The position numbers and the translations under genes were made by a program. DNA of 64,000 bases from an uncultured Acidobacteriota bacterium (lineage in GTDB: Bacteria > Acidobacteriota > Terriglobia > UBA7540). Positions 1 through 64,000 of the stretch are shown here, piece after piece. The notes beneath the pieces are model-generated. The model was not told the origin of the DNA. It did not search any database and worked only from the letters and a program-made list of their open reading frames with translations. Location: NCBI GenBank assembly GCA_963804995.1, contig CAWDSK010000008.1, positions 64,001 to 128,000 of the forward strand, read 5' to 3'. Each line of letters opens with the position of its first letter. Positions within the stretch are counted from its first letter, which is position 1.

Positions 1-264
1 CTGGGTTACTTCAGCCGCCTGATGGCGGAATCATGGGAGTCCAACAACCTCTTCTGGGCCCGCTTGGCGGACGAGAAGGGATTGCCCCCGGAAGCGCTTA
101 ATCAGTTGGTTCCCGATTTGACGCGCCGCATGGTGGAGAAGATCTTTGCTACGCACTTGGACGATTGGCCGTCGCTGCTGCGCGCTTTGCAGGAAACCGG
201 GACAGAGTTTCGGGAAGGCAAGATGGAGTCTTTGCCCAAAACCAGCTCGCTCGCTCCGCTATGA
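1..264 (+). CDS. Hypothetical protein, C-terminal part (5' end outside window)
   Basis: Open frame from base 1 (LGYFSRLMAESWESNNLFWARLADE...) to TGA at 262-264, co-oriented with the next gene. Confidence 0.7.
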   Translation: MGYFSRLMAESWESNNLFWARLADEKGLPPEALNQLVPDLTRRMVEKIFATHLDDWPSLLRALQETGTEFREGKMESLPKTSSLAPL

Positions 265-296
265 GGATCGTCATCGTGGGATTAGAAAGGTGACTT

Positions 297-1376
297 ATGG
301 TGAAACGAAACTTTCTGCTCGGTTTGCTCGGCTTGGGGGTTCTCGCCGGGGGCGCAGTTTGGATAGGCGCGCAGGAAAATAAACCCGATACGGTCTTTCG
401 AGTCACCGTGAACATGGTGCAGTTGGATGTGGCCGTGACGGACAAGAAAGGGGACTACGTCACCGGCCTCAGCCCCTGGGACTTCCAGATTTTTGAAGAC
501 GGGATTACCCAGAAGCTCGCCACCTTTGGTGAGGAGAATGAGGCACCCCGCCGGCTCGAGGACTATGCGCGGGGGGAAAGCAATCCCACCTTGACACGGC
601 CTCAACCCTCCAAGCCGCAGCCGCGTGAGGCAGCGCCGTCCGGCCTCATCCAGACGGAGACTCCGGAGCGCGTCACGGCTCTGATCGCCGGCGCCAGTGT
701 GTTCATCCTTTTCGACACCAGCAACTACATGTACAAGGGATTCGTCTATGCGCAGGATGCGATTGCGGAATTTGTCCGCTCGCTGGACCATCCCTATCGC
801 GTGGCGTTCTACTCCTATAGCCGCAACTTTTCGCGGATTTGTATGCTGACCCCAGACCGCACAATGGCTTTGATGGGGGTTCGCGATACCGTGGCCGGAG
901 ATAACGCCGCGCTTTATGACGCGCTGCTATTAACCCTCAAGGATGCGGGCCAGTTTTCCGGGAGGAGGGTGGTGGTCGTCTTCTCGAACGGCCCTGACAA
1001 CACCAGTATGGTGGCGCCTGAGGATGTCCGCGAGGTTGCTCAAACGGAAGGAATCCCGATCTACATGATCAGTACCCAGCAGGCGCGACTGGACCCGGTA
1101 TCGACCGCGGTTTTCGAACGCATGAGCGCCAGCACGGGGGGTAAATCCTACTTTGCCAAGAACTGGCAGGATCAGGCGAAGGCGTTCGCTTCCATTCGCG
1201 ATGACCTGGCGCATCTCTATACGCTTACTTATTACCCGCAGCCCAACCCCAATTACGGCTGGCGCAGTATCACGGTGCGCTTGGCGGGCGATCGCTTAAA
1301 GAACTTCCACGTGCGGACACGCAGCGGGTATCGGCCCCGTGCCATTCGGCGCGCGCAGTTGAACTTCAACCAGTGA
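297..1376 (+). CDS. VWA domain-containing protein (acidobacterial VWFA-related type)
   Basis: Signal peptide, FRVTVNMVQLDVAVTDKKG...GL...DFQIFEDG motif, MIDAS-like DTSNYM, SNGPDN, and the typical C-terminal YTLTYYP...VRTRSGY. Confidence 0.9.
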   Translation: MVKRNFLLGLLGLGVLAGGAVWIGAQENKPDTVFRVTVNMVQLDVAVTDKKGDYVTGLSPWDFQIFEDGITQKLATFGEENEAPRRLEDYARGESNPTLTRPQPSKPQPREAAPSGLIQTETPERVTALIAGASVFILFDTSNYMYKGFVYAQDAIAEFVRSLDHPYRVAFYSYSRNFSRICMLTPDRTMALMGVRDTVAGDNAALYDALLLTLKDAGQFSGRRVVVVFSNGPDNTSMVAPEDVREVAQTEGIPIYMISTQQARLDPVSTAVFERMSASTGGKSYFAKNWQDQAKAFASIRDDLAHLYTLTYYPQPNPNYGWRSITVRLAGDRLKNFHVRTRSGYRPRAIRRAQLNFNQ

Positions 1377-1444
1377 ATCGCGCCGTAACGGATTGAGGCT
1401 ACTCCCGAGGAAGCGGACTCTGTCGCTTCAGAATGCCAGCGCCG

Positions 1445-1774
1445 TTAAGAGGAGGGCGGGGTAGCCACCGTTACATCCGTGACGGTGATCGAGTCGCCGT
1501 TCACACTGCCCATCACCTTCACGGCCTTTCCGCCCATACCCTTGAACTTATCTTGCGCGTCGAGCTGATAAACCTTGCCTTCGGAAACCAGAATGTACTT
1601 GGCCCCGCCGGAAACGCAATGCTCAACGCACGGCGCACCTGCCGCATTAGCCGTCGCGTGCTTCACGCCACAATGGGAATCACTGACCGTTCCGTAAATA
1701 GCTTTATCCTCTGCCCATGCCAGGCAACCGAAAACCAGGATCGAGAACACCACGAGCATAAGTTTCTTCGTCAT
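1445..1774 (-). CDS. Small exported Cys/His-containing OB-fold-like hypothetical protein
   Basis: ATG at 1774 preceded by GGAGG; signal peptide MTKKLMLVVFSILVFGCLAWA; GTVSDSHCGVKH...CVEHCV..GAKY motif. Confidence 0.8.
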   Translation of the reverse strand: MTKKLMLVVFSILVFGCLAWAEDKAIYGTVSDSHCGVKHATANAAGAPCVEHCVSGGAKYILVSEGKVYQLDAQDKFKGMGGKAVKVMGSVNGDSITVTDVTVATPPSS

Positions 1775-2233
1775 CTTAATTCCTCCTTTTAGTCCGATGG
1801 TCTGTTTCCAGGACGCGTTTGCAAATCGTGACATTCTGAACGATCCCGCGTCGTCACCCAGTTTTCTGGTGGGACAACGCCCGCTACAGCCCGCGTAGAG
1901 CAACAAGTGGGACATTCCATGCGTCTGGAATTCCCCTCGCTTAGGATTTAACTGGTGACAAAACGCAATATTACGGGTGACCACAGTCAGTATGACAGGT
2001 CCCAGCGCAGTTCGCAAGTTGCGGATTTGTTTCGGATATTTTGATTGGCGAAGAGCAGTTACGCCTTCGCTTCGTGCCCCTCTTTGACCTTTTCGCGTGG
2101 TTTCCTGATTTCAGGCGAGACTGGGTCGGGCGCGCTCAGGCTACCTGGCGGCGCAAGGCCCCTGGCGTCTTGGCGGGACGGGCGATGGCATGCCGACGTT
2201 GGCGGCGCACGCCCCGGCTCGTAGCAAGACGCA

Positions 2234-3238
2234 CTACGGCTGCGTCATTTTGACTGGTCGTGCCAAGGCCCCCAGCGTGGTAGCGAGCCAGCTATTCATG
2301 GCTTCTCGATTCTGGTAAACCTCTGTCAAGGGACGTTCGCGATAGCTTTTGCCCACGCCGGTTTGAAAACCCAGCGCCGCAAACCCTCTTCGCTTCTGCC
2401 AGAGGAGCTTGCCGCTGCCGTTCCACAGTTTCATGTCCACCGTGGCGGCATACACCCAACCCTTTCCGCCAAATGCGTTCACACCGGTCAGCGCCGCCAG
2501 CGCCCGAGTCTTCTTGGCGGCCACGGTTTCCGTCATGTCATCCCAGGAAGCCATTTGTTGTTTGACGGTCGCCTTCACTTTCTCGACATTGATTTCCAGC
2601 ACGGCGTCAACGTGGGCCGCTTCGGCAACTTTTGAGGCGTGGGAGCGCTGCGCCTCCAGGAGCCGTTGCATATCCACTTGCCCCGTTTGGGGGTCGATCG
2701 AATCCAGCGGGTTGGAGGAAGCGGTGGTCCGGCTGGCAATCTCTGCCCCCAGTTCCGCGGGCGCCACGTACCATCCGGCATTGTCCTGAAGGTACTTGGC
2801 AATGGCGGCGAACAACCCCTGCGTGTTCTCAACATCCTCGGACCTGGGCAGAATAATGATGCGCTTGATACCCGCTCCGAGCTGGTCTGCGGGCAGGAAC
2901 ATATTCTCTTCAGGCAATTCAATGTCTTCCAGGTGATTCGCGCCGCCCTCAGTCGTATACCAGACGGTCACGCGCGCCCCCATGCCGACTTGGGAAGAGT
3001 AGTCCTTAGCGGTCAGGATTTTGATCTCCTGGGGTTTCTTGTCGAGCACGGTAATGCTGTTGGGCGTGATAGCGACGGCAAATCCTTCCACCTTGATTCC
3101 CGTATGCTTAGGTTTTTGGGCCGCGATGACTGAGGAATGGGCGGCCGCTAGCAGGCAGAGAGCCGCCAGCGCCTGAGCGATGAGGCGCCCCGGCGTGATG
3201 AGCTGCTTGCGGTGGACTTTATTGAGCTTGACCAGCAC
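2234..3238 (-). CDS. Exported hypothetical protein
   Basis: 334-aa ORF with upstream GGAGG and an N-terminal hydrophobic signal-like segment. Confidence 0.75.
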   Translation of the reverse strand: MLVKLNKVHRKQLITPGRLIAQALAALCLLAAAHSSVIAAQKPKHTGIKVEGFAVAITPNSITVLDKKPQEIKILTAKDYSSQVGMGARVTVWYTTEGGANHLEDIELPEENMFLPADQLGAGIKRIIILPRSEDVENTQGLFAAIAKYLQDNAGWYVAPAELGAEIASRTTASSNPLDSIDPQTGQVDMQRLLEAQRSHASKVAEAAHVDAVLEINVEKVKATVKQQMASWDDMTETVAAKKTRALAALTGVNAFGGKGWVYAATVDMKLWNGSGKLLWQKRRGFAALGFQTGVGKSYRERPLTEVYQNREAMNSWLATTLGALARPVKMTQP

Positions 3239-3277
3239 AAATGCCTCCGGTTCGGTAGGGTCTTAACATAGGTGCTA

Positions 3278-4870
3278 CTACTTCCTGCGTACGGGGCGTC
3301 CGGCCAGTGCCCCGGTCACTTTTGTTTCCTTTACGGCGACCGCTCCGTTAACAATCACATAAGCGATTCCTCCCGGCGGTTCCCAGGGATCTTCAAACGT
3401 GGCGCGGTCCTCCAGTCGCGCTGGGTCGAAGATAATAATATCGGCCCAATCGCCTTCGCGGATGAGCCCACGATCGGGCAGGGCAAAGATTTCCGCCGCC
3501 AGGCCGGTCGAACGCCGCACAGACTCTTCCAAGGTCAGGAGCTTCAGGTTGCGCACGTACTCCGTGAAGATGCGTGGGAAAGTGCCGGCGCCGCGCGGGT
3601 GAGGCCGCCCCAGGCCGCGGTAGTGCACGGAGCTGTCCGACCCAAACACCATGTCGGGAGCGGTGATGAGCTGCCGCACGTCCGGCTCACTCATTTCATC
3701 GGCAATAATTTGTACGTCGCCGCGGGCTTGGGTTTTTAAGATCCAGGCGGCTTGCTCGGTTGGCGAAGCTCCGCCCGTTCCCTCTTTCACGATGTCGGGG
3801 ATGGTCTTCCCAATCCATTCCTTGTGCTTTTCGCTGAAGGCCACGCGCGCATTCGAGTAGTCCTGCCAGCCGTCGCGGCGCAACTTGGCCAGCGTGAGGT
3901 CGACGGCGCGGGCAAAGTTTTTCGAATGCTCCGCCGCCGGGCCGCCCAGCAGGGGATAAGCCTCCGGGGGAATCAGGTATTCGAGTGTGCTGCTGACGGC
4001 CGTGTAAGGATACATATCCGAGGTCAGGCGAATCTGTTTTCCGACGGTCTGGCGCGCCCCATCCAGACGCGCTCGCGCCGTCCCCCATTGGGAGCGCCCC
4101 GCCGCCTTGAAATGCGAAATGTGCAGTCGGGTTGCGCCGGCGCGCTGGGCGGTTTCGACGGCCTCCTGCAAAGCTTGGCGGCCTCCGGCGGCTTCGTCGC
4201 GCAGGTGCGTGGCGTAGATCGCCCCTTCCTCCGCCGCGACGTGCACCAGCGCTACCACTTCGTCCTCACCGGCGTATAGACCGGGCTTGTAGCAGAGCCC
4301 CGTGGAAAAACCCAGTGCTCCGGCCTCGATGCCACCCCTGACCAGCGCTTCCATGCGCGCCATCTGTTCCGGCGAGGGTTTCGGCCGCGCACCACAAACC
4401 TGCTGCCGCAGGGTGTTGTGCCCCACCAGCGTCGCGACATTGATGGCCAGTTTGAGGCTGGCAAGCTTGTGGAAGAAGGCGGCCATGTCCGGCGCCGAGT
4501 GGCCGCAGTTCCCCGTGATGACGGTGGTGACCCCTTGCAACAGGAAATTGTTGGCGGCAAAACGCTGGGTGGAATGCTGGATCTGATCTTCGATGTGAAC
4601 GTGGACATCGATGAACCCGGGGGCTACAACCTGGCCGTGGGCGTCAATGCGGGCGCGCGCTGGGGCCTGACCGAGCGACCCGATCTTTTCGATGCGGCCG
4701 TCGCGGATGCCGAGGTCGGCGCGGAAGCCGGGGCGCCCCGTGCCGTCCACAATCACGCCATTCGTGATGATGAGGTCGTAGGCGTTCTGGGAGGCGGCGC
4801 GATGCGCTCCCCAGGCGAGAAGAAGAATCAGTACGGACGCGCCGACGAATTGCCGCAAGCTTGGCATCAT
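3278..4870 (-). CDS. N-acyl-D-amino-acid deacylase (D-aminoacylase family amidohydrolase)
   Basis: VVDGTG...ADLGIRDGRI, APGFIDVHVH, QGVTTVITGNCG, THLRDE, HPRGAGTFPR motifs. Start placed at MMPSLRQ; the ORF extension upstream runs through repeats. Confidence 0.9.
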   Translation of the reverse strand: MMPSLRQFVGASVLILLLAWGAHRAASQNAYDLIITNGVIVDGTGRPGFRADLGIRDGRIEKIGSLGQAPARARIDAHGQVVAPGFIDVHVHIEDQIQHSTQRFAANNFLLQGVTTVITGNCGHSAPDMAAFFHKLASLKLAINVATLVGHNTLRQQVCGARPKPSPEQMARMEALVRGGIEAGALGFSTGLCYKPGLYAGEDEVVALVHVAAEEGAIYATHLRDEAAGGRQALQEAVETAQRAGATRLHISHFKAAGRSQWGTARARLDGARQTVGKQIRLTSDMYPYTAVSSTLEYLIPPEAYPLLGGPAAEHSKNFARAVDLTLAKLRRDGWQDYSNARVAFSEKHKEWIGKTIPDIVKEGTGGASPTEQAAWILKTQARGDVQIIADEMSEPDVRQLITAPDMVFGSDSSVHYRGLGRPHPRGAGTFPRIFTEYVRNLKLLTLEESVRRSTGLAAEIFALPDRGLIREGDWADIIIFDPARLEDRATFEDPWEPPGGIAYVIVNGAVAVKETKVTGALAGRPVRRK

Positions 4871-4995
4871 TGGCAGGTTACGCAGGTTTTGCGGATTAAA
4901 CAAGGTGCTGGGCGGTGGGGGGCTGGGGACTAGGGACTGGGGTCTAGGTGCTGGCTCGATCCCCTTGTCCCTTTGTGGTGATGGGGCAGGAATCA

Positions 4996-5536
4996 CGTAG
5001 CGCGGTCCCCCGTTTTTGGGGTCCGCGGTTCTTCGCTAGATTCGTGGATCTGATTCTGCGACGAACCCCCTCACCCGTCCCGCCCCGGCTGGTGAAAGCG
5101 CCGGCGGCGGTCCACCCTCTCCCCCCGGAGAGGGCTATGAATCAATTTGCAGGCTTTCCATACGGGCGAGGGCGAGAACCCAGCGAACTAGCAACGTAGC
5201 GCGGTCCCCCGTTTTTGGGGTCCGCGGTTCTTCGTTAGATTCGTGGATCTGATTCTGCGACGAACCCCCTCACCCGTCCCGCCCCGGCTGGTGAAAGCGC
5301 CGGCGGCGGTCCACCCTCTCCCCCCGGAGAGGGCTATGAATCAATTTGCAGGCTTTCCATACGGGCGAGGGCGAGAACCCAGCGAACTAGCAACGTAGCG
5401 CGGTCCCCCGTCTTTGGGGTCCGCGGTTCTTCGCTAGATTTACGCGTCCCAATTCGAGGGCAGATCCCTGTGGTCAAGGTTTGCAGTATTTCGCGAGAAG
5501 AGCCGCAGACCTCAACCGCGGAGGTCTGCGCTACGC
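4996..5536. repeat. Tandem 199-bp units of a GTAG-type REP/REPIN-like element
   Basis: CGTAGCGCGGTCCCCCGT...GGGGTCCGCGGTTCTTCG starts at 4996, 5195 and 5394. The array closes with the partner hairpin GCAGACCTCAACCGCGGAGGTCTGCGCTAC. Confidence 0.9.
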
Positions 5537-5558
5537 TTTCTTCAATCCGTGGCGACTT

Positions 5559-6086
5559 CTACTTCATCTCCAAAACGTATTTGCCGAGATAAAGTTTTGC
5601 CGGGGCGCCCTTGGCGGTGGTTACACTGAGCGGCTTCGGTTGGCTTACGGTGTCATCTTTTTTGACAGCGCACTCACCCAGCTTTTCGCCGGCTTGGTTG
5701 TAGAGCATGAACATGGCGTCGGCGTTGCTCGTGGCCGCAGGGCGGTTTAAGCCAAAGCCGTAACTGCCCACCCCGATGGCGATGCTGCACACGGAAAGTT
5801 TGGTTTCCGTGATCAACATGCCAATGTACTTCTCTTGGATTTGCGAGGTGTAACCAGTCGTGTCGATCAGAGCCACCACCAGGCGCGCGCCTTTGGCGTT
5901 CTTCAACACCGCGGCGTTGCGCGCCTCAACCGGGATGTTTTCTCCCACCAGATAGAAGTGCGCGGGTAGGGCATGATTATAGGCGTCGCCCGTGACCGGT
6001 TCGAACCCGCCTTGGGCGCGGGCAGGGTTCGGCCAGACGGCCAGGACGAAAGCGAAGCTTGCTATAAGCAGCAGTGATTTCTTCAT
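5559..6086 (-). CDS. Exported hypothetical protein
   Basis: ATG at 6086 after AAGGGGG; signal peptide MKKSLLLIASFAFVLAVWPNPARA. Confidence 0.8.
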   Translation of the reverse strand: MKKSLLLIASFAFVLAVWPNPARAQGGFEPVTGDAYNHALPAHFYLVGENIPVEARNAAVLKNAKGARLVVALIDTTGYTSQIQEKYIGMLITETKLSVCSIAIGVGSYGFGLNRPAATSNADAMFMLYNQAGEKLGECAVKKDDTVSQPKPLSVTTAKGAPAKLYLGKYVLEMK

Positions 6087-6198
6087 GGGTTTCCCCCTTT
6101 GAGATTGCTTGTGAATGACGAGATGACTCGCGAGCCTCGAACGCGCCAAGTGTACCACGAATGATGCACGCCGGACACGGCGGGCCTTCAAAAGCCAG

Positions 6199-6435
6199 CG
6201 TAGCGCGGTCCCCCGTTTTTGGGGTCCGCGGTTCTTCGCCACAATACGTTCGCTCACTTGGCGCACGAAGAACCGCAGACCTCAACGGGAAGGTGTGAAA
6301 AAATACCATTTTCACCGCTGAGTCGCTGAGACGCAGAGAAATGACCCTTTGTTTTCAAACCTCTGCGCCTCCGCGTCTCCGCGGTGAAAGGTTTGATGGG
6401 ATTTTTTCACAGCTTCCGGCGGAGGCCTGCGCTAC
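6199..6435. repeat. GTAG-type REPIN interrupted by a MITE
   Basis: Same left hairpin as at 4996. The right hairpin is split by the 6289-6416 insertion. Confidence 0.85.
6289..6416. mobile_element. 128-bp MITE with 3-bp target duplication (CGG)
   Basis: TIRs GAAGGTGTGAAAAAATACC / GGGATTTTTTCACAGCTTC. CGG at 6286-6288 and 6417-6419. Removing the element restores the normal REP loop length. Confidence 0.8.
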
Positions 6436-6439
6436 ACAC

Positions 6440-7246
6440 TCACGCCAGAAACTTGCGCAGGTAGGGGTCCGTTGAGCTCGCAAATTCCTGCTCGCTACCC
6501 TGAAAATAAATTTTGCTGTCGCGCAACAACAGGAATCGGGTGGGGGCGGCGGAATTGGGCGAGCGAATCGGTTGCAGAGGCGCCAGGGTTTGTTCCTCCG
6601 CGGAGTAGAAGTAGTTGGCCAAAAAGAAAGCGTCTTGCAAGCGCTGCGTGGCCACCACCGATGTGACGTGTTGCACTTCGCGCAGCTTGGCAATCAGCAC
6701 ATCGATGGTGTGACTGGTGACGGGATCAAGCCCTCCGGTAGGGGAATCATAGAGCATAATGGCCGGGTTGCTCACGATGGCGCGCGCCACTGAAACCCGG
6801 CGTCGCATGCCTCCGGAAAGCTCCGAGGGCATCTTCTCAATCGCCGCCTCCATTTCGACAAACCGCAACACTTCACGCACCCGCCGCTCGATTCGAGCTT
6901 CATCCTCTATATGTTCTTCGCGCAATCGGTAAGCAACATTTTCATAAACCGATAGGGAATCGAAAAGCGCACCTTCCTGAAAGACTATCCCCATGCGCAG
7001 GCGGATGGGCTGCAAGGCTTCCTCGGGGAGGGGAACGAGGTCCTGGCCTTCAATCAGCACCTGCCCCGCGTCGGGCTTGAGGAGGCCCAGGAGCAGCTTG
7101 AGCAGAACGGATTTTCCCGAACCCGTCACCCCCAGCAGGATGAGCGTTTCACCCGCTCCCAGAGCAAAGGAGATGCCGGAGAGGACGCGTTTGTCCTCAA
7201 AGGATAGAGAAACATTGCGGAGCTCGATGGCGGGTGTGGAAGGCAT
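6440..7246 (-). CDS. mlaF: MlaF/Mkl-family ABC transporter ATP-binding protein
   Basis: Walker A GVTGSGKS, VFQEGALFDSLSVYENVA, PSELSGGMRRRVSVARA; downstream of mlaE. Confidence 0.85.
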   Translation of the reverse strand: MPSTPAIELRNVSLSFEDKRVLSGISFALGAGETLILLGVTGSGKSVLLKLLLGLLKPDAGQVLIEGQDLVPLPEEALQPIRLRMGIVFQEGALFDSLSVYENVAYRLREEHIEDEARIERRVREVLRFVEMEAAIEKMPSELSGGMRRRVSVARAIVSNPAIMLYDSPTGGLDPVTSHTIDVLIAKLREVQHVTSVVATQRLQDAFFLANYFYSAEEQTLAPLQPIRSPNSAAPTRFLLLRDSKIYFQGSEQEFASSTDPYLRKFLA

Positions 7247-7254
7247 AAAAGAAG

Positions 7255-7417
7255 GAGATAGAAGTTAGGAGTCAGGAGTCAGAAGTATGAAAACTTAGTG
7301 ATTGGGTCATTGAGCCATTGAAAAGCGGCAATCGTTGTGATGACCCGAGAGCCCAAGCGCTCATTCACGCGACAAAGCAGCACCCTTCTGACTCCTAACT
7401 TCTGGCTCCTGACTCCT
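7255..7417. repeat. Inverted pair of degenerate heptamer tandem repeats (AGGAGTC-type)
   Basis: AGAAGTT AGGAGTC AGGAGTC AGAAG ... TTCTGAC TCCTAAC TTCTGGC TCCTGAC TCCT. Confidence 0.8.
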
Positions 7418-8196
7418 TAGAAGAACCCGATTCCGATTAGAAACTTGGTAATGAAAAAGTCCACCACCAGAATGAGCACGGAGGCTGTAACCATCGCCTG
7501 GGTTGTGGCACGGCCCACGCCTTCCGTGCCGCCGGTCGTATGCAATCCATAGTAGCAACCCACCAGGGAGACCAGAAAGCCAAAGAGGAAAGGTTTGACG
7601 AGTCCCTGGGTGACATCGTGATAACCCAACGCCTGGTAGGCCGTGGTCCAGTATTGGCCCGTGGTCAAACGAACCGTGTAAAAGCTGATGACGTAGCCCC
7701 CCAGCAAGCCGCAAAAATCGGCCAGAATCGTCAGCAGGGGCAGCGTAAGCACCGTGGCGACCACCCGGGGAACGACCAGCTTGCGCAACGGGTCGGTGCC
7801 CAGAGCGCGCATGGCGTCAATCTGCTCGCTCACCAGCATGGAGCCAATTTCCGCCGCGATGCCGGAACTGTTGCGCCCTGCCACCATCAGCGCCGTGAGC
7901 ACGGGGCCGAGCTCGAGAACGAGGGAAAGAGACAGCACTTTGCCCATCAGTCCGACTTCGCCGAACGTGCTTAGCTCACGGTAGGTCTGCAGGGCCAGTA
8001 CGCCACCCGTGAAAAAGCCAGTCAGCAGGACGATGGGCAACGAGCCAAAACCAATGACGTCCATCTGAATAAGCGTGTCGGTAATGTAGCGGGGTGGTGT
8101 GAAGGCGCCCCGGACAGAGTCCACGAACAGGAAAGTGAATTCCTGGACTGCCAGCACCCAGCGCTTCACAGCACCCACAATCAAGGTACTGATCAT
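7417..8196 (-). CDS. mlaE: MlaE-family ABC transporter permease
   Basis: ELGPVLTALMVAGRNSSGIAAEIGSM..SEQIDAMRALGTDP and GGTEGVGRATT motifs. Confidence 0.92.
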   Translation of the reverse strand: MISTLIVGAVKRWVLAVQEFTFLFVDSVRGAFTPPRYITDTLIQMDVIGFGSLPIVLLTGFFTGGVLALQTYRELSTFGEVGLMGKVLSLSLVLELGPVLTALMVAGRNSSGIAAEIGSMLVSEQIDAMRALGTDPLRKLVVPRVVATVLTLPLLTILADFCGLLGGYVISFYTVRLTTGQYWTTAYQALGYHDVTQGLVKPFLFGFLVSLVGCYYGLHTTGGTEGVGRATTQAMVTASVLILVVDFFITKFLIGIGFF

Positions 8197-8326
8197 CGGG
8201 TTTGGTCAGTCACTGGTTCTGAGAAATGCGAGGATGACTGACTGGCCAATTTAGCCAGCGGCGCAAGCGAAGTCAAGGCCTGTGGTGCGAGTCGGCAGGG
8301 AAGCGGCCGAATGGGCGGGCGGCAAG

Positions 8327-8440
8327 TTTGGAGTGCGGGAGCTCGCTCCCGCTTTTTCTACCGCTGACTCGTCAGCAGTGGGTGTTACGCCGCGACAAGT
8401 CGTGGCGTTAGAAAGCGGCGACGAGTCGCCGCACTCCAAA
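8327..8440. repeat. TGGAGTGCG...CGCACTCCA REP-like palindromic element
   Basis: Terminal inverted repeats TTTGGAGTGCGG / CCGCACTCCAAA with internal hairpins. Confidence 0.8.
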
Positions 8441-8569
8441 GGTTCGTCTTCACTTATGAGAATTCGGGGCGAGGGGTGCGAGTGAATTCGGTTAAGTTGT
8501 CGCTTCCTTAAAGTGCAGCAGTGGGATTGTGCAGGGGGATCAAGAAGGAGAGATGAAAGCAGAGGCTAA

Positions 8570-8675
8570 AAATAAAATGAGGGGGAAGCTTTCTCCCCCC
8601 TCCAAGCGTCGGGTCTTGGGTCTAAACTCCGAGCCGTCACTGGCTACCCTCTAGGTTTGTCCTGCGTCGGCTCGT
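8570..8675 (-). ncRNA. Candidate small RNA (resembles the Acido-Lenti-1 motif)
   Basis: Hairpin GAGCCGACGCAGGACAAACCTAGAGGGTAGCCAGTGACGGCTC (8673-8631), upstream sigma54-like promoter, downstream terminator GGGGGAGAAAGCTTCCCCCTC + T-run. The family name is from memory. Confidence 0.55.
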
Positions 8676-8685
8676 ACTGGGATAG

Positions 8686-8702
8686 AGCACGCTGCATTCC
8701 AA
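8686..8702 (-). promoter_or_regulatory. Sigma54-like promoter (-24/-12)
   Basis: TTGGAATGCAGCGTGCT has GG-N10-GC spacing. Predicted +1 at about 8675, right at the base of the hairpin. Confidence 0.5.
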
Positions 8703-9079
8703 TCGGTGGCGAATTCTGTCTGGAACTCATTTGCCGCTAACTGGTTAAGGATCAATGACAAGCTGACAGAGGCTCAGATGCGGTGGCGTTTAGGGCTGGC
8801 AAACAAATCTGTATTTCTATATTTGGTAACCGGAATATACAGAATTCTGCACACGGGCGTATAGTCCTTCGACAAGAAGTCTACTAATTCCGTCCTTTTG
8901 GCGATCTGGCTTTAAGTCTGGCGGGGGACCCGAGCCCAGTCCCAGCACCAAGTCCCAAGTCGCGATTTGCCGTTGCCCCGTGCAATCCATCCACAATCGC
9001 CACTGAAAATCCAAACTAGTTGACCGGTGTGCCGCCGGGCATGCTATCCTAGGCGATTAAGGTGGCCCATCGGTAGATA

Positions 9080-9859
9080 ATGATCGACATTCACTGCCAT
9101 CCCTTGCCCGGAGTCGACGACGGCGCGCGAACCTTTGAGATCGCAGTCAACATGTTGCGTGTTGCGGCAGCGGACGGTGTAACGGATCTGGTGGCCACTC
9201 CGCACTGCAATTACAGTTACAAGTTTGATCCGAACGTCAATCGGCAACTGGTTGCCCAACTTCAGGCGGCGGTGGGTGAGAGCCCTCGCCTGCTGATGGG
9301 CTGTGACTTTCACCTCTCGTACGACAACATTCAGCAGTGCGCCGAGAATTCCAAGAACTTCACCATCAATCAAAGCTCCTATCTGCTTGTGGAGCTTCCG
9401 GACCAATTTATCCCTGACCAGATCAGCCGCGTTTATTATGACATCCAGGTGGCGGGGATCATCCCCATCATCACGCACCCGGAGCGTAACCTTCTGCTCC
9501 AGCGCCGGCCGGAGATGATTCAGCACTGGGTCGCGCATGGGTGCCTGGTACAGGTGACGGCGCAGTCGTACACGGGCGGGTTCGGCAGCCGGACGCGCAA
9601 ATTCTCCGAGCGGCTGCTCGACGCGGGCATGGTCCACTTCTTCGCGAGTGACGCGCACGACGTCAAGCGGCGCCCGCCGATTCTTTCGCGCTGCTATCGG
9701 AAAGTCGCCCAGGCCAAAGGCGAGGAAATCGCAGAACTGCTGCTGGTGAAGAACCCCGAGGCGGTCATTAATGGAGAGCCTTTGCCGCCGCAGCCGGATT
9801 GGGCGGAGCTACGCGGTGGTGGTAAGCGGGGGTGGTTCTCTTTCTTGCGGCGTCATTGA
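9080..9859 (+). CDS. CpsB/CapC/YwqE-family PHP tyrosine-protein phosphatase
   Basis: MIDIHCH.LPGVDDG, ATPH, THPERN, ASDAH motifs. Confidence 0.92.
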   Translation: MIDIHCHPLPGVDDGARTFEIAVNMLRVAAADGVTDLVATPHCNYSYKFDPNVNRQLVAQLQAAVGESPRLLMGCDFHLSYDNIQQCAENSKNFTINQSSYLLVELPDQFIPDQISRVYYDIQVAGIIPIITHPERNLLLQRRPEMIQHWVAHGCLVQVTAQSYTGGFGSRTRKFSERLLDAGMVHFFASDAHDVKRRPPILSRCYRKVAQAKGEEIAELLLVKNPEAVINGEPLPPQPDWAELRGGGKRGWFSFLRRH

Positions 9860-9994
9860 GACTGTCTGGGGACAGCCCCACCCGCCCTCATTTCATTTGC
9901 AGTTCGTAAACCTTCCCGGAGAATTCCACCCGCACCAAGTTTTCTTCCGGCTTCACCTCATGCCGCCTGAAACTTTCTCCTGAGCCACTTGAAA

Positions 9995-10354
9995 TCAGCC
10001 CGGTGTTTGGGCCGGCTCCCAATTGATCTCTCGCTCAAACTTCTCAGGTGAATTGAAAAAGGCGAAACGGTTTTCGAGTACCTGACCCGCCCGGCCATAG
10101 AGTTCAAGCAGATCATCGTTCAGAGCGGGACCAATCTCGCGGACGGCGGTGGAGAAGAATCGCGGAAGGGGGCCGGGCACGAACGCCGCGGCGTCAATTT
10201 CAAGCGCCATCCCGGCGAGGTGCGGCAACGTGCGGAAAGCTAAGCTTGTCAAAGCTTTCTTGACCGCGGCGTGCCAGCGTCCGAGGTGGCGCTCTATCCC
10301 TTCCACTTCAAGTAAAGAGCCGCGCGCATGGAGGCTGCCGCTGGGGCGAATCAT
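9995..10354 (-). CDS. Hypothetical protein
   Basis: 119-aa ORF whose start overlaps the stop of the upstream thioredoxin-like gene (ATGA). Confidence 0.5.
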   Translation of the reverse strand: MIRPSGSLHARGSLLEVEGIERHLGRWHAAVKKALTSLAFRTLPHLAGMALEIDAAAFVPGPLPRFFSTAVREIGPALNDDLLELYGRAGQVLENRFAFFNSPEKFEREINWEPAQTPG

Positions 10355-10899
10355 CTTAGGTGCTGGGACTTGCCGGGTGCTTCCGGGGGATCAGGATTTC
10401 GACCCCACCAACTTTCGGGTTCCCACTTTTTCAGAAACGCCGAGACCTTGCTGACGTTATAACTTTTGCCGTTTTCGAACGGCTTCATGCGCTGCGAATG
10501 GAACAGGGCGCCCTTTGAATCCAGAACAAAGAAATGAGGATAGTTGTCGACGCGGGGATAATGGGAGAGGAATTCAGCGTTCTCGTTCTCCTTGCTGACA
10601 TTAACCTTAACCCACACGTAATGGGTGTCGCGCAACTTTTCGAGATTGGGGTGACTCTGAAAGACGTGGTCCATAATCTGGCACCACATGTCCCAGTCGC
10701 CCCCGATTTGCAGCAAGATGCGCCTATTACTTTTGGCGGCCTCGGCCAAGGCATCCTGGAGATCCTTCTTGGGATCTCGCGCCGGATCGTAGACGTTTAC
10801 GGGCTTGAAACTGGAGGGCGGCGGTGTCTTGTGCTTTCGTTTGGGAAGTCCTGGAACCATCACGAGCAGGCATACGCCAATCGCCATACTCGATTTCAT
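10351..10899 (-). CDS. Exported thioredoxin-family protein with atypical WDMWC site
   Basis: YDPARDP..DL..AL.EA...NRRILLQIGGDWDMWC...YPHFFVLDSKG. Confidence 0.85.
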   Translation of the reverse strand: MKSSMAIGVCLLVMVPGLPKRKHKTPPPSSFKPVNVYDPARDPKKDLQDALAEAAKSNRRILLQIGGDWDMWCQIMDHVFQSHPNLEKLRDTHYVWVKVNVSKENENAEFLSHYPRVDNYPHFFVLDSKGALFHSQRMKPFENGKSYNVSKVSAFLKKWEPESWWGRNPDPPEAPGKSQHLR

Positions 10900-11186
10900 T
10901 TTTGCCCTCAGGTCTGACACTGGAAAGCCTCCTATCACACAGGGTTTGCATCCGTGAGTCCGAATCGTACCGCGCCCGCGCCGCGCGAAGCAAGAATTTT
11001 GCGCAGGTCGACGCGGTCACGGCCCCATCACGGCTTAAGTTCGTGAACAAGGCTAGCGGCAATCGGGCCAGCGGCAGTTCAATTCTGTCTCCGGGAACCG
11101 TTAAAACCACATAACGCATCTTAATCATTGGATGGTTGCGCTGGAGTTTCGATTTGCCGATGTGACCTGAAGGGTCCAGATACCGG

Positions 11187-11474
11187 ATTACCGAGGTGTG
11201 GCGCCGGGGCAGTGTCATCGCTTCCTGGCTGCTGGACCTAACGGCTGCGGTACTTTTCAAAGAGCCTGACCTCAGGGAATTTTCCGGGCGTGTCTCGGAT
11301 TCGGGCGAGGGTCGCTGGACCATCCAGGCGGCGATTGAGGAAGGCGCGCCGGTGCCCGTCCTGAGTAGTGCGCTTTACCAGAGATTCAGCTCGCGCGGAG
11401 AGGCTGCTTTCGCAGACAAGCTGCTTTCCGCCATGCGATATGAATTCGGCGGCCACCTCGAGAAAAAGGCGTGA
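11187..11474 (+). pseudogene. gnd: C-terminal fragment of short-chain 6-phosphogluconate dehydrogenase
   Basis: [41 protein letters not shown]. No N-terminal NAD-binding domain upstream. Confidence 0.85.
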
Positions 11475-11623
11475 GGAAGAGGGCGGGGGACCGATCGGCA
11501 AGCGTAGCGTGTGGCCACGATCCGTGCCGACCGGAATCCGCCGCACCACCATCCTGGGTGTCCGGGGATGTCCCTGTTGATGCCAGAGGTCGCCGTAATT
11601 CAAATACCTACGAAAAATTCCCC

Positions 11624-11662
11624 TTGACAAGACCGGCCAACTGTCCTACTGTCCTATGACAG
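11624..11662 (+). promoter_or_regulatory. Sigma70 promoter with overlapping YtrA-type operator
   Basis: TTGACA-17 bp-TACTGT; inverted repeat CTGTC-N12-GACAG (11641-11662) just upstream of the GntR gene. Confidence 0.7.
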
Positions 11663-11672
11663 AAGGCCGACT

Positions 11673-12086
11673 ATGTTATTCCTGATCAGCTTTAAGTCCG
11701 GTACACCGATCTACCTCCAGATTGTGCAGCAGGTCAAGGCCGCCGCTTCCTCCGGGGCGCTCCGGCCAGGCGAGGCGCTGCCCTCTATTCGTCCTCTGGC
11801 GGAGGAGCTGCGCATCAACCGCAACACGGTCGCCAAGGCTTACGCGGAGCTCGAAAGCCAGGGGGTCATCGAAACGCTGCCGGGGAGGGGTTGTTACCTG
11901 AAAGAGAATCAATCGGGCCTGCGCAAGGAGGTCCGGCGCAAATTGCTGATCGAGGAGATCGACCGGGCCATCGTGCAAGCGCACCACTTGCAAGTGCCCC
12001 GTGAGGAATTCCTGGAATTAATCGACGCACGGTTGGATGTGCTCGATGACAAACGGCGCGCCCATGAAGTCCCTAAGGAGGATTGA
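11673..12086 (+). CDS. GntR-family (YtrA subfamily) transcriptional regulator
   Basis: PIYLQIVQQVK...LPSIRPLAEELRINRNTVAKAYAELE..G.I...GRG with a short C-terminus. Confidence 0.92.
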   Translation: MLFLISFKSGTPIYLQIVQQVKAAASSGALRPGEALPSIRPLAEELRINRNTVAKAYAELESQGVIETLPGRGCYLKENQSGLRKEVRRKLLIEEIDRAIVQAHHLQVPREEFLELIDARLDVLDDKRRAHEVPKED

Positions 12087-12092
12087 CCGGCC

Positions 12093-12989
12093 ATGAATTC
12101 TCACTCTCCCGCCATCCAAATCGAAAATCTCAGTTACGCCTATGGGCGTGCCGAGGCGGTGCATGACCTGAGCCTGACGGTCGAGCCCGGCCGCTGTTAC
12201 GGACTGTTCGGCCGCAACGGCGCGGGCAAGACAACCACCATGAAGTGTCTGCTCAATCTGCTTCGTCCGCAGCGCGGGAAGGTGCGCGTCTTCGGTCTCG
12301 ATCCGGCGAAGCGCGAAGTGGAGGTGAAGCGCCTGCTCTCCTACGTGCCGGACCAGGTGGCCTTCTATCCCTGGATGAGTGTGCGCGAGACGCTGGATTA
12401 CCTCGCGTCATTTCGTGCGAATTGGAACCAGGAGATTGAGCAGGAGTTGCTCGAGCGTTTCCAGCTTGATCCCGCGCAGCGCACCGGAAATCTCTCCAAG
12501 GGCCAGCGCACCCAGGTGGCTTTGATCGCCGCAGTTTGTCCGGAAACGGACCTGCTGGTGCTCGATGAACCAACGTCGGGACTGGACCCCATCGTGCGCC
12601 GCGAGTTCATCGAGACGGTGATCGGCGCCTACCAGCAAGGCATTCCGGGCCATCGCACGATTCTGGTTTCCACCCACCTCATCGCCGAATTCGAAGGGTT
12701 GATTGACGAGTTCACGCTCATTGATCACGGCCGCGCCGTGCTGACGCTCGACGCCGATCAGGCCCGCGAGCGTTTTCAGAAAATCCGCGCGCGCTTTGCC
12801 GAAGCGCCGCCGGAGATCGACCTCCAGGCGGCGCTGCACGTACGCCGGGACGGGCGCGAATTGGAGTTAATCGTCAATGGTGCGGGTGCGGAATTGATGG
12901 AGCGTCTGCGCCAGCACAACCCCGAGGCGCTCTCGACGGAGTCGCTGACCCTCGAAGAAATTTTCGTCGCGACCTTGAAAGGTGGGTAG
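12093..12989 (+). CDS. ABC transporter ATP-binding protein (YtrB-like)
   Basis: GRNGAGKTT, LSKGQ, LVLDEPTSGLDP. Confidence 0.92.
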   Translation: MNSHSPAIQIENLSYAYGRAEAVHDLSLTVEPGRCYGLFGRNGAGKTTTMKCLLNLLRPQRGKVRVFGLDPAKREVEVKRLLSYVPDQVAFYPWMSVRETLDYLASFRANWNQEIEQELLERFQLDPAQRTGNLSKGQRTQVALIAAVCPETDLLVLDEPTSGLDPIVRREFIETVIGAYQQGIPGHRTILVSTHLIAEFEGLIDEFTLIDHGRAVLTLDADQARERFQKIRARFAEAPPEIDLQAALHVRRDGRELELIVNGAGAELMERLRQHNPEALSTESLTLEEIFVATLKGG

Positions 12990-13070
12990 CGCGGACCTGT
13001 TCTTTAGGTCCGCGGCTTTACCCTGGGTGCCAAAGACGAGCCGTGGACCTACAGAACAGGTCCGCGCTAC
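12986..13070. repeat. GTAG-type REP doublet supplying the stop codon of the ABC ATPase gene
   Basis: GTAGCGCGGACCTGTTCTTTAGGTCCGCGG ... GGACCTACAGAACAGGTCCGCGCTAC. Confidence 0.85.
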
Positions 13071-13109
13071 ACCGGCATCATGGCAACGTTGAAGTCGTAG
13101 GAGACGAGA

Positions 13110-15038
13110 ATGAACGCCAAACGAATCCTCAAGGAAGCACGCCCCCTGTTCTGGCCGTGGTGCGCCGTGACCATGGCGGGCGCGGTGCCGCTGGTTCACC
13201 CACTGCATTCAATTGCCGGAATTAGTCAGTTTGGTTTCTTGCTCGGCATTCCGCTATTGGCGACTCTCTCGCTGGGTAACGAATTCGAACACCGGACGCT
13301 TTCCCTCCTGCTTTCACAACCCATCGGCCGGATGGAAATCTGGGGGGAGAAATTGATGGTTACGGTCGCTGCCGTCTTGTCGGCGGTTATCGTTTTCTGC
13401 TTTGCCTGGCGGGTGACCGCATTTCAGCCGGACTTAAGGGGCGCGGCATTTCCTGTAGTGTGGATCATCGCCACCACCGCTTCTGCGACGTTTTGGACGC
13501 TTTTCACAAGATCAATGCTGGGCGGTGTCGTCCTGAACTTCGGGGTCCACTCCTTCATCATTATTGCCTTGGCGAACCTGCCGGATCGGATTCGCGGAAC
13601 TGGATCTCTCTCGCTGCCAAACAAAATAGTTATTTCGATCGCCGCCTTCGTCCTCCTCTGCTACGCAGGTGCAATGCTCTGGCTTGGCCGGCGGATGCTG
13701 GCACGGTTTCAGGTAACGGGAGGCATGGCCGGTGATGATCTGCTGATGGCCGGTCCGGACGTGATGCCGGGAGCATTGGCCGGTTGGTTGCGCTGCCGTC
13801 CCACGGGAACAGTTCTCAACCTGATTCGCAAAGAACTCCGGTTGCTGCGGCCGGTGTGGCTGATCAGCTTGCTGGCTGCCGCGGGTTGGGCATGTCTAGC
13901 CCTGTTCGGCTTGCTGTACGAGCGAGCATTTTCCCGGAATTTTGAAACCGCGTTGGTCATTTGGGGTGTGGTCAGTACGATGATGATAGCGATTCCCGCC
14001 GGAAGCATGTCGCTGGGGGAAGAAAGGACCTCCGGTACGCACTCCTGGCACCTGACCTTGCCGGTATCGGCCCGCCGACAATGGCTTATCAAGCTGTTCA
14101 TGGCGCTGTCCGCAGGTTTCCTTGGCGCGGGACTGGTCCCGTTTTTGATCGCCGGCAGGCTATGGGGATCGTCCAGGGTATTTGCGGATGTGCATCCCGA
14201 AATGGTTTTGCTGGTGGGGGCGGCACTCCTGAGCTTCGCCGCATTCTGGTGCGCGTGCGCGGTCAAGGGGACGGTGCGTGCTGTGCTCTGGGTTCTTCCG
14301 GTGATGATTGCCCTCTATTTCGCCGGTGAGCTTGGCAGGTGGGTGGGGCCCGCAATCACGGACCTCTTTTTTTCGAAGTTCGATCCCTTCACAAATTTGA
14401 AATTCGCCAACGCTGTTAAGTCGATATTCGTTCCCGAGCTATTTTACACTTTCGCCTACGCCCATTGGGACTCCCGGAATGGCTATAGACTCGCAATGCT
14501 CACGCTTTTGTGGCTCCCGACACTGCTCTTGGCGGCAGGTCAAAGTTACCGGCTTTTTCGGGCCCAGCTCCAGGATAGCGCTCTTTCATTGGTCCGAAAT
14601 CTGCTGCGTTTGGCCATGGTGGCATTCCTGTGCAGTTTTTCTTTGCTGTTCTTCTTCTTCTTTGTGGGCCGAGCCTGGGATCAAAAATCGATAGCGCTCT
14701 TTGAAACCATCCGAGCCATCGAGAAAGTTCAATCCGGCGCCGCGAAACTGGATGCGACGCATCCGCTGCAACTCACGGTGGAAGATCTGGCCAAGGCTTC
14801 CCCGATTTCAAAAAGTACGCGGCGCATCCTGGGCAATTCTCACATCACGCTTGCTCTCGAAGAGCCTGCACATCACGGTCGACTCGGCTGCGGCGGAATC
14901 TCCCAGGCCATCGATAGCCATTATGAACTGGGTTATTCGTGGTGCTTGGCCACCATCCCTCTTGCGGACGGTTCCCAACTTACTGTGGCATTCGAGCCTG
15001 GGAACCACTACCTCATTTGCGCCGGAATCAGTAAGTAA
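13110..15038 (+). CDS. ABC-2-type transporter permease (internally duplicated)
   Basis: Many TM segments; two ABC-2 half motifs (EFEHRTLSLLLSQP and EERTSGTHSWHLTLP). Confidence 0.8.
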   Translation: MNAKRILKEARPLFWPWCAVTMAGAVPLVHPLHSIAGISQFGFLLGIPLLATLSLGNEFEHRTLSLLLSQPIGRMEIWGEKLMVTVAAVLSAVIVFCFAWRVTAFQPDLRGAAFPVVWIIATTASATFWTLFTRSMLGGVVLNFGVHSFIIIALANLPDRIRGTGSLSLPNKIVISIAAFVLLCYAGAMLWLGRRMLARFQVTGGMAGDDLLMAGPDVMPGALAGWLRCRPTGTVLNLIRKELRLLRPVWLISLLAAAGWACLALFGLLYERAFSRNFETALVIWGVVSTMMIAIPAGSMSLGEERTSGTHSWHLTLPVSARRQWLIKLFMALSAGFLGAGLVPFLIAGRLWGSSRVFADVHPEMVLLVGAALLSFAAFWCACAVKGTVRAVLWVLPVMIALYFAGELGRWVGPAITDLFFSKFDPFTNLKFANAVKSIFVPELFYTFAYAHWDSRNGYRLAMLTLLWLPTLLLAAGQSYRLFRAQLQDSALSLVRNLLRLAMVAFLCSFSLLFFFFFVGRAWDQKSIALFETIRAIEKVQSGAAKLDATHPLQLTVEDLAKASPISKSTRRILGNSHITLALEEPAHHGRLGCGGISQAIDSHYELGYSWCLATIPLADGSQLTVAFEPGNHYLICAGISK

Positions 15039-15475
15039 GAATCCCCCGGGCGGTCCAGGAAATCGCGCCCGCCTCTTCATCGAAACGCCGCCCCGCCTGC
15101 GCTCCCATGTTCAGGTCTACTGACAAGGCGCCATAGGATGGTCGGGCAGAATTCGCCTACCTGACTACCTAACCAATCAATCCAGCCATTGCCCGAGAGG
15201 GCATTAGGTTGTATATTGCGGGTTGCCTGATAAATCTCGATCAGAAGCACTGGTCAGCGGGACGATGGGCGCTTGGGGCTTCAGTATTTCTTCTGAGGTC
15301 ACGCCTTAGCGTTGACCCTTTGAATTCCAAGTTCGTGGGGGCATGTTCCGGTCATCGGTAAACGAAGAACGAATTATGAAAAGGTAGGACGGTCGTGGCG
15401 CGTCCGGCGCCATTCCGAGCGGCATGACCTCCCCTGCGACATGCAGAGTCCATCCAGGGCGGAGGGCCCGATCGA

Positions 15476-16528
15476 ATGAACCAGACCCAATTACCCAACT
15501 CACGGCGGCCCAAAGTGAAAGCCCCGCCGTCTGAGCTCGAGCGGAAAGTAACCCTGCTCATCGCCAACCTTGTCATCGTGGAGATCATCGGAGTCATCGA
15601 CTACCTGTTGGGATACGAGCTTAGCATCGCGGTCATTTATGTGATTCCGGTGGCGGTGGTTTGCTGGGGGATCAGCAAGAATGTGGGGATTTTGGTTTCT
15701 GTCATCAGCGCTGCCACGATGTATCTCGCCGACGAACTGGCGCGTCCGGCTTATATCCCTCCCCTCTATCCGGTGTGGAAGGGGAGTGCCAGCCTCTGTT
15801 TTCTCCTCCTGGTCGCGTGGCTGGTGGCGGGTCATAAAGAAGAGGTGGAGAGGCGCGAGGGCCTGATGGGCCAACTTCGGGAAGCCGCGATTGTGGAGGA
15901 GCGCAACCGCATGGCTAGCGAAATTCACGATACGCTGGCGCAAGGCTTCACGGGCGTCTCCGTGCAGTTGGAAGCCGCCGAAGATGTTCTAAACGTGAGC
16001 CCGGAAGAAGCCCGGGGACATATTGCACGGGCGCGCAAGCTGGCCCGGGAGAGCCTTGCCGAAGCCCGGCGCTCAGTCTGGGCTTTGCGGGCTCCGGAGT
16101 TGGACGCGGAGGGCTTGGTCGCTGCCGTCGGGCAGTTCATCGGACGAATCTCCGCGGGCACTTCCATCACCGTGGAACCTTCAGTGCGGGGAACTCCACA
16201 GCCCCTACCTTCCCAAGTCGAGATGGACCTTCTGCGTATTTGCCAGGAGGCGATGGTCAACGCCCTCCGGCACGCGGACCCCAGCAAGATTCAGATCCAG
16301 TTGATTTATGAACCTTCGAAGGTAGAGCTGCGCGTACTCGATAACGGTCAGGGTTTTGACCCCCGCGCGCCCAAGAACACTCATGGCTTTGGACTAACCA
16401 ATATGCGGGAACGGGCGCAACGCCTGGGCGGACAATTTACAGTCGAGAGTGAACCGGGGCGGGGAACTCGCATTATCGTCGCGGTGGGCGCCCCGGCACA
16501 GGGTTGGGAGGCTTACGCTCGTGGATAA
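15476..16528 (+). CDS. Membrane sensor histidine kinase (HisKA_3, NarX/UhpB type)
   Basis: EERNRMASEIHDTLAQG, QEAMVNALRHA, DNGQGF, GFGLTNMRERA. Confidence 0.92.
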   Translation: MNQTQLPNSRRPKVKAPPSELERKVTLLIANLVIVEIIGVIDYLLGYELSIAVIYVIPVAVVCWGISKNVGILVSVISAATMYLADELARPAYIPPLYPVWKGSASLCFLLLVAWLVAGHKEEVERREGLMGQLREAAIVEERNRMASEIHDTLAQGFTGVSVQLEAAEDVLNVSPEEARGHIARARKLARESLAEARRSVWALRAPELDAEGLVAAVGQFIGRISAGTSITVEPSVRGTPQPLPSQVEMDLLRICQEAMVNALRHADPSKIQIQLIYEPSKVELRVLDNGQGFDPRAPKNTHGFGLTNMRERAQRLGGQFTVESEPGRGTRIIVAVGAPAQGWEAYARG

Positions 16529-17153
16529 ACCGGAGGTGATCCGCATCCTGGTGGCCGACGACCATCTGGTCGTGCGGGAAGGATTGTGCGCGCTCATTAA
16601 TCGGCGCGCCAATATGAAGGTGGTCGCCGATGTGGGCAACGGGCAGGAGGCGGTCGAACAGTTTTTTATCCACCGGCCGGATGTCACCCTGGTGGACTTG
16701 CGCATGCCGCGCATGGATGGCGTAGAGGTCATCCGGACCATTCGGGAGCGCGCCCCCGACGCCCGGGTGATTGTGCTGACAACTTTTGATGAGGACGAGG
16801 ACATCTACCGGGCCCTACGAGCCGGCGCCCGCGGCTATCTGCTTAAAGATGTTTCCCGTGACGAGTTGTTGGAATGCATTCGCACCGTGCATGGGGGGGA
16901 ATCCTACATTGCCCCGGCCCTGGCCATGAAGGCGGCCGCCCGATTGAGCAGTCCGGATCTAAGTCCGCGGGAAGCCGAAGTGCTGCGCCTGATGGCGGAT
17001 GGCAAGAGCAACAAGGAAATTGGAGATGAATTACAGATCACGGAAGGGACTGTCAAAGTTCACGTGAATCATATTCTGGACAAGTTGGGAGTCAACGGGC
17101 GTACCGCGGCCATTGTCGCGGCATTAGAACGTGGCCTCCTGCATCTCCGGTAA
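16521..17153 (+). CDS. NarL/LuxR-family response regulator
   Basis: IRILVADDH...DLRMP...GYLLK; HTH LSPRE.EVL...SNKEI...EGTVKVHV. GTG start overlaps the kinase stop. Confidence 0.92.
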   Translation: MDKPEVIRILVADDHLVVREGLCALINRRANMKVVADVGNGQEAVEQFFIHRPDVTLVDLRMPRMDGVEVIRTIRERAPDARVIVLTTFDEDEDIYRALRAGARGYLLKDVSRDELLECIRTVHGGESYIAPALAMKAAARLSSPDLSPREAEVLRLMADGKSNKEIGDELQITEGTVKVHVNHILDKLGVNGRTAAIVAALERGLLHLR

Positions 17154-17841
17154 ACGGGGAAGCTCCCCAGGTTTCCAGCCTAATCGGTTCGGAAGCAGAC
17201 GTGGTGATAGGCAAGGGGGGGGCTCCGCCCTATATCGAAGGTTATAGTGCCTCTATATCTTAGGGGATAGTTCTGGATAGCTCCTCAGTCCAATTGATTC
17301 TTGCCTGTCTTTCGGCAAACAATAGGCACAATTGATATGCGGGTGGTGGCGACACCGTTAGTGGTGATGTGAGCCTGTGTGCGTAAAAAGCGAGGGGGTG
17401 TAGGCATTGTTGTGCGACCAACAAAATCTCCCAAAGGGAGAGCCTACACCCTCAAAGCGACACCAGAAGTGATAGATATTTTTCCTTGCTCTCCCGAACC
17501 CTGTAGCCCCGCTTCAGGATTCAGAGGGATTGAAAGTGGGGTCTTGGTAACCCCCCAGTTTGAGGACGGGCCCCAGTAGTTGCAAAGTTTGCCCCCCTCG
17601 CCCGGATCGATATTTCGGACCACCCTCCGTCCTTCGCACCGACCGAGGGCCGCGAAATCGACCCAACGGCGCCCTTTCCGTGCCTCTAGGGGAAGGGGAT
17701 ACCGAAGGACGGGCGAGGGGGGACTCCGTAGGTCAAGGCTTGAAATTGCGTTGATTACCGATCGGTCTCAGAGGCTCCCACCGTTTCCCAACACCGCGAA
17801 GTAAAAGTGGCAGTTCCCAAGCGCGGAGGAAATTTCGAACC

Positions 17842-18648
17842 ATGGCAGCCGGAGGCGGAATTACGGCAGCGGGACAAATCTTGACGAACCGCGCCGGAAC
17901 ACGGCCCCGTTTAGGTCTTGCCACGGATGAAGCGAGAGCTCGAGCCCGGCGCCGGCATATCCTCTCCACCGATTTCCAGGCAATCTACGAACTGTACCAG
18001 CGCCGAGTTTTTTTGTGGTGCCTCCGCATTGCCCGGAACGTGGAGGACGCAGAAGATCTTACCCAGGATGCTTTCCTGCTCTTGTTCCGCAAAATCAATA
18101 CCTATCGAGGTGAATCGGCATTCTCTACGTGGTTGTATCGTTTGGCGACGAACATTTCCCTGATGCGGCTGCGGAGGAAGACCTTTTCACAAGTCCCGCT
18201 GGACGAAGTTCTTGATATCCAAGAGGGCGCGATTAACCCCTGCTATGAACTCAGGGCCTTTGATCTGACCCTGGCCGCATTGATTGCGCGGGTAGATCTG
18301 GGGCGCGCGCTCCCGCAGATGCCGGGTGGCTTCAAGACCGCTTTCTTCCTGCACGACAGCGAAGACTACTCACACTCGGAAATTGCTGAACTTACCGGTT
18401 GGTCGACGGGAACTTCCAAGTCACAATTGCATAAGGCGCGCCGGTGGCTGCGGCAACTGCTGAATCGCACCACGGTGGAGGCGAAATCCCAGACGACTCG
18501 CCGTAAATTGCCGCGCCGACAAAAGCCTGGGATGAGAGTGGCCGCGCCGACCCACCCAGCGGGGAAGCGTGGCACGGGAAACGTCGTTGGGACCCCCGGG
18601 CTGCCGCCCGGCCCTAACCGGGTCGAAAATGAAACTTGGCTCTGTTAG
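17842..18648 (+). CDS. ECF RNA polymerase sigma factor with basic C-terminal tail
   Basis: DAEDLTQDAFL...FSTWLYRL (sigma2); YSHSEIA...GTSKSQLHKAR (sigma4). Start uncertain. Confidence 0.85.
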   Translation: MAAGGGITAAGQILTNRAGTRPRLGLATDEARARARRRHILSTDFQAIYELYQRRVFLWCLRIARNVEDAEDLTQDAFLLLFRKINTYRGESAFSTWLYRLATNISLMRLRRKTFSQVPLDEVLDIQEGAINPCYELRAFDLTLAALIARVDLGRALPQMPGGFKTAFFLHDSEDYSHSEIAELTGWSTGTSKSQLHKARRWLRQLLNRTTVEAKSQTTRRKLPRRQKPGMRVAAPTHPAGKRGTGNVVGTPGLPPGPNRVENETWLC

Positions 18649-18980
18649 TAACTGTTCGACGCCATGCCAACCAGTGGCGAATCTGCTTGCCTGGTCCCTT
18701 GCGAGCCCGACTGAAGAGGCAAGTCATCGTGAGCCCGAATCGCCAACGTTATTGGCGCGAAAATCTGTTGGAGATTAGCCTGAGTCTCATCGGGGTCTTG
18801 TGCCTGGCCGCCATGCTGGTAGCCTACCTAACCCAATGTTCATAATCATCACGCCGGCTTCCTCAGGCAGCGGAAATAACCGCTAAGGGATGATTCACCA
18901 TCTTGCCGTTTCATGAGTTCGAGTCCGAAGTCACCGGCGGGGTGCCCATTGCCCGGTGAGTGGCTGGGCAGGCAAACGCA

Positions 18981-19145
18981 ATGCAACGTCACGAGTGCCC
19001 CAAGTGCGGTAGCATGAATCTTTGCCTCTCGCGGCGGCGAGGTTGGGTTGATCGGTGGATTTTTGCCCGGTTCTTTTATCAACCTCTGCGCTGCATGGAC
19101 TGCAATACCCGCTTTTACGTCTTCCTCCGCCGTTCCCACTCCTGA
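18981..19145 (+). CDS. Small Zn-ribbon protein
   Basis: CPKCGS...SRRRG..D........PLRCMDCNTRFY. Confidence 0.65.
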   Translation: MQRHECPKCGSMNLCLSRRRGWVDRWIFARFFYQPLRCMDCNTRFYVFLRRSHS

Positions 19146-19157
19146 CTCCCTGCCCTC

Positions 19158-19287
19158 ACCGAGGTCTGCGGTTCATCGTGTGTTAGGAGAGCGAATGTAT
19201 CGTGGCGCAAAGGCCGCCCGCGTTTAGGATTCGCGGATTTTTTAGATGAAGAACCGCGGACCCCAAAAACGGGGGACCGCGCTACGC
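19158..19287. repeat. GTAG-type REPIN, reverse orientation, left part degenerate
   Basis: GAAGAACCGCGGACCCCAAAAACGGGGGACCGCGCTACG is the reverse complement of the 4996 hairpin. Confidence 0.8.
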
Positions 19288-19354
19288 TTACTGCTGCCAT
19301 TTGCCCCCTTGCGTGCGTCACACAAATGAGGATACGTTGTAGGGGGGGTGCTTA

Positions 19355-19756
19355 ATGCACAAGATATCTGTGGCACTATTATTCTCATGCTTGCTCCTGT
19401 CGATTCCCTTACGGGGGCAGGAAGTTTTCATCCGTGACAACAATCAGGCTGCGGTTCAAGCCAAAACCTCTCTTGAGAAGTTCACGCGCTACAAACTGAG
19501 TGGTGATGCCACGCATTTGATCCTGCTGGTGGAGGAACAGTCGTGGAGCCCGGATATGCTGAACCCTGCCACCGTCGCCATCAGCATGAAGCTGATATCT
19601 CCGCGGGGGGAACTCTTGTGGGGCAAGACTGAGCCGATTGGTACGCGCTCCAAGGAGACGACGATTCAAGACCTCTTGAAGGAGCTCGGCGAGGCCAAGC
19701 CCAACTTGGGAAAGAAACCTGCTGGGGGCGCAGAGCAAAACCGCACCGGCCAATGA
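19355..19756 (+). CDS. Exported hypothetical protein
   Basis: 133-aa ORF with a signal peptide. Confidence 0.7.
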   Translation: MHKISVALLFSCLLLSIPLRGQEVFIRDNNQAAVQAKTSLEKFTRYKLSGDATHLILLVEEQSWSPDMLNPATVAISMKLISPRGELLWGKTEPIGTRSKETTIQDLLKELGEAKPNLGKKPAGGAEQNRTGQ

Positions 19757-19813
19757 CGGCACGACGCAGGTTTGGACCGACTCCCTGCCAGTGATTCGAC
19801 CGAGGTATATCCC

Positions 19814-21453
19814 ATGATCCACCCGCGCGCCGGACTGCCCCCCGACCCTAAGCTGCTGGTCAACGTTCCCCGGCTCGTTACCGCCTACTACGCCGTCGAG
19901 CCTGACCCCACCGTGGCGGCGGAGCGCGTGGCCTTCGGGACCTCCGGGCATCGAGGATCTTCTTCTCGAGTTCCTTTAACGAAGCCCATATTCTTGCCAT
20001 CAGCCAGGCCATCGCAGACTATCGCCGCCAGCAGGGCATCGACGGCCCACTCTTCCTGGCCAAAGACACCCACGCCTTATCAGAGCCCGCTTTCGCCACG
20101 GCTCTGGAAGTTCTGGCGGCCAACGGCGTCACCGTGATGATCGATCAGGATGACGGCTACACGCCCACCCCTTCTTTATCCCATGCCATCCTGACATTTA
20201 ACCGGGGCCGTAAGACCGGGCTTGCCGATGGCATCGTGATTACGCCCTCGCACAATCCTCCTGAAGACGGCGGTTTCAAGTACAACCCTCCGCATGGAGG
20301 TCCGGCGGATACGGGCGTCACCCGCTGGATTGAGAATCGCGCCAACGCTTTCCTGGAACAGGGGCTGAGCGGCGTGGCACGAATTCCCTATGAAAAAGCC
20401 CTGAAGGCTTCAACCACTCGCCGCTACGACTTCGTGAGCGCCTACGTCAACGACCTCGGCGCCGTCGTGGATATGTCCGCCGTCAGCGGCGCGAAACTCA
20501 AGCTGGGTGTGGACCCCCTGGGCGGGGCGGGAGTGGCCTACTGGGGACGCATCAGCGAGCGCTACGGTTTCCCCCTGACGGTTGTGAGCGACGCCGTCGA
20601 CCCCACCTTCCGCTTCATGACTTTGGACTGGGACGGCAAGATCCGCATGGACTGTTCCTCGCCCTACGCCATGGCCCGGCTGATCGCGTTGAAGGACCAG
20701 TTTGACGTGGCTTTTGCCTGCGACACGGACCACGACCGGCATGGGATTGTGGCTCGCAGCGCGGGATTACTGAATCCCAATCACTACCTGGCCGTAGCCA
20801 TTTCTTACCTCTTCGGAAATCGACCCGGCTGGCCCGCAAATGCGGCGGTGGGCAAGACGCTGGTGAGCAGCAGTATGATCGACCGCGTCGCGAAACACCT
20901 GGGGCGAAAATTGCTTGAGGTGCCGGTGGGTTTTAAGTGGTTTGTTGATGGCCTGCTTGACGGAACCCTCGGATTTGGCGGCGAAGAGAGCGCTGGGGCC
21001 GCCTTCCTGCGGCGCGATGGCAGTGTGTGGACTACCGACAAAGATGGTTTGATCATGGGCCTGCTGGCGGCGGAGATGACTGCCCGCACCGGCCGCGACC
21101 CCGGGGAACTATACCGCGACCTGACCCGGCAATTCGGCGATCCCGTCTATGAGCGCATCGATGCTCCGGCCACCCCTGAGCAGAAATCCGTCTTGCAGAA
21201 GCTCGCGCCCACCCAGATGCCGGCCACGGAGCTGGCGGGGGAAAAAATTGAGTCCATGCTGACGGTAGCCCCCGGCAATTCCCAACCGATTGGCGGCCTG
21301 AAAGTGGTGGCTGCTAATGGATGGTTCGCGGCTCGTCCCTCCGGCACCGAGGACGTTTATAAGATCTACGCTGAGAGTTTTCTGGGCCTCGACCACCTGC
21401 GCAGGATTCAGGCGGAGGCGAAGGGAATCATCGACCACCTGCTGGTGTCTTGA
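19814..21453 (+). CDS. pgm: Phosphoglucomutase (apparent frameshift at about 19965, probably a sequencing error)
   Basis: [10 protein letters not shown] in one frame continues as [14 protein letters not shown]...TPSHNPP...DTDHDRH...GEESAG...ARPSGTE in another. Confidence 0.92.
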
Positions 21454-21481
21454 ATCAGAAATCCGTTGATGCGCCAGCCGG

Positions 21482-21802
21482 CTTGTCTGGTAGCGCGGTC
21501 CCCCGTATTTGGGGTCCGCGGCACTTCGTACCCACAATCCCCCAATACGGGCGGCCGCTTCGCCTCGCTGCATTTGCTCAATTGGCATAGGAAGAACCGC
21601 GGACCTCAACCACGGAGGTCCGCGCTACGCTGGCTCGTAGGGGCACCCTTGTCTGGTAGCGCGGTCCCCCGTATTTGGGGTCCCGCGGCACTTCGTACCC
21701 ACGATCCCCCAACACGGGCGGCCGCTTCGCCTCGCTGCATTTGCTCAATTGGCATAGGAAGAACCGCGGACCTCAACAACGGAGGTCCGCGCTACGCTGG
21801 CT
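21482..21802. repeat. Two near-identical GTAG-type REPINs in tandem (period 166 bp)
   Basis: Copies at 21482-21635 and 21648-21802. Confidence 0.9.
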
Positions 21803-21941
21803 ATGAATGGAAATTAACTCCGCCCTCTTTCGCCGTGGCGACCGAGAGCTAAGAATTTAATTCGGCGCCCTACGGGCGATTTTGAGTTTTGCCTTTTGCC
21901 TTTTGCCTTGTCCTTGCGGCCCCGCCGCGTTGCGTTCCCCC

Positions 21942-22661
21942 CTACCCACCTTCCCGCCTTTGGCAAAGGGCGTAATGCGCGGGGGCAGAGTAGTTGACGA
22001 TGCCTGGGGCGAGCAGCAGGTTGAGAAGGATCTTAGGCAGGCGGCCCCCGTACTTGAAGCGGATGAACTCTTCGGTCAGAAGCTGGACGTTCGCGAAGCG
22101 CTCCGCGAGCAGCTTGCCGAGTTCATTCCTTTCAAATCCCGCGTGGGCGCCCAACTCATTGCGAAACTTCCCCTGCGCCCGAGCTTTCCAGTCCGTCAGG
22201 TTCCAGGTTATCTTCTGCCAGGTGGTGGCATCGGCGGAGCCCAAATATCCGACCGCGCGCGACCGGTTGGGAACCCCCACGTAGAACCAGCCGCCCGGCC
22301 GCAGGACTCGCCGGACTTCGTCCAAGGCCCGACCGGCATCTCCGACGTGTTCAAGGGAATGGAAGGCCGCCACGAAATCGAAAACGCCGGAAGGGAAGGG
22401 GAGGCGTTGCGCGTCGGCGCGGAAGAGGCAGCGCTCCGCGCGGGCCGCCGGCGAAAACCGGTCAGCAATATCCAGCCCGAATACCCGGTGGCTCGCGAAG
22501 GCGCGCCGCAAGTAAACGGCCTCATTCCCGTTCCCGCACCCGACCACCAAGCCCCACAACAACTCGTGCGCCGGGAGACGCTCACCCAGCAACCGGCCGC
22601 CGTGGTGCACCATGTCGGCTACGGGAATTTCCTCGGGACTTGACAGCTTACTGTCGATCAT
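21942..22661 (-). CDS. Class I SAM-dependent methyltransferase
   Basis: LVVGCGNG, ADAQRLPFPSGVFD, SLEHV, RVLRPGG. Confidence 0.88.
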   Translation of the reverse strand: MIDSKLSSPEEIPVADMVHHGGRLLGERLPAHELLWGLVVGCGNGNEAVYLRRAFASHRVFGLDIADRFSPAARAERCLFRADAQRLPFPSGVFDFVAAFHSLEHVGDAGRALDEVRRVLRPGGWFYVGVPNRSRAVGYLGSADATTWQKITWNLTDWKARAQGKFRNELGAHAGFERNELGKLLAERFANVQLLTEEFIRFKYGGRLPKILLNLLLAPGIVNYSAPAHYALCQRREGG

Positions 22662-22836
22662 GGGCTAAGTCGCGGATCTCTCCCTTCGAGAGGGCCGGTT
22701 TCTGCCGCCGTCAAAATGGCCAAGCCCCGACCGGCGGCGCATCGCTCAACGGTCTAACCCCGAGCTCACCCCTGCGCCCGTGACGGGGTTGCCAGACTAC
22801 AAATCTTACTTCAAAAATCCATGTCCGTCATGCTTC

Positions 22837-22946
22837 GGTAGCGGTGCAGGTTGATGTAGAGGCGGCGGCATACATCCCGATCTAATCGGGACGCTGCCAT
22901 ATGGCGAGGTAAACTCGCCGCTACACCATGAAACTGCACCACTACC
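22837..22946. mobile_element. MITE (IS256-like ends) enclosing a REP doublet
   Basis: TIRs GGTAGCGGTGCAGGTT / AAACTGCACCACTACC; flanking 8-bp direct repeat (C/T)ATGCTTC; related copy at 60383. Confidence 0.7.
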
Positions 22947-23278
22947 TATGCTTCCCTCAGTAAATTGAAGTTTTAGGGGGGCAGCGCGAGGCTCGGGCGA
23001 AGTCTCGACTTGGGGCAGGGAAGGGCTGCGAGTTTTGCACAGCTACGTCTGATAATGTTTTTGTCGTGGGATTGCGAGTTAACATAATGTGATTTGCACA
23101 AAACGCACCGAGATTTCCACACATCTCAACCTGCGCTTTCCTTTTCTTCACGTAACATGCTGAACAATATGGGCGAAAATGATCTGCTGCGAATCGGGTA
23201 GGCTGAGGAAAAAGCCCTAATTTTGGCAAACACCGGTGCTAAAGGGAACACCACACAGACGCCAGAGGTGGCACGGTA

Positions 23279-23398
23279 ACTACCCCGTCGCCTCCGGCGC
23301 CACCGTAACCACCCCGGCGCTCGGAGCGCCACCCCTCCTAATTTAGGAGGGGAGTTTTTCCGGAACTCCCCGCCTCAGATGAGGAGGGGTGGCGCGCC
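23279..23398. repeat. CCCCTCCT...AGGAGGGG palindromic repeat family
   Basis: CACCCCTCCTAATTTAGGAGGGGAG...CTCCCCGCCTCAGATGAGGAGGGGTGG; partial copy at about 51215-51244. Confidence 0.7.
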
Positions 23399-23537
23399 AT
23401 GCCCCGATAACGCGTTCTTTCCAAATTGATCATCGGGGCCGAGCGCCGGGGTGGTGCTGACTGCGTTTTTTCTCTTCCCGCCGGCGGGCGCGTGTGCTAA
23501 CTTTATGCCTTGTCGGCGCGTCGACATTGGCCATCGA

Positions 23538-24283
23538 ATGCCTCTGCGGGAAACAGAAGCCATCGTCCTCAGAACCTACCGCCTGAGTGAAGCAGACAAG
23601 ATAGCTTCGCTTTTCACCCGACAACTCGGTCGGCTGAGGGCTGTGGCCCGGGGAGCCCAGCGCCCCAAAAGCCGTTACGGCGGCACGCTCGAACCCTTAA
23701 GCCATGTGCGGCTCTGGATTTTCGAGCGCGAGAATCGGGACCTGCTCCACCTGAATTCCGTGGAACTCCTGGAGTCCTTCTTCGATATGCAGAAGGATTA
23801 CCGGGTGCAACTGGCGGCGAATTTCCTGGCGGAAGTGGCTGAGCATCTCCTCCCCGAGCGCGAGGTGAACGAGCGCGCCTTCCGCCTGCTTTTGGCTGTG
23901 CTCCGGGCCCTGAAACAATCGGGGGAAGTCAACCGGCCGCTGCTCTATTTCGATTACTGGATTCTGCGGCTGGGTGGGGTCCTGCCCGATCTCGTCACCT
24001 GCTCCGCCTGCGGGCGAGAGCTGGGGAAGAAGGCGGCTCCTTCGGGGCGGGTTCAGAAGGCCTGTTGTGCCGTGAGTGCCGCGTGCCGGGTGCGAACCAA
24101 AGGGTTTCCGGCACAGCCCTTGCCATGGTCCGAGGTGTTTGCCAGGCCCCCCTCGACCGGTGGCTGGCCCAGGAAAAAGCCCCTCCCGGATGCCGAGAGG
24201 CCCGGCGGTTTTTTGAAGCCGTCATCGAAAGCCACTTGGAACGGAAATTAATTACGCGGGCGATGATGGAGGAGGAAGTTTGA
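23538..24283 (+). CDS. recO: DNA repair protein RecO (apparent frameshift in the G run at about 24023-24026)
   Basis: EAIVLR.Y.LSEADKI..LFTR..G..RAVARGA.RPKSR. The Zn finger CSAC...CREC is split across frames. Confidence 0.9.
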
Positions 24284-24330
24284 GGGAGGAGCGAGGAAGG
24301 AGCTAGAAGCTAGGAGTTAGGAGCGAGAAG

Positions 24331-24541
24331 CTAGTGTGGTGTCCCGTGCTAGAGTTGACAATGGGTAGAACCCCCTCACCCGTCTGGCCTCGGCTGATGA
24401 GAACGCCTCGGCCAGCCACCCTCTCCCCCAAAGGGGCGAGGGCAAGAGAATTAACTCTCCCCTCGCCCCTTTGGGGGAGAGGGGCTGGGGGGTGAGGGGG
24501 TCGGACAGCCTTGTCAAATATTAACCGGGACACCACACTGG
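24331..24541. mobile_element. MITE (IS630-like ends at CTAG) enclosing a CCCCCTCACCC...GGGTGAGGGGG repeat, itself inside a heptamer-repeat palindrome
   Basis: CTAGTGTGGTGTCCCG / CGGGACACCACACTGG; flanked by AGGAGCT-type heptamers (24284-24330) and their inverse (24542-24581). Confidence 0.7.
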
Positions 24542-24603
24542 CTTCTTGCACTTAGCTCCTAGCTTCTAACTCCTGGCTCCTACCAAGCCAAAGGATATTC
24601 ACC

Positions 24604-25602
24604 GTGCCAGTTCGAAAAGCATCCAAAAATTCGAATGGGGTTACTGGCCCCCTGAACTTCCAGGACATGCTCTTCCGTCTCAGCGCGTACTGGGCGGAAC
24701 AAGGCTGCGTCATCGCCTTGCCCTACGATGTGGAGGTGGGGGCGGGTACCATGTGCCCGGAAACATTTCTGCGCGTCCTGGGGCCTGAGCCCTGGCGGGT
24801 AGCGTACCTCCAGCCTTCTCGCCGCCCCGCCGACGGCCGTTACGGGGAGAATCCCAACCGCTTGCTCAAGCATACCCAGATGCAGGTCATCCTGAAACCA
24901 CCGCCCGAGGATATCCAGGCCAAATACCTCGAGAGCCTGGGCGCGATTGGAATCGACATTCGCCACCACGACATCCGGTTTGAAGAAGACAACTGGGAAG
25001 CCCCCACACTGGGCGCCTGGGGCATCGGCTGGCAGGTCATGCTCGACGGGCTGGAGATTACCCAGTTCACCTACTTCCAGCAGTCGGGCGGGGTAGACCT
25101 TGAACCCATCAGCGTGGAGCTGACGTACGGTCTTGAGCGCATCGCCGCCTTCCTCCAGAACGTTGAGGACGTTTACCATGTGCGCTGGAACGATACGGTC
25201 ACCTATGGCGACATGCGGCGCCAGGAAGAGTTGCAGTTTTCCGTCTATGACTTCGAAGCCGCGGACCCGGAGGTTTGCCGGAAGCTGCTGGACCTGTACG
25301 AGGGTGAGGCGGCGCGTTTGCTGCGGGAGTATCCGCGGAATCCCATGTCTGGTAACCACGAAATAAACAAACAAGATGTGGGAGCTATCTTAAGTAATGC
25401 TTTAAGCCGGAAGCGTTACCCGGTGCGGAAGGTTTATGACTTGACGCTGAAGTGCTCGCACCTGTTTAACATCCTCGACGCGCGCGGCGCGATCAGTGTG
25501 ACGGAGCGGGTGGGGCTGATAGCGCGCGTCCGCAAGCTGGCTTGTGAGGTGGCGGCCCTCTACCTTGACCAGCAAGCGCCCGCGGAGGTGCAGCCGGCAT
25601 GA
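24604..25602 (+). CDS. glyQ: Glycine--tRNA ligase alpha subunit
   Basis: [70 protein letters not shown]. Confidence 0.97.
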
Positions 25603-27946
25603 CGGACGAATCGCAAGCCCCGAAACTCGAAATTCGAAACTCGAAATTCGAAACTGGAAGCTCGGTGGTTGTAGAGGAGGAGTCGGCAATCGACAATCGT
25701 CAATCGGCAATTACCGAAGAACGCCCCTCCGCTATCGTCAGTCGGATATCACCCTTCTCCTTGCCGTTATTGCTCGAGTCGGCTGCGAGGAGATTCCGGC
25801 GCGCTTCCTGCACGAGGCGGAATTGGCTCTGGGGGAGCGGGTGCTCGAGGCGCTCCGCGAGGCTCGGCTGTTGCCTGAGGCAACTAAAATGGCGGATGGC
25901 GACGTGTCCCAATCTGATCGGGACCTGTCCCGATCTGATCGGGAAGCGCCCCTACAAACGTATTCAACTCCGCGGCGGTTGGTGGTTTACGTCCCCGTAG
26001 TGCTGGCTCAGCAGCCTGATAAAGTAGAAGAAATCCTGGGGCCGCCTGTGAAAGTGGCCATTGATGCGGAAGGGAAGTACACCCGCGCGGCAGAGAGTTT
26101 CGCCCAGAAAAACGGAACTCGCTTAGAGGACTTGGCCCGAGCTAGCACGCCCAAAGGGGAATATCTGGCGCTGAGTAAAACCACCCAGGGACGCCCTGCG
26201 CGCGAGATCTTGTCGGAAATTTTGCCCGCCAGTATCCTCGGCTTGACCTTTCCCAAGAGCATGTATTGGAGGGAGAAATTGGGGCCGCGCTTCGTGCGGC
26301 CGATCCGCTGGGTGCTGGCAATTCTGGGAGAAGGGAAGCGGGCCCACACCGTCGACTTCGAAATCCTGGGCATTAAGTCGGGAAACCTTAGCTTCGGCCA
26401 CCGGGCATCCAGCCCTCGCGCGCTGCCTATCAGAGACTTCAAGGATTACTTGAAGAAACTCGGCCAAGCGCGTGTGGAGATTAACCCCCAGTTGCGCCGT
26501 GAGCGTGTCTTGCTGGAAACTCAGGTCCTGGTTGAAACGGCCGGTCTCAAGACCGTGCCTGACGAAGGGTTGATGGATTGGATTGTCAATTCCACCGAGT
26601 GGCCTCGCCCCATGGTCGGGAACTTTGATGAGCGCTTCCTCCACTTGCCGCGTGAAATCCTGATCACCGTGATGCGCGATCACCAGAAATACTTTGCCGT
26701 GGAGGACCAGCAGGGAAACCTGCGGCCGCATTTCGTGGCAGTCCTCAACATGGATTCCGACGCCAAGGGGTTAATCCGCCAAGGCCATCAGCGTGTGCTT
26801 ACTGCCCGCTTCCGGGATGCGGAGTTCTTCTGGAACGCCGACCAGGGCGTGCCCTTGAGCGCTCGCGTGCCGCGGCTGGATCGGGTCACCTACCAGGCTC
26901 AACTGGGCAGCTACGGCGACAAGATTCGCCGTATGAAGGCCATCGCCGAGCACCTCGCAGGCGTCCTCGAAGCGCAGGGAGGGTTGGCTGCCGGTCAGCG
27001 CGACGTCATACTGCGGGCCGTGGAACTCTCGAAGTGCGATCTGACCACGCAGATGGTGCAGGAATTCACGGAACTGCAAGGCATTGTCGGCGGGCTCTAC
27101 GCAAAAGCTCAAGGAGAACTTGAAGGTGTGGCCACGGCGATTTACGACCACTACCTGCCGCTGGGGGCGGAAGGGGAGTCACCCCGCACGCTCGTGGGCG
27201 CCTTGGTTTCGGTGGTCGACAAACTGGACAGTGTGGTCGCGGGCTTTGCCGTGGGGCATGAACCCACGGGATCGAGCGATCCCTTTGCCTTGCGGCGCCA
27301 AGCCAACGGTATAGTTAAAGTATTACTTGAATATTCTCTGCCGATTGATTTGCAAGAAGCCGTTAATCAGGCCCTTGATGTGCTGGAGATTCAGTGGCGA
27401 AAGCCCCGCCCGGAAGTTTCGGCGCGGGTGCTTGACTTTATTGCCGACCGGCTCCGGTATTATTTCGAGGCTGTCCGCGGCTTCCGCTACGACACGGTAC
27501 GCGCGGTACTGGCGGCGGGTGCCGAGAGGCCGGGAGATTGCTTGGCCCGCCTCGAAGCCATGGAAGCCCTGCGCGGCGGGGAGGACTTCGAAGCGCTCTC
27601 GGCAGCCGCCAAGCGCATTAGGAACATCCTGGCGAAGTCGGCGAGCGCGGCGGATTGGCAGCCGGGAGAAGTCGAAGTGGCGCAATTGCACGAGGCGCAG
27701 GAGAAGGAACTCTACGAGGCCTACACAAGGATCGCAGCCGAAGCCGGTCGACTGAGCCAGGTGCATGACTACCGTGGCGCGCTTGAGGCCATCTCTACGC
27801 TCCGTCCGGCGGTCGACCGGTTTTTCGACAAAGTGCTGGTCATGGCGGAAGACCGCGAGATTCGCCGGAACCGGCTGCGCTTGCTGAGTAAGCTGGATGA
27901 ACTGTTTTCCGGCATCGCGCACTTTGCGGAGATAGAAGGGCAGTGA
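25599..27946 (+). CDS. glyS: Glycine--tRNA ligase beta subunit (apparent 1-nt deletion at about 25778)
   Basis: [51 protein letters not shown] overlaps the glyQ stop. Confidence 0.95.
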
Positions 27947-28362
27947 CAGAAGGGATTGATTCATCGGCTCATTGCTTCATCGGATCATTGACGGGGACGT
28001 ATCGAGAGTTGGCCAAGGATTTAATTGTTGTGGGGGATTTAGCTAGCCCGTTACTTGCCGCTCTTCATTCTTCTTGAATGTCGGCGCGTCGACATAGTAA
28101 AAAACGTCACGCTCTGCACTCAGTTGCTTGTTGTAAAAACCCCGGAAATGGGCCAGAATCTTGGGCTCATTCTGTGCTGGCTACCCTCTCCACAATAGGG
28201 ATTATGGGCGGCTATGAACTCTTATGAGGGGAATTGAAGGGATGTAAAGGACCACGGACGAGGGACCGCTGGCATCCAAATAAACTTGAACTTTCAACCT
28301 TTAACTTTGAACCAAAATCTGCAAACTGAATTCTGAGAACCAACAATTCGAAAGGAGCAATC

Positions 28363-31068
28363 ATGGAGAAGTACGTTTATTTTTTTGGAGGCGGGAAAGC
28401 TGATGGCCACGGGGCCATGAAGGATGTTCTGGGAGGAAAAGGTGCGGGCCTGGCGGAAATGACCAACGCCGGTTTGCCGGTTCCTCCGGGATTCACCATT
28501 GTGACTTCTGCTTGCCGCCTTTATTTCCAGAATAACAATCAGACCCCCGCTGACATTCTCACCCAGAAGGACGAGGCGCTCGCGAAGCTCGAGGCGCTGC
28601 TCGGGCAGAAGTTGGGTAACCCGAACAACCCCTTGCTGGTTTCCGTGCGCTCCGGCGCCAAGTTTTCCATGCCCGGCATGATGGATACCATCCTGAACCT
28701 GGGTATGAACGACGCCGTCGTCGAGGTGATTGCGCGCAAGACCGGCAATCCGCGCTTTGCCTACGACAGCTATCGGCGCTTCATCCAGATGTTCGGCAAC
28801 GTGGTGATGGAAATTCCCAAGGACAAGTTCGAGCACGTCTTCGACGGCCAGAAGAAGAAAAAGAAGATCAAGCTCGACACGGATCTCACCGCCCAGGATC
28901 TGCAGCAGGTCATCGCGGACTACAAGAAAGTGGTTCGCAAGAAAGCCGGCAAAGACTTCCCGCAGGACCCGCAAGTGCAGCTCAACATGGCGATCGAGGC
29001 CGTGTTCCGCTCCTGGTACAACCCCCGCGCGCATACCTATCGCCGCATGAACAAGATTTCTGACGATCTGGGAACGGCCGTGAACGTCCAGACCATGGTC
29101 TTCGGCAATATGGGAGAGACCTCCGGCACGGGCGTGGGCTTTACGCGTGACCCGGCCACGGGCGCCAAGGAGTTCTACGGCGAGTTCCTGATGAATGCCC
29201 AGGGCGAAGACGTGGTGGCGGGCGTACGCACCCCGGTGCCGATCAAGGAACTGGAAAAGATCATGCCGGAGGTTTATAACCAGCTCCGTGAAATCACCAC
29301 TCGCCTCGAGAAGCATTACAAAGACGTGCAGGATTTTGAGTTCACCATTCAGGAAGGCAAGCTCTACATGCTTCAGACCCGCAACGGCAAGCGTACCGGG
29401 CCTGCGGCGGTGCGGATCGCCGTGGAGATGGTCAAAGAGGGCCTGCTGACTCCCAAGGAAGCCATTCTGCGCGTTGAGCCCGAGCAGTTGAACCAGTTGT
29501 TGCACCCGGTGCTGGATGAGTCGAAACCCCTGAAGACCATTGCCCGAGGCCTGCCGGCTTCACCCGGAGCGGCCGTGGGACGCGTGGTATTTACGGCGGA
29601 CGAGGCCGTGGTGGCGGGGAAGTCCGGTCCCGTGGTATTAGTGCGCGGCGAGACCGTGCCGGATGATATTCATGGTATGGAAGTGGCCGTAGGCATTCTC
29701 ACCTCCCGCGGCGGCATGACTTCGCACGCGGCCGTGGTAACGCGCGGCATGGGCAAACCCTGTGTGGCGGGCTGCGGTGAGGTCGAAGTGGACGAGAAAT
29801 CCCGGCAGATCAAAGTTGGCACTCTGGTCATCAAGGATGGCGACTGGATTTCGCTTGATGGTTCAACGGGCCGCGTGATTCTGGGCAAAACGAATCTGGT
29901 GGAGCCTGATCCGCACAGCGGCGTCTTTGCCGAGTTCATGAAGTGGGCTGACGAATTTCGCGAGCTGGGTGTGCGCGCCAATGCGGACATCCCGCGCGAC
30001 GCCACCGTCGCCCGGCGCTTTGGAGCGGAAGGCATCGGCCTGTGCCGCACTGAGCATATGTTCTTCGCCAAGGATCGGCTGCCGCACGTGCAGCGCATGA
30101 TCATGGCTTGCAAGGAGACTCAGGACCCGAAGGAAGCGGCCAAATACGAAAAGGAACGTCGCGCCGCGCTCCTGAAGATCCTGCCCATGCAGCGCCAGGA
30201 CTTCTTCGGGCTCTTCAAGGCCATGGACGGGTTGCCGGTCACCATCCGCACGCTCGACCCGCCGCTGCACGAGTTCCTGCCCAAGCGGGAAGAGTTGATG
30301 GTGGAGATTGCGACGCTCGAAGCGACCAAGAAGCGGAGCCCTAAGCTCCCTGGACTCAGGAAGCTACTGGAAGTAGTTGAAGGATTACATGAATTCAATC
30401 CCATGCTGGGGTTGCGCGGTTGCCGGCTGGGCATCATGTATCCCGAGATTACGGAGATGCAGGCGCGCGCCATCTTCGAAGCGGCCTGCGATTGCAAGAA
30501 AAAGGGAATTGAAGCAAAGCCTGAAGTTATGATTCCTCTGGTGGGTGATGTAAAGGAGTTGCAGGCGCAGAAGGAGATCGTGAACCGCGTCGCCGCCGAG
30601 GTATTTGCGAAGAAGGGCGTCAAGGTTGAGTATCTGGTGGGGACGATGATCGAGCTCCCGGCCGCGGCTCTGTCGGCGGGTGAGATCGCCCAGGAAGCGG
30701 AGTTCTTCAGCTTCGGCACCAACGATCTGACGCAGACCACTTTCGGAATATCGCGCGACGACTGCGCCAAGATCATCAAGGCTTACGTCAACTTGAAGAT
30801 CTGGCCGGCGGACCCGTTCGCGGTGCTCGACCCGAAGCGTGTGGGGAGGCTGCTGAAGCTCGCCACCAAGGAAGGCCGCGAAGCCCGCGAAAAGTTGAAG
30901 GTGGGAATCTGCGGCGAACACGGCGGCGATCCCTCGTCCATCGAGGTTTGCGCCGAGGCGGGTTTGAATTACGTAAGCTGCTCGCCTTACCGCGTGCCGA
31001 TCGCACGGCTCGCGGCCGCCCAAGCCGCCGTGAAGAAACAGATGGGGAAGGCTTACACCACGGCTTAA
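28363..31068 (+). CDS. ppdK: Pyruvate, phosphate dikinase
   Basis: LGGKGAGLAEM, SVRSGAKFSMPGMMDT, GGMTSHAAVV, GLCRTEHMF, FSFGTNDLTQ; RBS AAGGAG. Confidence 0.98.
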   Translation: MEKYVYFFGGGKADGHGAMKDVLGGKGAGLAEMTNAGLPVPPGFTIVTSACRLYFQNNNQTPADILTQKDEALAKLEALLGQKLGNPNNPLLVSVRSGAKFSMPGMMDTILNLGMNDAVVEVIARKTGNPRFAYDSYRRFIQMFGNVVMEIPKDKFEHVFDGQKKKKKIKLDTDLTAQDLQQVIADYKKVVRKKAGKDFPQDPQVQLNMAIEAVFRSWYNPRAHTYRRMNKISDDLGTAVNVQTMVFGNMGETSGTGVGFTRDPATGAKEFYGEFLMNAQGEDVVAGVRTPVPIKELEKIMPEVYNQLREITTRLEKHYKDVQDFEFTIQEGKLYMLQTRNGKRTGPAAVRIAVEMVKEGLLTPKEAILRVEPEQLNQLLHPVLDESKPLKTIARGLPASPGAAVGRVVFTADEAVVAGKSGPVVLVRGETVPDDIHGMEVAVGILTSRGGMTSHAAVVTRGMGKPCVAGCGEVEVDEKSRQIKVGTLVIKDGDWISLDGSTGRVILGKTNLVEPDPHSGVFAEFMKWADEFRELGVRANADIPRDATVARRFGAEGIGLCRTEHMFFAKDRLPHVQRMIMACKETQDPKEAAKYEKERRAALLKILPMQRQDFFGLFKAMDGLPVTIRTLDPPLHEFLPKREELMVEIATLEATKKRSPKLPGLRKLLEVVEGLHEFNPMLGLRGCRLGIMYPEITEMQARAIFEAACDCKKKGIEAKPEVMIPLVGDVKELQAQKEIVNRVAAEVFAKKGVKVEYLVGTMIELPAAALSAGEIAQEAEFFSFGTNDLTQTTFGISRDDCAKIIKAYVNLKIWPADPFAVLDPKRVGRLLKLATKEGREAREKLKVGICGEHGGDPSSIEVCAEAGLNYVSCSPYRVPIARLAAAQAAVKKQMGKAYTTA

Positions 31069-31182
31069 GCGGGTTCTAGGTGCTGGGGGCTGGGGACTGG
31101 CTCCAGCCCTCCCCTCTTCGGTGTTTCGAGTAGGGCAGGTGAGCGCCATCCAGACTTAAAGTAATACTTTAACTGTTTCTCT

Positions 31183-31222
31183 AAGGCCACGGACTCTACG
31201 GAGGTTCGTGGCCTTTTCTTTT
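31183..31222 (+). terminator. Rho-independent terminator after ppdK
   Basis: AAGGCCACGGAC...GTTCGTGGCCTT stem followed by TTCTTTT. Confidence 0.75.
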
Positions 31223-31232
31223 GCCGATTACT

Positions 31233-31304
31233 CACCGCAGAGACGCAGAGGCGAAGAGGTTTGAATGTGTAAATATCTTCTCTGCGTCTCAGCGTCTCCG
31301 CGGT
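31233..31304. repeat. CACCGCAGAGACGCAGAG...CTCTGCGTCTC..CGCGGT palindromic element
   Basis: Same family as the core of the 6289-6416 MITE. Confidence 0.75.
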
Positions 31305-31451
31305 AGGAAGGGTAAGTCTGATTGCTCCCCCGGTCCCCGTGTCGACGCGTCGACATAGTACTGACGGGTCGCTGGCACTGCTCCTCCTCCCTTGCCGTTT
31401 CAAAATTGGTTTCCCCGCTTCGCTGCTTTGGGTTATCCTAACCCCGCCAAC

Positions 31452-33296
31452 ATGAACATTGATCCGGGCGCCACAAGTCCACAACCCCGCGCCGACAATT
31501 CCGGCTGGATCCGCCAGATGCCACTCGTGGGTGTGGCCGCCGTGACGGTCCTTACTTATGCCGCCACGCTGGGCTTCGGTTTTGTTTTTGACGATCACGG
31601 TCTCATTGAAAACAACGGCGCCCTTCGTTCCTGGAGATATTTTCCCAGCTACTTTACGTCCCACATTTGGAGTTTTCGCTACCCGCACTTGCTGGCCAAT
31701 TACTACCGGCCCTTCTTTCTGACCTGGCTGCGGGTGAACTATATTTTGTTTGGGCTTCGCCCGTGGGGCTGGCACCTTACTTCCGTCCTGACCCATGTGG
31801 CCGTGACCTGCCTGGTGTATTGGCTGGTCGTCCGGCTTGCCCGGGATGGCTGGGTCGCGGGCGTAGCGGCATTAGTCTTCGCTCTTCACCCTGTGCAAGC
31901 TGAGGCAGTTTCCGACATCACTTCGGTGCAAGAACCGCTCTCCACGTTTTTCCTGCTAGCCGGCGTTCTGGCCTGGCTGCACATGCGCGAACCGGCGCGG
32001 CAGAGAACCAGCCTGGCCTGCGCCTTGGCCTGTTATGCAGGCGCACTGCTGTCAAAGGAAAGCGGGCTCATGTTTCTTCCCCTGTTGGCGGTCCTGGAAG
32101 GAACCCTCCCGGCTCCGGGTAGCAGCACGCGAACGGTCCCCCAGCGGGTCCGCGATTTTCTGGCCGCGGTCATCCCTTTTCTGGGAATCACGCTCCTCTA
32201 CATCGCACTTCGGATTTGGGCGCTCAAAGGTTTTGCGCACACCGTCACTCCGGTGGCCCTCCGGACCGAAATATTTACGATTCCCTCCGTCCTGCTGTTT
32301 TATAGTCGAATGCTCGTGTGGCCCCTGGATCTGGCCTGCTACTACGACACACCCTATATTTCTACGCCGTCTCTGGGAGGCTTTGTGCTCCCGGGCGCGA
32401 TGGTTCTGGGGGTAATTGCCGCCCTGGGATTCTGGTATGCCAGGACCCGCCGGCACGCACCGGGGGAAGCGCGGCTCGTTGCCTTTGCCACGCTGTGGAT
32501 GGCCGTAGCCATCGTGCCCGTCCTGAACTTTCGGCTGTTGCCAGAGGGCGAGATTGCGCATGACCGTTATCTCTATCTTCCCCTGTTGGGGGTTGCCCTA
32601 TGGGTGGGCTTGGGATTGCGACAGGCAAGCCGCCTGGGGGCGCGTTTCCAGCGGCGGCCGATTTGGGGGCTTGCCGGAGTGGTGCTGCTCGCGCTGCTCC
32701 TGGGTTTCGCGGCCCTCCGGCAGAGTCTCTATTGGTCAGACGACCTCACGCTGAACTACCGCGCCCATTTGATTGCTCCTCGCAATGTTTATGCCACCAC
32801 CAGTCTTGCGGCTGCCGCGGCGCAAGTGGGAAAGGTGGAAGCGGCCATGGCGCTCTACCAACAGGCATTGGCGGCTCGGCCGGACTTCTGGCGAGCCAAT
32901 GTCAACCTGGCCTACATTTATTACGCGCATGGAAACTTTCAGGAAGCCTCTGGCTACTTTCAGCGTGCCTGCGCGGCAGACCCCACGGACGGGGATCAGT
33001 TCCTCTATTTGGGTATGTCCCTGCTTCGAGTGGGTCAACCCGGGGAGGCGGAGAAGGCGGTCCGCACCGCACTGCTGGTCAGGCCAAACGGAGTAAACTA
33101 CCATCTCGGTTTGGGGATGGTCCTGATGCAGGAGGGTAAGCTCGAAGAGGCGCGGCAGGAATTGGAAAAGGATCTCGCGGCAGACCCGCACAATGCCCAA
33201 GCGGAAGCCCTGCTAGGGCAAGTGACTCAGCAACTGGAAAATTCTCACCAGACGCTAACTTCCGGGCCTTCCGCCGCAAGCCCGGCACAGCCTTAA
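31452..33296 (+). CDS. TMTC-like GT-C glycosyltransferase with C-terminal TPRs (paralog 1)
   Basis: FVFDD...YYRP...FALHPVQAEAV...LLSKES...DRYLYLP, followed by TPR repeats. Confidence 0.85.
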   Translation: MNIDPGATSPQPRADNSGWIRQMPLVGVAAVTVLTYAATLGFGFVFDDHGLIENNGALRSWRYFPSYFTSHIWSFRYPHLLANYYRPFFLTWLRVNYILFGLRPWGWHLTSVLTHVAVTCLVYWLVVRLARDGWVAGVAALVFALHPVQAEAVSDITSVQEPLSTFFLLAGVLAWLHMREPARQRTSLACALACYAGALLSKESGLMFLPLLAVLEGTLPAPGSSTRTVPQRVRDFLAAVIPFLGITLLYIALRIWALKGFAHTVTPVALRTEIFTIPSVLLFYSRMLVWPLDLACYYDTPYISTPSLGGFVLPGAMVLGVIAALGFWYARTRRHAPGEARLVAFATLWMAVAIVPVLNFRLLPEGEIAHDRYLYLPLLGVALWVGLGLRQASRLGARFQRRPIWGLAGVVLLALLLGFAALRQSLYWSDDLTLNYRAHLIAPRNVYATTSLAAAAAQVGKVEAAMALYQQALAARPDFWRANVNLAYIYYAHGNFQEASGYFQRACAADPTDGDQFLYLGMSLLRVGQPGEAEKAVRTALLVRPNGVNYHLGLGMVLMQEGKLEEARQELEKDLAADPHNAQAEALLGQVTQQLENSHQTLTSGPSAASPAQP

Positions 33297-33316
33297 AGTA
33301 ATACTTTAAGTTAAGC

Positions 33317-34999
33317 GTGCAAAGAATTGAATTAAGGTCAGAAGGAGTCGGCGCCTTGAAGAAATCTCTTTTCGATCACTGGCCGCTTTATGCGTCAGTT
33401 CTTCTGTTCTTGGTGATCCTCTACATCGTCCTGGACGTGTCCGTCAGCCACAACCACGGCTATTTGGTGTATGCCGGCGATGACGCTTACATCGGGATGG
33501 CAGTGGCCAGGGATTTCTCGCAATTCGGGGTTTGGGGAGTGACGCGTTACGGATTCACCTCCCTGTCTTCAACCCTTCTTTGGACGCTTCTTTTGAGTTT
33601 GACTTATTACCTGGGAGGAGTTAATCAGATCGCGCCGCTCGTGTGGAATCTCGTCTTTGCCTTTCTGGTTTTGCTCGTTTCCTACGTCATACTTTCCCGC
33701 TACAAGGTTGCGGCCGGAGCGAAATTTGCGGCTCTCCTGGGCCTCATCCTGTTGCTCCCCTTGCCCTCTCTGGTTCTCATGGGGATGGAGCACACCCTGC
33801 AAACCTTGCTCGCGCTCCTCACGATATTCCTGGGGGCGCGGCTGCTCTCCCAGGAATCACCCGGCAGCGCCCGGCGTGATACGGTTCTGCTTCTCATCCT
33901 GGCGCCGCTGGTCACCAGCACGCGCTTTGAAGGAATGTTCCTGATTGCCGCCCTCAGCGGCCTTTCCCTCCTGTTCAAGCGTTGGCGTTTTGCCCTGGGG
34001 TTTGCCCTGTGCGGATTTCTCCCCATTGTTGTGCATGGGATCATTTCGGTGTCGCACGGGTGGTTCTGGTTTCCGACCTCGCTGCTGCAGAAGGCATCGT
34101 TACCGCATTCCGCCTCTGCCGCGGATTTCTTTCTTTCCCTGGTCAATCCCATCTTCATCAACTTCCGTTCGGCTCTCCATACGCTGGTCCTCGTCGTGGC
34201 GGTTCTCCTGGCTTACATCCTGGCCAGCGGGAAGGGAAGCCGCCCCACGGAAAGCCGGCAACTCTTCGGCGCCGTCGTGGTTTTACTCTGGCTGGCCCAC
34301 TTCGAGTTTGTGGGGTCCTCCCCCATGTACCGCTACGATGCGTATCTGTGTGCGTTAAGCATCGTCTACCTGGCCATGCAGGTTCCCGTCATCGCCGCCC
34401 AATTGCCGCGCGTGTTGGCGTTATCCACGTGGGCGAATTCCAGGAACCTCGCTTGCGTTTTACTGGCTCTGGTGCTTTTCTTCCCACTGGCCGTCAAGGG
34501 CAGCCGGCTCCTCTGGTTTCTGCCCCAGTGCACGATGAATACCTTTGAGCAGCAGTACCAGATGGGACTGTTCGTCCGCCAGTTTTACCAAGGCGCCGTG
34601 GTGGGGCTCAACGATATCGGGGCGGTCAATTTCCTGGCGGATATTCATTGCCTGGATTTATATGGACTGGCCGAACCGGAGATTACCGCAGCGATGCGGA
34701 ACCATACCTATCAAGCCCAAGACATCCAGCGCCTGGCAAATCAAAAGGGGGCGCGCATCGCCATCATCTATGACACCTGGTTCATGGGCGTAGTGCCGCC
34801 GGAATGGGTGCGGGTGGGCACCTGGACGATTCAGAACAACATCATCAACGGCAATGAGACGGTTTCCTTCTACGCCGTGGAGCGTGAGGAGGCAGCGCGC
34901 TTGAGTGAATCCCTGCTGGAATTCGCCCCGATGCTCCCTCCCGACGTGATCCAGCAAGGCGCATATCTAATGCAAGAGCAGCCCCTGGCCCGACCTTGA
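33317..34999 (+). CDS. Polytopic membrane protein, probable GT-C glycosyltransferase
   Basis: DDAYI after TM1, GME..L, TRFEG, NDIGA...DLYGL motifs. Confidence 0.75.
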   Translation: MQRIELRSEGVGALKKSLFDHWPLYASVLLFLVILYIVLDVSVSHNHGYLVYAGDDAYIGMAVARDFSQFGVWGVTRYGFTSLSSTLLWTLLLSLTYYLGGVNQIAPLVWNLVFAFLVLLVSYVILSRYKVAAGAKFAALLGLILLLPLPSLVLMGMEHTLQTLLALLTIFLGARLLSQESPGSARRDTVLLLILAPLVTSTRFEGMFLIAALSGLSLLFKRWRFALGFALCGFLPIVVHGIISVSHGWFWFPTSLLQKASLPHSASAADFFLSLVNPIFINFRSALHTLVLVVAVLLAYILASGKGSRPTESRQLFGAVVVLLWLAHFEFVGSSPMYRYDAYLCALSIVYLAMQVPVIAAQLPRVLALSTWANSRNLACVLLALVLFFPLAVKGSRLLWFLPQCTMNTFEQQYQMGLFVRQFYQGAVVGLNDIGAVNFLADIHCLDLYGLAEPEITAAMRNHTYQAQDIQRLANQKGARIAIIYDTWFMGVVPPEWVRVGTWTIQNNIINGNETVSFYAVEREEAARLSESLLEFAPMLPPDVIQQGAYLMQEQPLARP

Positions 35000-35053
35000 C
35001 TCCGGTCTGGAGCGTAGGAAATTGGTCCGCTTGACGGGTTCCAACCTTCAGGG

Positions 35054-35663
35054 GGCTGGCGCAGGGCGAGCTCAGCCCTGCGATTCACCATGCCTGGTGA
35101 TATTCCTCCGATCTAAGAAACAAGCTTGCGATTCTATGATCGAAACGATTCCTCCGCCGCGGCGTTGGACCTGGTGACTTGATTTGCACTAATTCGCAGA
35201 GCTGGGCTCGCTCTGCGCCAACCAGCCTACACAGGACGCGGCGGTTCAGGCGGCGCTGCGGCGGAATACGGGATGGGCTTGGTGAATCTGCGGGTGCGCG
35301 GCGGCGGTTTTCCTGAAAACAAAAACGAGTTTGCCGGGCTCGGGGGCGTCTTCGAGGTCGAGTTCGAGGCCGCAGTCATTTACGAAGTGGTCGCGAATGG
35401 CTTGGGCGGCGCTGAGCGTGAAGGCTTCCCGATAAATTAAGCCGTCACCCAGATCCGCTACGAGGTGGTTTTGGAAAAATGGTCCGCGCGGGTCTTTGGC
35501 CGTGCCCACACACCATTCGCCCCAGCCTCCCCCGAATTTCTGAATGTGTTCCTGGATGTCCGTAATAATGTCAGCGCGATTGCTGGGCATGGTTGTTACC
35601 CTCCCCGGACCGGCTGACTTGATGTGCCCTAAATCGCAGAACTGGGCTCGCCCTGCGCCAGCC
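35054..35663. repeat. Hairpin repeat family: direct copies at 35167-35223 and 35607-35663, inverted copy at 35054-35085
   Basis: 57-bp direct repeats with 8 mismatches; covarying stem GCAG(A/G)GC...G(C/T)(T/C)CTGC. Confidence 0.85.
35246..35590 (-). CDS. Small hypothetical protein, possibly a degenerate GIY-YIG-like fold
   Basis: RBS GGGGAGG; W.VG.AKDP...H pattern recalls GIY-YIG-like proteins (from memory). Confidence 0.65.
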   Translation of the reverse strand: MPSNRADIITDIQEHIQKFGGGWGEWCVGTAKDPRGPFFQNHLVADLGDGLIYREAFTLSAAQAIRDHFVNDCGLELDLEDAPEPGKLVFVFRKTAAAHPQIHQAHPVFRRSAA

Positions 35664-35725
35664 GACCGAGAGGCGCCAGCGCGTTCCCCAGCTTACACTT
35701 CAATGGTTTTCTTAGCGCTTTTGGG

Positions 35726-36271
35726 TCAAGCCCCTCGGTCATGGTCCGATGCGTGCTCTTGCCTTGGACATCCCCCCTTGTCCCTGGCATTGATCCGCTT
35801 GGCGAGGGGCTTCAAAAGGAAGAGCGAAGCGCCGGTCAAGAACACGGTCCATACAACGTTTGTGGCGATCTCAAGCAGGGCTGAAGCCGAGTTGGACGGA
35901 AAGCCCAAGTGAGTTATTCCCATCCAGTCGATTAGCATGAACAAGCCGAAAACCACCGGGGCCCCGCATATGACCCGCCTCTTTAGGATTCTCCACATCT
36001 CGGCCTCTGACTTGACGACAGTGCGAGGGGCAATTGGCGTTATTTCCCGTCCTCGCCTGTCGACTCCAGCTCCGCAGACCGGACACGTCCAACCACCCCA
36101 CATGGCCTGTCGGAGGGACCGTGGCTCGCGTAAGCTTGGAAGCGGGGTGTTGCATCGCGGGCAAGAAACCGGGTTTAGATTGATTCCCCATTTGTTCTTG
36201 GCGGCACCGTATGCTACCAACACTGCGCCGACCATCAGCGCGAATAAAAGCACTACCACAAAAATCGCCAT
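35726..36271 (-). CDS. Membrane protein with Zn ribbon; candidate Rhs immunity protein
   Basis: Directly downstream of the Rhs gene; RBS GGAGGAG; TM-CPRC...CPVC-TM-TM. Confidence 0.7.
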   Translation of the reverse strand: MAIFVVVLLFALMVGAVLVAYGAAKNKWGINLNPVSCPRCNTPLPSLREPRSLRQAMWGGWTCPVCGAGVDRRGREITPIAPRTVVKSEAEMWRILKRRVICGAPVVFGLFMLIDWMGITHLGFPSNSASALLEIATNVVWTVFLTGASLFLLKPLAKRINARDKGGCPRQEHASDHDRGA

Positions 36272-36323
36272 TTCTCCTCCAGACAGGCCCAGCTAGCAGG
36301 CTATGGGACAGCCATTTCTATTA

Positions 36324-39300
36324 CTAATAAACCCCAGAGGCAGAGCAGACACCCGAGGCCGCCGAGCCCCAGATTGCTCCACCAGCCGCGCCAATCGTCC
36401 CCCCAGTCAAACCACCCAAAAGCCCAGCGACCGGGATGGTGAGTTCGTCGCCGACACCCATCCCCAAGACCGTTCCAGACACAACGCCCGCGTATATTCC
36501 GGCAGCTGCCCCCTTCGAAGCACCAAACACAAACCAGTTCCATACATTGTTTGCCGGCGAGCTTCCACAATAGAACGACTTTGCGGCCTGCTTAATCTGC
36601 GGCAACCGCGGCGTAGACGGACCTAGCGGCGGCAGGGGTGGAAAGCCAGCCGGAAGCGGCAAGGATATGAATGACCCGGAGTCACCTGTGTCTCCGGTCA
36701 GCCCAAGGCCGCCTGTATCCCCGGTCTGAGTCGAAACGGTCCAGAATCCGTCGAAGCCGAACATAACATCGGCGATCGATCCTCCAGGGAGCATGCCGCT
36801 TACCCAGACATCTGTTGCCGGAGTGTAGTACGCCGTTGTCACGGTGGAGTTGGCGGCCCACTGGGCGACTTGGGACTCGAAAATTGCATTTGTCCAGCCA
36901 TGCGTGGCGTTGGCCAAGAAACTGCAACCCGGATCCTCAACCTCATCCACGTAGCACGTGACCCCCTGAGTCATGTTTGTGTTCCAGTTGCCTCCTCCCT
37001 GTCCCCAATAGCGATAGGGAATCGGAGGGTCGAGCCCTAGCGGGTCGGTGAGCGTCGTGGGGTTATTCAGCACGTAGGCGTAGCGGTTGAGCGACTGAGG
37101 ATTGGTGACATCCCCAGCGAGCGGGTCGGGGCTCATCCAGCGGCCGTAGGTGGGGGAGTACCGGCGGAACTGGGTCTGGTATTGCTCGATGCTGGGGTCT
37201 TCGTCCGGCAGGCTGGCGAAGATTTGGTGCAGTTCGTGGGCGAAGATTTCCGAGGGGTCCTGCCATTTCTGTCCCCAGGGATAGAACAGGGCCTCACTGC
37301 CGGTGCTTCCCGCCCAATTCGTGGCCTGCGAGACCGATCCCAGGGCGTTGGGGTGGTCCAGGTAAGCCCCGATGGTTTCGTAGTCCGCCACCAGGCGCGA
37401 GCCCATGAAGAGAAACGCGCAGTAGGACGTGCCGCCCCAGTTGGCGCCCACCATCAGCCCGTCCGCGTCGTGCCACCAATTGACCAGGCTCGAGGGAAAT
37501 TGCCAGTACACTCGCCACCCCAGCGCATTGTAAGTCATCGCGTTGCCGTCCAGCGTGCTCATGCGCCCCTCGGCATCCCATTGGTAATTGTGCGAGCCGT
37601 CGGCCAGCACATTCCCCGCCGCGTCGTAAGTGAACCCGCTGATCCGATTGCTGGAGGCACTGAAAGTCCAGTTCGGGCAGGGCCCGTTCGTCTGCCCGTT
37701 GGTTGAGCAGCCCATGTTGCCGTAACGGTCGTAAGAGAAATTCAGGTAGTAAGTGCTGTTGCCGGTCGCCTGGCCCAGAGTCAATCGGTTCAGGCTGTCG
37801 TAACTGTACGAGGCGCTGTGGCTCAGTCCGCTGTAAACGTTGTCCAGGTAATAGTAACCCGCCGCGTTGCCGTTGTCGTTGGTCCCCGACGGCCAATTCG
37901 CGGGCGACTCCGAACAGGCTGAAGCATTCTGCACACCCACGTAATAATTGTACACCCAGCAGTTGAACTGCGCATGGTTCGAGGCGGTGCCCAGCTCGGC
38001 CACGGCCATCTGCAAGCGATTGTTGTATACGTAGGTTTCCTGGATTTGGGTGCAGCCCGACCCCGTACAACCGTTCAGCAGGGTGCTCACTTGCCCGGTC
38101 GGCGCGTAGGTAATGTTCTGGGCGAGATACTGGGGATCAAGGGAGTCCACCAGACTGCTCTCAATGGACGTAATGCGCTGTGCTTCGGAAACGGTGTTGG
38201 TAAAAGTGATATTCGCCGGGTGCGTCCAGCTTGTCACGTCACCCGCCAAGTCGTAATTGTAGGCGGTCTGCCAGATACTCGCGCTGCTGCAGTTGTAGGG
38301 CGTGCACTGCCAGAAGTTCGTGGGCCGCCCCATGGGGTCGTAACTGTAAACCGCTGCCGTCTGCGGGCTGCTGCACGTTCCGGAATTCGATCCCGTGCAG
38401 GCAACTGTCAAACGACCTAAGGCATTACTGAAGGTGACGCCAGACCAAGCCGGCCACGAACTCGGCGCCCGATCGTAGAAGAAGCTCGCCGGCGGGGTGC
38501 TGTCGGAATAGGTCTTCCCAGTAAGGCGATTCAGCGGGTCGAGGTATGCGTACGTGGTGGTAATGCTGCGCGCGTCGGTCCGGCTACAGGGTGCGTTCGC
38601 ATCCCCGCTGCATGGCCCACCTGACGTGTAGTAGGAATAATTCGTTGTGCCGGACTCGGGCGTGGTGGCCTGGGTCAACCGCCCTAGGCCGTCATAGGAG
38701 TAACTGCGGGTTTGGCTGCCTTGGCTGACCCCCGTGAGGTTACCTAGCGGGTTGTAAGAGTATGTGGTCTGGTAATTGAGGTTGTTCGGGTCTTCGAAAG
38801 CCTGTGTGGTCCAGCCCAGCGCGCCCATACATAGCTTACGGCCCTTGCCTCCGGGGTCAGTGACTGTAACGCAGTTGCCGGAATAACTGCTTGATGTTGT
38901 CGAGTTGTCGGGCATGATTACAGCCGTGGGGCGGTTAAGGGCGTCGTAGTTGTATTGGGTCGTTCCGTCGGTGGGGCCGGATGTACTGGAGTGGGGATTG
39001 CTCACCTTCCAAACACGCCCCAAGGCATCGTACGTTGTGTCAACTTCAGAAATGACTGAACCTCCGCTGTCAAGAAGCTTCTGTGTGATTACGCGCCCGA
39101 GGCCGTCGAGAACTGTCTCGTCATGGCGAGTAATGGAACTCGTCAATGCCGTGTATACATCAAGCACGGTGGCCGTATAGTCGATAGTTTTGGATCCGGT
39201 ATCGGGATAGGTCGTTGAAGTTAGCCGCCAGAATGGATCGTTGTACTGAAAAGTGGTTTCCAGGCCGGTGATCTGCCCGTTCGGATCCTTTTCCGAAGTC

Positions 39301-41058
39301 ATCAGCCCACCATTACAGTTCCAGGTCATCGATTCAGTCAGAGATGCTGGCAGGCTCACACTCGTCGGGAAGGCGTCGTTGCACGAGCCGCTGGTGTAGT
39401 TGTACGTCGTGGTATTGGTCTTGAAATCTGTGGCGGTCTGGATTGCGCCGTTGCCGAGATAAGTAAAGGACCGGGAAATCGTGGTCATATTAGGCCCAGA
39501 GTGACTCTCGCTCAGGACGTTCCCGTTAGAGTCATAGCCATAGGTGGTTTGAGCGACGAGGTTGCTGGAGCCATCCTCAATTGTCACGGTCAGAGGCCGA
39601 TCAGCGATCACGCCGAGGTTTGTGTCGTAAGCGGTGATGGTTTTACGGATCAAAGTAAGACCATAGTCGTACTCATCGACTTCGGTGGGCAGACTGTTGG
39701 AGTTGTATTTGGTGACTGTCTGGGACTGCTGACCGGTCGGCAGAGTTTTTAAAACTTGCAACTGGGTGAAGGGCGTGGTTACGTTCGAAGGCTGGACGGA
39801 GGGGCAGGCGGAGCCGTTGTAGCAGGTGTCGATGGTTTCGAGGAGGGTGCCCCCTGTTGTAGTGTAGACTTTTCGTTCCGTCTCGTAGATGCCCTGTGAA
39901 GTGCTTACGGTATTGACCACAGTCGTGGGCTCGTTGCCCTGTGGATCTTGCGGCGCGGTGATGGTGGTCGTGGAATACGTCGTCCCGGAAACGACGGAGC
40001 GCGAATAATTCCAGGTGCCATCGGGCGTCTGCCGCGTCAGGCTCGAACACGAAGGGGACCCCACCTCCGTTGCAGTTGAAGCTGCCGTAAGTGTAAGTGA
40101 TCGTTCCGCCTGTGGGCAGGGTCACGGATTGAATTCGACCGGTGGTGTCGGCTGGATACCCGGGGGTTGGTTCGTACGTGAACGAGTACGAATGCCCATC
40201 GGGCAAGACAATACTGCTGACGAGGCTTGCTGGGTTCGGCCCGTATTCGCTGGCATTGCATCCGAAGTTGCTTTTGACGTTGTAGGAAGAGTAATTCACG
40301 GTAACGGACTCATTTGTCGACCACCCCGTGTAGGTGTAAACGTCCGGATTAGTGGACGTATATGTGAGCGCCGTAGTACCGAGGGTGTCTGTGACGTTTG
40401 ATAGAGTCACTGTGATCTTGTTGCCATTCGGGTCCTTCACGCTCCCTGATCCTTTTATGGGGTAGGGGTAGGCTCCACCGGGTGGCGTGATGACAACCCC
40501 GGAGGGAAGCGTTATCGTCGCAGAAATGCCAACCCCTTGCGTGGTGGCGCTCAAGTAGAGCGCCGATCCGTCCCTGGCCGTAATGCTGCCAGAGCCATGC
40601 GACCCGCCTGTACACTGAGAGGTGTCAGTGAGGCGGAAGCCGGGAAAGGTGTGGACGCCTCCGTCGGGGCTATAAAAAACAAAGTTGCTGTCCGTATAAT
40701 AGTAGTTGGTTGTGGGATAGGTGCACTTAGTTTGCGTCTGGCTGTATCCGACGGCTCCCGTGATCGTCTCGCTGCCATTTCGCCAACCCCATTGGCCGAC
40801 CGGATTCCAACTTCCCACGTCTTGCCAAATGGAGCTGTCGTAGGTCAGGACTCCATTGAAAGGTAGGCCACGCCCAGCTCTAGAAAAAATTGGGATTTCA
40901 AAGTGGACGTTCAGATTACCATTGTTAACAGTGTCAAATGGTCCGCTGCTAAAGCTGCCAAAGGGCGGATATCCTGTGCCAACTTGCGCTGAAGCAACCT
41001 GAACGATGAACAGAATTCCAGTCAGCAGGTAGGCGAACCTCAAAGAAGTACGCGTCAT
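36324..41058 (-). CDS. RHS/YD-repeat protein with Sec signal peptide and C-terminal toxin-like extension (apparent frameshift at about 40045)
   Basis: Signal peptide MTRTSLRFAYLLTGILFIVQVASA; YD repeats; core RRYSPTYGRWMSPDP...NPQSLNRYAYVLNNP...DPLG. Confidence 0.9.
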
Positions 41059-41207
41059 CTTGCACCTCCGCGATGAATATTGGGAAGCATGAGTGCGTTA
41101 TACGGCAGGCCACTGGCGACTCCTACGGCTGCACAGCGAAACACATGAGGCAGAGCAACGCCGAAAGAACCCCCCTGAGTACGGGAAAGGGTGAATGCTT
41201 TCGGCAT
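41055..41207 (-). CDS. Putative 50-aa leader ORF coupled to the Rhs gene
   Basis: AGGAGG 5 nt before ATG; MPKAFTLSRTQGG...HRGGAR; its TGA overlaps the Rhs ATG. Confidence 0.4.
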   Translation of the reverse strand: MPKAFTLSRTQGGSFGVALPHVFRCAAVGVASGLPYNALMLPNIHRGGAR

Positions 41208-41570
41208 GGCGGCCTCCTAACCAGGATTACAACTGCACGAGGCACAGATAATGAGATATGGGCGTACTGCGACGCTATTTACGCCTGATAGAGTACGATG
41301 TCAAGATGCAAATTGTCGCTGCTATTAATATTTTACATTTCGTGTACAAATTGTCTTTGGCTGTGGATTAACCCTGCTCAGCTTCGCCACAGCAGGGTGA
41401 CTTTGTGGCGGCATTGCGAGGACAGCTTCTGGGGCTTCGACCGCTCCCCCTAGCCCGATCCCCCTTACTCGGATACAATCCACTGGGATGTATTACGCCA
41501 TACTCCCCAGGTTTTCGAAGCGCAGAAACTTTCGACAGCCCCTGCCGCTTTGCGCTATCGTAGGGCCTCA

Positions 41571-43439
41571 ATGCTGGGCGCCAAGGATTCTCCTAACCTT
41601 CTCGAATGGGAACAGCGTATCGCGGGCGACGCTCGCGGGGCGCGCGTCCTGATGCCCGTGGCGGTCGTGGCCGCGACCTTCCTCGCTTATGTTGCCACCG
41701 TCGACTTGGGGTTTGTTTATGACGATCAGGTTCTGATCCTCACCAATGACTCCATTCGCTCCTGGAGCTATTTCCCCAGCTACTTCACTTCGCACCTCTG
41801 GAGCTCTCACTACCCATCTTTGTTGTCGAATGCCTACCGGCCCATCTTACTCATTTGGCTAAGACTGAACGAAGTATTGTTCGGTGCACACGCTTGGGGT
41901 TGGCACCTCTCTTCCGTGGCGGCGCACGTAGCAGTGACCTACCTGGTCTATCGCTTAGGCGTCAGGCTTACCCGGGACATTTGGTGTGCGGGGGCGGGCG
42001 CGCTGGTTTTCGGACTGCATCCGATCCACGTCGAGACCATTGCGGAGGCCTCCTGGGCTGACCAGCCGGTCTCCACCCTCTTGGTGCTCGCCACGGTCCT
42101 CACCTGGTGGCGGAGCCGACAGGGCGGACGCAGCGCCGCATGGCTTGCCGCCTCCGTGGCTCTGTCGGCCGCGGCGCTGCTTTCCAAGGAGAGCAGTTTG
42201 ATGCTGCCGTTTCTGATCAGCGCCTATGCCTGGATCGAGGGAGGGGCCAGCGGCAGGGAAGTTGCGCCGGTCGAAGGCCGCGGGGCTCTCTTCGAACGTT
42301 TGCGCTCCGCCCTGGGTGCAGCGGTTCCGTTCTGGGCGGTGGTCCTGGCTTATCTGCCGTTGCGCGTCTGGGCGCTCAAAGGTTTTGCCCACGTGGCCAC
42401 GCCCCTTTCGTGGTCGCAGGAAGTTTTCACCCTTCCCTCGGTGCTGCTTTTCTACGCGCGCCTGCTGATTTGGCCCACAGGGTTGAGCTGCTACTACGAT
42501 ACGCCCACCCTTTCATCCCCCACTTGGCAGGGCTTCGTAATGCCGGCTGCGCTGCTGGCCGCCCTGGCCGCGGGGCTGGCTCTTTGGTATCAGCGCACGC
42601 GCCAGTCCCAGCCAGAGGAGGCCAGGACAATAGCGTTGGCGTGCCTGTGGATGGTGCTGACGACCCTTCCCGTGCTCAATTTTCGTCTCCTCCTGGAGGG
42701 CGAAATCGCGCATGACCGTTACCTCTATCTTCCCTCCGTGGGGTTCGCCCTGCTGGTGGCAATCGCGCTTCGCCAGGCGGTGGGTAGGGCGGCGAGGTAT
42801 CTCAAGCCGGCTGGGGTCCTGCTGGGGGCCGTGGTGCTTTTCGGCGCGATGGGTATCGCGACGGCGCGGCAGTGCCTGTTTTGGTCAGACGATCTGGTTC
42901 TGAGCGTTCGCGCTCATGAAATTGCTCCCCACAATGTTACCGCCACCACCAGTCTCGCGGCCGCGGTGGGCGAGCGTGGGATGTATGGACAAGCCATGGC
43001 GCTCTACCAGCAGGCGCTGGCTATCCAACCGAATTTCTGGGTGGCGAACCGGAACCTGGCATACCTCTATTACACCCTTGGAGATTTTCCGGAGGCGGTG
43101 CGCTACTTCGCGCGGTCCTGCGCGGTCGGTCCCGAGGAGGGCGATCAGTTTCTGTACCTGGGATTGGCGCTGCTGCGCATGGGCCGGCTTGCCGAGGCGG
43201 AGAAGGCGGTCCGCTCGGCCTTGGTGCTGCGCCCGCAGGGGAAGAACTACCACCTGGCTTTGGGGACGATCCTCAGCCAGGAGGGAAGACTGCCTGAGGC
43301 CAAGCAGGAATTGGAAGCTGAGCTTTCCCAAGACGCGGAGAACGGACAGGCTCGAAGCCTGCTGGATGAAATCGACCAGGAGCTGCAGCCGGGAAAACCC
43401 GAAGTGCCGCCACCACACCCTTCCCCTGATATCAAGTAA
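41571..43439 (+). CDS. TMTC-like GT-C glycosyltransferase with C-terminal TPRs (paralog 2)
   Basis: Colinear with 31452-33296 (RSW.YFPSYFTSH.WS, WALKGFAH, EGEIAHDRYLYLP, GDQFLYLG). Confidence 0.85.
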   Translation: MLGAKDSPNLLEWEQRIAGDARGARVLMPVAVVAATFLAYVATVDLGFVYDDQVLILTNDSIRSWSYFPSYFTSHLWSSHYPSLLSNAYRPILLIWLRLNEVLFGAHAWGWHLSSVAAHVAVTYLVYRLGVRLTRDIWCAGAGALVFGLHPIHVETIAEASWADQPVSTLLVLATVLTWWRSRQGGRSAAWLAASVALSAAALLSKESSLMLPFLISAYAWIEGGASGREVAPVEGRGALFERLRSALGAAVPFWAVVLAYLPLRVWALKGFAHVATPLSWSQEVFTLPSVLLFYARLLIWPTGLSCYYDTPTLSSPTWQGFVMPAALLAALAAGLALWYQRTRQSQPEEARTIALACLWMVLTTLPVLNFRLLLEGEIAHDRYLYLPSVGFALLVAIALRQAVGRAARYLKPAGVLLGAVVLFGAMGIATARQCLFWSDDLVLSVRAHEIAPHNVTATTSLAAAVGERGMYGQAMALYQQALAIQPNFWVANRNLAYLYYTLGDFPEAVRYFARSCAVGPEEGDQFLYLGLALLRMGRLAEAEKAVRSALVLRPQGKNYHLALGTILSQEGRLPEAKQELEAELSQDAENGQARSLLDEIDQELQPGKPEVPPPHPSPDIK

Positions 43440-43771
43440 AGCCCTAACAATTACCTCTGGCTCACAGATCAAATTTGAAATGTGTTTGCTCCGGTTCTCC
43501 CGCCTGGCCGGACGGTAGAAGCGTCGGCCGGGCCGGTCGCTAACTCGTCACCTAGGGATGGCGCACATGCCGGGACCTTTGCCCCCCCCTCCGACTTTTT
43601 GTCATTGTGGGACTTGTCCCACAAGTTGCTCTCCGCGGGGCATAGCGAGCGAGGTCCCACTTATTTCCCCAGGTGCATGAGCTTTTTTCCTGTGACTTTA
43701 TCATTGGTGATTTTGCCGGTCTAAGCTGCAAACAGGTTCACCGGCTCGTCACTTGTCGCTGGTCGCTGACT

Positions 43772-46078
43772 TCAGGTCTTGATGCGCAACAGCAGGTAGC
43801 TCCCCGCCAATCCGAACAGGATATCCGGAGACCATGCGGCCATGGCCGGAGGGAGTTGGCTCAAGTTGCCCATCGCTTCAAAAAGGCTGGAAGCAGACCA
43901 GTAAACGATGGCGATGCCAATGCTCAGCGCAATGCCCGTCAACGCGCCTTTCCCGCCCATGGTGAAGGAGAAGGGAATTCCGATGAGGGTGATCACAAAG
44001 GCGATCAGGGGGAAGGAGAACTTGCGGTAAAACTGCACGGAAAGCCGCACCACATCAAAGCCGCTCTGGCTGAGGTCGGCGATATAGTGGCGCAATTCGA
44101 GCGCACTCATTTGTTCCGAAGCCTTGACTTCCTTCTTGAAGTAGCTGGGCTCTTCCGTCAATTCGCGGAAGGTGGCAACGGAGAAAGGCATGTAATCCGA
44201 CACGCGATCCCCGTTGATGTTTCGGGACCAGCCGTTTTCGAGGATCCAACCGTGGATGTGCCCTTCCCAAAGGGCACGCGCGGCGTGAATGCGGCGCGTC
44301 ATGCGGAAGGTCGTGGGATCGAATTCGAACACCGTGAGGTTGGCGAAAACATTCTGGTCAGGGTCGAAGAACTTGTAATTATAGATCCGGCTGGAGGAGC
44401 CGAAAATCCACTGGCGGTCGGGGCGGTAAAACGTCTGCGCGGGCTTGCCCTTGATCTGGTTGCGGAGGGCGTCCTGGCGCTGGTTGGTCTCGGGCAGCAC
44501 ACTATCTGCAAAGAGGAACATTCCCACGCTGAGCAGGCCAGCCGCAACGAGCACGGGGACCGACACGCGGTACAGGCTGACGCCCGCGGATTTAATGGCC
44601 GTGACCTGGTTGGTTTTGGTCAGCAATCCGAAATTCACCAGGGTTGCCACCAGAATACTGAGGGGCAACATCAGGTAAATGACCTGCGGCAACAGGAAGC
44701 GATAGTAATCAAACACCACGCGGGCCGGAGTCTGATTGCGCACAATGTCGCCCAGGATCTGAAAGAAGTCGAAGATGACATAGATTCCTGCGAAGGCGAG
44801 GAGAAGGATGAGAAAGTAGAAGACCCATCCGCGGATGACGTAAATATCCAGGATCTGGAGGAAGCGGCCGCGCAGGGGGCGTACCTTGAGTGAGGGAACG
44901 GTGCCCACCGCCCGCTGCCGGCGGGCTCGCCAATGCTGCCAGCGAATCACCAGGTCGTCGAACCAGTCCTGGAAAAACGTCAGACGCGTCTTCACCCGGC
45001 GCAGGTGCGCCAGCATCAGGACACCGACGAGGGCAAACAGAACGTTGGCAAGCCACAGGCCGATCACCGGTGAGACCCGGCCCTGCATGGCAAAGCTGCG
45101 GCCGAAACCCATCAGGATGTAGTAGACGAAGACCAGGGTGAGGGCGAGGATAAGGCCTACGGATTTCCCACCTTTGCGTGTCGACATACCCAGCGGTATG
45201 CCCACCAGCGCTAGCACGATCGCCGCTACCGGGAGGGCGAAGCGGTAATGCAGTTCCACCAGCGCGGCTTGGCGGTCGCGGGGTTGATGGGTACGGGCCC
45301 GAAGCTGGTCAAAGGTCAGGTAGGGGGGCGCGCGCCGGTCCTCCGCCCCCGCCGCGCCTTGATCGACGGGGATCGGTATTTCCGTGTCTGTGAAGGAAGC
45401 GATGGAGTATTCCCCTGGCCGCTGTGGGTCATATTCGTGCGTCGTTCCCTGCTCGAGGTGGAGCACAAAACGGTTGCGGTCGGCTTCGTTGACAAGCACT
45501 CCGCTTTCCGCTAACGTTACCTTGACTTGGTCGCGCTCCGTCGTGTCTGCAATGAAGACGCCGCGCCATTGGGACCGGGATCCGGTTACGTCCTCCAGAT
45601 AAAGCAAAAGATTCGGGAATTGCTCGATAAACACGCGTGGCTGAATTTCGTAAGGCGCTTGGCTGGCCTTGATCCCGGTTTCCATGTGGTTCATCCGCCG
45701 CAAGGCTTGGGGCGACAGGAACAGGCTCATCCATAGCGTTACCCCCCAGCCCGCCACCGCCAGCATCATGACGGGCCGCACAAAGTAGCTGAGGCCTATT
45801 CCCGTGGCGCGGGCCGCAATCACCTCACCGTCCGCCGCCATGCGGCTGAGCCCGATGAGCGTCCCGATCAGCACGGCCATGGGGATGGTCAACACCAGGA
45901 TTCCAGGCACGGGAAGAATGAAAAGGGTGGCGACCTGGCGAAATGGGAGATTATGACGAACTACCAATTCGAGAAGATGCCCCAAGGAGCGTATGAAGAT
46001 GACAAAGGTGAAGACCACCAGCCCCAGCAGGGAATGGGAGAAGATTTCTTTCAGGATGTAGCGGGTCAGTATCCGCAT
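43772..46078 (-). CDS. lptF: Fused LptF/LptG LPS export permease
   Basis: MRILTRYILKE...LSRMAADGEVIAARATG; second half ILDIYVIR...NQVTAIKSAGVSLYR...AAWSPD. Confidence 0.9.
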   Translation of the reverse strand: MRILTRYILKEIFSHSLLGLVVFTFVIFIRSLGHLLELVVRHNLPFRQVATLFILPVPGILVLTIPMAVLIGTLIGLSRMAADGEVIAARATGIGLSYFVRPVMMLAVAGWGVTLWMSLFLSPQALRRMNHMETGIKASQAPYEIQPRVFIEQFPNLLLYLEDVTGSRSQWRGVFIADTTERDQVKVTLAESGVLVNEADRNRFVLHLEQGTTHEYDPQRPGEYSIASFTDTEIPIPVDQGAAGAEDRRAPPYLTFDQLRARTHQPRDRQAALVELHYRFALPVAAIVLALVGIPLGMSTRKGGKSVGLILALTLVFVYYILMGFGRSFAMQGRVSPVIGLWLANVLFALVGVLMLAHLRRVKTRLTFFQDWFDDLVIRWQHWRARRQRAVGTVPSLKVRPLRGRFLQILDIYVIRGWVFYFLILLLAFAGIYVIFDFFQILGDIVRNQTPARVVFDYYRFLLPQVIYLMLPLSILVATLVNFGLLTKTNQVTAIKSAGVSLYRVSVPVLVAAGLLSVGMFLFADSVLPETNQRQDALRNQIKGKPAQTFYRPDRQWIFGSSSRIYNYKFFDPDQNVFANLTVFEFDPTTFRMTRRIHAARALWEGHIHGWILENGWSRNINGDRVSDYMPFSVATFRELTEEPSYFKKEVKASEQMSALELRHYIADLSQSGFDVVRLSVQFYRKFSFPLIAFVITLIGIPFSFTMGGKGALTGIALSIGIAIVYWSASSLFEAMGNLSQLPPAMAAWSPDILFGLAGSYLLLRIKT

Positions 46079-46192
46079 ATTTACAAGGGCTCAGTAGGGT
46101 GCTCAGGGCCTACGTACGGTTCACTAGAAGAACGGACCATCTCATGCTAACACACCGTTTTCGACATCGTAAAGGAATCGGCCTCTAACCTC

Positions 46193-48362
46193 ATGTCTCA
46201 AACTTATTTGATGCTCCTTTGGCACATGCACCAGCCCTTTTACAAGGATTTGGCCGAGGGGGTTTATACGATGCCGTGGGTGCGGTTGCATGCGCTTAAG
46301 GATTACTACGGGATGGTCGGGGTGCTGCGAGATTTTCCTTCTGTGCATATGACTTTCAATCTGGTCCCCGGCCTGGTCTCGCAACTGGAAGACTACGCGC
46401 ATGACACCGCCCACGAGCCGGCCTATGATTTGGCCTTCAAGCCCGCTGCCGATATGTCCTTGGCGGACCGCGCGGCATTTCTGGGGTCCGCTTTTCAGAT
46501 CAACCGCGACAACCTTCTAAACCGCTATCCGCGTTTTCGGGAACTGTGGGAGAAGGCGCACAAATCGGATTTCTCAACGGTCGCAAAGCAATTTGCTTTA
46601 CATGAGCTTATAGACCTGCAAGTGCTATCCCAAGTGGCATGGTTTGATGAAATCTATTTGGCCAGCGACCCGGAAATAAGGCGCTTAGTTAGTAAAGAGC
46701 GTGGTTTCAGTGAGGCTGATAAGGCTATTGTGCGCAAGAAGGAAATCGAATTATTTAATGTGACACTTGAGGAATACCGGAAAGCCGCCGAGCGGGGGCA
46801 AATCGAAATTTCCACGTCACCCTTTTATCACCCTATTCTGCCGCTTCTCTGCGACACGGCCATCGCGCAGGAGTCCCACCCGGGTGTGAAGCTTCCCCGC
46901 CAGCGCTTTCGGCATCCGGAAGACGCACGCGACCAGTTGCGGACCGCGGTGGAGTTACATGAGCGGGTATTTGGCCGGCGGCCGCGCGGACTCTGGCCGA
47001 GTGAAGGAAGCGTCTCTGATGAAGTTCTGCGCCTGGCGGCGGAGGAGGGTTTTGCCTGGGCAGCGACGGACGAAGGCGTGCTGGGACGAACCCGCCAGAC
47101 GGGTTTCTATCGCCGCGGTGATGGGACGTTGCAGGGTGGGGAGGAACTCTACCGTCCGCACTCGTTTTCCACGGGCGGGGCGCCCATGACGCTCTTCTTC
47201 CGCGATCACCAGCTTTCCGACCTGATCGGGTTTGTCTATTCCCGCATGGATGCCCAGGCCGCGGCGGCAGACCTCCACCAGCGGATTAGGTCGGCGGGCC
47301 GAAGCACCGGCCAGCATCCCGCCGTCGTATCCGTCATCCTGGACGGAGAAAACGCCTGGGAATACTACCCGGGCAACGGGCGGGAATTCCTCAAGGCCTT
47401 CTACGGCCGCCTGGCTTCCGACCCGGAAATTCGCGCCCTCACGGCAAGCGAAGCGCTCCAGGCAGCGGCTCGGGGGGCCTTGCCCCACATTGTTCCGGGC
47501 TCCTGGATCAACGCTAACTTCGACATCTGGATTGGCGCTGAGGAGGACAATCGAGCCTGGGATTTGCTCAGCGCGGCACGGGAATTCTATGCCCAGCACG
47601 CGGAGGATCCCAAGCTCACGCCGGAGAACCGCAGCTTGGCCCAGCAGGAACTTTGGGTCGCCGAAGGCAGTGACTGGTGTTGGTGGTATGGCCCCGAGCA
47701 CTCAACCGCCAATGACGAAGAATTCGACCGGCTCTATCGCAAGCATCTGAGCAACATCTATCGGCTGCTGGGCGGGTCGCCCCCGGACGAGTTGGCGGCG
47801 CCCATCAAGCGTCCCCGCGTGCATGCCGCATACGTGGCGCCTTCGGGGCGGATCGATCCCACCGTGGATGGCCGGGTGACAACCTACTTCGAATGGCTGG
47901 GGGCGGGTGTTTATGTGCCGGATTACCGCTCCGGCTCGATGCACGGTGTGGCCCAGATCGTGGAAGCTCTCTTCTATGGATATTCTGACAAGGCGCTTTA
48001 TCTGCGCGTGGATCTGGGGGAGACCTTCCGGCGTGACCATCCGGAGTTTGAAATCCATGTCAGCATTGATGGTGAGACCCACGTCCGATTGCATGCCACG
48101 GTGGGCGCGGCGGGTGTCAAAGCCATTGAATTCCTGAAAGGAGAGGAATCCCTGCTGGTTCCGCTCTCCACTGGCGACCAGGTGCAGGTGGCCTTTGCCC
48201 AGGTTTTCGAACTCGGGCTCGCCTTCAGCCTCCTGGGCGTTACCCCGCACGAGCGGATCAACCTGCAAGTCTCCATTTGGCTGAATGAATTGCCGCTCCA
48301 GGTCATTCCGCAGGAAGGCTGGTTGGCGCTCGAAGCTCACGGAAGATTTGGAGACTTGGTAG
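46193..48362 (+). CDS. Glycoside hydrolase family 57 protein (as read the ORF runs to 48439; one extra base near 48333 suspected)
   Basis: WHMHQP, PWVRLHALKDY, PFYHPILPLL, GLWPSEG, ILDGENAWE, AEGSDWCWW. Confidence 0.92.
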
Positions 48363-48496
48363 GGATTTCCATTCTGAATCATGAATTATGGAATGGGTAT
48401 ACATCGCAGTATCGCCAATGCTTAATTCATAATTCATAATTCTGGCCAGGCGTGCTAAAATCCGCGCAGCGGTTGTAAACACTGCAGGGGGTCACC

Positions 48497-49696
48497 ATGC
48501 GTAGGCCGCAGATTGCTTTGCTAATCCTTCTGGGCGTCATCCTCCCCACGCTCCACGCCGGTGCACCACTACGCGCCTGGGCGGGCCCACGGCCAGGGCA
48601 GGCTTCGAAGCCTTACACCAAGGAACAGATTAGTGATCTGGTGCAGGCGGGCATGGATAGCGCGCAATTGGCGAAGAAAGTCGACCAGGCGGGGATTGAC
48701 TTCGAGCCGACCGACGATTATCTCCAATCCCTGCGCGGGGACGGGGCGCAGGAGGTCCTTATCCAGGCGCTGCGCAACGCCAGCCCCAAGCCTCTGAGTA
48801 AAAAGAAAGTACTGGCCATGGCGGTGGAGGGCATGCCGGGCCAACGCGCCGCGGAGATCGTGAAACGTCTGGGCCTGGACTTTGACGTGGACAACCTCTT
48901 CCTGCAAACCCTGCAATTGGCCGGAGCGGATGACATCTTTATAGCGGCCGTCCGCCAGGTGGGAGGGGTGCTGAAAACGGTCGGGCCCACGACGGGCACC
49001 GTACGGCTGAATCCCAAGGACGGACTCAACTACGTCTGGATAGCGGCGGGGACGTTCATGATGGGCTGCTCGCCGGGCGATAAGGACTGCAAGGACTACG
49101 AGAATCCCCTCCACTCCGTTACCATAAGCAAAGGTTTTTGGATGGGCCAGACCCTGGTCACCGCAGGGGCCTACCAACGCTTTGCAGCCGCCACGGGACG
49201 GCCTATGCCCACCGCTCCATCTTTTAACGACGCGTGGACGATTTCCAGCATGCCCATCGTAAACGTCGACTGGAACGATTCGGTAGCCTACTGCCTGTGG
49301 GCGGGTGGACGGTTGCCCACCGAAGCGGAATGGGAGTATGCGGCGCGGGGCGGTAGCACGGAGGCGCGTTTCGGCAATGTGGATGACATCGCCTGGTACG
49401 GCCAGATCAACGGTGGCCACACGCATGAGGTCGCCCAAAAGCGCGCCAATGGATACGGTCTGTTTGACATGCTGGGGAATGTGTGGGAATGGACGAATGA
49501 CTGGTACGGCGACGAGAGTTACAAGGCTGGCCCTTTCACGGACCCCGTTGGGGCCTCAACCGGCACTCAGCACGTGCTGCGTGGCGGGTCTTGGGGCGCT
49601 GATGCGGATAGCGTCCGCGTCTCCAGCCGCAAATGGAATGACCCCCCCGACAAGCATGATTACATGGGCTTCCGCTGCGTCTGGAATGGGGATTAG
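48497..49696 (+). CDS. Exported SUMF1/FGE-sulfatase-domain protein with two N-terminal helical repeats
   Basis: F.MG, RLPTEAEWEYAARGG, NGYGLFDMLGNVWEW, RGGSW, GFRC. Confidence 0.9.
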   Translation: MRRPQIALLILLGVILPTLHAGAPLRAWAGPRPGQASKPYTKEQISDLVQAGMDSAQLAKKVDQAGIDFEPTDDYLQSLRGDGAQEVLIQALRNASPKPLSKKKVLAMAVEGMPGQRAAEIVKRLGLDFDVDNLFLQTLQLAGADDIFIAAVRQVGGVLKTVGPTTGTVRLNPKDGLNYVWIAAGTFMMGCSPGDKDCKDYENPLHSVTISKGFWMGQTLVTAGAYQRFAAATGRPMPTAPSFNDAWTISSMPIVNVDWNDSVAYCLWAGGRLPTEAEWEYAARGGSTEARFGNVDDIAWYGQINGGHTHEVAQKRANGYGLFDMLGNVWEWTNDWYGDESYKAGPFTDPVGASTGTQHVLRGGSWGADADSVRVSSRKWNDPPDKHDYMGFRCVWNGD

Positions 49697-49702
49697 GATT
49701 TT

Positions 49703-50917
49703 TCATTTCCCCAGCCAATCGGGAACAACCACATCGACCGGTTGGGTGCCCACTTGCACCGTGGTAATGAGCATCGATCGGTTGTTGCTGAGGCTGATGG
49801 GATCGGCATGCAGAATAGCGACGCTGGACGTGGCGCTATCTGCGACGACCAGGAAGCGTTCATCCGGCGTCAAGGCCAGCGCGCGCGGTTCCACTCCCAC
49901 GTGCGTCGAGGTCAGTACCGCCCGGTTTTCAACATCCAGCACCATGACAGAGCCATCCCCTGCATTGGCGAGGTAGAGGATACTTGAATCCCGGCGAAAG
50001 ACCGCCTGGACGGGTTCGCGGCCGGTCGGAAAGGTCTGCTCAACGTTGTCGTGGAACGCGTCGACGATAACTAGGTTGGTAGCTTTAGCACTCAGGACAA
50101 ACAGTTCCCCGCCATCAGGTTTGACGATCAGCGCGGTTGGCAGAGTGCCGATTTCGATGTGCGACAGTAGCTTCCGTGCCGCCACGTCGGCTACGGAAAC
50201 TTTTTCTTCCCCTGTGTCCGCAACGAAAACTTTCGAGCTGTCGGGCAGAACCGCCATGGGGCCGGGAACTTTCCCAACTTCCACCTCACCGAGCGGCTGG
50301 CGGGTCTGGGTGCTGAACAAGCTCAGCCGGTTTAAGGCTGGAACGGTAACAATCAGTGTTTTTCCGTCAGGAGTCAGCGCCAGGTCGGAGGGCGCATCGG
50401 GAAGGCGGAGGCGAAAGCTCACCTTCGGGATTGCCGGTAGAGCCTGCCCCAATGGCGTCGGAAGGGGACTGGTTGCAGCGGCTTCGCAATTGAGGAAAAC
50501 CACCTCGCGATCCGCGGGGTCCAGCAAATACGCTCTGCGCCCATCGGGTGAAAACTCCAGGTCCTTGGCACTCCTTCCCACTTCGAGTGTGGCAATGACC
50601 TGCGGATGGGGGTTGGCCACGATACTTACCTTGCCCGTGGCCGACACCACGTAGAGTTGCCGGCTGCCGGGCCGCACCACGACGCGCTCCGGCTGCGGCG
50701 CGACGGGCAGGGAAGCTACGACTCGAAAATCCGCCAAGCTCACCGCGGCCAACGTGGAGCTCTGATGATTCACGACAAAAGCCACATAGGCTTGGGGCGG
50801 CGGCGGCCGGCGCCGGCATCCTAGTGACCCTGCTCCGAGCGTCGAGAGAAGCAGGGCCAGCAGGGAAGCGCGGGCGGTAACGCGTAAAATTGCGGCGAGG
50901 TGGTCTGGGGTCGTCAA
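49703..50917 (-). CDS. YncE/YVTN beta-propeller protein, probable lipoprotein
   Basis: Repeated VG..P......PDG motifs; SLGC lipobox-like site; TTG start after GAGG. Confidence 0.85.
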   Translation of the reverse strand: MTTPDHLAAILRVTARASLLALLLSTLGAGSLGCRRRPPPPQAYVAFVVNHQSSTLAAVSLADFRVVASLPVAPQPERVVVRPGSRQLYVVSATGKVSIVANPHPQVIATLEVGRSAKDLEFSPDGRRAYLLDPADREVVFLNCEAAATSPLPTPLGQALPAIPKVSFRLRLPDAPSDLALTPDGKTLIVTVPALNRLSLFSTQTRQPLGEVEVGKVPGPMAVLPDSSKVFVADTGEEKVSVADVAARKLLSHIEIGTLPTALIVKPDGGELFVLSAKATNLVIVDAFHDNVEQTFPTGREPVQAVFRRDSSILYLANAGDGSVMVLDVENRAVLTSTHVGVEPRALALTPDERFLVVADSATSSVAILHADPISLSNNRSMLITTVQVGTQPVDVVVPDWLGK

Positions 50918-51430
50918 TGCCTCGTTTCGTGGGTAGGAGCAAGGCGGTCGCCGCGGACCGCTTCTGCAATAGTCGCCTGCGACTTCATGAGGATCAGCCT
51001 GCAGAATTTCCTCATCCGCCCGCTCACCCAAACAATGCCTTGCTAGTCTAATGCAGGGTGGGGATTCATGGGAAGGCGACGTGTCAGGGAAGAATGCAAC
51101 ATGGCGCCTGGCACCTGACACCTTATGTCCCGGCTTGTCCAAATTACGCTCGCATGGGCGGGTAGCGACCTGCGGCTCTGCCGCGTGCTGCCCTGTCATG
51201 AAAATGGGCGGGGTAACTCCCCTCCTCATCTGAGGAGGGGAGCTTTTTCATGACAGGCAGAACCGCGTTGACCACTCGAAGGGTTCGCCAGTTTGGACAG
51301 CTGTACCTGACGTTAGCCTTTCCTAACCGTTTCTGGAAATCCCCAGTGCTCCCTGATACGATGAGAAATTCGCCGGTGGGCGCCCAACCGGTTGCGCCGG
51401 CCATCCCGATCCTTGCGAGGTGAAAAAACC

Positions 51431-53470
51431 ATGCGGTCGTTAAGAGTCTGGCTTGCCCTGGTTCTGCTTTGCCTTTTGTCGCTGGTCGTCGTGGCGTCGC
51501 CGCCGGGTTCAGAGCACAGTTTTGATCTTTCCAACCTGGATCGGAGCTGCGCCCCTTGCAAGGATTTCAACCAATTTGCCAACGGCGGATGGCTGGCGAA
51601 GAATCCCATTCCCGCCGCTTACCCGAGTTGGGGGGTTGATAACCTTGTGGACGAGCGCAACCAGGAGATTCTGCACCAGATCCTCGAAGACGCTGCGAAG
51701 AACCCGGGGGCCACCCGGGGAAGCAATGAACAGAAAATCGGCGACTATTACGGAAGTTGCATGGACACGGCCAAGATTGAAAGCGCCGGCCTTAAACCCT
51801 TGCAGCCGGAGTTTGACCGCATCGCGAGGCTTTCAGATGCCAAAAGCCTCGAAGACGAGATTGCCCACCTGCAAGGCATGGGAGTGCAAGCTCTCTTTGC
51901 AGTAGATTCGACCCAGGACTTTAAGGATAGCAGCCAGGTAACAGGGGAAGTCGACCAAGGGGGCCTGGGCTTGCCTGACCGCGATTACTACACCCGTGAC
52001 AACGAAAAATCCAAAGAGCTGCGTGCCGAGTACGTTAAGCACGTCACCAAAATGTTTGAACTGATGGGTGGCAGCCCGGCGAAGGCCGCCGCCGAATCCC
52101 AGGTGGTCATGGAGCTGGAAACGAAACTGGCCAAGGCTTCACAAACCAACGTGGAGCGCCGCGATCCCCAGACCGTTTACCACCGCATGCCTCAGGCCGG
52201 GCTTAAAATGCTGGCGCCCCAATTCCCTTGGGAGGATTACTTCACGGCCGTGAGTTTGGCGGGAAAGGGCGACGTGAATGTGACGGCCCCCGACTTCTTT
52301 AAAGAGATGAACGCCCTGGTGGCGTCGGAGTCCATGGCCAACTGGAAGACTTACCTGCGCTGGCACCTGATTGACGCGTCGGCGCGCAACTTATCCTCGC
52401 CATTTGTCGATGAGAATTTCCATTTCAAGGGCACCATACTTTCCGGTACGAAAGAAAACTTGCCGCGCTGGAAGCGCTGCGTCCGCTACACCGACGGCGC
52501 CCTGGGTGAGGTGCTAGGGCAAGTATATGTTCAGAAAGCTTTTCCCCCGGAGGCCAAAGCGCGGGCCCTGGCGATGGTGAAGAACCTGGAAGCAACCTTG
52601 GCTGATGACCTTCGCCAGCTTCCGTGGATGAGCGAAGCGACGCGCCAGCAGGCACTGATCAAGCTCCAGGCGATTACCAACAAGATCGGCTACCCCGACA
52701 AGTGGCGGGACTATTCCGCGCTCGAAGTCGACCGCCGCCCCTTTGTGGAAAACGCCTTCCGCGCAGAGGAATTCGAGTTCCAGCGGATCCTGAATAAAGT
52801 CGGGAAGCCTGTAGACCGCGGGGAATGGGATATGACTCCACCCACCGTAAATGCCTACTACAATCCCCAACTGAATGAAATTGTTTTTCCGGCCGGAATC
52901 CTTCAGCCCCCCTTCTTTGATTACGAGGCTGACGAAGCGCTCAACTATGGCTCCATGGGATCGGTGATTGGGCACGAGATGACCCACGGCTTCGACGATG
53001 AGGGCGCCCAGTTTGATCCTCAGGGCAATTTGAAGGATTGGTGGACTCCCGCCGACCTGAAGGAATTTAAGGCGCGCGGGGAGTGCATCGTGAAACAGTT
53101 TGACGGCTTCAAGGTGGAAGACAAGCTGCACGAAAACGGCAAGCTGGTCGAGGGCGAAAGCATTGCGGACCTGGGCGGACTGGTAATCGCTTACACGGCC
53201 TTTGAGAAGTCCCTGGCCGGCAAGCCCCGGCCGCCGGAGATCGATGGGTTCACCCCCGAACAGCGCTTCTTCCTCGGCTATGCGCGGGGGTGGGAGGAGA
53301 ACATGCGGCCGGAACGCGCGCGTATGCTGACGAACGTTGATCCGCACCCGCTGCCGAAATTTCGCGTCATCGGCCCGCTTTCCAACTTTCCGGCGTTTGC
53401 CCAGGCCTTCCATTGCCAGGCCGGCGACGCCATGGCGCGCCCGGCCGGAGATCGTTGCGCGATTTGGTAA
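51431..53470 (+). CDS. M13-family metallopeptidase (PepO/neprilysin-like)
   Basis: PCKDFNQFANGGW, VNAYY, GHEMTHGFDD, GESIADLGG. Confidence 0.95.
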   Translation: MRSLRVWLALVLLCLLSLVVVASPPGSEHSFDLSNLDRSCAPCKDFNQFANGGWLAKNPIPAAYPSWGVDNLVDERNQEILHQILEDAAKNPGATRGSNEQKIGDYYGSCMDTAKIESAGLKPLQPEFDRIARLSDAKSLEDEIAHLQGMGVQALFAVDSTQDFKDSSQVTGEVDQGGLGLPDRDYYTRDNEKSKELRAEYVKHVTKMFELMGGSPAKAAAESQVVMELETKLAKASQTNVERRDPQTVYHRMPQAGLKMLAPQFPWEDYFTAVSLAGKGDVNVTAPDFFKEMNALVASESMANWKTYLRWHLIDASARNLSSPFVDENFHFKGTILSGTKENLPRWKRCVRYTDGALGEVLGQVYVQKAFPPEAKARALAMVKNLEATLADDLRQLPWMSEATRQQALIKLQAITNKIGYPDKWRDYSALEVDRRPFVENAFRAEEFEFQRILNKVGKPVDRGEWDMTPPTVNAYYNPQLNEIVFPAGILQPPFFDYEADEALNYGSMGSVIGHEMTHGFDDEGAQFDPQGNLKDWWTPADLKEFKARGECIVKQFDGFKVEDKLHENGKLVEGESIADLGGLVIAYTAFEKSLAGKPRPPEIDGFTPEQRFFLGYARGWEENMRPERARMLTNVDPHPLPKFRVIGPLSNFPAFAQAFHCQAGDAMARPAGDRCAIW

Positions 53471-53474
53471 ACGC

Positions 53475-53985
53475 AGCCGCAGATCAACGCAGATGAACGC
53501 AGATAGCAAGAAATTCGAACACCAAGAGCTCACGCGAAAGATCATCGGTGTGTTCTACGATGTGTACAACGAGCTTGGCTACGGGTTTTTGGAGTCCGTC
53601 TATGAAGAGGCGATGGCCATCGCGCTTCGACAGGCGGGGTTGGGGGTGGAACGGCAGGTTTCGCTGAAAGTCAAGTTTCGCGGAGAGGTAGTCGGGGATT
53701 TTCGCGCGGACATGGTTTTAGAACGCGCCGTCATCTTGGAATTGAAAGCAGCTTCCGCCATAGATTCGGCGCATGAGGCGCAGTTATTGAACTATCTGCG
53801 AGCCACCGAAATCGAAATAGGCCTGTTGCTCAACTTCGGGCCAAAACCGCAGTTCAAGCGCCTGGCCTTTGCCAACGAAAGAAAGGGCAAGCCGCAGATC
53901 AACGCAGATGAACGCGGATGAACGGAGATCGAAAGCATTGAAGGGCTCTTCTTAAAATCCGCGTTCATCTGCGTTGATCTGCGGC
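53475..53985. repeat. Decamer (AACGCAGATG) repeats bracketing the GxxExxY gene, plus an inverted copy
   Basis: 26-bp identical direct repeats at 53475-53500 and 53890-53915. 53957-53985 is the exact reverse complement of 53891-53919. Confidence 0.92.
53493..53921 (+). CDS. GxxExxY protein (PD-(D/E)XK nuclease fold)
   Basis: LGYGFLESVYE, ADMVLE..VILELKA, QLLNYL, GLLLNFG. Confidence 0.93.
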   Translation: MNADSKKFEHQELTRKIIGVFYDVYNELGYGFLESVYEEAMAIALRQAGLGVERQVSLKVKFRGEVVGDFRADMVLERAVILELKAASAIDSAHEAQLLNYLRATEIEIGLLLNFGPKPQFKRLAFANERKGKPQINADERG

Positions 53986-54023
53986 CAAGGTTTTCTGCGG
54001 TTTTTCCAGTTGCAATGCCTTGC

Positions 54024-54482
54024 TTAAGCGCCCTGAGCAGCGGGGATATCACGCGGCCGGCTTGGCGGACTTTTTTGGAGTTCAAACTGCAAGTCGCGAA
54101 GCTCCGCGATATTCATTCGAGAAATCTGTTCCAGAATCGTAAGGCCACGGCGTGTCAGATGTACTTTGACGAAGCGCCGATCGTGCTCGCCGGGCAGCTT
54201 GCGAACCAGTCCCCGTTCGACGGCCCGCTGCACAAGTCCCACGACGGCGTTATGGCGTTCTTGTAAAAACTCGGCAAGTTCGGAGATAGTCGCCCAGCCA
54301 CGGCCGGTGTAGCCAGCCACTCCCAGCAGAAGTTGGTGCTGCTGCGGGGTGATGCCGCAGGTGCGCGACGCCCTCTCGCTGAAACCGAGGAAGCAACGCA
54401 CCCGGTAGCGAAACCAGGCGAGGCGTCGAATCGCCTCGGGCCTAAGCGGAGGGGTATCGACGGAGGAGGTGCGACGTTTCAT
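54024..54482 (-). CDS. MarR-family transcriptional regulator
   Basis: GITPQQHQLLL...TISELAE.L...H..VVGLV.R....GLV......DRR.V.V.LT..G. Confidence 0.88.
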   Translation of the reverse strand: MKRRTSSVDTPPLRPEAIRRLAWFRYRVRCFLGFSERASRTCGITPQQHQLLLGVAGYTGRGWATISELAEFLQERHNAVVGLVQRAVERGLVRKLPGEHDRRFVKVHLTRRGLTILEQISRMNIAELRDLQFELQKSPPSRPRDIPAAQGA

Positions 54483-54594
54483 ACCCCAACATTATATCAC
54501 AATGTGATTTAAATAGGCGTGTGTTTGCGGGGCTATTGCGGCTTTATGCCGCCGTTTGGGTTCAGTTTCCGAGCTCTGGTTGAACTCGCCCGTC

Positions 54595-55431
54595 TCAAGA
54601 ATTGAGGATGTAGGTTTCGATAGCGAGGGCCACGCCATTATCGTCGCTCGAGGCGGTGATGAGCCACTCGGGTCGCTCCAGGCCCGCGCAGTGATTCCCC
54701 ATCAGAACCGGCAGGCCGGCGAACTCCAGCATCTCCAGGTCATTAAAGTTGTCGCCGATGGCCATGATCTCGCTGGGAGCAAGGTTGCACTTTGCCGCCC
54801 AGAACCTCAAGGCCTTTCCCTTCGAACATCCGCGGTTCATGATGTCGAGCAGAGCGATGTCGCGCGCCGGGTATTTGGTCCAGGTCAGGTGAACGTGGGG
54901 GGCAATCTCCGAGTCGCGGACCAGGGCTTCGGCGGGTTCGATGCGCGCCAAGGGGCCGCCGATCATGAGCTGGACGGGGTCGGTGTCGATGCTAGCTTCG
55001 AGGTGCGCCACCAGCAGCAGGTGATCCAAACTAGTCTTCACATACCACCCCAGGGGGCCTTCCATAATGGCGCTGTCCTCCATGACGACCTGCCCGCGAC
55101 CGGGGACGTGAAAGATGGCAACCGTGTAAGGCCGATATTCCACCACCACACGGAGAGCCTGAAGGGCAACTTCGCGGGGCAGGAAATCCTGGTAGACCAC
55201 TTCGCCGGAGGGCGTGCGGATTAACGCGCCGTTCGAGGTAATGGTCGTGACCGGGCAGGGGATTTGCGATACATAGGGCGCCGCAGCAAGAGGCCTGCGT
55301 CCCGTAAGCACGACGATCTGAACCCCCCGCTCGGACGCGGCGACGAGGGCCTGGCGGTCCTGCTCCGAAATTTCCCATCGACTGTTGATGAGCGTGCCGT
55401 CAAGGTCAAGGGCGATGAGGCGGATCGACAT
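54595..55431 (-). CDS. Cof-type HAD-IIB hydrolase
   Basis: DLDGTL, TGR, SKG.AL, IGDNFNDLEML. Confidence 0.93.
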   Translation of the reverse strand: MSIRLIALDLDGTLINSRWEISEQDRQALVAASERGVQIVVLTGRRPLAAAPYVSQIPCPVTTITSNGALIRTPSGEVVYQDFLPREVALQALRVVVEYRPYTVAIFHVPGRGQVVMEDSAIMEGPLGWYVKTSLDHLLLVAHLEASIDTDPVQLMIGGPLARIEPAEALVRDSEIAPHVHLTWTKYPARDIALLDIMNRGCSKGKALRFWAAKCNLAPSEIMAIGDNFNDLEMLEFAGLPVLMGNHCAGLERPEWLITASSDDNGVALAIETYILNS

Positions 55432-55458
55432 GAGAGAGGAAGATTCTAGCAGATTTCC

Positions 55459-55632
55459 GGAGGCAGGAGTTAGGAGCTAGTAACTTGAAGTTAGGATTTA
55501 GGAGCTAGGAATTGGAAGCGAGGAGTCAGGAGCGACAGGTCAGGAATCAGAGTGGGGACTGCGTCTTGTGATTTCTTACTCCTATCTCCTAACTTCTCGC
55601 TCCTAACTTCTACCTCCGAGCTTCTAACTTCT
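55459..55632. repeat. Long inverted pair of degenerate heptamer repeats
   Basis: AGGAGTT AGGAGCT AGTAACT TGAAGTT... versus ...CTCCTAA CTTCTCG CTCCTAA CTTCT. Confidence 0.8.
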
Positions 55633-55649
55633 GCTAGACTCGCAATCTC

Positions 55650-56837
55650 ATGTCCTTCCTGACGCATCTAGAGTGCGCCCGTTGCGGCAAGCAGTTTGCG
55701 GCGGGGCAGGTCCACAACGTGTGTGAGTGTGGCTCGCCGCTCCTGGCGCGCTATGACCTCGAGCGTGCTCGGACGATGTTCCAGCCCGAGAGCCTGAAGT
55801 CGCGGCCCCCGGACCTGTGGCGGTACCGGGAGGTTTTGCCGGTTACCCGTGAATCTGCAATTGTCAGTCTCGGCGAGGGCTACACCCCACTGTTGCATGC
55901 CCGTCGCCTGGGCGACAAGCTGGGCGTGCCGAATCTGTATCTCAAAGACGAATCGCAGAATCCGACGGGCTCGTTTAAGGCGCGCGGCATGGCGGTTGCG
56001 GTCAGCATGGCGCGGGAGTTGGGAATCCAGCGGCTGGCGGTCCCTTCAGCGGGGAATGCGGGCGGCGCCATGGCGGCTTACGCGGCCAAAGCGGGAATGG
56101 AGGCGGCGGTTTACATGCCGGAAGGGACGCCTCTGGCCAATCGTCTGGAATGCCAGTTGCACGGGGCGCGCGTCACTCTGGTTCCCGGCAGCATCAAAGA
56201 TTGTGGGGGCGTGATGCGCGAGAGTCTGAAGGGGGAGAATTGGTTCGATGTCTCGACCCTGCGCGAGCCTTACCGGCTGGAAGGGAAGAAGACCATGGCC
56301 TATGAGGTCTTTGAACAACTTGGCGGCCGCTTGCCTGACGCCATGATCTACCCCACCGGGGGCGGCACGGGACTGATCGGCATGTGGAAAGCTTTTAGCG
56401 AAATGCATGAGCTGGGATGGATTGGTGAGCGCCGTCCACGCATGTTCAGCGTCCAGGCCCAAGGGTGCGCGCCGATGGTTCGCGCCTTCGTGAAGGGGAC
56501 CGAAACCGCGGAGGAGTGGAAGAATCCGGAAACCCTGGCCTCCGGGCTGCGTGTGCCGGCGGGAATTGGCGATTTCCTGATTCTGCGTGCCCTGCGCGAA
56601 AGCCGGGGCGTGGCGCTCGCGGTTTCTGACCACGACATGCTGGCGAGCGTGCGCGAAATCGCCGAGACGGAAGGGCTCATCACCTCACCTGAAGGCGGAG
56701 CGACCTTGGCGGGGCTTAAGAAGCTGCTGTGGGACGGCTTTCTGGGCGGGCATGAATCGATCGTCCTCTTCCTTACGGCCACGGGGTACAAGTACCTGGA
56801 GGCGCTCGACACTATCGACACCTATCGCGTCAACTAA
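55650..56837 (+). CDS. thrC: Threonine synthase-like PLP-dependent enzyme
   Basis: SLGEGYTPL, NPTGSFKARG, SAGNAG, EGKKTM, PTGGGTG. Confidence 0.8.
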   Translation: MSFLTHLECARCGKQFAAGQVHNVCECGSPLLARYDLERARTMFQPESLKSRPPDLWRYREVLPVTRESAIVSLGEGYTPLLHARRLGDKLGVPNLYLKDESQNPTGSFKARGMAVAVSMARELGIQRLAVPSAGNAGGAMAAYAAKAGMEAAVYMPEGTPLANRLECQLHGARVTLVPGSIKDCGGVMRESLKGENWFDVSTLREPYRLEGKKTMAYEVFEQLGGRLPDAMIYPTGGGTGLIGMWKAFSEMHELGWIGERRPRMFSVQAQGCAPMVRAFVKGTETAEEWKNPETLASGLRVPAGIGDFLILRALRESRGVALAVSDHDMLASVREIAETEGLITSPEGGATLAGLKKLLWDGFLGGHESIVLFLTATGYKYLEALDTIDTYRVN

Positions 56838-56843
56838 ACAGCT

Positions 56844-58035
56844 ATGGCTAAAACCGAACGTCTTTACTACACCGACTGCTATCTGCGGGAATTCTCAGCG
56901 CAGGTCATCCGCATGAGCCCCGACGCCAAAGGGGTGCGCGTGTTTCTTGACCGTACCGCCTTCTACCCTGAGTCCGGAGGGCAAGCGGTTGACCACGGCA
57001 CGCTTGCCGGGATTCCCATCCTCGATATTGTGGACGAGGGTGATGAAATCGCCCATGTGCTTGCGGAGAGTCCGGCGACGGAGACTGTCGAAGGAATCAT
57101 CGACTGGACCCGGCGATTCGATCACATGCAACAGCACACGGGCCAGCACGTGCTTTCGGCGGCGTTTGAAAAAGCGGGCGGCTACAAGACGGTTTCCTTT
57201 CACCTGGGGACGGAAATTTCAACCATCGACCTCGATTCCGACCGCGTGGGCGTAAGGCAAATCGAAACGGCGGAGGAGCTCGCCAATCAAATCGTTTTTG
57301 AGAATCGGCCCGTCCAACTTTCCTTCCGGGCCTCGGCGGAGGCGAACCAGTTGGATTTGCGGAAACCCACTTATCGCGAGGGCGACATACGCCTGGTGGA
57401 AGTCCAGGGATTCGACCTCTCGGCCTGCGGGGGGACGCATGTCAGCCAGACCGGCGCGATCGGCCTGATCGCCATCCGAAAAGTGGACCACACCAAAGGT
57501 CTGACGCGGATTGCCTTTGTGTGTGGAGGCCGTGCCCTGCGGCGGGCTCGGCAGGATTTTACGATTCTGACGGAAGCGGCGCGCTTGTTCTCAGCCGGCC
57601 TCGAGGATGTTCCGGCGCTCATCACCAAACAGGGGCAAGAGCTGCGTGAAGCGGCACGACTTCGCGACAATTTAGTGGAGGACCTGGCGAAGCTTGAAGC
57701 CGCGCAGTTGTGGCAGAGCGCGCTGGAGCGAGCCGGAGTGCGCGTGGTGCGCCGCAGCTTTGAAACCGAGGAAGGGAAGAAAGCCAAGCTGATTGCACAC
57801 GCCGTGGTGAAGCACCCCTCCGCCGTAGCCTTTATAGGTGTCAAGGGTAAGCCGGCCACGCTTCTCTTTTTGCAATCGCCGGATGGAAATCTGAGCATGG
57901 CCGAAATCTTGAAGCAGATACTGGCGAAATTTGGTGGGAAGGGCGGCGGGTCGAAGGATTTCGCTCAAGGTGGCGGGTTGCCGGAGGAAGAGCTCGAAGG
58001 CAGCTTTGGGTTGGGCGGAAAGCTTGTTGCCCTGA
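56844..58035 (+). CDS. alaX: Alanyl-tRNA editing protein with DHHA1 domain (AlaX-L); as read runs to 58100, extra base near 57997 suspected
   Basis: TERLYY, TAFYPESGGQ, MQQHTGQHVLS, CGGTHV, GGKGGG..DFAQGG. Confidence 0.88.
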
Positions 58036-58090
58036 AGGTTGGCGCGTCTTCGCCGCCCGTGTTATATTTCTTAGCAGCTTTGCATCGAGT

Positions 58091-58166
58091 GGGCGCGTAG
58101 CTCAGTTGGGAGAGCGCGGCGTTCGCAACGCTGAGGTCGAGGGTTCGAATCCCTTCGCGTCCACCA
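58091..58166 (+). tRNA. tRNA-Ala (CGC)
   Basis: 76-nt cloverleaf; anticodon loop TTCGCAA; G3:U70 identity pair; GGTTCGAATCC; encoded CCA. Confidence 0.96.
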
Positions 58167-58325
58167 ATAGCCCTGATCCCACTTTGCTTCCTGTATAATC
58201 GATGTAGTGCGTCGCAGGCAACGGTACATGTAGCGCTGACCTTGAGGTCGGCATGTATCCCGACAGGTCGGGACGCTACGACATTGCCGACGCCGCAGAT
58301 TTCGGTGTCAGGTGCAAAGCGCCCT

Positions 58326-58634
58326 ATGCGATGCCCTAAATGTTCTCAAGAAAATTCGGAGAAGATTGTTTATTGTGTGCGCTGCCACACGCCGTTGAGG
58401 TATACGTGTCCCTCGTGCAAAAACGTGCAGGCGCATGGTGGAACTTGCGAAAAGTGCGGTGTTGATTTTAACAAGTATGCGGCGATGCTGGTTTTCCGTG
58501 CCAAGGATAATGCTGCCGCGGAGCGCCAGCGCACCAAGGATCGGACCGCCATAGTGCGGCAGATCCTGCTGCTTCCCATTACCGGTGGACTTTCGCTTTT
58601 TAAGTATTTTGCCGGAAAGATGCGCGGGGACTAA
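58326..58634 (+). CDS. Double zinc-ribbon protein
   Basis: CPKC, CVRC, CPSC, CEKC motifs. Confidence 0.75.
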   Translation: MRCPKCSQENSEKIVYCVRCHTPLRYTCPSCKNVQAHGGTCEKCGVDFNKYAAMLVFRAKDNAAAERQRTKDRTAIVRQILLLPITGGLSLFKYFAGKMRGD

Positions 58635-58691
58635 GGCTTTTCCCCTTCGGGCCTACGTATAACGTTTTGGAACCTCCCGTCCAGCGGGTCG

Positions 58692-60308
58692 CTACTTTTG
58701 CCCCTTAATCGCCACGTAGCGCTTGGCCTTCGCCAAAAGTTCCTTGGCCTGCGGCATGCTTTCCATGGCTTTCTGGACGAGCGGGTCGTTCTCAATGCTG
58801 ATTTTGTCGGCTTCGTTTTCGCCGAAGATCGAGGCCACCAACTGAATGTCAATGCGGGTCTTGATGAAGTCCAGGTTGTCTTTCAGGTCCTGGTCGGAAA
58901 ACGTGATTTTTTCCTTGTCCAGAAACTGCCGGAATTCACCCAACACCTCGTCGGTCACCTGGAAATCCCGGGGAATGGTTTTGTGCACTCCCAGGTAATA
59001 CTTGCCGAAGTTGAAGAAGGCGCTGTGCTGGAGCAGCATTTCCTGCGTCGGCGTCATCTTGGGGTCGGGAACGCGCACGTCCGGGGTAATTCCGCCTCCT
59101 CCGTACACTTCCCGCCCGCCATCGGTCAGGCGGACTTCGGAATGGTTCTGCTTGGTATGCTCCGGGTGATAGTAGTAATCGTAGAGTGAAACATTTTCAT
59201 AGTCGCGCTGAATCAGGCGTCCGCTGGGGGTGTAATAGTGGGCGGTGGTCAGTGCTAACCCAGTGTGTTCGCTGAGGGGATAGACGGTCTGGACCAGGCC
59301 TTTTCCGAAGCTCGGCTCGCCCATTACCAGTGCCCGGTCGTGATCTTGCAAGGCCCCGCTGACGATCTCCGCCGCGCTGGCGGTCATACGGTTTATCAAC
59401 ACCACGATAGGATACTCATTGCCATTGTCGCCCTTGGTGGCGTAATACCGTTTTTCCTGCGAATGCCTTCCGTAGTGGTAAACGATAAGCTGGCTTTTTT
59501 CCAGGAAGTGGTCGGAGACTTCCACAGCCTCTTGCAGCAAGCCACCGGGGTTCCCGCGCAGATCGAGAATCAGTCCCTGCAGGTTCTTATCGCCGAGCTT
59601 CTTCAGCATCTCGGACAGTTCATCGTTGGTATTCTCATTGAACTTGTTGATGTGAATGTAAGCGATACCGGGCCGAGCAATGAAGCCGTCATCCACGCTT
59701 TTTTGGGAGATCTCATCGCGGACAATATCGTATTCGAGGGATTGGTCGTAGCCTTCGCGATTGATCGTGACATGAACCTTGGTTCCCTTGGGGCCCTTGA
59801 GCATTTCGGCTACCTGCGAGGTGTTTAAGCCCTCGGTAGATTTGCCGTCCACCTTCGCCACGATGTCACCCGGGCGCAAGCCGGCGCGGAATGCCGGGGA
59901 GCCGGGAATCGGCGCCACTACGACCGTAATCAACTTGCCCATCTTGCCGGGGCGGGCTGAGATCGACATTCCCACGCCGTAGTATTTGCCTTCCTGATCT
60001 TCCCGCAACAGGGCGAAGGCGCGGGGGTCGAAGAAATTGGAGTGAGGATCGAGGGTTCGCAGTGCGCCGGGGATCGCCCCTACGTTGCCGTTGGTGGGGC
60101 CGTAAATCGCCCGGTCGGGGTCGACGGGGTCAGCGTAGTTCTGCTCAATCACATTATAAATCTGCGTGAAGGCATTCAAACTGGACTTAACGTCTGTGTC
60201 ATCGTTTCCGGCTGTAGCTTCCACTTGCCGCCCGTAAATACCGCCCAAAAGCGCACACAGAAGCACCGTCGAAAAGATGAACCAAACCACCCGACGCGCA
60301 TGTTTCAT
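58692..60308 (-). CDS. ctpA: S41-family C-terminal processing peptidase
   Basis: LDPHS, PDZ domain, LDLRGNPGGLL, TASAAEIVSGALQDHDRA, FGKGLVQ, YYTPSGRLIQ. Confidence 0.93.
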   Translation of the reverse strand: MKHARRVVWFIFSTVLLCALLGGIYGRQVEATAGNDDTDVKSSLNAFTQIYNVIEQNYADPVDPDRAIYGPTNGNVGAIPGALRTLDPHSNFFDPRAFALLREDQEGKYYGVGMSISARPGKMGKLITVVVAPIPGSPAFRAGLRPGDIVAKVDGKSTEGLNTSQVAEMLKGPKGTKVHVTINREGYDQSLEYDIVRDEISQKSVDDGFIARPGIAYIHINKFNENTNDELSEMLKKLGDKNLQGLILDLRGNPGGLLQEAVEVSDHFLEKSQLIVYHYGRHSQEKRYYATKGDNGNEYPIVVLINRMTASAAEIVSGALQDHDRALVMGEPSFGKGLVQTVYPLSEHTGLALTTAHYYTPSGRLIQRDYENVSLYDYYYHPEHTKQNHSEVRLTDGGREVYGGGGITPDVRVPDPKMTPTQEMLLQHSAFFNFGKYYLGVHKTIPRDFQVTDEVLGEFRQFLDKEKITFSDQDLKDNLDFIKTRIDIQLVASIFGENEADKISIENDPLVQKAMESMPQAKELLAKAKRYVAIKGQK

Positions 60309-60382
60309 GAATTGGCAGCTCCTCAGCCCTGCAATGTCAGTATAACATAGGGTTGCGAGGCCGGAAAGCGGCCCCCGACCAC

Positions 60383-60492
60383 GGTGGTGTCTCAGTTTCA
60401 GGATGTAGCGGCGAGTTTACCTCGCCATATGGCGGCGTCCCGATCAGATCGGGATAAATGCCGCCGCCTATACGTCAAACTGAGACACTACC
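60383..60492. mobile_element. MITE (IS256-like ends) enclosing a REP doublet
   Basis: GGTGGTGTCTCAGTTT / AAACTGAGACACTACC; interior is the reverse complement of the 22837 interior; degenerate 9-bp flanking repeat. Confidence 0.7.
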
Positions 60493-60655
60493 CCAGTCCA
60501 CCCTCGCTCAACAGTATGATGCCGGGGGAGCGCTAAGGGTTCGATGGAACGATTGGGGGCAGGGCAGCGGGGTGGGGCGAGGCGCCCAAACGATCGAAGC
60601 ACTCTGGTAATACCGCAACTTGACGTATGTCCCGTAAATATGGGAAACTCTTTTC

Positions 60656-60907
60656 ATGAAGACTACGCTTGAAATTCCGGATCCCATCTTTCGCCGGGCG
60701 AAATCCGCGGCTGCCGAGCGCGGCGTCCCGCTGCGTGAATTTGTAACGCAAGCGGTCAAGGAAAAGCTGGCGGCCGATTCCACGCCTGCCCAGAGGCCCT
60801 GGGTGAAGCACATGGGCAAACTGAAGCATCTGCACCAGGAGACGGAGCGCATCAACCGTCTGATCGAAGCGGACTCCGAGAAAATTGATGCGGAGATGTG
60901 GCGTTGA
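60656..60907 (+). CDS. VapB-like RHH antitoxin
   Basis: MKTTLEIPD.IFRRAK..AAERG..L...V..A; upstream of a PIN remnant. Confidence 0.8.
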   Translation: MKTTLEIPDPIFRRAKSAAAERGVPLREFVTQAVKEKLAADSTPAQRPWVKHMGKLKHLHQETERINRLIEADSEKIDAEMWR

Positions 60908-61088
60908 TATCGACGAGGAGACCACCCATCACTACGCCAGTATTGGCTTGGAGTTGAAAAGATCAGGCAAGCCGATTCCCGCTAACGACCTCTGGATAGC
61001 CGCGCTCTGCCGCCAGCATTCCCTGCCGCTGATAAGCCGCGACCGCCACTTTGATGTGGTTAAGGGTCTTGAACGAATCGATTGGTGA
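60904..61088 (+). pseudogene. vapC: VapC/PIN toxin lacking its N-terminal half
   Basis: G.PIPANDLWIAALC...L.SRD.HF is present; the N-terminal LDT motif is absent. Confidence 0.8.
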
Positions 61089-61124
61089 GGGTTTGGGAGC
61101 TGGCCGAGACTGCCGCCGAACCAT

Positions 61125-62923
61125 AAGCGTAGGGCAAGCCCTACCCCCACTTTTCACTTTTGACTTTTGCGTTTTGCCTTTTGACTTGCTTTTCTGCCGC
61201 CGCCAAACTTCGGGCGCCCTGTGGTTCGTGCCGAATCGCGGATTAACCCCGCCCCATGATCAGTAAACATAAGGCGGGAGCTATTCCCCGAAACCGCTTT
61301 GGGCGGTCTGAACGTGATGGGCCATTTATTCGATTGGGCGACTGCCACCAGTGACCTTGTGGAGAAACAGTGAACTCTTGTAAATGCGCCGCGAGATATC
61401 CATAATATGATCTTCCCTTCGATCCAATCCTGGGCTTAACCCTAAACGGAACAAGTCATGGTGACCAATAGCGGTAATCTCGATATCGGGCTCGTCGTGG
61501 GCTTTTTCGGCGGGATCGTAGCGTTTTTCCAAGGCTTCCGCGCCTACAGCAAGTCTCGCCTCCTCCAGGATACGCCAGAGACGCCCATCCGCAGTATTGC
61601 CATGGGCTTTGTGCGCATTCACGGCAAGGCCAAGAGCGACCGGCTCGTCACCAGCCCCGTCACTCACACCCCGTGCTGTTACTATGCGGTGGAGATCCTG
61701 AAATGGGAGATAAGGACGGATAGCCAAACAACTTCTTATGGGGCGGGGGAGGACAGGGGAACGTGGTTGCATTATGGAGCGGCGGCTGACGGCGGCTGGT
61801 TCTACCTCGAAGACGCCACGGGGCGCGTGCTGGTGAATCCTCATGGGGCACAGTATGACCTTGAGATGACCGGGATGCGGGAGGTCGGGGGCGCGACGGC
61901 TTCCAGCTTCGCCACCGGCGGCGTTTCCGAGAATGAGTTGCTCGCCTATGTGGCCCGCGTGGGTCTCAGCCCCATGATACCAGGGGTCCATCCCACCCTC
62001 GGAATGGCAGGGATGGGATTGGCCCTATCCAAGGACGGGAAGCGCCGAACCCCGGATGAGCTGATGCAAGGATTGCTCGGTCCCCAACTGATGCAGAGGC
62101 GGGCGCAGATGCAACAAGCGCAGGAGGACGAAGGGCCACAGTCTGATCCCTGCATTGAGGAGGTCCGGCTCGCCCAGATCGAACTCGGTAAGTATGCTTT
62201 CTGGGATCCGAAATACGAGGAGCTGAGAAGGCGCATCGTCGAAATGCAGGCGCGTAATAAAGAGCTGGGTCTGTCCAGGACCGTTGCCCTGCCGCAGCCG
62301 ACCCCGCTGATTAGCGATGTGGCAACCCCGGTTCCTGATCCGCCGGCTCCCGACCCCCCATTCGCTGGCGACTCCCGATTCTCCTTCGACTCCCCACTCG
62401 CTTCCGGCCGGTATCGCATGATGGAGTGCTGTATCCTGCCTGACCATGAATACGATATCAGCGGGACGTGCGCCGAGAATCATGTAGCCAAGGATGAGAA
62501 CGACCGCAACGTGATTAGGAAGGGGGCGAACGAACCCACCTACCTTATTTCTGCCCTGGGCCGCACGGACGTCAACGTCATGCTGCAGAGGGGGTCGCAG
62601 TTGTTGATATTCGGAGGCGGAATTGTGGCGGTATTTTGCCTGGGACTCCTGCTCCTTCGCTTCGGCATTCTCTGACCAAACAATGGCTCTCCCACCCAAG
62701 GCTTGACTCGTTATCAGTATCTTGGCGCGGAGGAGGTCGGGCAGGGTACAGGCGCTACGGAAAGGCGCAGCCTTTGTCGCCGCGGCGACCGGAGCCGCAG
62801 GTTGCTACTCGCCCATATGAGCGTAATTTGGACAAGCGTAGGGCAAGCCCTACCCCTACTTTTCACTTTTGCCTTTTGCATTTTGCCTTTTGACTTGCTT
62901 TTCTGCCGCCGCCGAGCTTCGGG
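61125..62923. repeat. 90-bp direct repeats (61125-61214, 62834-62923) containing TTTTGCC/TTTTGAC heptamers
   Basis: Near-identical copies flanking the 61458-62675 gene. Confidence 0.88.
61458..62675 (+). CDS. Membrane protein with GIDE-like domain
   Basis: TM; LQDTPETPIRSIAMGFV.I.GKA; FYLEDATGRVLVNP.GA; YR..E.CILP; C-terminal TM. Confidence 0.7.
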   Translation: MVTNSGNLDIGLVVGFFGGIVAFFQGFRAYSKSRLLQDTPETPIRSIAMGFVRIHGKAKSDRLVTSPVTHTPCCYYAVEILKWEIRTDSQTTSYGAGEDRGTWLHYGAAADGGWFYLEDATGRVLVNPHGAQYDLEMTGMREVGGATASSFATGGVSENELLAYVARVGLSPMIPGVHPTLGMAGMGLALSKDGKRRTPDELMQGLLGPQLMQRRAQMQQAQEDEGPQSDPCIEEVRLAQIELGKYAFWDPKYEELRRRIVEMQARNKELGLSRTVALPQPTPLISDVATPVPDPPAPDPPFAGDSRFSFDSPLASGRYRMMECCILPDHEYDISGTCAENHVAKDENDRNVIRKGANEPTYLISALGRTDVNVMLQRGSQLLIFGGGIVAVFCLGLLLLRFGIL

Positions 62924-63034
62924 ACTTCCAGAATTCTTACTAATTTACGGCGTCGAACACGCGGGCAAGCCCCAGACGTGCGGTTCACCTTGACAACCTC
63001 TGGGGCCTCCCCTATGATGACAGTGAGGTTGACC

Positions 63035-63367
63035 TTGTTTAGCGGCGGCTTATTCGAAATTGGTGGATTGCTGTTCATCGCCTTCCTGCTTTTCGGACCC
63101 AAGAAGGTCCCGGAAATCGCTCGCACCTTGGGCAAAGGTTTGGGGGAGTTGCGCCGCGCGTCAAATGAACTAAAGAATTCACTGGAAGAGGAAATAAAGA
63201 ATTTAGACCGCTACCAGGACACCACGAGCGCGTCCCAATCGTATCGGGAAGAGGAAACCAAGAATTCGGACCGCTATGAGGCTACCCCTAGCGTGTCCGA
63301 ACCAACTCCCACGTATGGCCACAACGATTCAGAACCCACCCCCGAAGAGCCCGGACCCCGATCCTGA
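63035..63367 (+). CDS. Twin-arginine translocase TatA/TatB subunit
   Basis: E...L..IAFLLFGPKKVPEIARTLGKGLGELRRA. Start uncertain (63014 or 63035). Confidence 0.9.
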   Translation: MFSGGLFEIGGLLFIAFLLFGPKKVPEIARTLGKGLGELRRASNELKNSLEEEIKNLDRYQDTTSASQSYREEETKNSDRYEATPSVSEPTPTYGHNDSEPTPEEPGPRS

Positions 63368-64000
63368 AGAGCAGCTCGCCGGCAAGCAGATGTCGTTCCT
63401 CGAGGATCTCGAGGAACTCCGGGTCAGGCTGCTTCACAGCATCTACTCCATAATCGTCACCACGGGTATCTGCTTTTATTTTCGCAATGAAATATACGCC
63501 TACATGGCGAAGCCGCTGACGGATACGCTCAGCCTGCTGCATTTGCCTCCCAAGCTGGTTTACACCAACCCCGTCGATCCCTTCAACCTGTACATCAAAC
63601 TATCGATCATGGGGGGGATTTTTCTCGCTTCGCCCTACATCTTATTGCAGCTCTGGATGTTTATCTCGCCCGGACTTTACCGCAACGAAAAGAAATACAT
63701 TTGGCCCTTTGTCCTGCTGACCAGCAGCCTGTTCATGTCCGGTGGCTTCTTCGCTTACAAGCTGGCTTTGCCCAAGGCGTTTCTTTTCCTCTTGGAGTTT
63801 GCCTCGCAATTCCAGCCCATGGTGACTGTCAACGAATACTGGGACCTGGCAATTTCCATCGTGGTCGCCGTGGGCATTGTCTTTGAGTTGCCCGTGGTGA
63901 TTCTGCTGCTCTCCATCTTTGGCATTGTCACGCCCAAGTTCCTCATAAAGAACTTTCGCTATGCGGTCCTGTTGACGGCGGTCATCGCCGCTGCCGTGGT
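63315..64000 (+). CDS. tatC: Twin-arginine translocase TatC (3' end outside window)
   Basis: MSFLEDLEELRVR...QLWMFISPGLYRNEKKY...GIVFELP. Confidence 0.93.
   Translation, partial: MATTIQNPPPKSPDPDPEEQLAGKQMSFLEDLEELRVRLLHSIYSIIVTTGICFYFRNEIYAYMAKPLTDTLSLLHLPPKLVYTNPVDPFNLYIKLSIMGGIFLASPYILLQLWMFISPGLYRNEKKYIWPFVLLTSSLFMSGGFFAYKLALPKAFLFLLEFASQFQPMVTVNEYWDLAISIVVAVGIVFELPVVILLLSIFGIVTPKFLIKNFRYAVLLTAVIAAAV

Follow-up and report, generated by a model that had tools for sequence, protein, structure and literature searches.

Replication-terminus organizers with a defined sequence have been reported from enterobacteria and vibrios (matS) and from Bacillus (XDS). According to PMC7188993 and PMC10945525, matS is a terminus-region palindrome that is densest near dif and has a ZapB/ZapA link. 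ZapT of Caulobacter crescentus, a MerR-type protein, binds inside ORFs across the terminus region, with no consensus motif known and low specificity in vitro; the ZapT criterion in PMC7188993 is a merR gene adjoining ihfA. In Bacillus subtilis, the XDS are reported to be dif-like terminus sites where XerD unloads Smc-ScpAB, and ram/RacA from the same species combines a clustered GC-rich palindrome with a MerR-fold chromosome anchor (PMC4914108).

Here, a palindrome termed motif A was analyzed in a window of 64,000 nt (the whole stretch of DNA under study) from an uncultured Acidobacteriota bacterium, in the rest of its assembly (G000), and in related genomes. We consider it probable that motif A is a terminus-concentrated palindrome of many Acidobacteriota and the putative site of a dimeric terminus-marking protein, similar to matS/MatP. 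In some lineages, the sites are dispersed over ~440 kb, and in others they are packed into 10 kb at recO-glyQS-ppdK, where the compact layout shares the locus with a lone XerD arm and with a second palindrome, motif B, which is frequently separated from motif A by a constant 4 bp. Among the literature matches listed, there was no relevant paper on the motifs or on an acidobacterial terminus system, and the literature searched gave no account of a transition between dispersed matS-like and compact multi-element layouts. The analysis yields three defined sequences, their phylum-wide positions relative to dif, the lineages that have or lack them, and specific protein candidates.

Motif A resembles matS in being a short palindrome concentrated at the terminus, with its highest density close to dif and with a possible ZapB/ZapA-type link. 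It differs in being 17 bp and AT-rich (matS is a 13-mer), in the SMC complex present (Smc-ScpAB), and in its packing, in several families, into 10 kb with two other elements; no MatP (PF06303) was detected in any of 20 genomes, whereas the E. coli control was positive. Patterns for Noc, SlmA, and matS were tried and rejected, giving scattered or no matches in G000 (two scattered ones for matS) and none on contig C8. The likeness to ZapT-ZauP-ZapA lies in the proteins, since G000 encodes a ZapT-type MerR protein, a ZapB-like coiled coil, and ZapA; however, a tRNA-Pro comes after the acidobacterial ZapT-type gene, next to which ihfA was not seen. Like the XDS, the lone XerD arm upstream of recO is in the terminus region and apart from dif, but motifs A and B are not dif-like, have no 6-bp spacer, and have an invariant core unlike the XerD arm. 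The 11-6-11 layout of dif is found neither in motif A (1-bp center) nor in the element upstream of recO (XerD arm only). Motif A shares with parS the clustering of palindromes tolerated in coding DNA, and motif B shares with it the 16-bp length and the outer TGT...ACA frame; the motif A array is at the opposite chromosomal location, a canonical parS coexists near dnaA, and no second ParB-family protein was found. A precedent for motif B, and for architectural proteins with a MerR fold, is ram/RacA, although ram is 14 bp, origin-proximal, sporulation-specific, and unlike motif B in sequence.

Motif A and the recO-glyQS-ppdK locus

Motif A (17 letters, TTMAAGT-D-W-H-ACTTKAA) has a symmetric consensus with a 1-bp center and invariant G and C positions (including G6 and C12), and its strongest copies are perfect palindromes. 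Seven copies are in the window (Table 1). A preliminary description made from the letters had listed six of them, all of which are present, including those inside glyQ, glyS, and ppdK (gene names confirmed by NCBIfam). The perfect palindrome at 33292-33310 spans 19 bp with only the central base unpaired, and 18 bases at 31155-31172 match it, as had been described. The same description saw no full copy outside an 8-kb stretch, which was corrected by a matrix built from 60 sites in relatives: it finds the seventh copy, at 22 bits, in the GH57 gene.

Table 1 Coordinates of genes, motif copies, and the dif-like element in the window
Feature	Position	Strand	Remarks
dif-like 28-mer	23077..23104	-	Upstream of recO; perfect XerD arm 23077-23087, non-XerC left half, variable spacer
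recO	23451..24251	+	NCBIfam; comparison with relatives favors the ATG near 23538 as the true start
Motif B copy 1	23511..23526		16-bp GC-rich palindrome, just before likely recO start
glyQ	24604..25602	+	NCBIfam; lineage-specific insertion holding one motif A copy
Motif A, weak copy	25389..25405		17-bp core, in glyQ insertion; 15.9 bits
glyS	25544..27946	+	NCBIfam; two motif A copies
Motif A copy	26438..26454		In glyS; 27.6 bits
Motif A copy	27315..27331		In glyS, AT-ending codons; 35.5 bits
Motif B copy 2	28079..28094		Between glyS and ppdK
ppdK	28363..31068	+	NCBIfam; one weak motif A copy
Motif A, weak copy	30377..30393		In ppdK; 17.9 bits
Motif A, consensus copy	31156..31172		ppdK 3' UTR, just ahead of terminator hairpin 31183-31215
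Motif B copy 3	31340..31355		Perfect palindrome
Motif A, consensus copy	33293..33309		Across stop codon of TPR membrane-protein gene (31392-33296)
Motif A, outlying copy	46755..46771		In GH57 gene; 22.1 bits

Genome-wide (7.55 Mb), the five best copies of motif A sit within 20 kb. The core occurs at 11 sites within 3 mismatches, 5 of which are in the glyQ-glyS-ppdK cluster, and at 3 sites within 1 mismatch, all in the cluster. The pattern of the preliminary description gave 9 strand-matches (5 sites) at ≤2 mismatches versus 0 in each of 100 shuffles. The matrix scan at ≥20 bits gave 6 matches versus 5 in the reversed-sequence control, a total not above the control. The clustering and conservation of motif A exceed chance, and its genome-wide count does not. 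No Rfam families were found in positions 20000-40000 of the window.

Of 27 close-kin loci, 26 have motif A at recO-glyQS-ppdK; individual sites turn over, and codons are shifted toward AT. The 26 loci hold 118 sites of at least 17 bits in 408 kb, versus 1 in the reversed control; 66 are inside known genes, and further ones are in 3' UTRs or between convergent genes. The position of the ppdK site scores at least 15 bits in 7 of the 21 close-kin loci compared. Where a site is in coding sequence, it imposes codons that end in A or T: third-position GC is 0.21 across the ppdK site and 0.47 at the glyS site, compared with 0.69 and 0.68, respectively, in distant kin. The signal reaches other classes, and many lineages are without motif A; the families with it are f1, f3, f7, part of f8, f10, f24, f25, and f29. 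With the strict pattern, 23 of 48 Terriglobia genomes gave no site (families f4, 0/9; f2, 0/3; f12, 0/2), some of which hold weaker motif A sites.

Motif B occurs within 1 mismatch at 3 copies genome-wide, all in the recO-glyQS-ppdK locus, and every copy in three further genomes (G025, G057, and G061) is at this locus. The families with motif B are f1, f2, f4, and f7. The gap from B to A is 4 bp at 18 of 131 B sites, and no other gap length occurs at more than 2 sites; all 11 metagenome matches to the A-4-B composite are in the recO-glyQS-ppdK neighborhood. The lone XerD-arm element is present in 25 of 27 close-kin loci and also in families f2 and f3, compared with 1 of 53 distant glyQ loci and 0 of 6 comparison glyQ loci from f5, f6, f8, f10, and f12. 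It is likely a XerD-only (XDS-like) site. The view that it is the true dif was rejected: its spacer is not constant, and in kin a canonical dif is located 43-322 kb from it. Neither motif B nor the XerD-arm site, which share the locus with motif A, is in the preliminary description.

Position of motif A relative to dif and dnaA

A dif match was placed at 0.43-0.49 of the circle from dnaA in all 13 single-contig genomes that have one. In 17 genomes, 29 of 36 motif A site clusters are ≤400 kb from dif (7.9 expected), as are 23 of the 30 clusters not linked to glyQ (7.0 expected); the genomes counted are related, so the p-values overstate the significance. In G443, all seven strict sites are 13-275 kb from dif and span 440 kb around it; the genes that hold them are unrelated, one being a dnaE-like ORF. 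The matrix scan of G443 gave 9 sites in the 400 kb surrounding dif, versus none in a 280-kb sample of the other large contig. Sites in G325 are dispersed over 1.3 Mb, and seven genomes (G101, G149, G325, G152, G040, G187, and G203) have sites 0.8-9 kb from dif. G174 has one site at a distance of 1.5 Mb from dif, and in family f1 the array is on only one side of dif. Where glyQ is relocated away from the terminus (G071, G131, and G040), no motif A site is found there. The motif A array tracks dif rather than glyQS: its sites are conserved and change position, they skew codon usage, and they accompany dif whatever the surrounding genes.

For G000, the terminus position rests on kin, because no dif was found in the assembly; GC skew and KOPS counts were weak and did not place the terminus inside C8. 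De novo dyad searching of distant kin and of motif-negative termini revealed no convincing variant motif and was uninformative, since it failed to recover motif A in G443 too.

Several expectations of the preliminary description are borne out by these data. The sites are regionally clustered (5 of the 11 core sites at ≤3 mismatches in one cluster) rather than spread at a uniform background, they are conserved in relatives at synonymous positions as well, and their placement in coding sequence, in 3' UTRs, and between convergent genes, not only upstream, agrees with its view that they are not a promoter operator. It had proposed a chromosome-organizing or partitioning protein. The chromosome-organizing part stands, with sites that are terminus-linked and follow dif and a binder that is putative, and the partitioning part is rejected because a canonical parS exists separately near dnaA.

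Candidate proteins and proposed mechanism

We infer that a protein binds motif A, and the leading named candidate is the ZapT-type MerR protein, proposed tentatively; some other protein is at least as likely. In G000, the ZapT-type gene is at C2:597315-597734, the ZapB-like gene (C1:461700-461963) and the ZapA gene follow pheT, and Smc, ScpA, and XerD (C3:77658-78686) are also encoded. Homologues of the ZapT-type protein were found in 30 of 30 Terriglobia and in 253 of 301 genomes of the phylum. Strict motif matches occur in 81 of the 253 genomes with the protein versus 6 of the 48 without it (hand count), where about half of the 48 are one family. The protein is also present in lineages without motif A, and two genomes from other classes that encode it gave no site of at least 18 bits in 400 kb around dif. 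No residue of its helix-turn-helix co-varied with motif presence. In 31 loci, no autoregulatory motif A above 12 bits was found beside the gene, and no IHF motif was seen within 1.5 kb using a crude pattern. The tRNA-Pro after the gene was seen in G000. Conserved neighbors of motif A sites yielded no binder gene.

In the proposed mechanism, the putative A-bound protein would tether the terminus to the division ring via the ZapB-like/ZapA pair and/or exclude Smc-ScpAB from the dif region, a second protein would bind motif B beside motif A, and XerD at the lone arm would be the likely SMC unloader. A broader version, which we regard as speculative and rather doubtful, is that Acidobacteriota possess a sequence-coded terminus system of their own, with no relation to MatP/matS. 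In several Terriglobia families, this system would have condensed to an "anti-centromere" cassette of 10 kb, in which array A, array B offset from it by a constant 4 bp, and an XerD-only site would jointly tether the terminus to the Z-ring and unload SMC. Motif A would then be the first defined recognition sequence of a ZapT-family protein.

Alternative readings

The position data bear on two other terminus functions. A polar, Ter-like replication-fork trap flanking dif and bound by a Tus/RTP analogue would account for sites on both sides of dif and for the G-bearing arm facing dif in 16 of 21 asymmetric sites outside the glyQS arrays (hand count, p = 0.027). This orientation bias may, however, come from leading-strand G and codon effects, and the symmetric consensus, the perfect palindromes among the strongest copies, and the one-sided array of f1 make a trap unlikely. 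An organizer that serves neither tethering nor SMC exclusion and instead, e.g., recruits gyrase or FtsK-Xer for decatenation near dif is given little weight: several sites are 1-9 kb from dif and G000 has one gyrA/gyrB-type pair with no separate Topo IV seen (crude motif search in a 92%-complete assembly), but there is no direct link to topoisomerases, and dispersal over 440 kb (G443) and 1.3 Mb (G325) is more matS-like. A non-canonical parS centromere for the chromosomal ParB is barely credible. Of 46 Terriglobia genomes, 44 have a canonical parS (5 of 5 in the source genome's family), many of the copies among those listed being 7-30 kb from dnaA, while the motif A array is opposite dnaA and G000 has one ParB only, with no paralogue found. 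That G000 has parAB and no canonical parS within 2 mismatches, the point in favor of a centromere, is best explained by assembly gaps.

Motifs A and B could also be transcription-factor operators for recO-glyQS-ppdK and other genes, with the terminus link following from gene order; B copies just before the recO start and before ppdK, overlap of the lone XerD arm with a weak predicted -10 hexamer on the + strand, and the resemblance of motif A to the palindrome upstream of E. coli soxS, which we take to be the SoxR box, would fit. It is improbable given that 66 of 118 close-kin A sites are within known genes (with further ones in 3' UTRs or between convergent genes), that motif B occurs inside glyS as well, that glyQS distant from the terminus has no sites, and that the G443 sites share nearness to dif as their sole common feature. 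The palindrome could also result incidentally from AT-biased mutation acting locally, or from remnants of repeats, near the terminus, and chance matches are indeed numerous in AT-rich genomes, where the controls reach the level of the real counts. This is very improbable and is largely refuted by the reversed-pattern control, which is near zero in the same loci, and by the codon data; the host regions are 54-62% GC, the invariant G and C positions are retained, and the sites arise independently at different codons.

Motif A in the host genome and its relatives

All six sites of motif A, the 17-bp AT-rich palindrome, were found at the coordinates of the preliminary description, and its gene names glyQ, glyS and ppdK were borne out, with recO also part of the locus. 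The pattern as first described matched five window sites at ≤2 mismatches and none in 100 shuffles. Across the host genome G000 (7.55 Mb, 9 contigs, 92% complete; the window is C8:64001-128000), 11 sites lie within three mismatches of the core, 5 of them in the glyQS-ppdK cluster, including all 3 at ≤1 mismatch. A matrix was trained on 60 sites from relatives; these were selected for similarity to the window consensus, which makes its ranking partly circular. Its top five sites all fall on contig C8 and span ≤20 kb, a clustered and not a uniform background distribution. At 20 bits the genome holds 6 sites vs 5 when reversed, and the signal is therefore clustering, not abundance. The impression, by eye, of no full copy beyond 25388..33310 stood as to the tight clustering of the best sites on C8 and failed in that the matrix adds window 46755. 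The copies 3' of ppdK and over a stop codon (see table) do not fit an operator, as had been proposed.

Clustered matches were also found in the same genus and in other families of Terriglobia, in the conserved setting recO-glyQS-ppdK-TPR-lptFG, with site positions varying by genome. Conservation in relatives was upheld in 80 glyQ loci scanned at a threshold of 17 bits: the 27 closest, some of which may come from matrix-training genomes, held 118 sites in 408 kb (26/27 loci; 1 site in the reversed-sequence control) and the other 53 held 3 in 975 kb (2/53 loci). Known genes contain 66 of the 118 close-kin sites. The expected constraint on synonymous positions was seen over the ppdK site (third-position GC 0.21 in close kin vs 0.69 in distant kin) and the strong glyS site (0.47 vs 0.68; gene average ~0.68) and not at the second glyS site, where there was no drop (0.71 vs 0.57). 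A variable glyQ insertion, present in many genomes of families f1 and f10, often carries a motif A copy in f1.

Strict-pattern matches were obtained in 87/301 genomes of the phylum (tallies that include one unpublished genome, G196, on which alone no claim rests), many of the 87 being chance matches in AT-rich genomes with equally high controls. The strict search gave none in f4 (0/9 genomes), f2 (0/3) and f12 (0/2); some genomes of f2 and f4 do carry weak sites at glyQS.

Coordinates of the features (window positions unless a contig C or locus L is named)
Feature	Location	Remark
Motif A copy	31156	between ppdK stop and ppdK terminator
Motif A copy	33293	overlaps stop codon
Motif B, TGTCGRCGCGYCGACA	23511, 28079, 31340	≤1 mismatch
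Element with lone XerD arm	23077-23104 (-)	dif-like 28-mer
glyQ insertion	~25330-25420	near residues 245-275
pgm	19355-21453	model match starts only at position 110
Rhs/YD-repeat protein gene	36324-41058 (-)	upstream Rhs-repeat ORF overlaps
xerC, scpA	C5:107431-108344, C2:622894-623771	apparently split across frames
gyrA-type and gyrB-type genes	C2:126782-134733	one of each
GC-rich palindrome	C1:372589, C3:809653, C6:43361, C6:1099456	two mismatches from motif B
Identical 32-bp stretch	C1:514364, C2:158398, C3:8328	three of ten places; dif-arm-like core
rluB-serS neighbourhood, f8	L036:7764-13978 (G071), L046:6560-10864 (G044)	strong motif A site
xerD-like gene end	L048:152-3817 (G057, f4)	~3 kb upstream of recO

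Position relative to dif

The dif pattern matched in 46/80 genomes (looser pattern, 24/30), and the dif-dnaA distance was 0.43-0.49 of the circle in 13/13 single-contig genomes with a match. glyQ is usually linked to the terminus: its distance from dif is 6-7 kb in f3 and 15-23 kb in f4, and in f1 it lies 43-322 kb upstream of dif in 8/8 genomes having both on one contig. The pattern had no match in the 92%-complete G000 assembly; a dif placed as in three f1 kin, where it follows glyQ at 70-80 kb downstream, would fall just beyond the end of C8.

At the relocated glyQ of G071, G131 and G040 no motif A site was found, and these genomes retain a site whose distance from dif is 129, 263 and 9 kb, respectively. 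All 7 strict sites of G443 lie 13-275 kb from dif, on both sides; 400 kb tiled around dif held 9 sites of at least 15 bits (reversed control, 3), most terminus sites being within unrelated ORFs, and 280 kb sampled from its other large contig held none. GC skew in G443 tends to negative beyond dif. Outside Terriglobia, sites occur 1-19 kb from dif in G187, G203, G186 and G325, and 13/13 sites of the single-contig G325 are within 650 kb. Pooled over 17 genomes, 29/36 clusters lie ≤400 kb from dif (7.9 expected), and motif A tracks dif; without glyQ-linked clusters the count is 23/30 (13 genomes; 7.0 expected), with a combined p of ~4e-6 that is overstated because the genomes are kin. Left out of 48 genomes were 23 without a strict site, 2 without a dif match and 8 that are fragmented; G443 and G325 were added on count over control, not on position. 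Misses were a site 1.5 Mb from dif in G174 and one on another contig in G075. The f8 site near rluB-serS differs in intergenic position between the two genomes, with scpA ~2 kb off in G071.

Known systems and candidate binder

The position, conservation and layout of motif A were observed directly, and on the sequence evidence it is a real, conserved, terminus-linked system of candidate binding sites, to which a dimeric protein would bind and so mark the terminus, in the manner of MatP at matS. Excerpts of PMC7188993 and PMC10945525 describe matS as densest near dif, with MatP linking to ZapB and excluding MukBEF. The likeness would lie in terminus marking; identity with matS was ruled out by sequence and by the search for MatP (0/20 genomes), and identity with parS or dif does not hold either. 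A variant centromere had first been suggested by the one ParB gene found in G000 with no canonical parS match in the 92%-complete assembly. Canonical parS is present in 44/46 Terriglobia, including 5/5 in the family of G000, and in nine genomes the matches listed are 7-30 kb away from dnaA; the G000 ParB helix retains the usual specificity residues. The partitioning branch of the earlier proposal was accordingly abandoned. Canonical parS matches number 18, 21 and 29 in G061, G106 and G124 of f7 (most kin, 1-5), those of G061 being scattered round the whole chromosome from 286 kb to 4,373 kb.

In G000 the gene for a MerR protein of the ZapT type precedes tRNA-Pro, and the gene order pheT-zapB-like-zapA also occurs there. 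The ZapT-type protein is a possible binder of motif A, proposed tentatively and with more doubt than confidence. Motif A is similar to the palindrome that precedes soxS in E. coli, the SoxR box, and strict matches occur in 81/253 genomes with the protein vs 6/48 without (hand count; roughly half of those 48 belong to a single family); however, the protein is near-universal, its helix does not co-vary with the motif, and G250 and G190 encode it and have no site of at least 18 bits in 400 kb around dif. MerR-fold proteins serve as chromosome anchors (excerpt of PMC4914108), and Caulobacter ZapT, in the excerpts, bound within ORFs across the terminus region, yielded no consensus and showed little specificity in vitro; the supplements of the ZapT papers may give relevant peak coordinates. 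Less probably, motif A is a fork-trap site, as a mild orientation bias (16/21 sites, hand count) would allow. Beside the single gyrase-type genes, no separate Topo IV was seen in G000 by a crude motif search. A literature search with most subscription papers outside its coverage gave, among the matches listed, no account of motif A, motif B or an acidobacterial terminus system; the comparison literature comprised excerpts of PMC3025954, PMC11894783, PMC7858052, PMC10945525, PMC11840125, PMC4914108, PMC4234026 and PMC7188993.

Companion elements and other observations

Motif B, a 16-bp GC-rich palindrome, has 3 copies at ≤1 mismatch genome-wide in G000, all in the recO-glyQS-ppdK locus, where every copy of G025, G057 and G061 also lies. 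Exact copies occur in 35/302 loci, some motif B being within glyS, with none found in f3 arrays or the dispersed G443 layout. The gap between motifs A and B is exactly 4 bp at 18/131 B sites, every other gap occurring at ≤2 sites; these pairs occupy several positions in two families, none from G000, and a metagenome scan for the composite gave 11 loci, 11/11 in the same gene neighbourhood. The fixed gap suggests two proteins bound side by side, adjoining on the DNA. In G057, two motif B copies lie between the xerD-like gene end and recO. The related palindromes of G000 have similar flanks in at least 3 copies and look like a dispersed repeat element.

Upstream of recO lies an element whose XerD arm is perfect, whose left half is not of the XerC type and whose spacer varies; it is kept in 25/27 close-kin loci, also in f2 and f3, but in only 1/53 distant loci. 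It overlaps a weak predicted -10 hexamer and may have a promoter role; it also resembles the XDS sites of B. subtilis, at which XerD is said, in work cited by others, to unload SMC. The recurrent 32-bp stretch of G000 is probably an insertion sequence end. Assembly indels are the likely source of the split xerC and scpA and the shortened pgm match, and the Rhs/YD-repeat gene and its overlapping ORF are possibly a single frameshifted gene.
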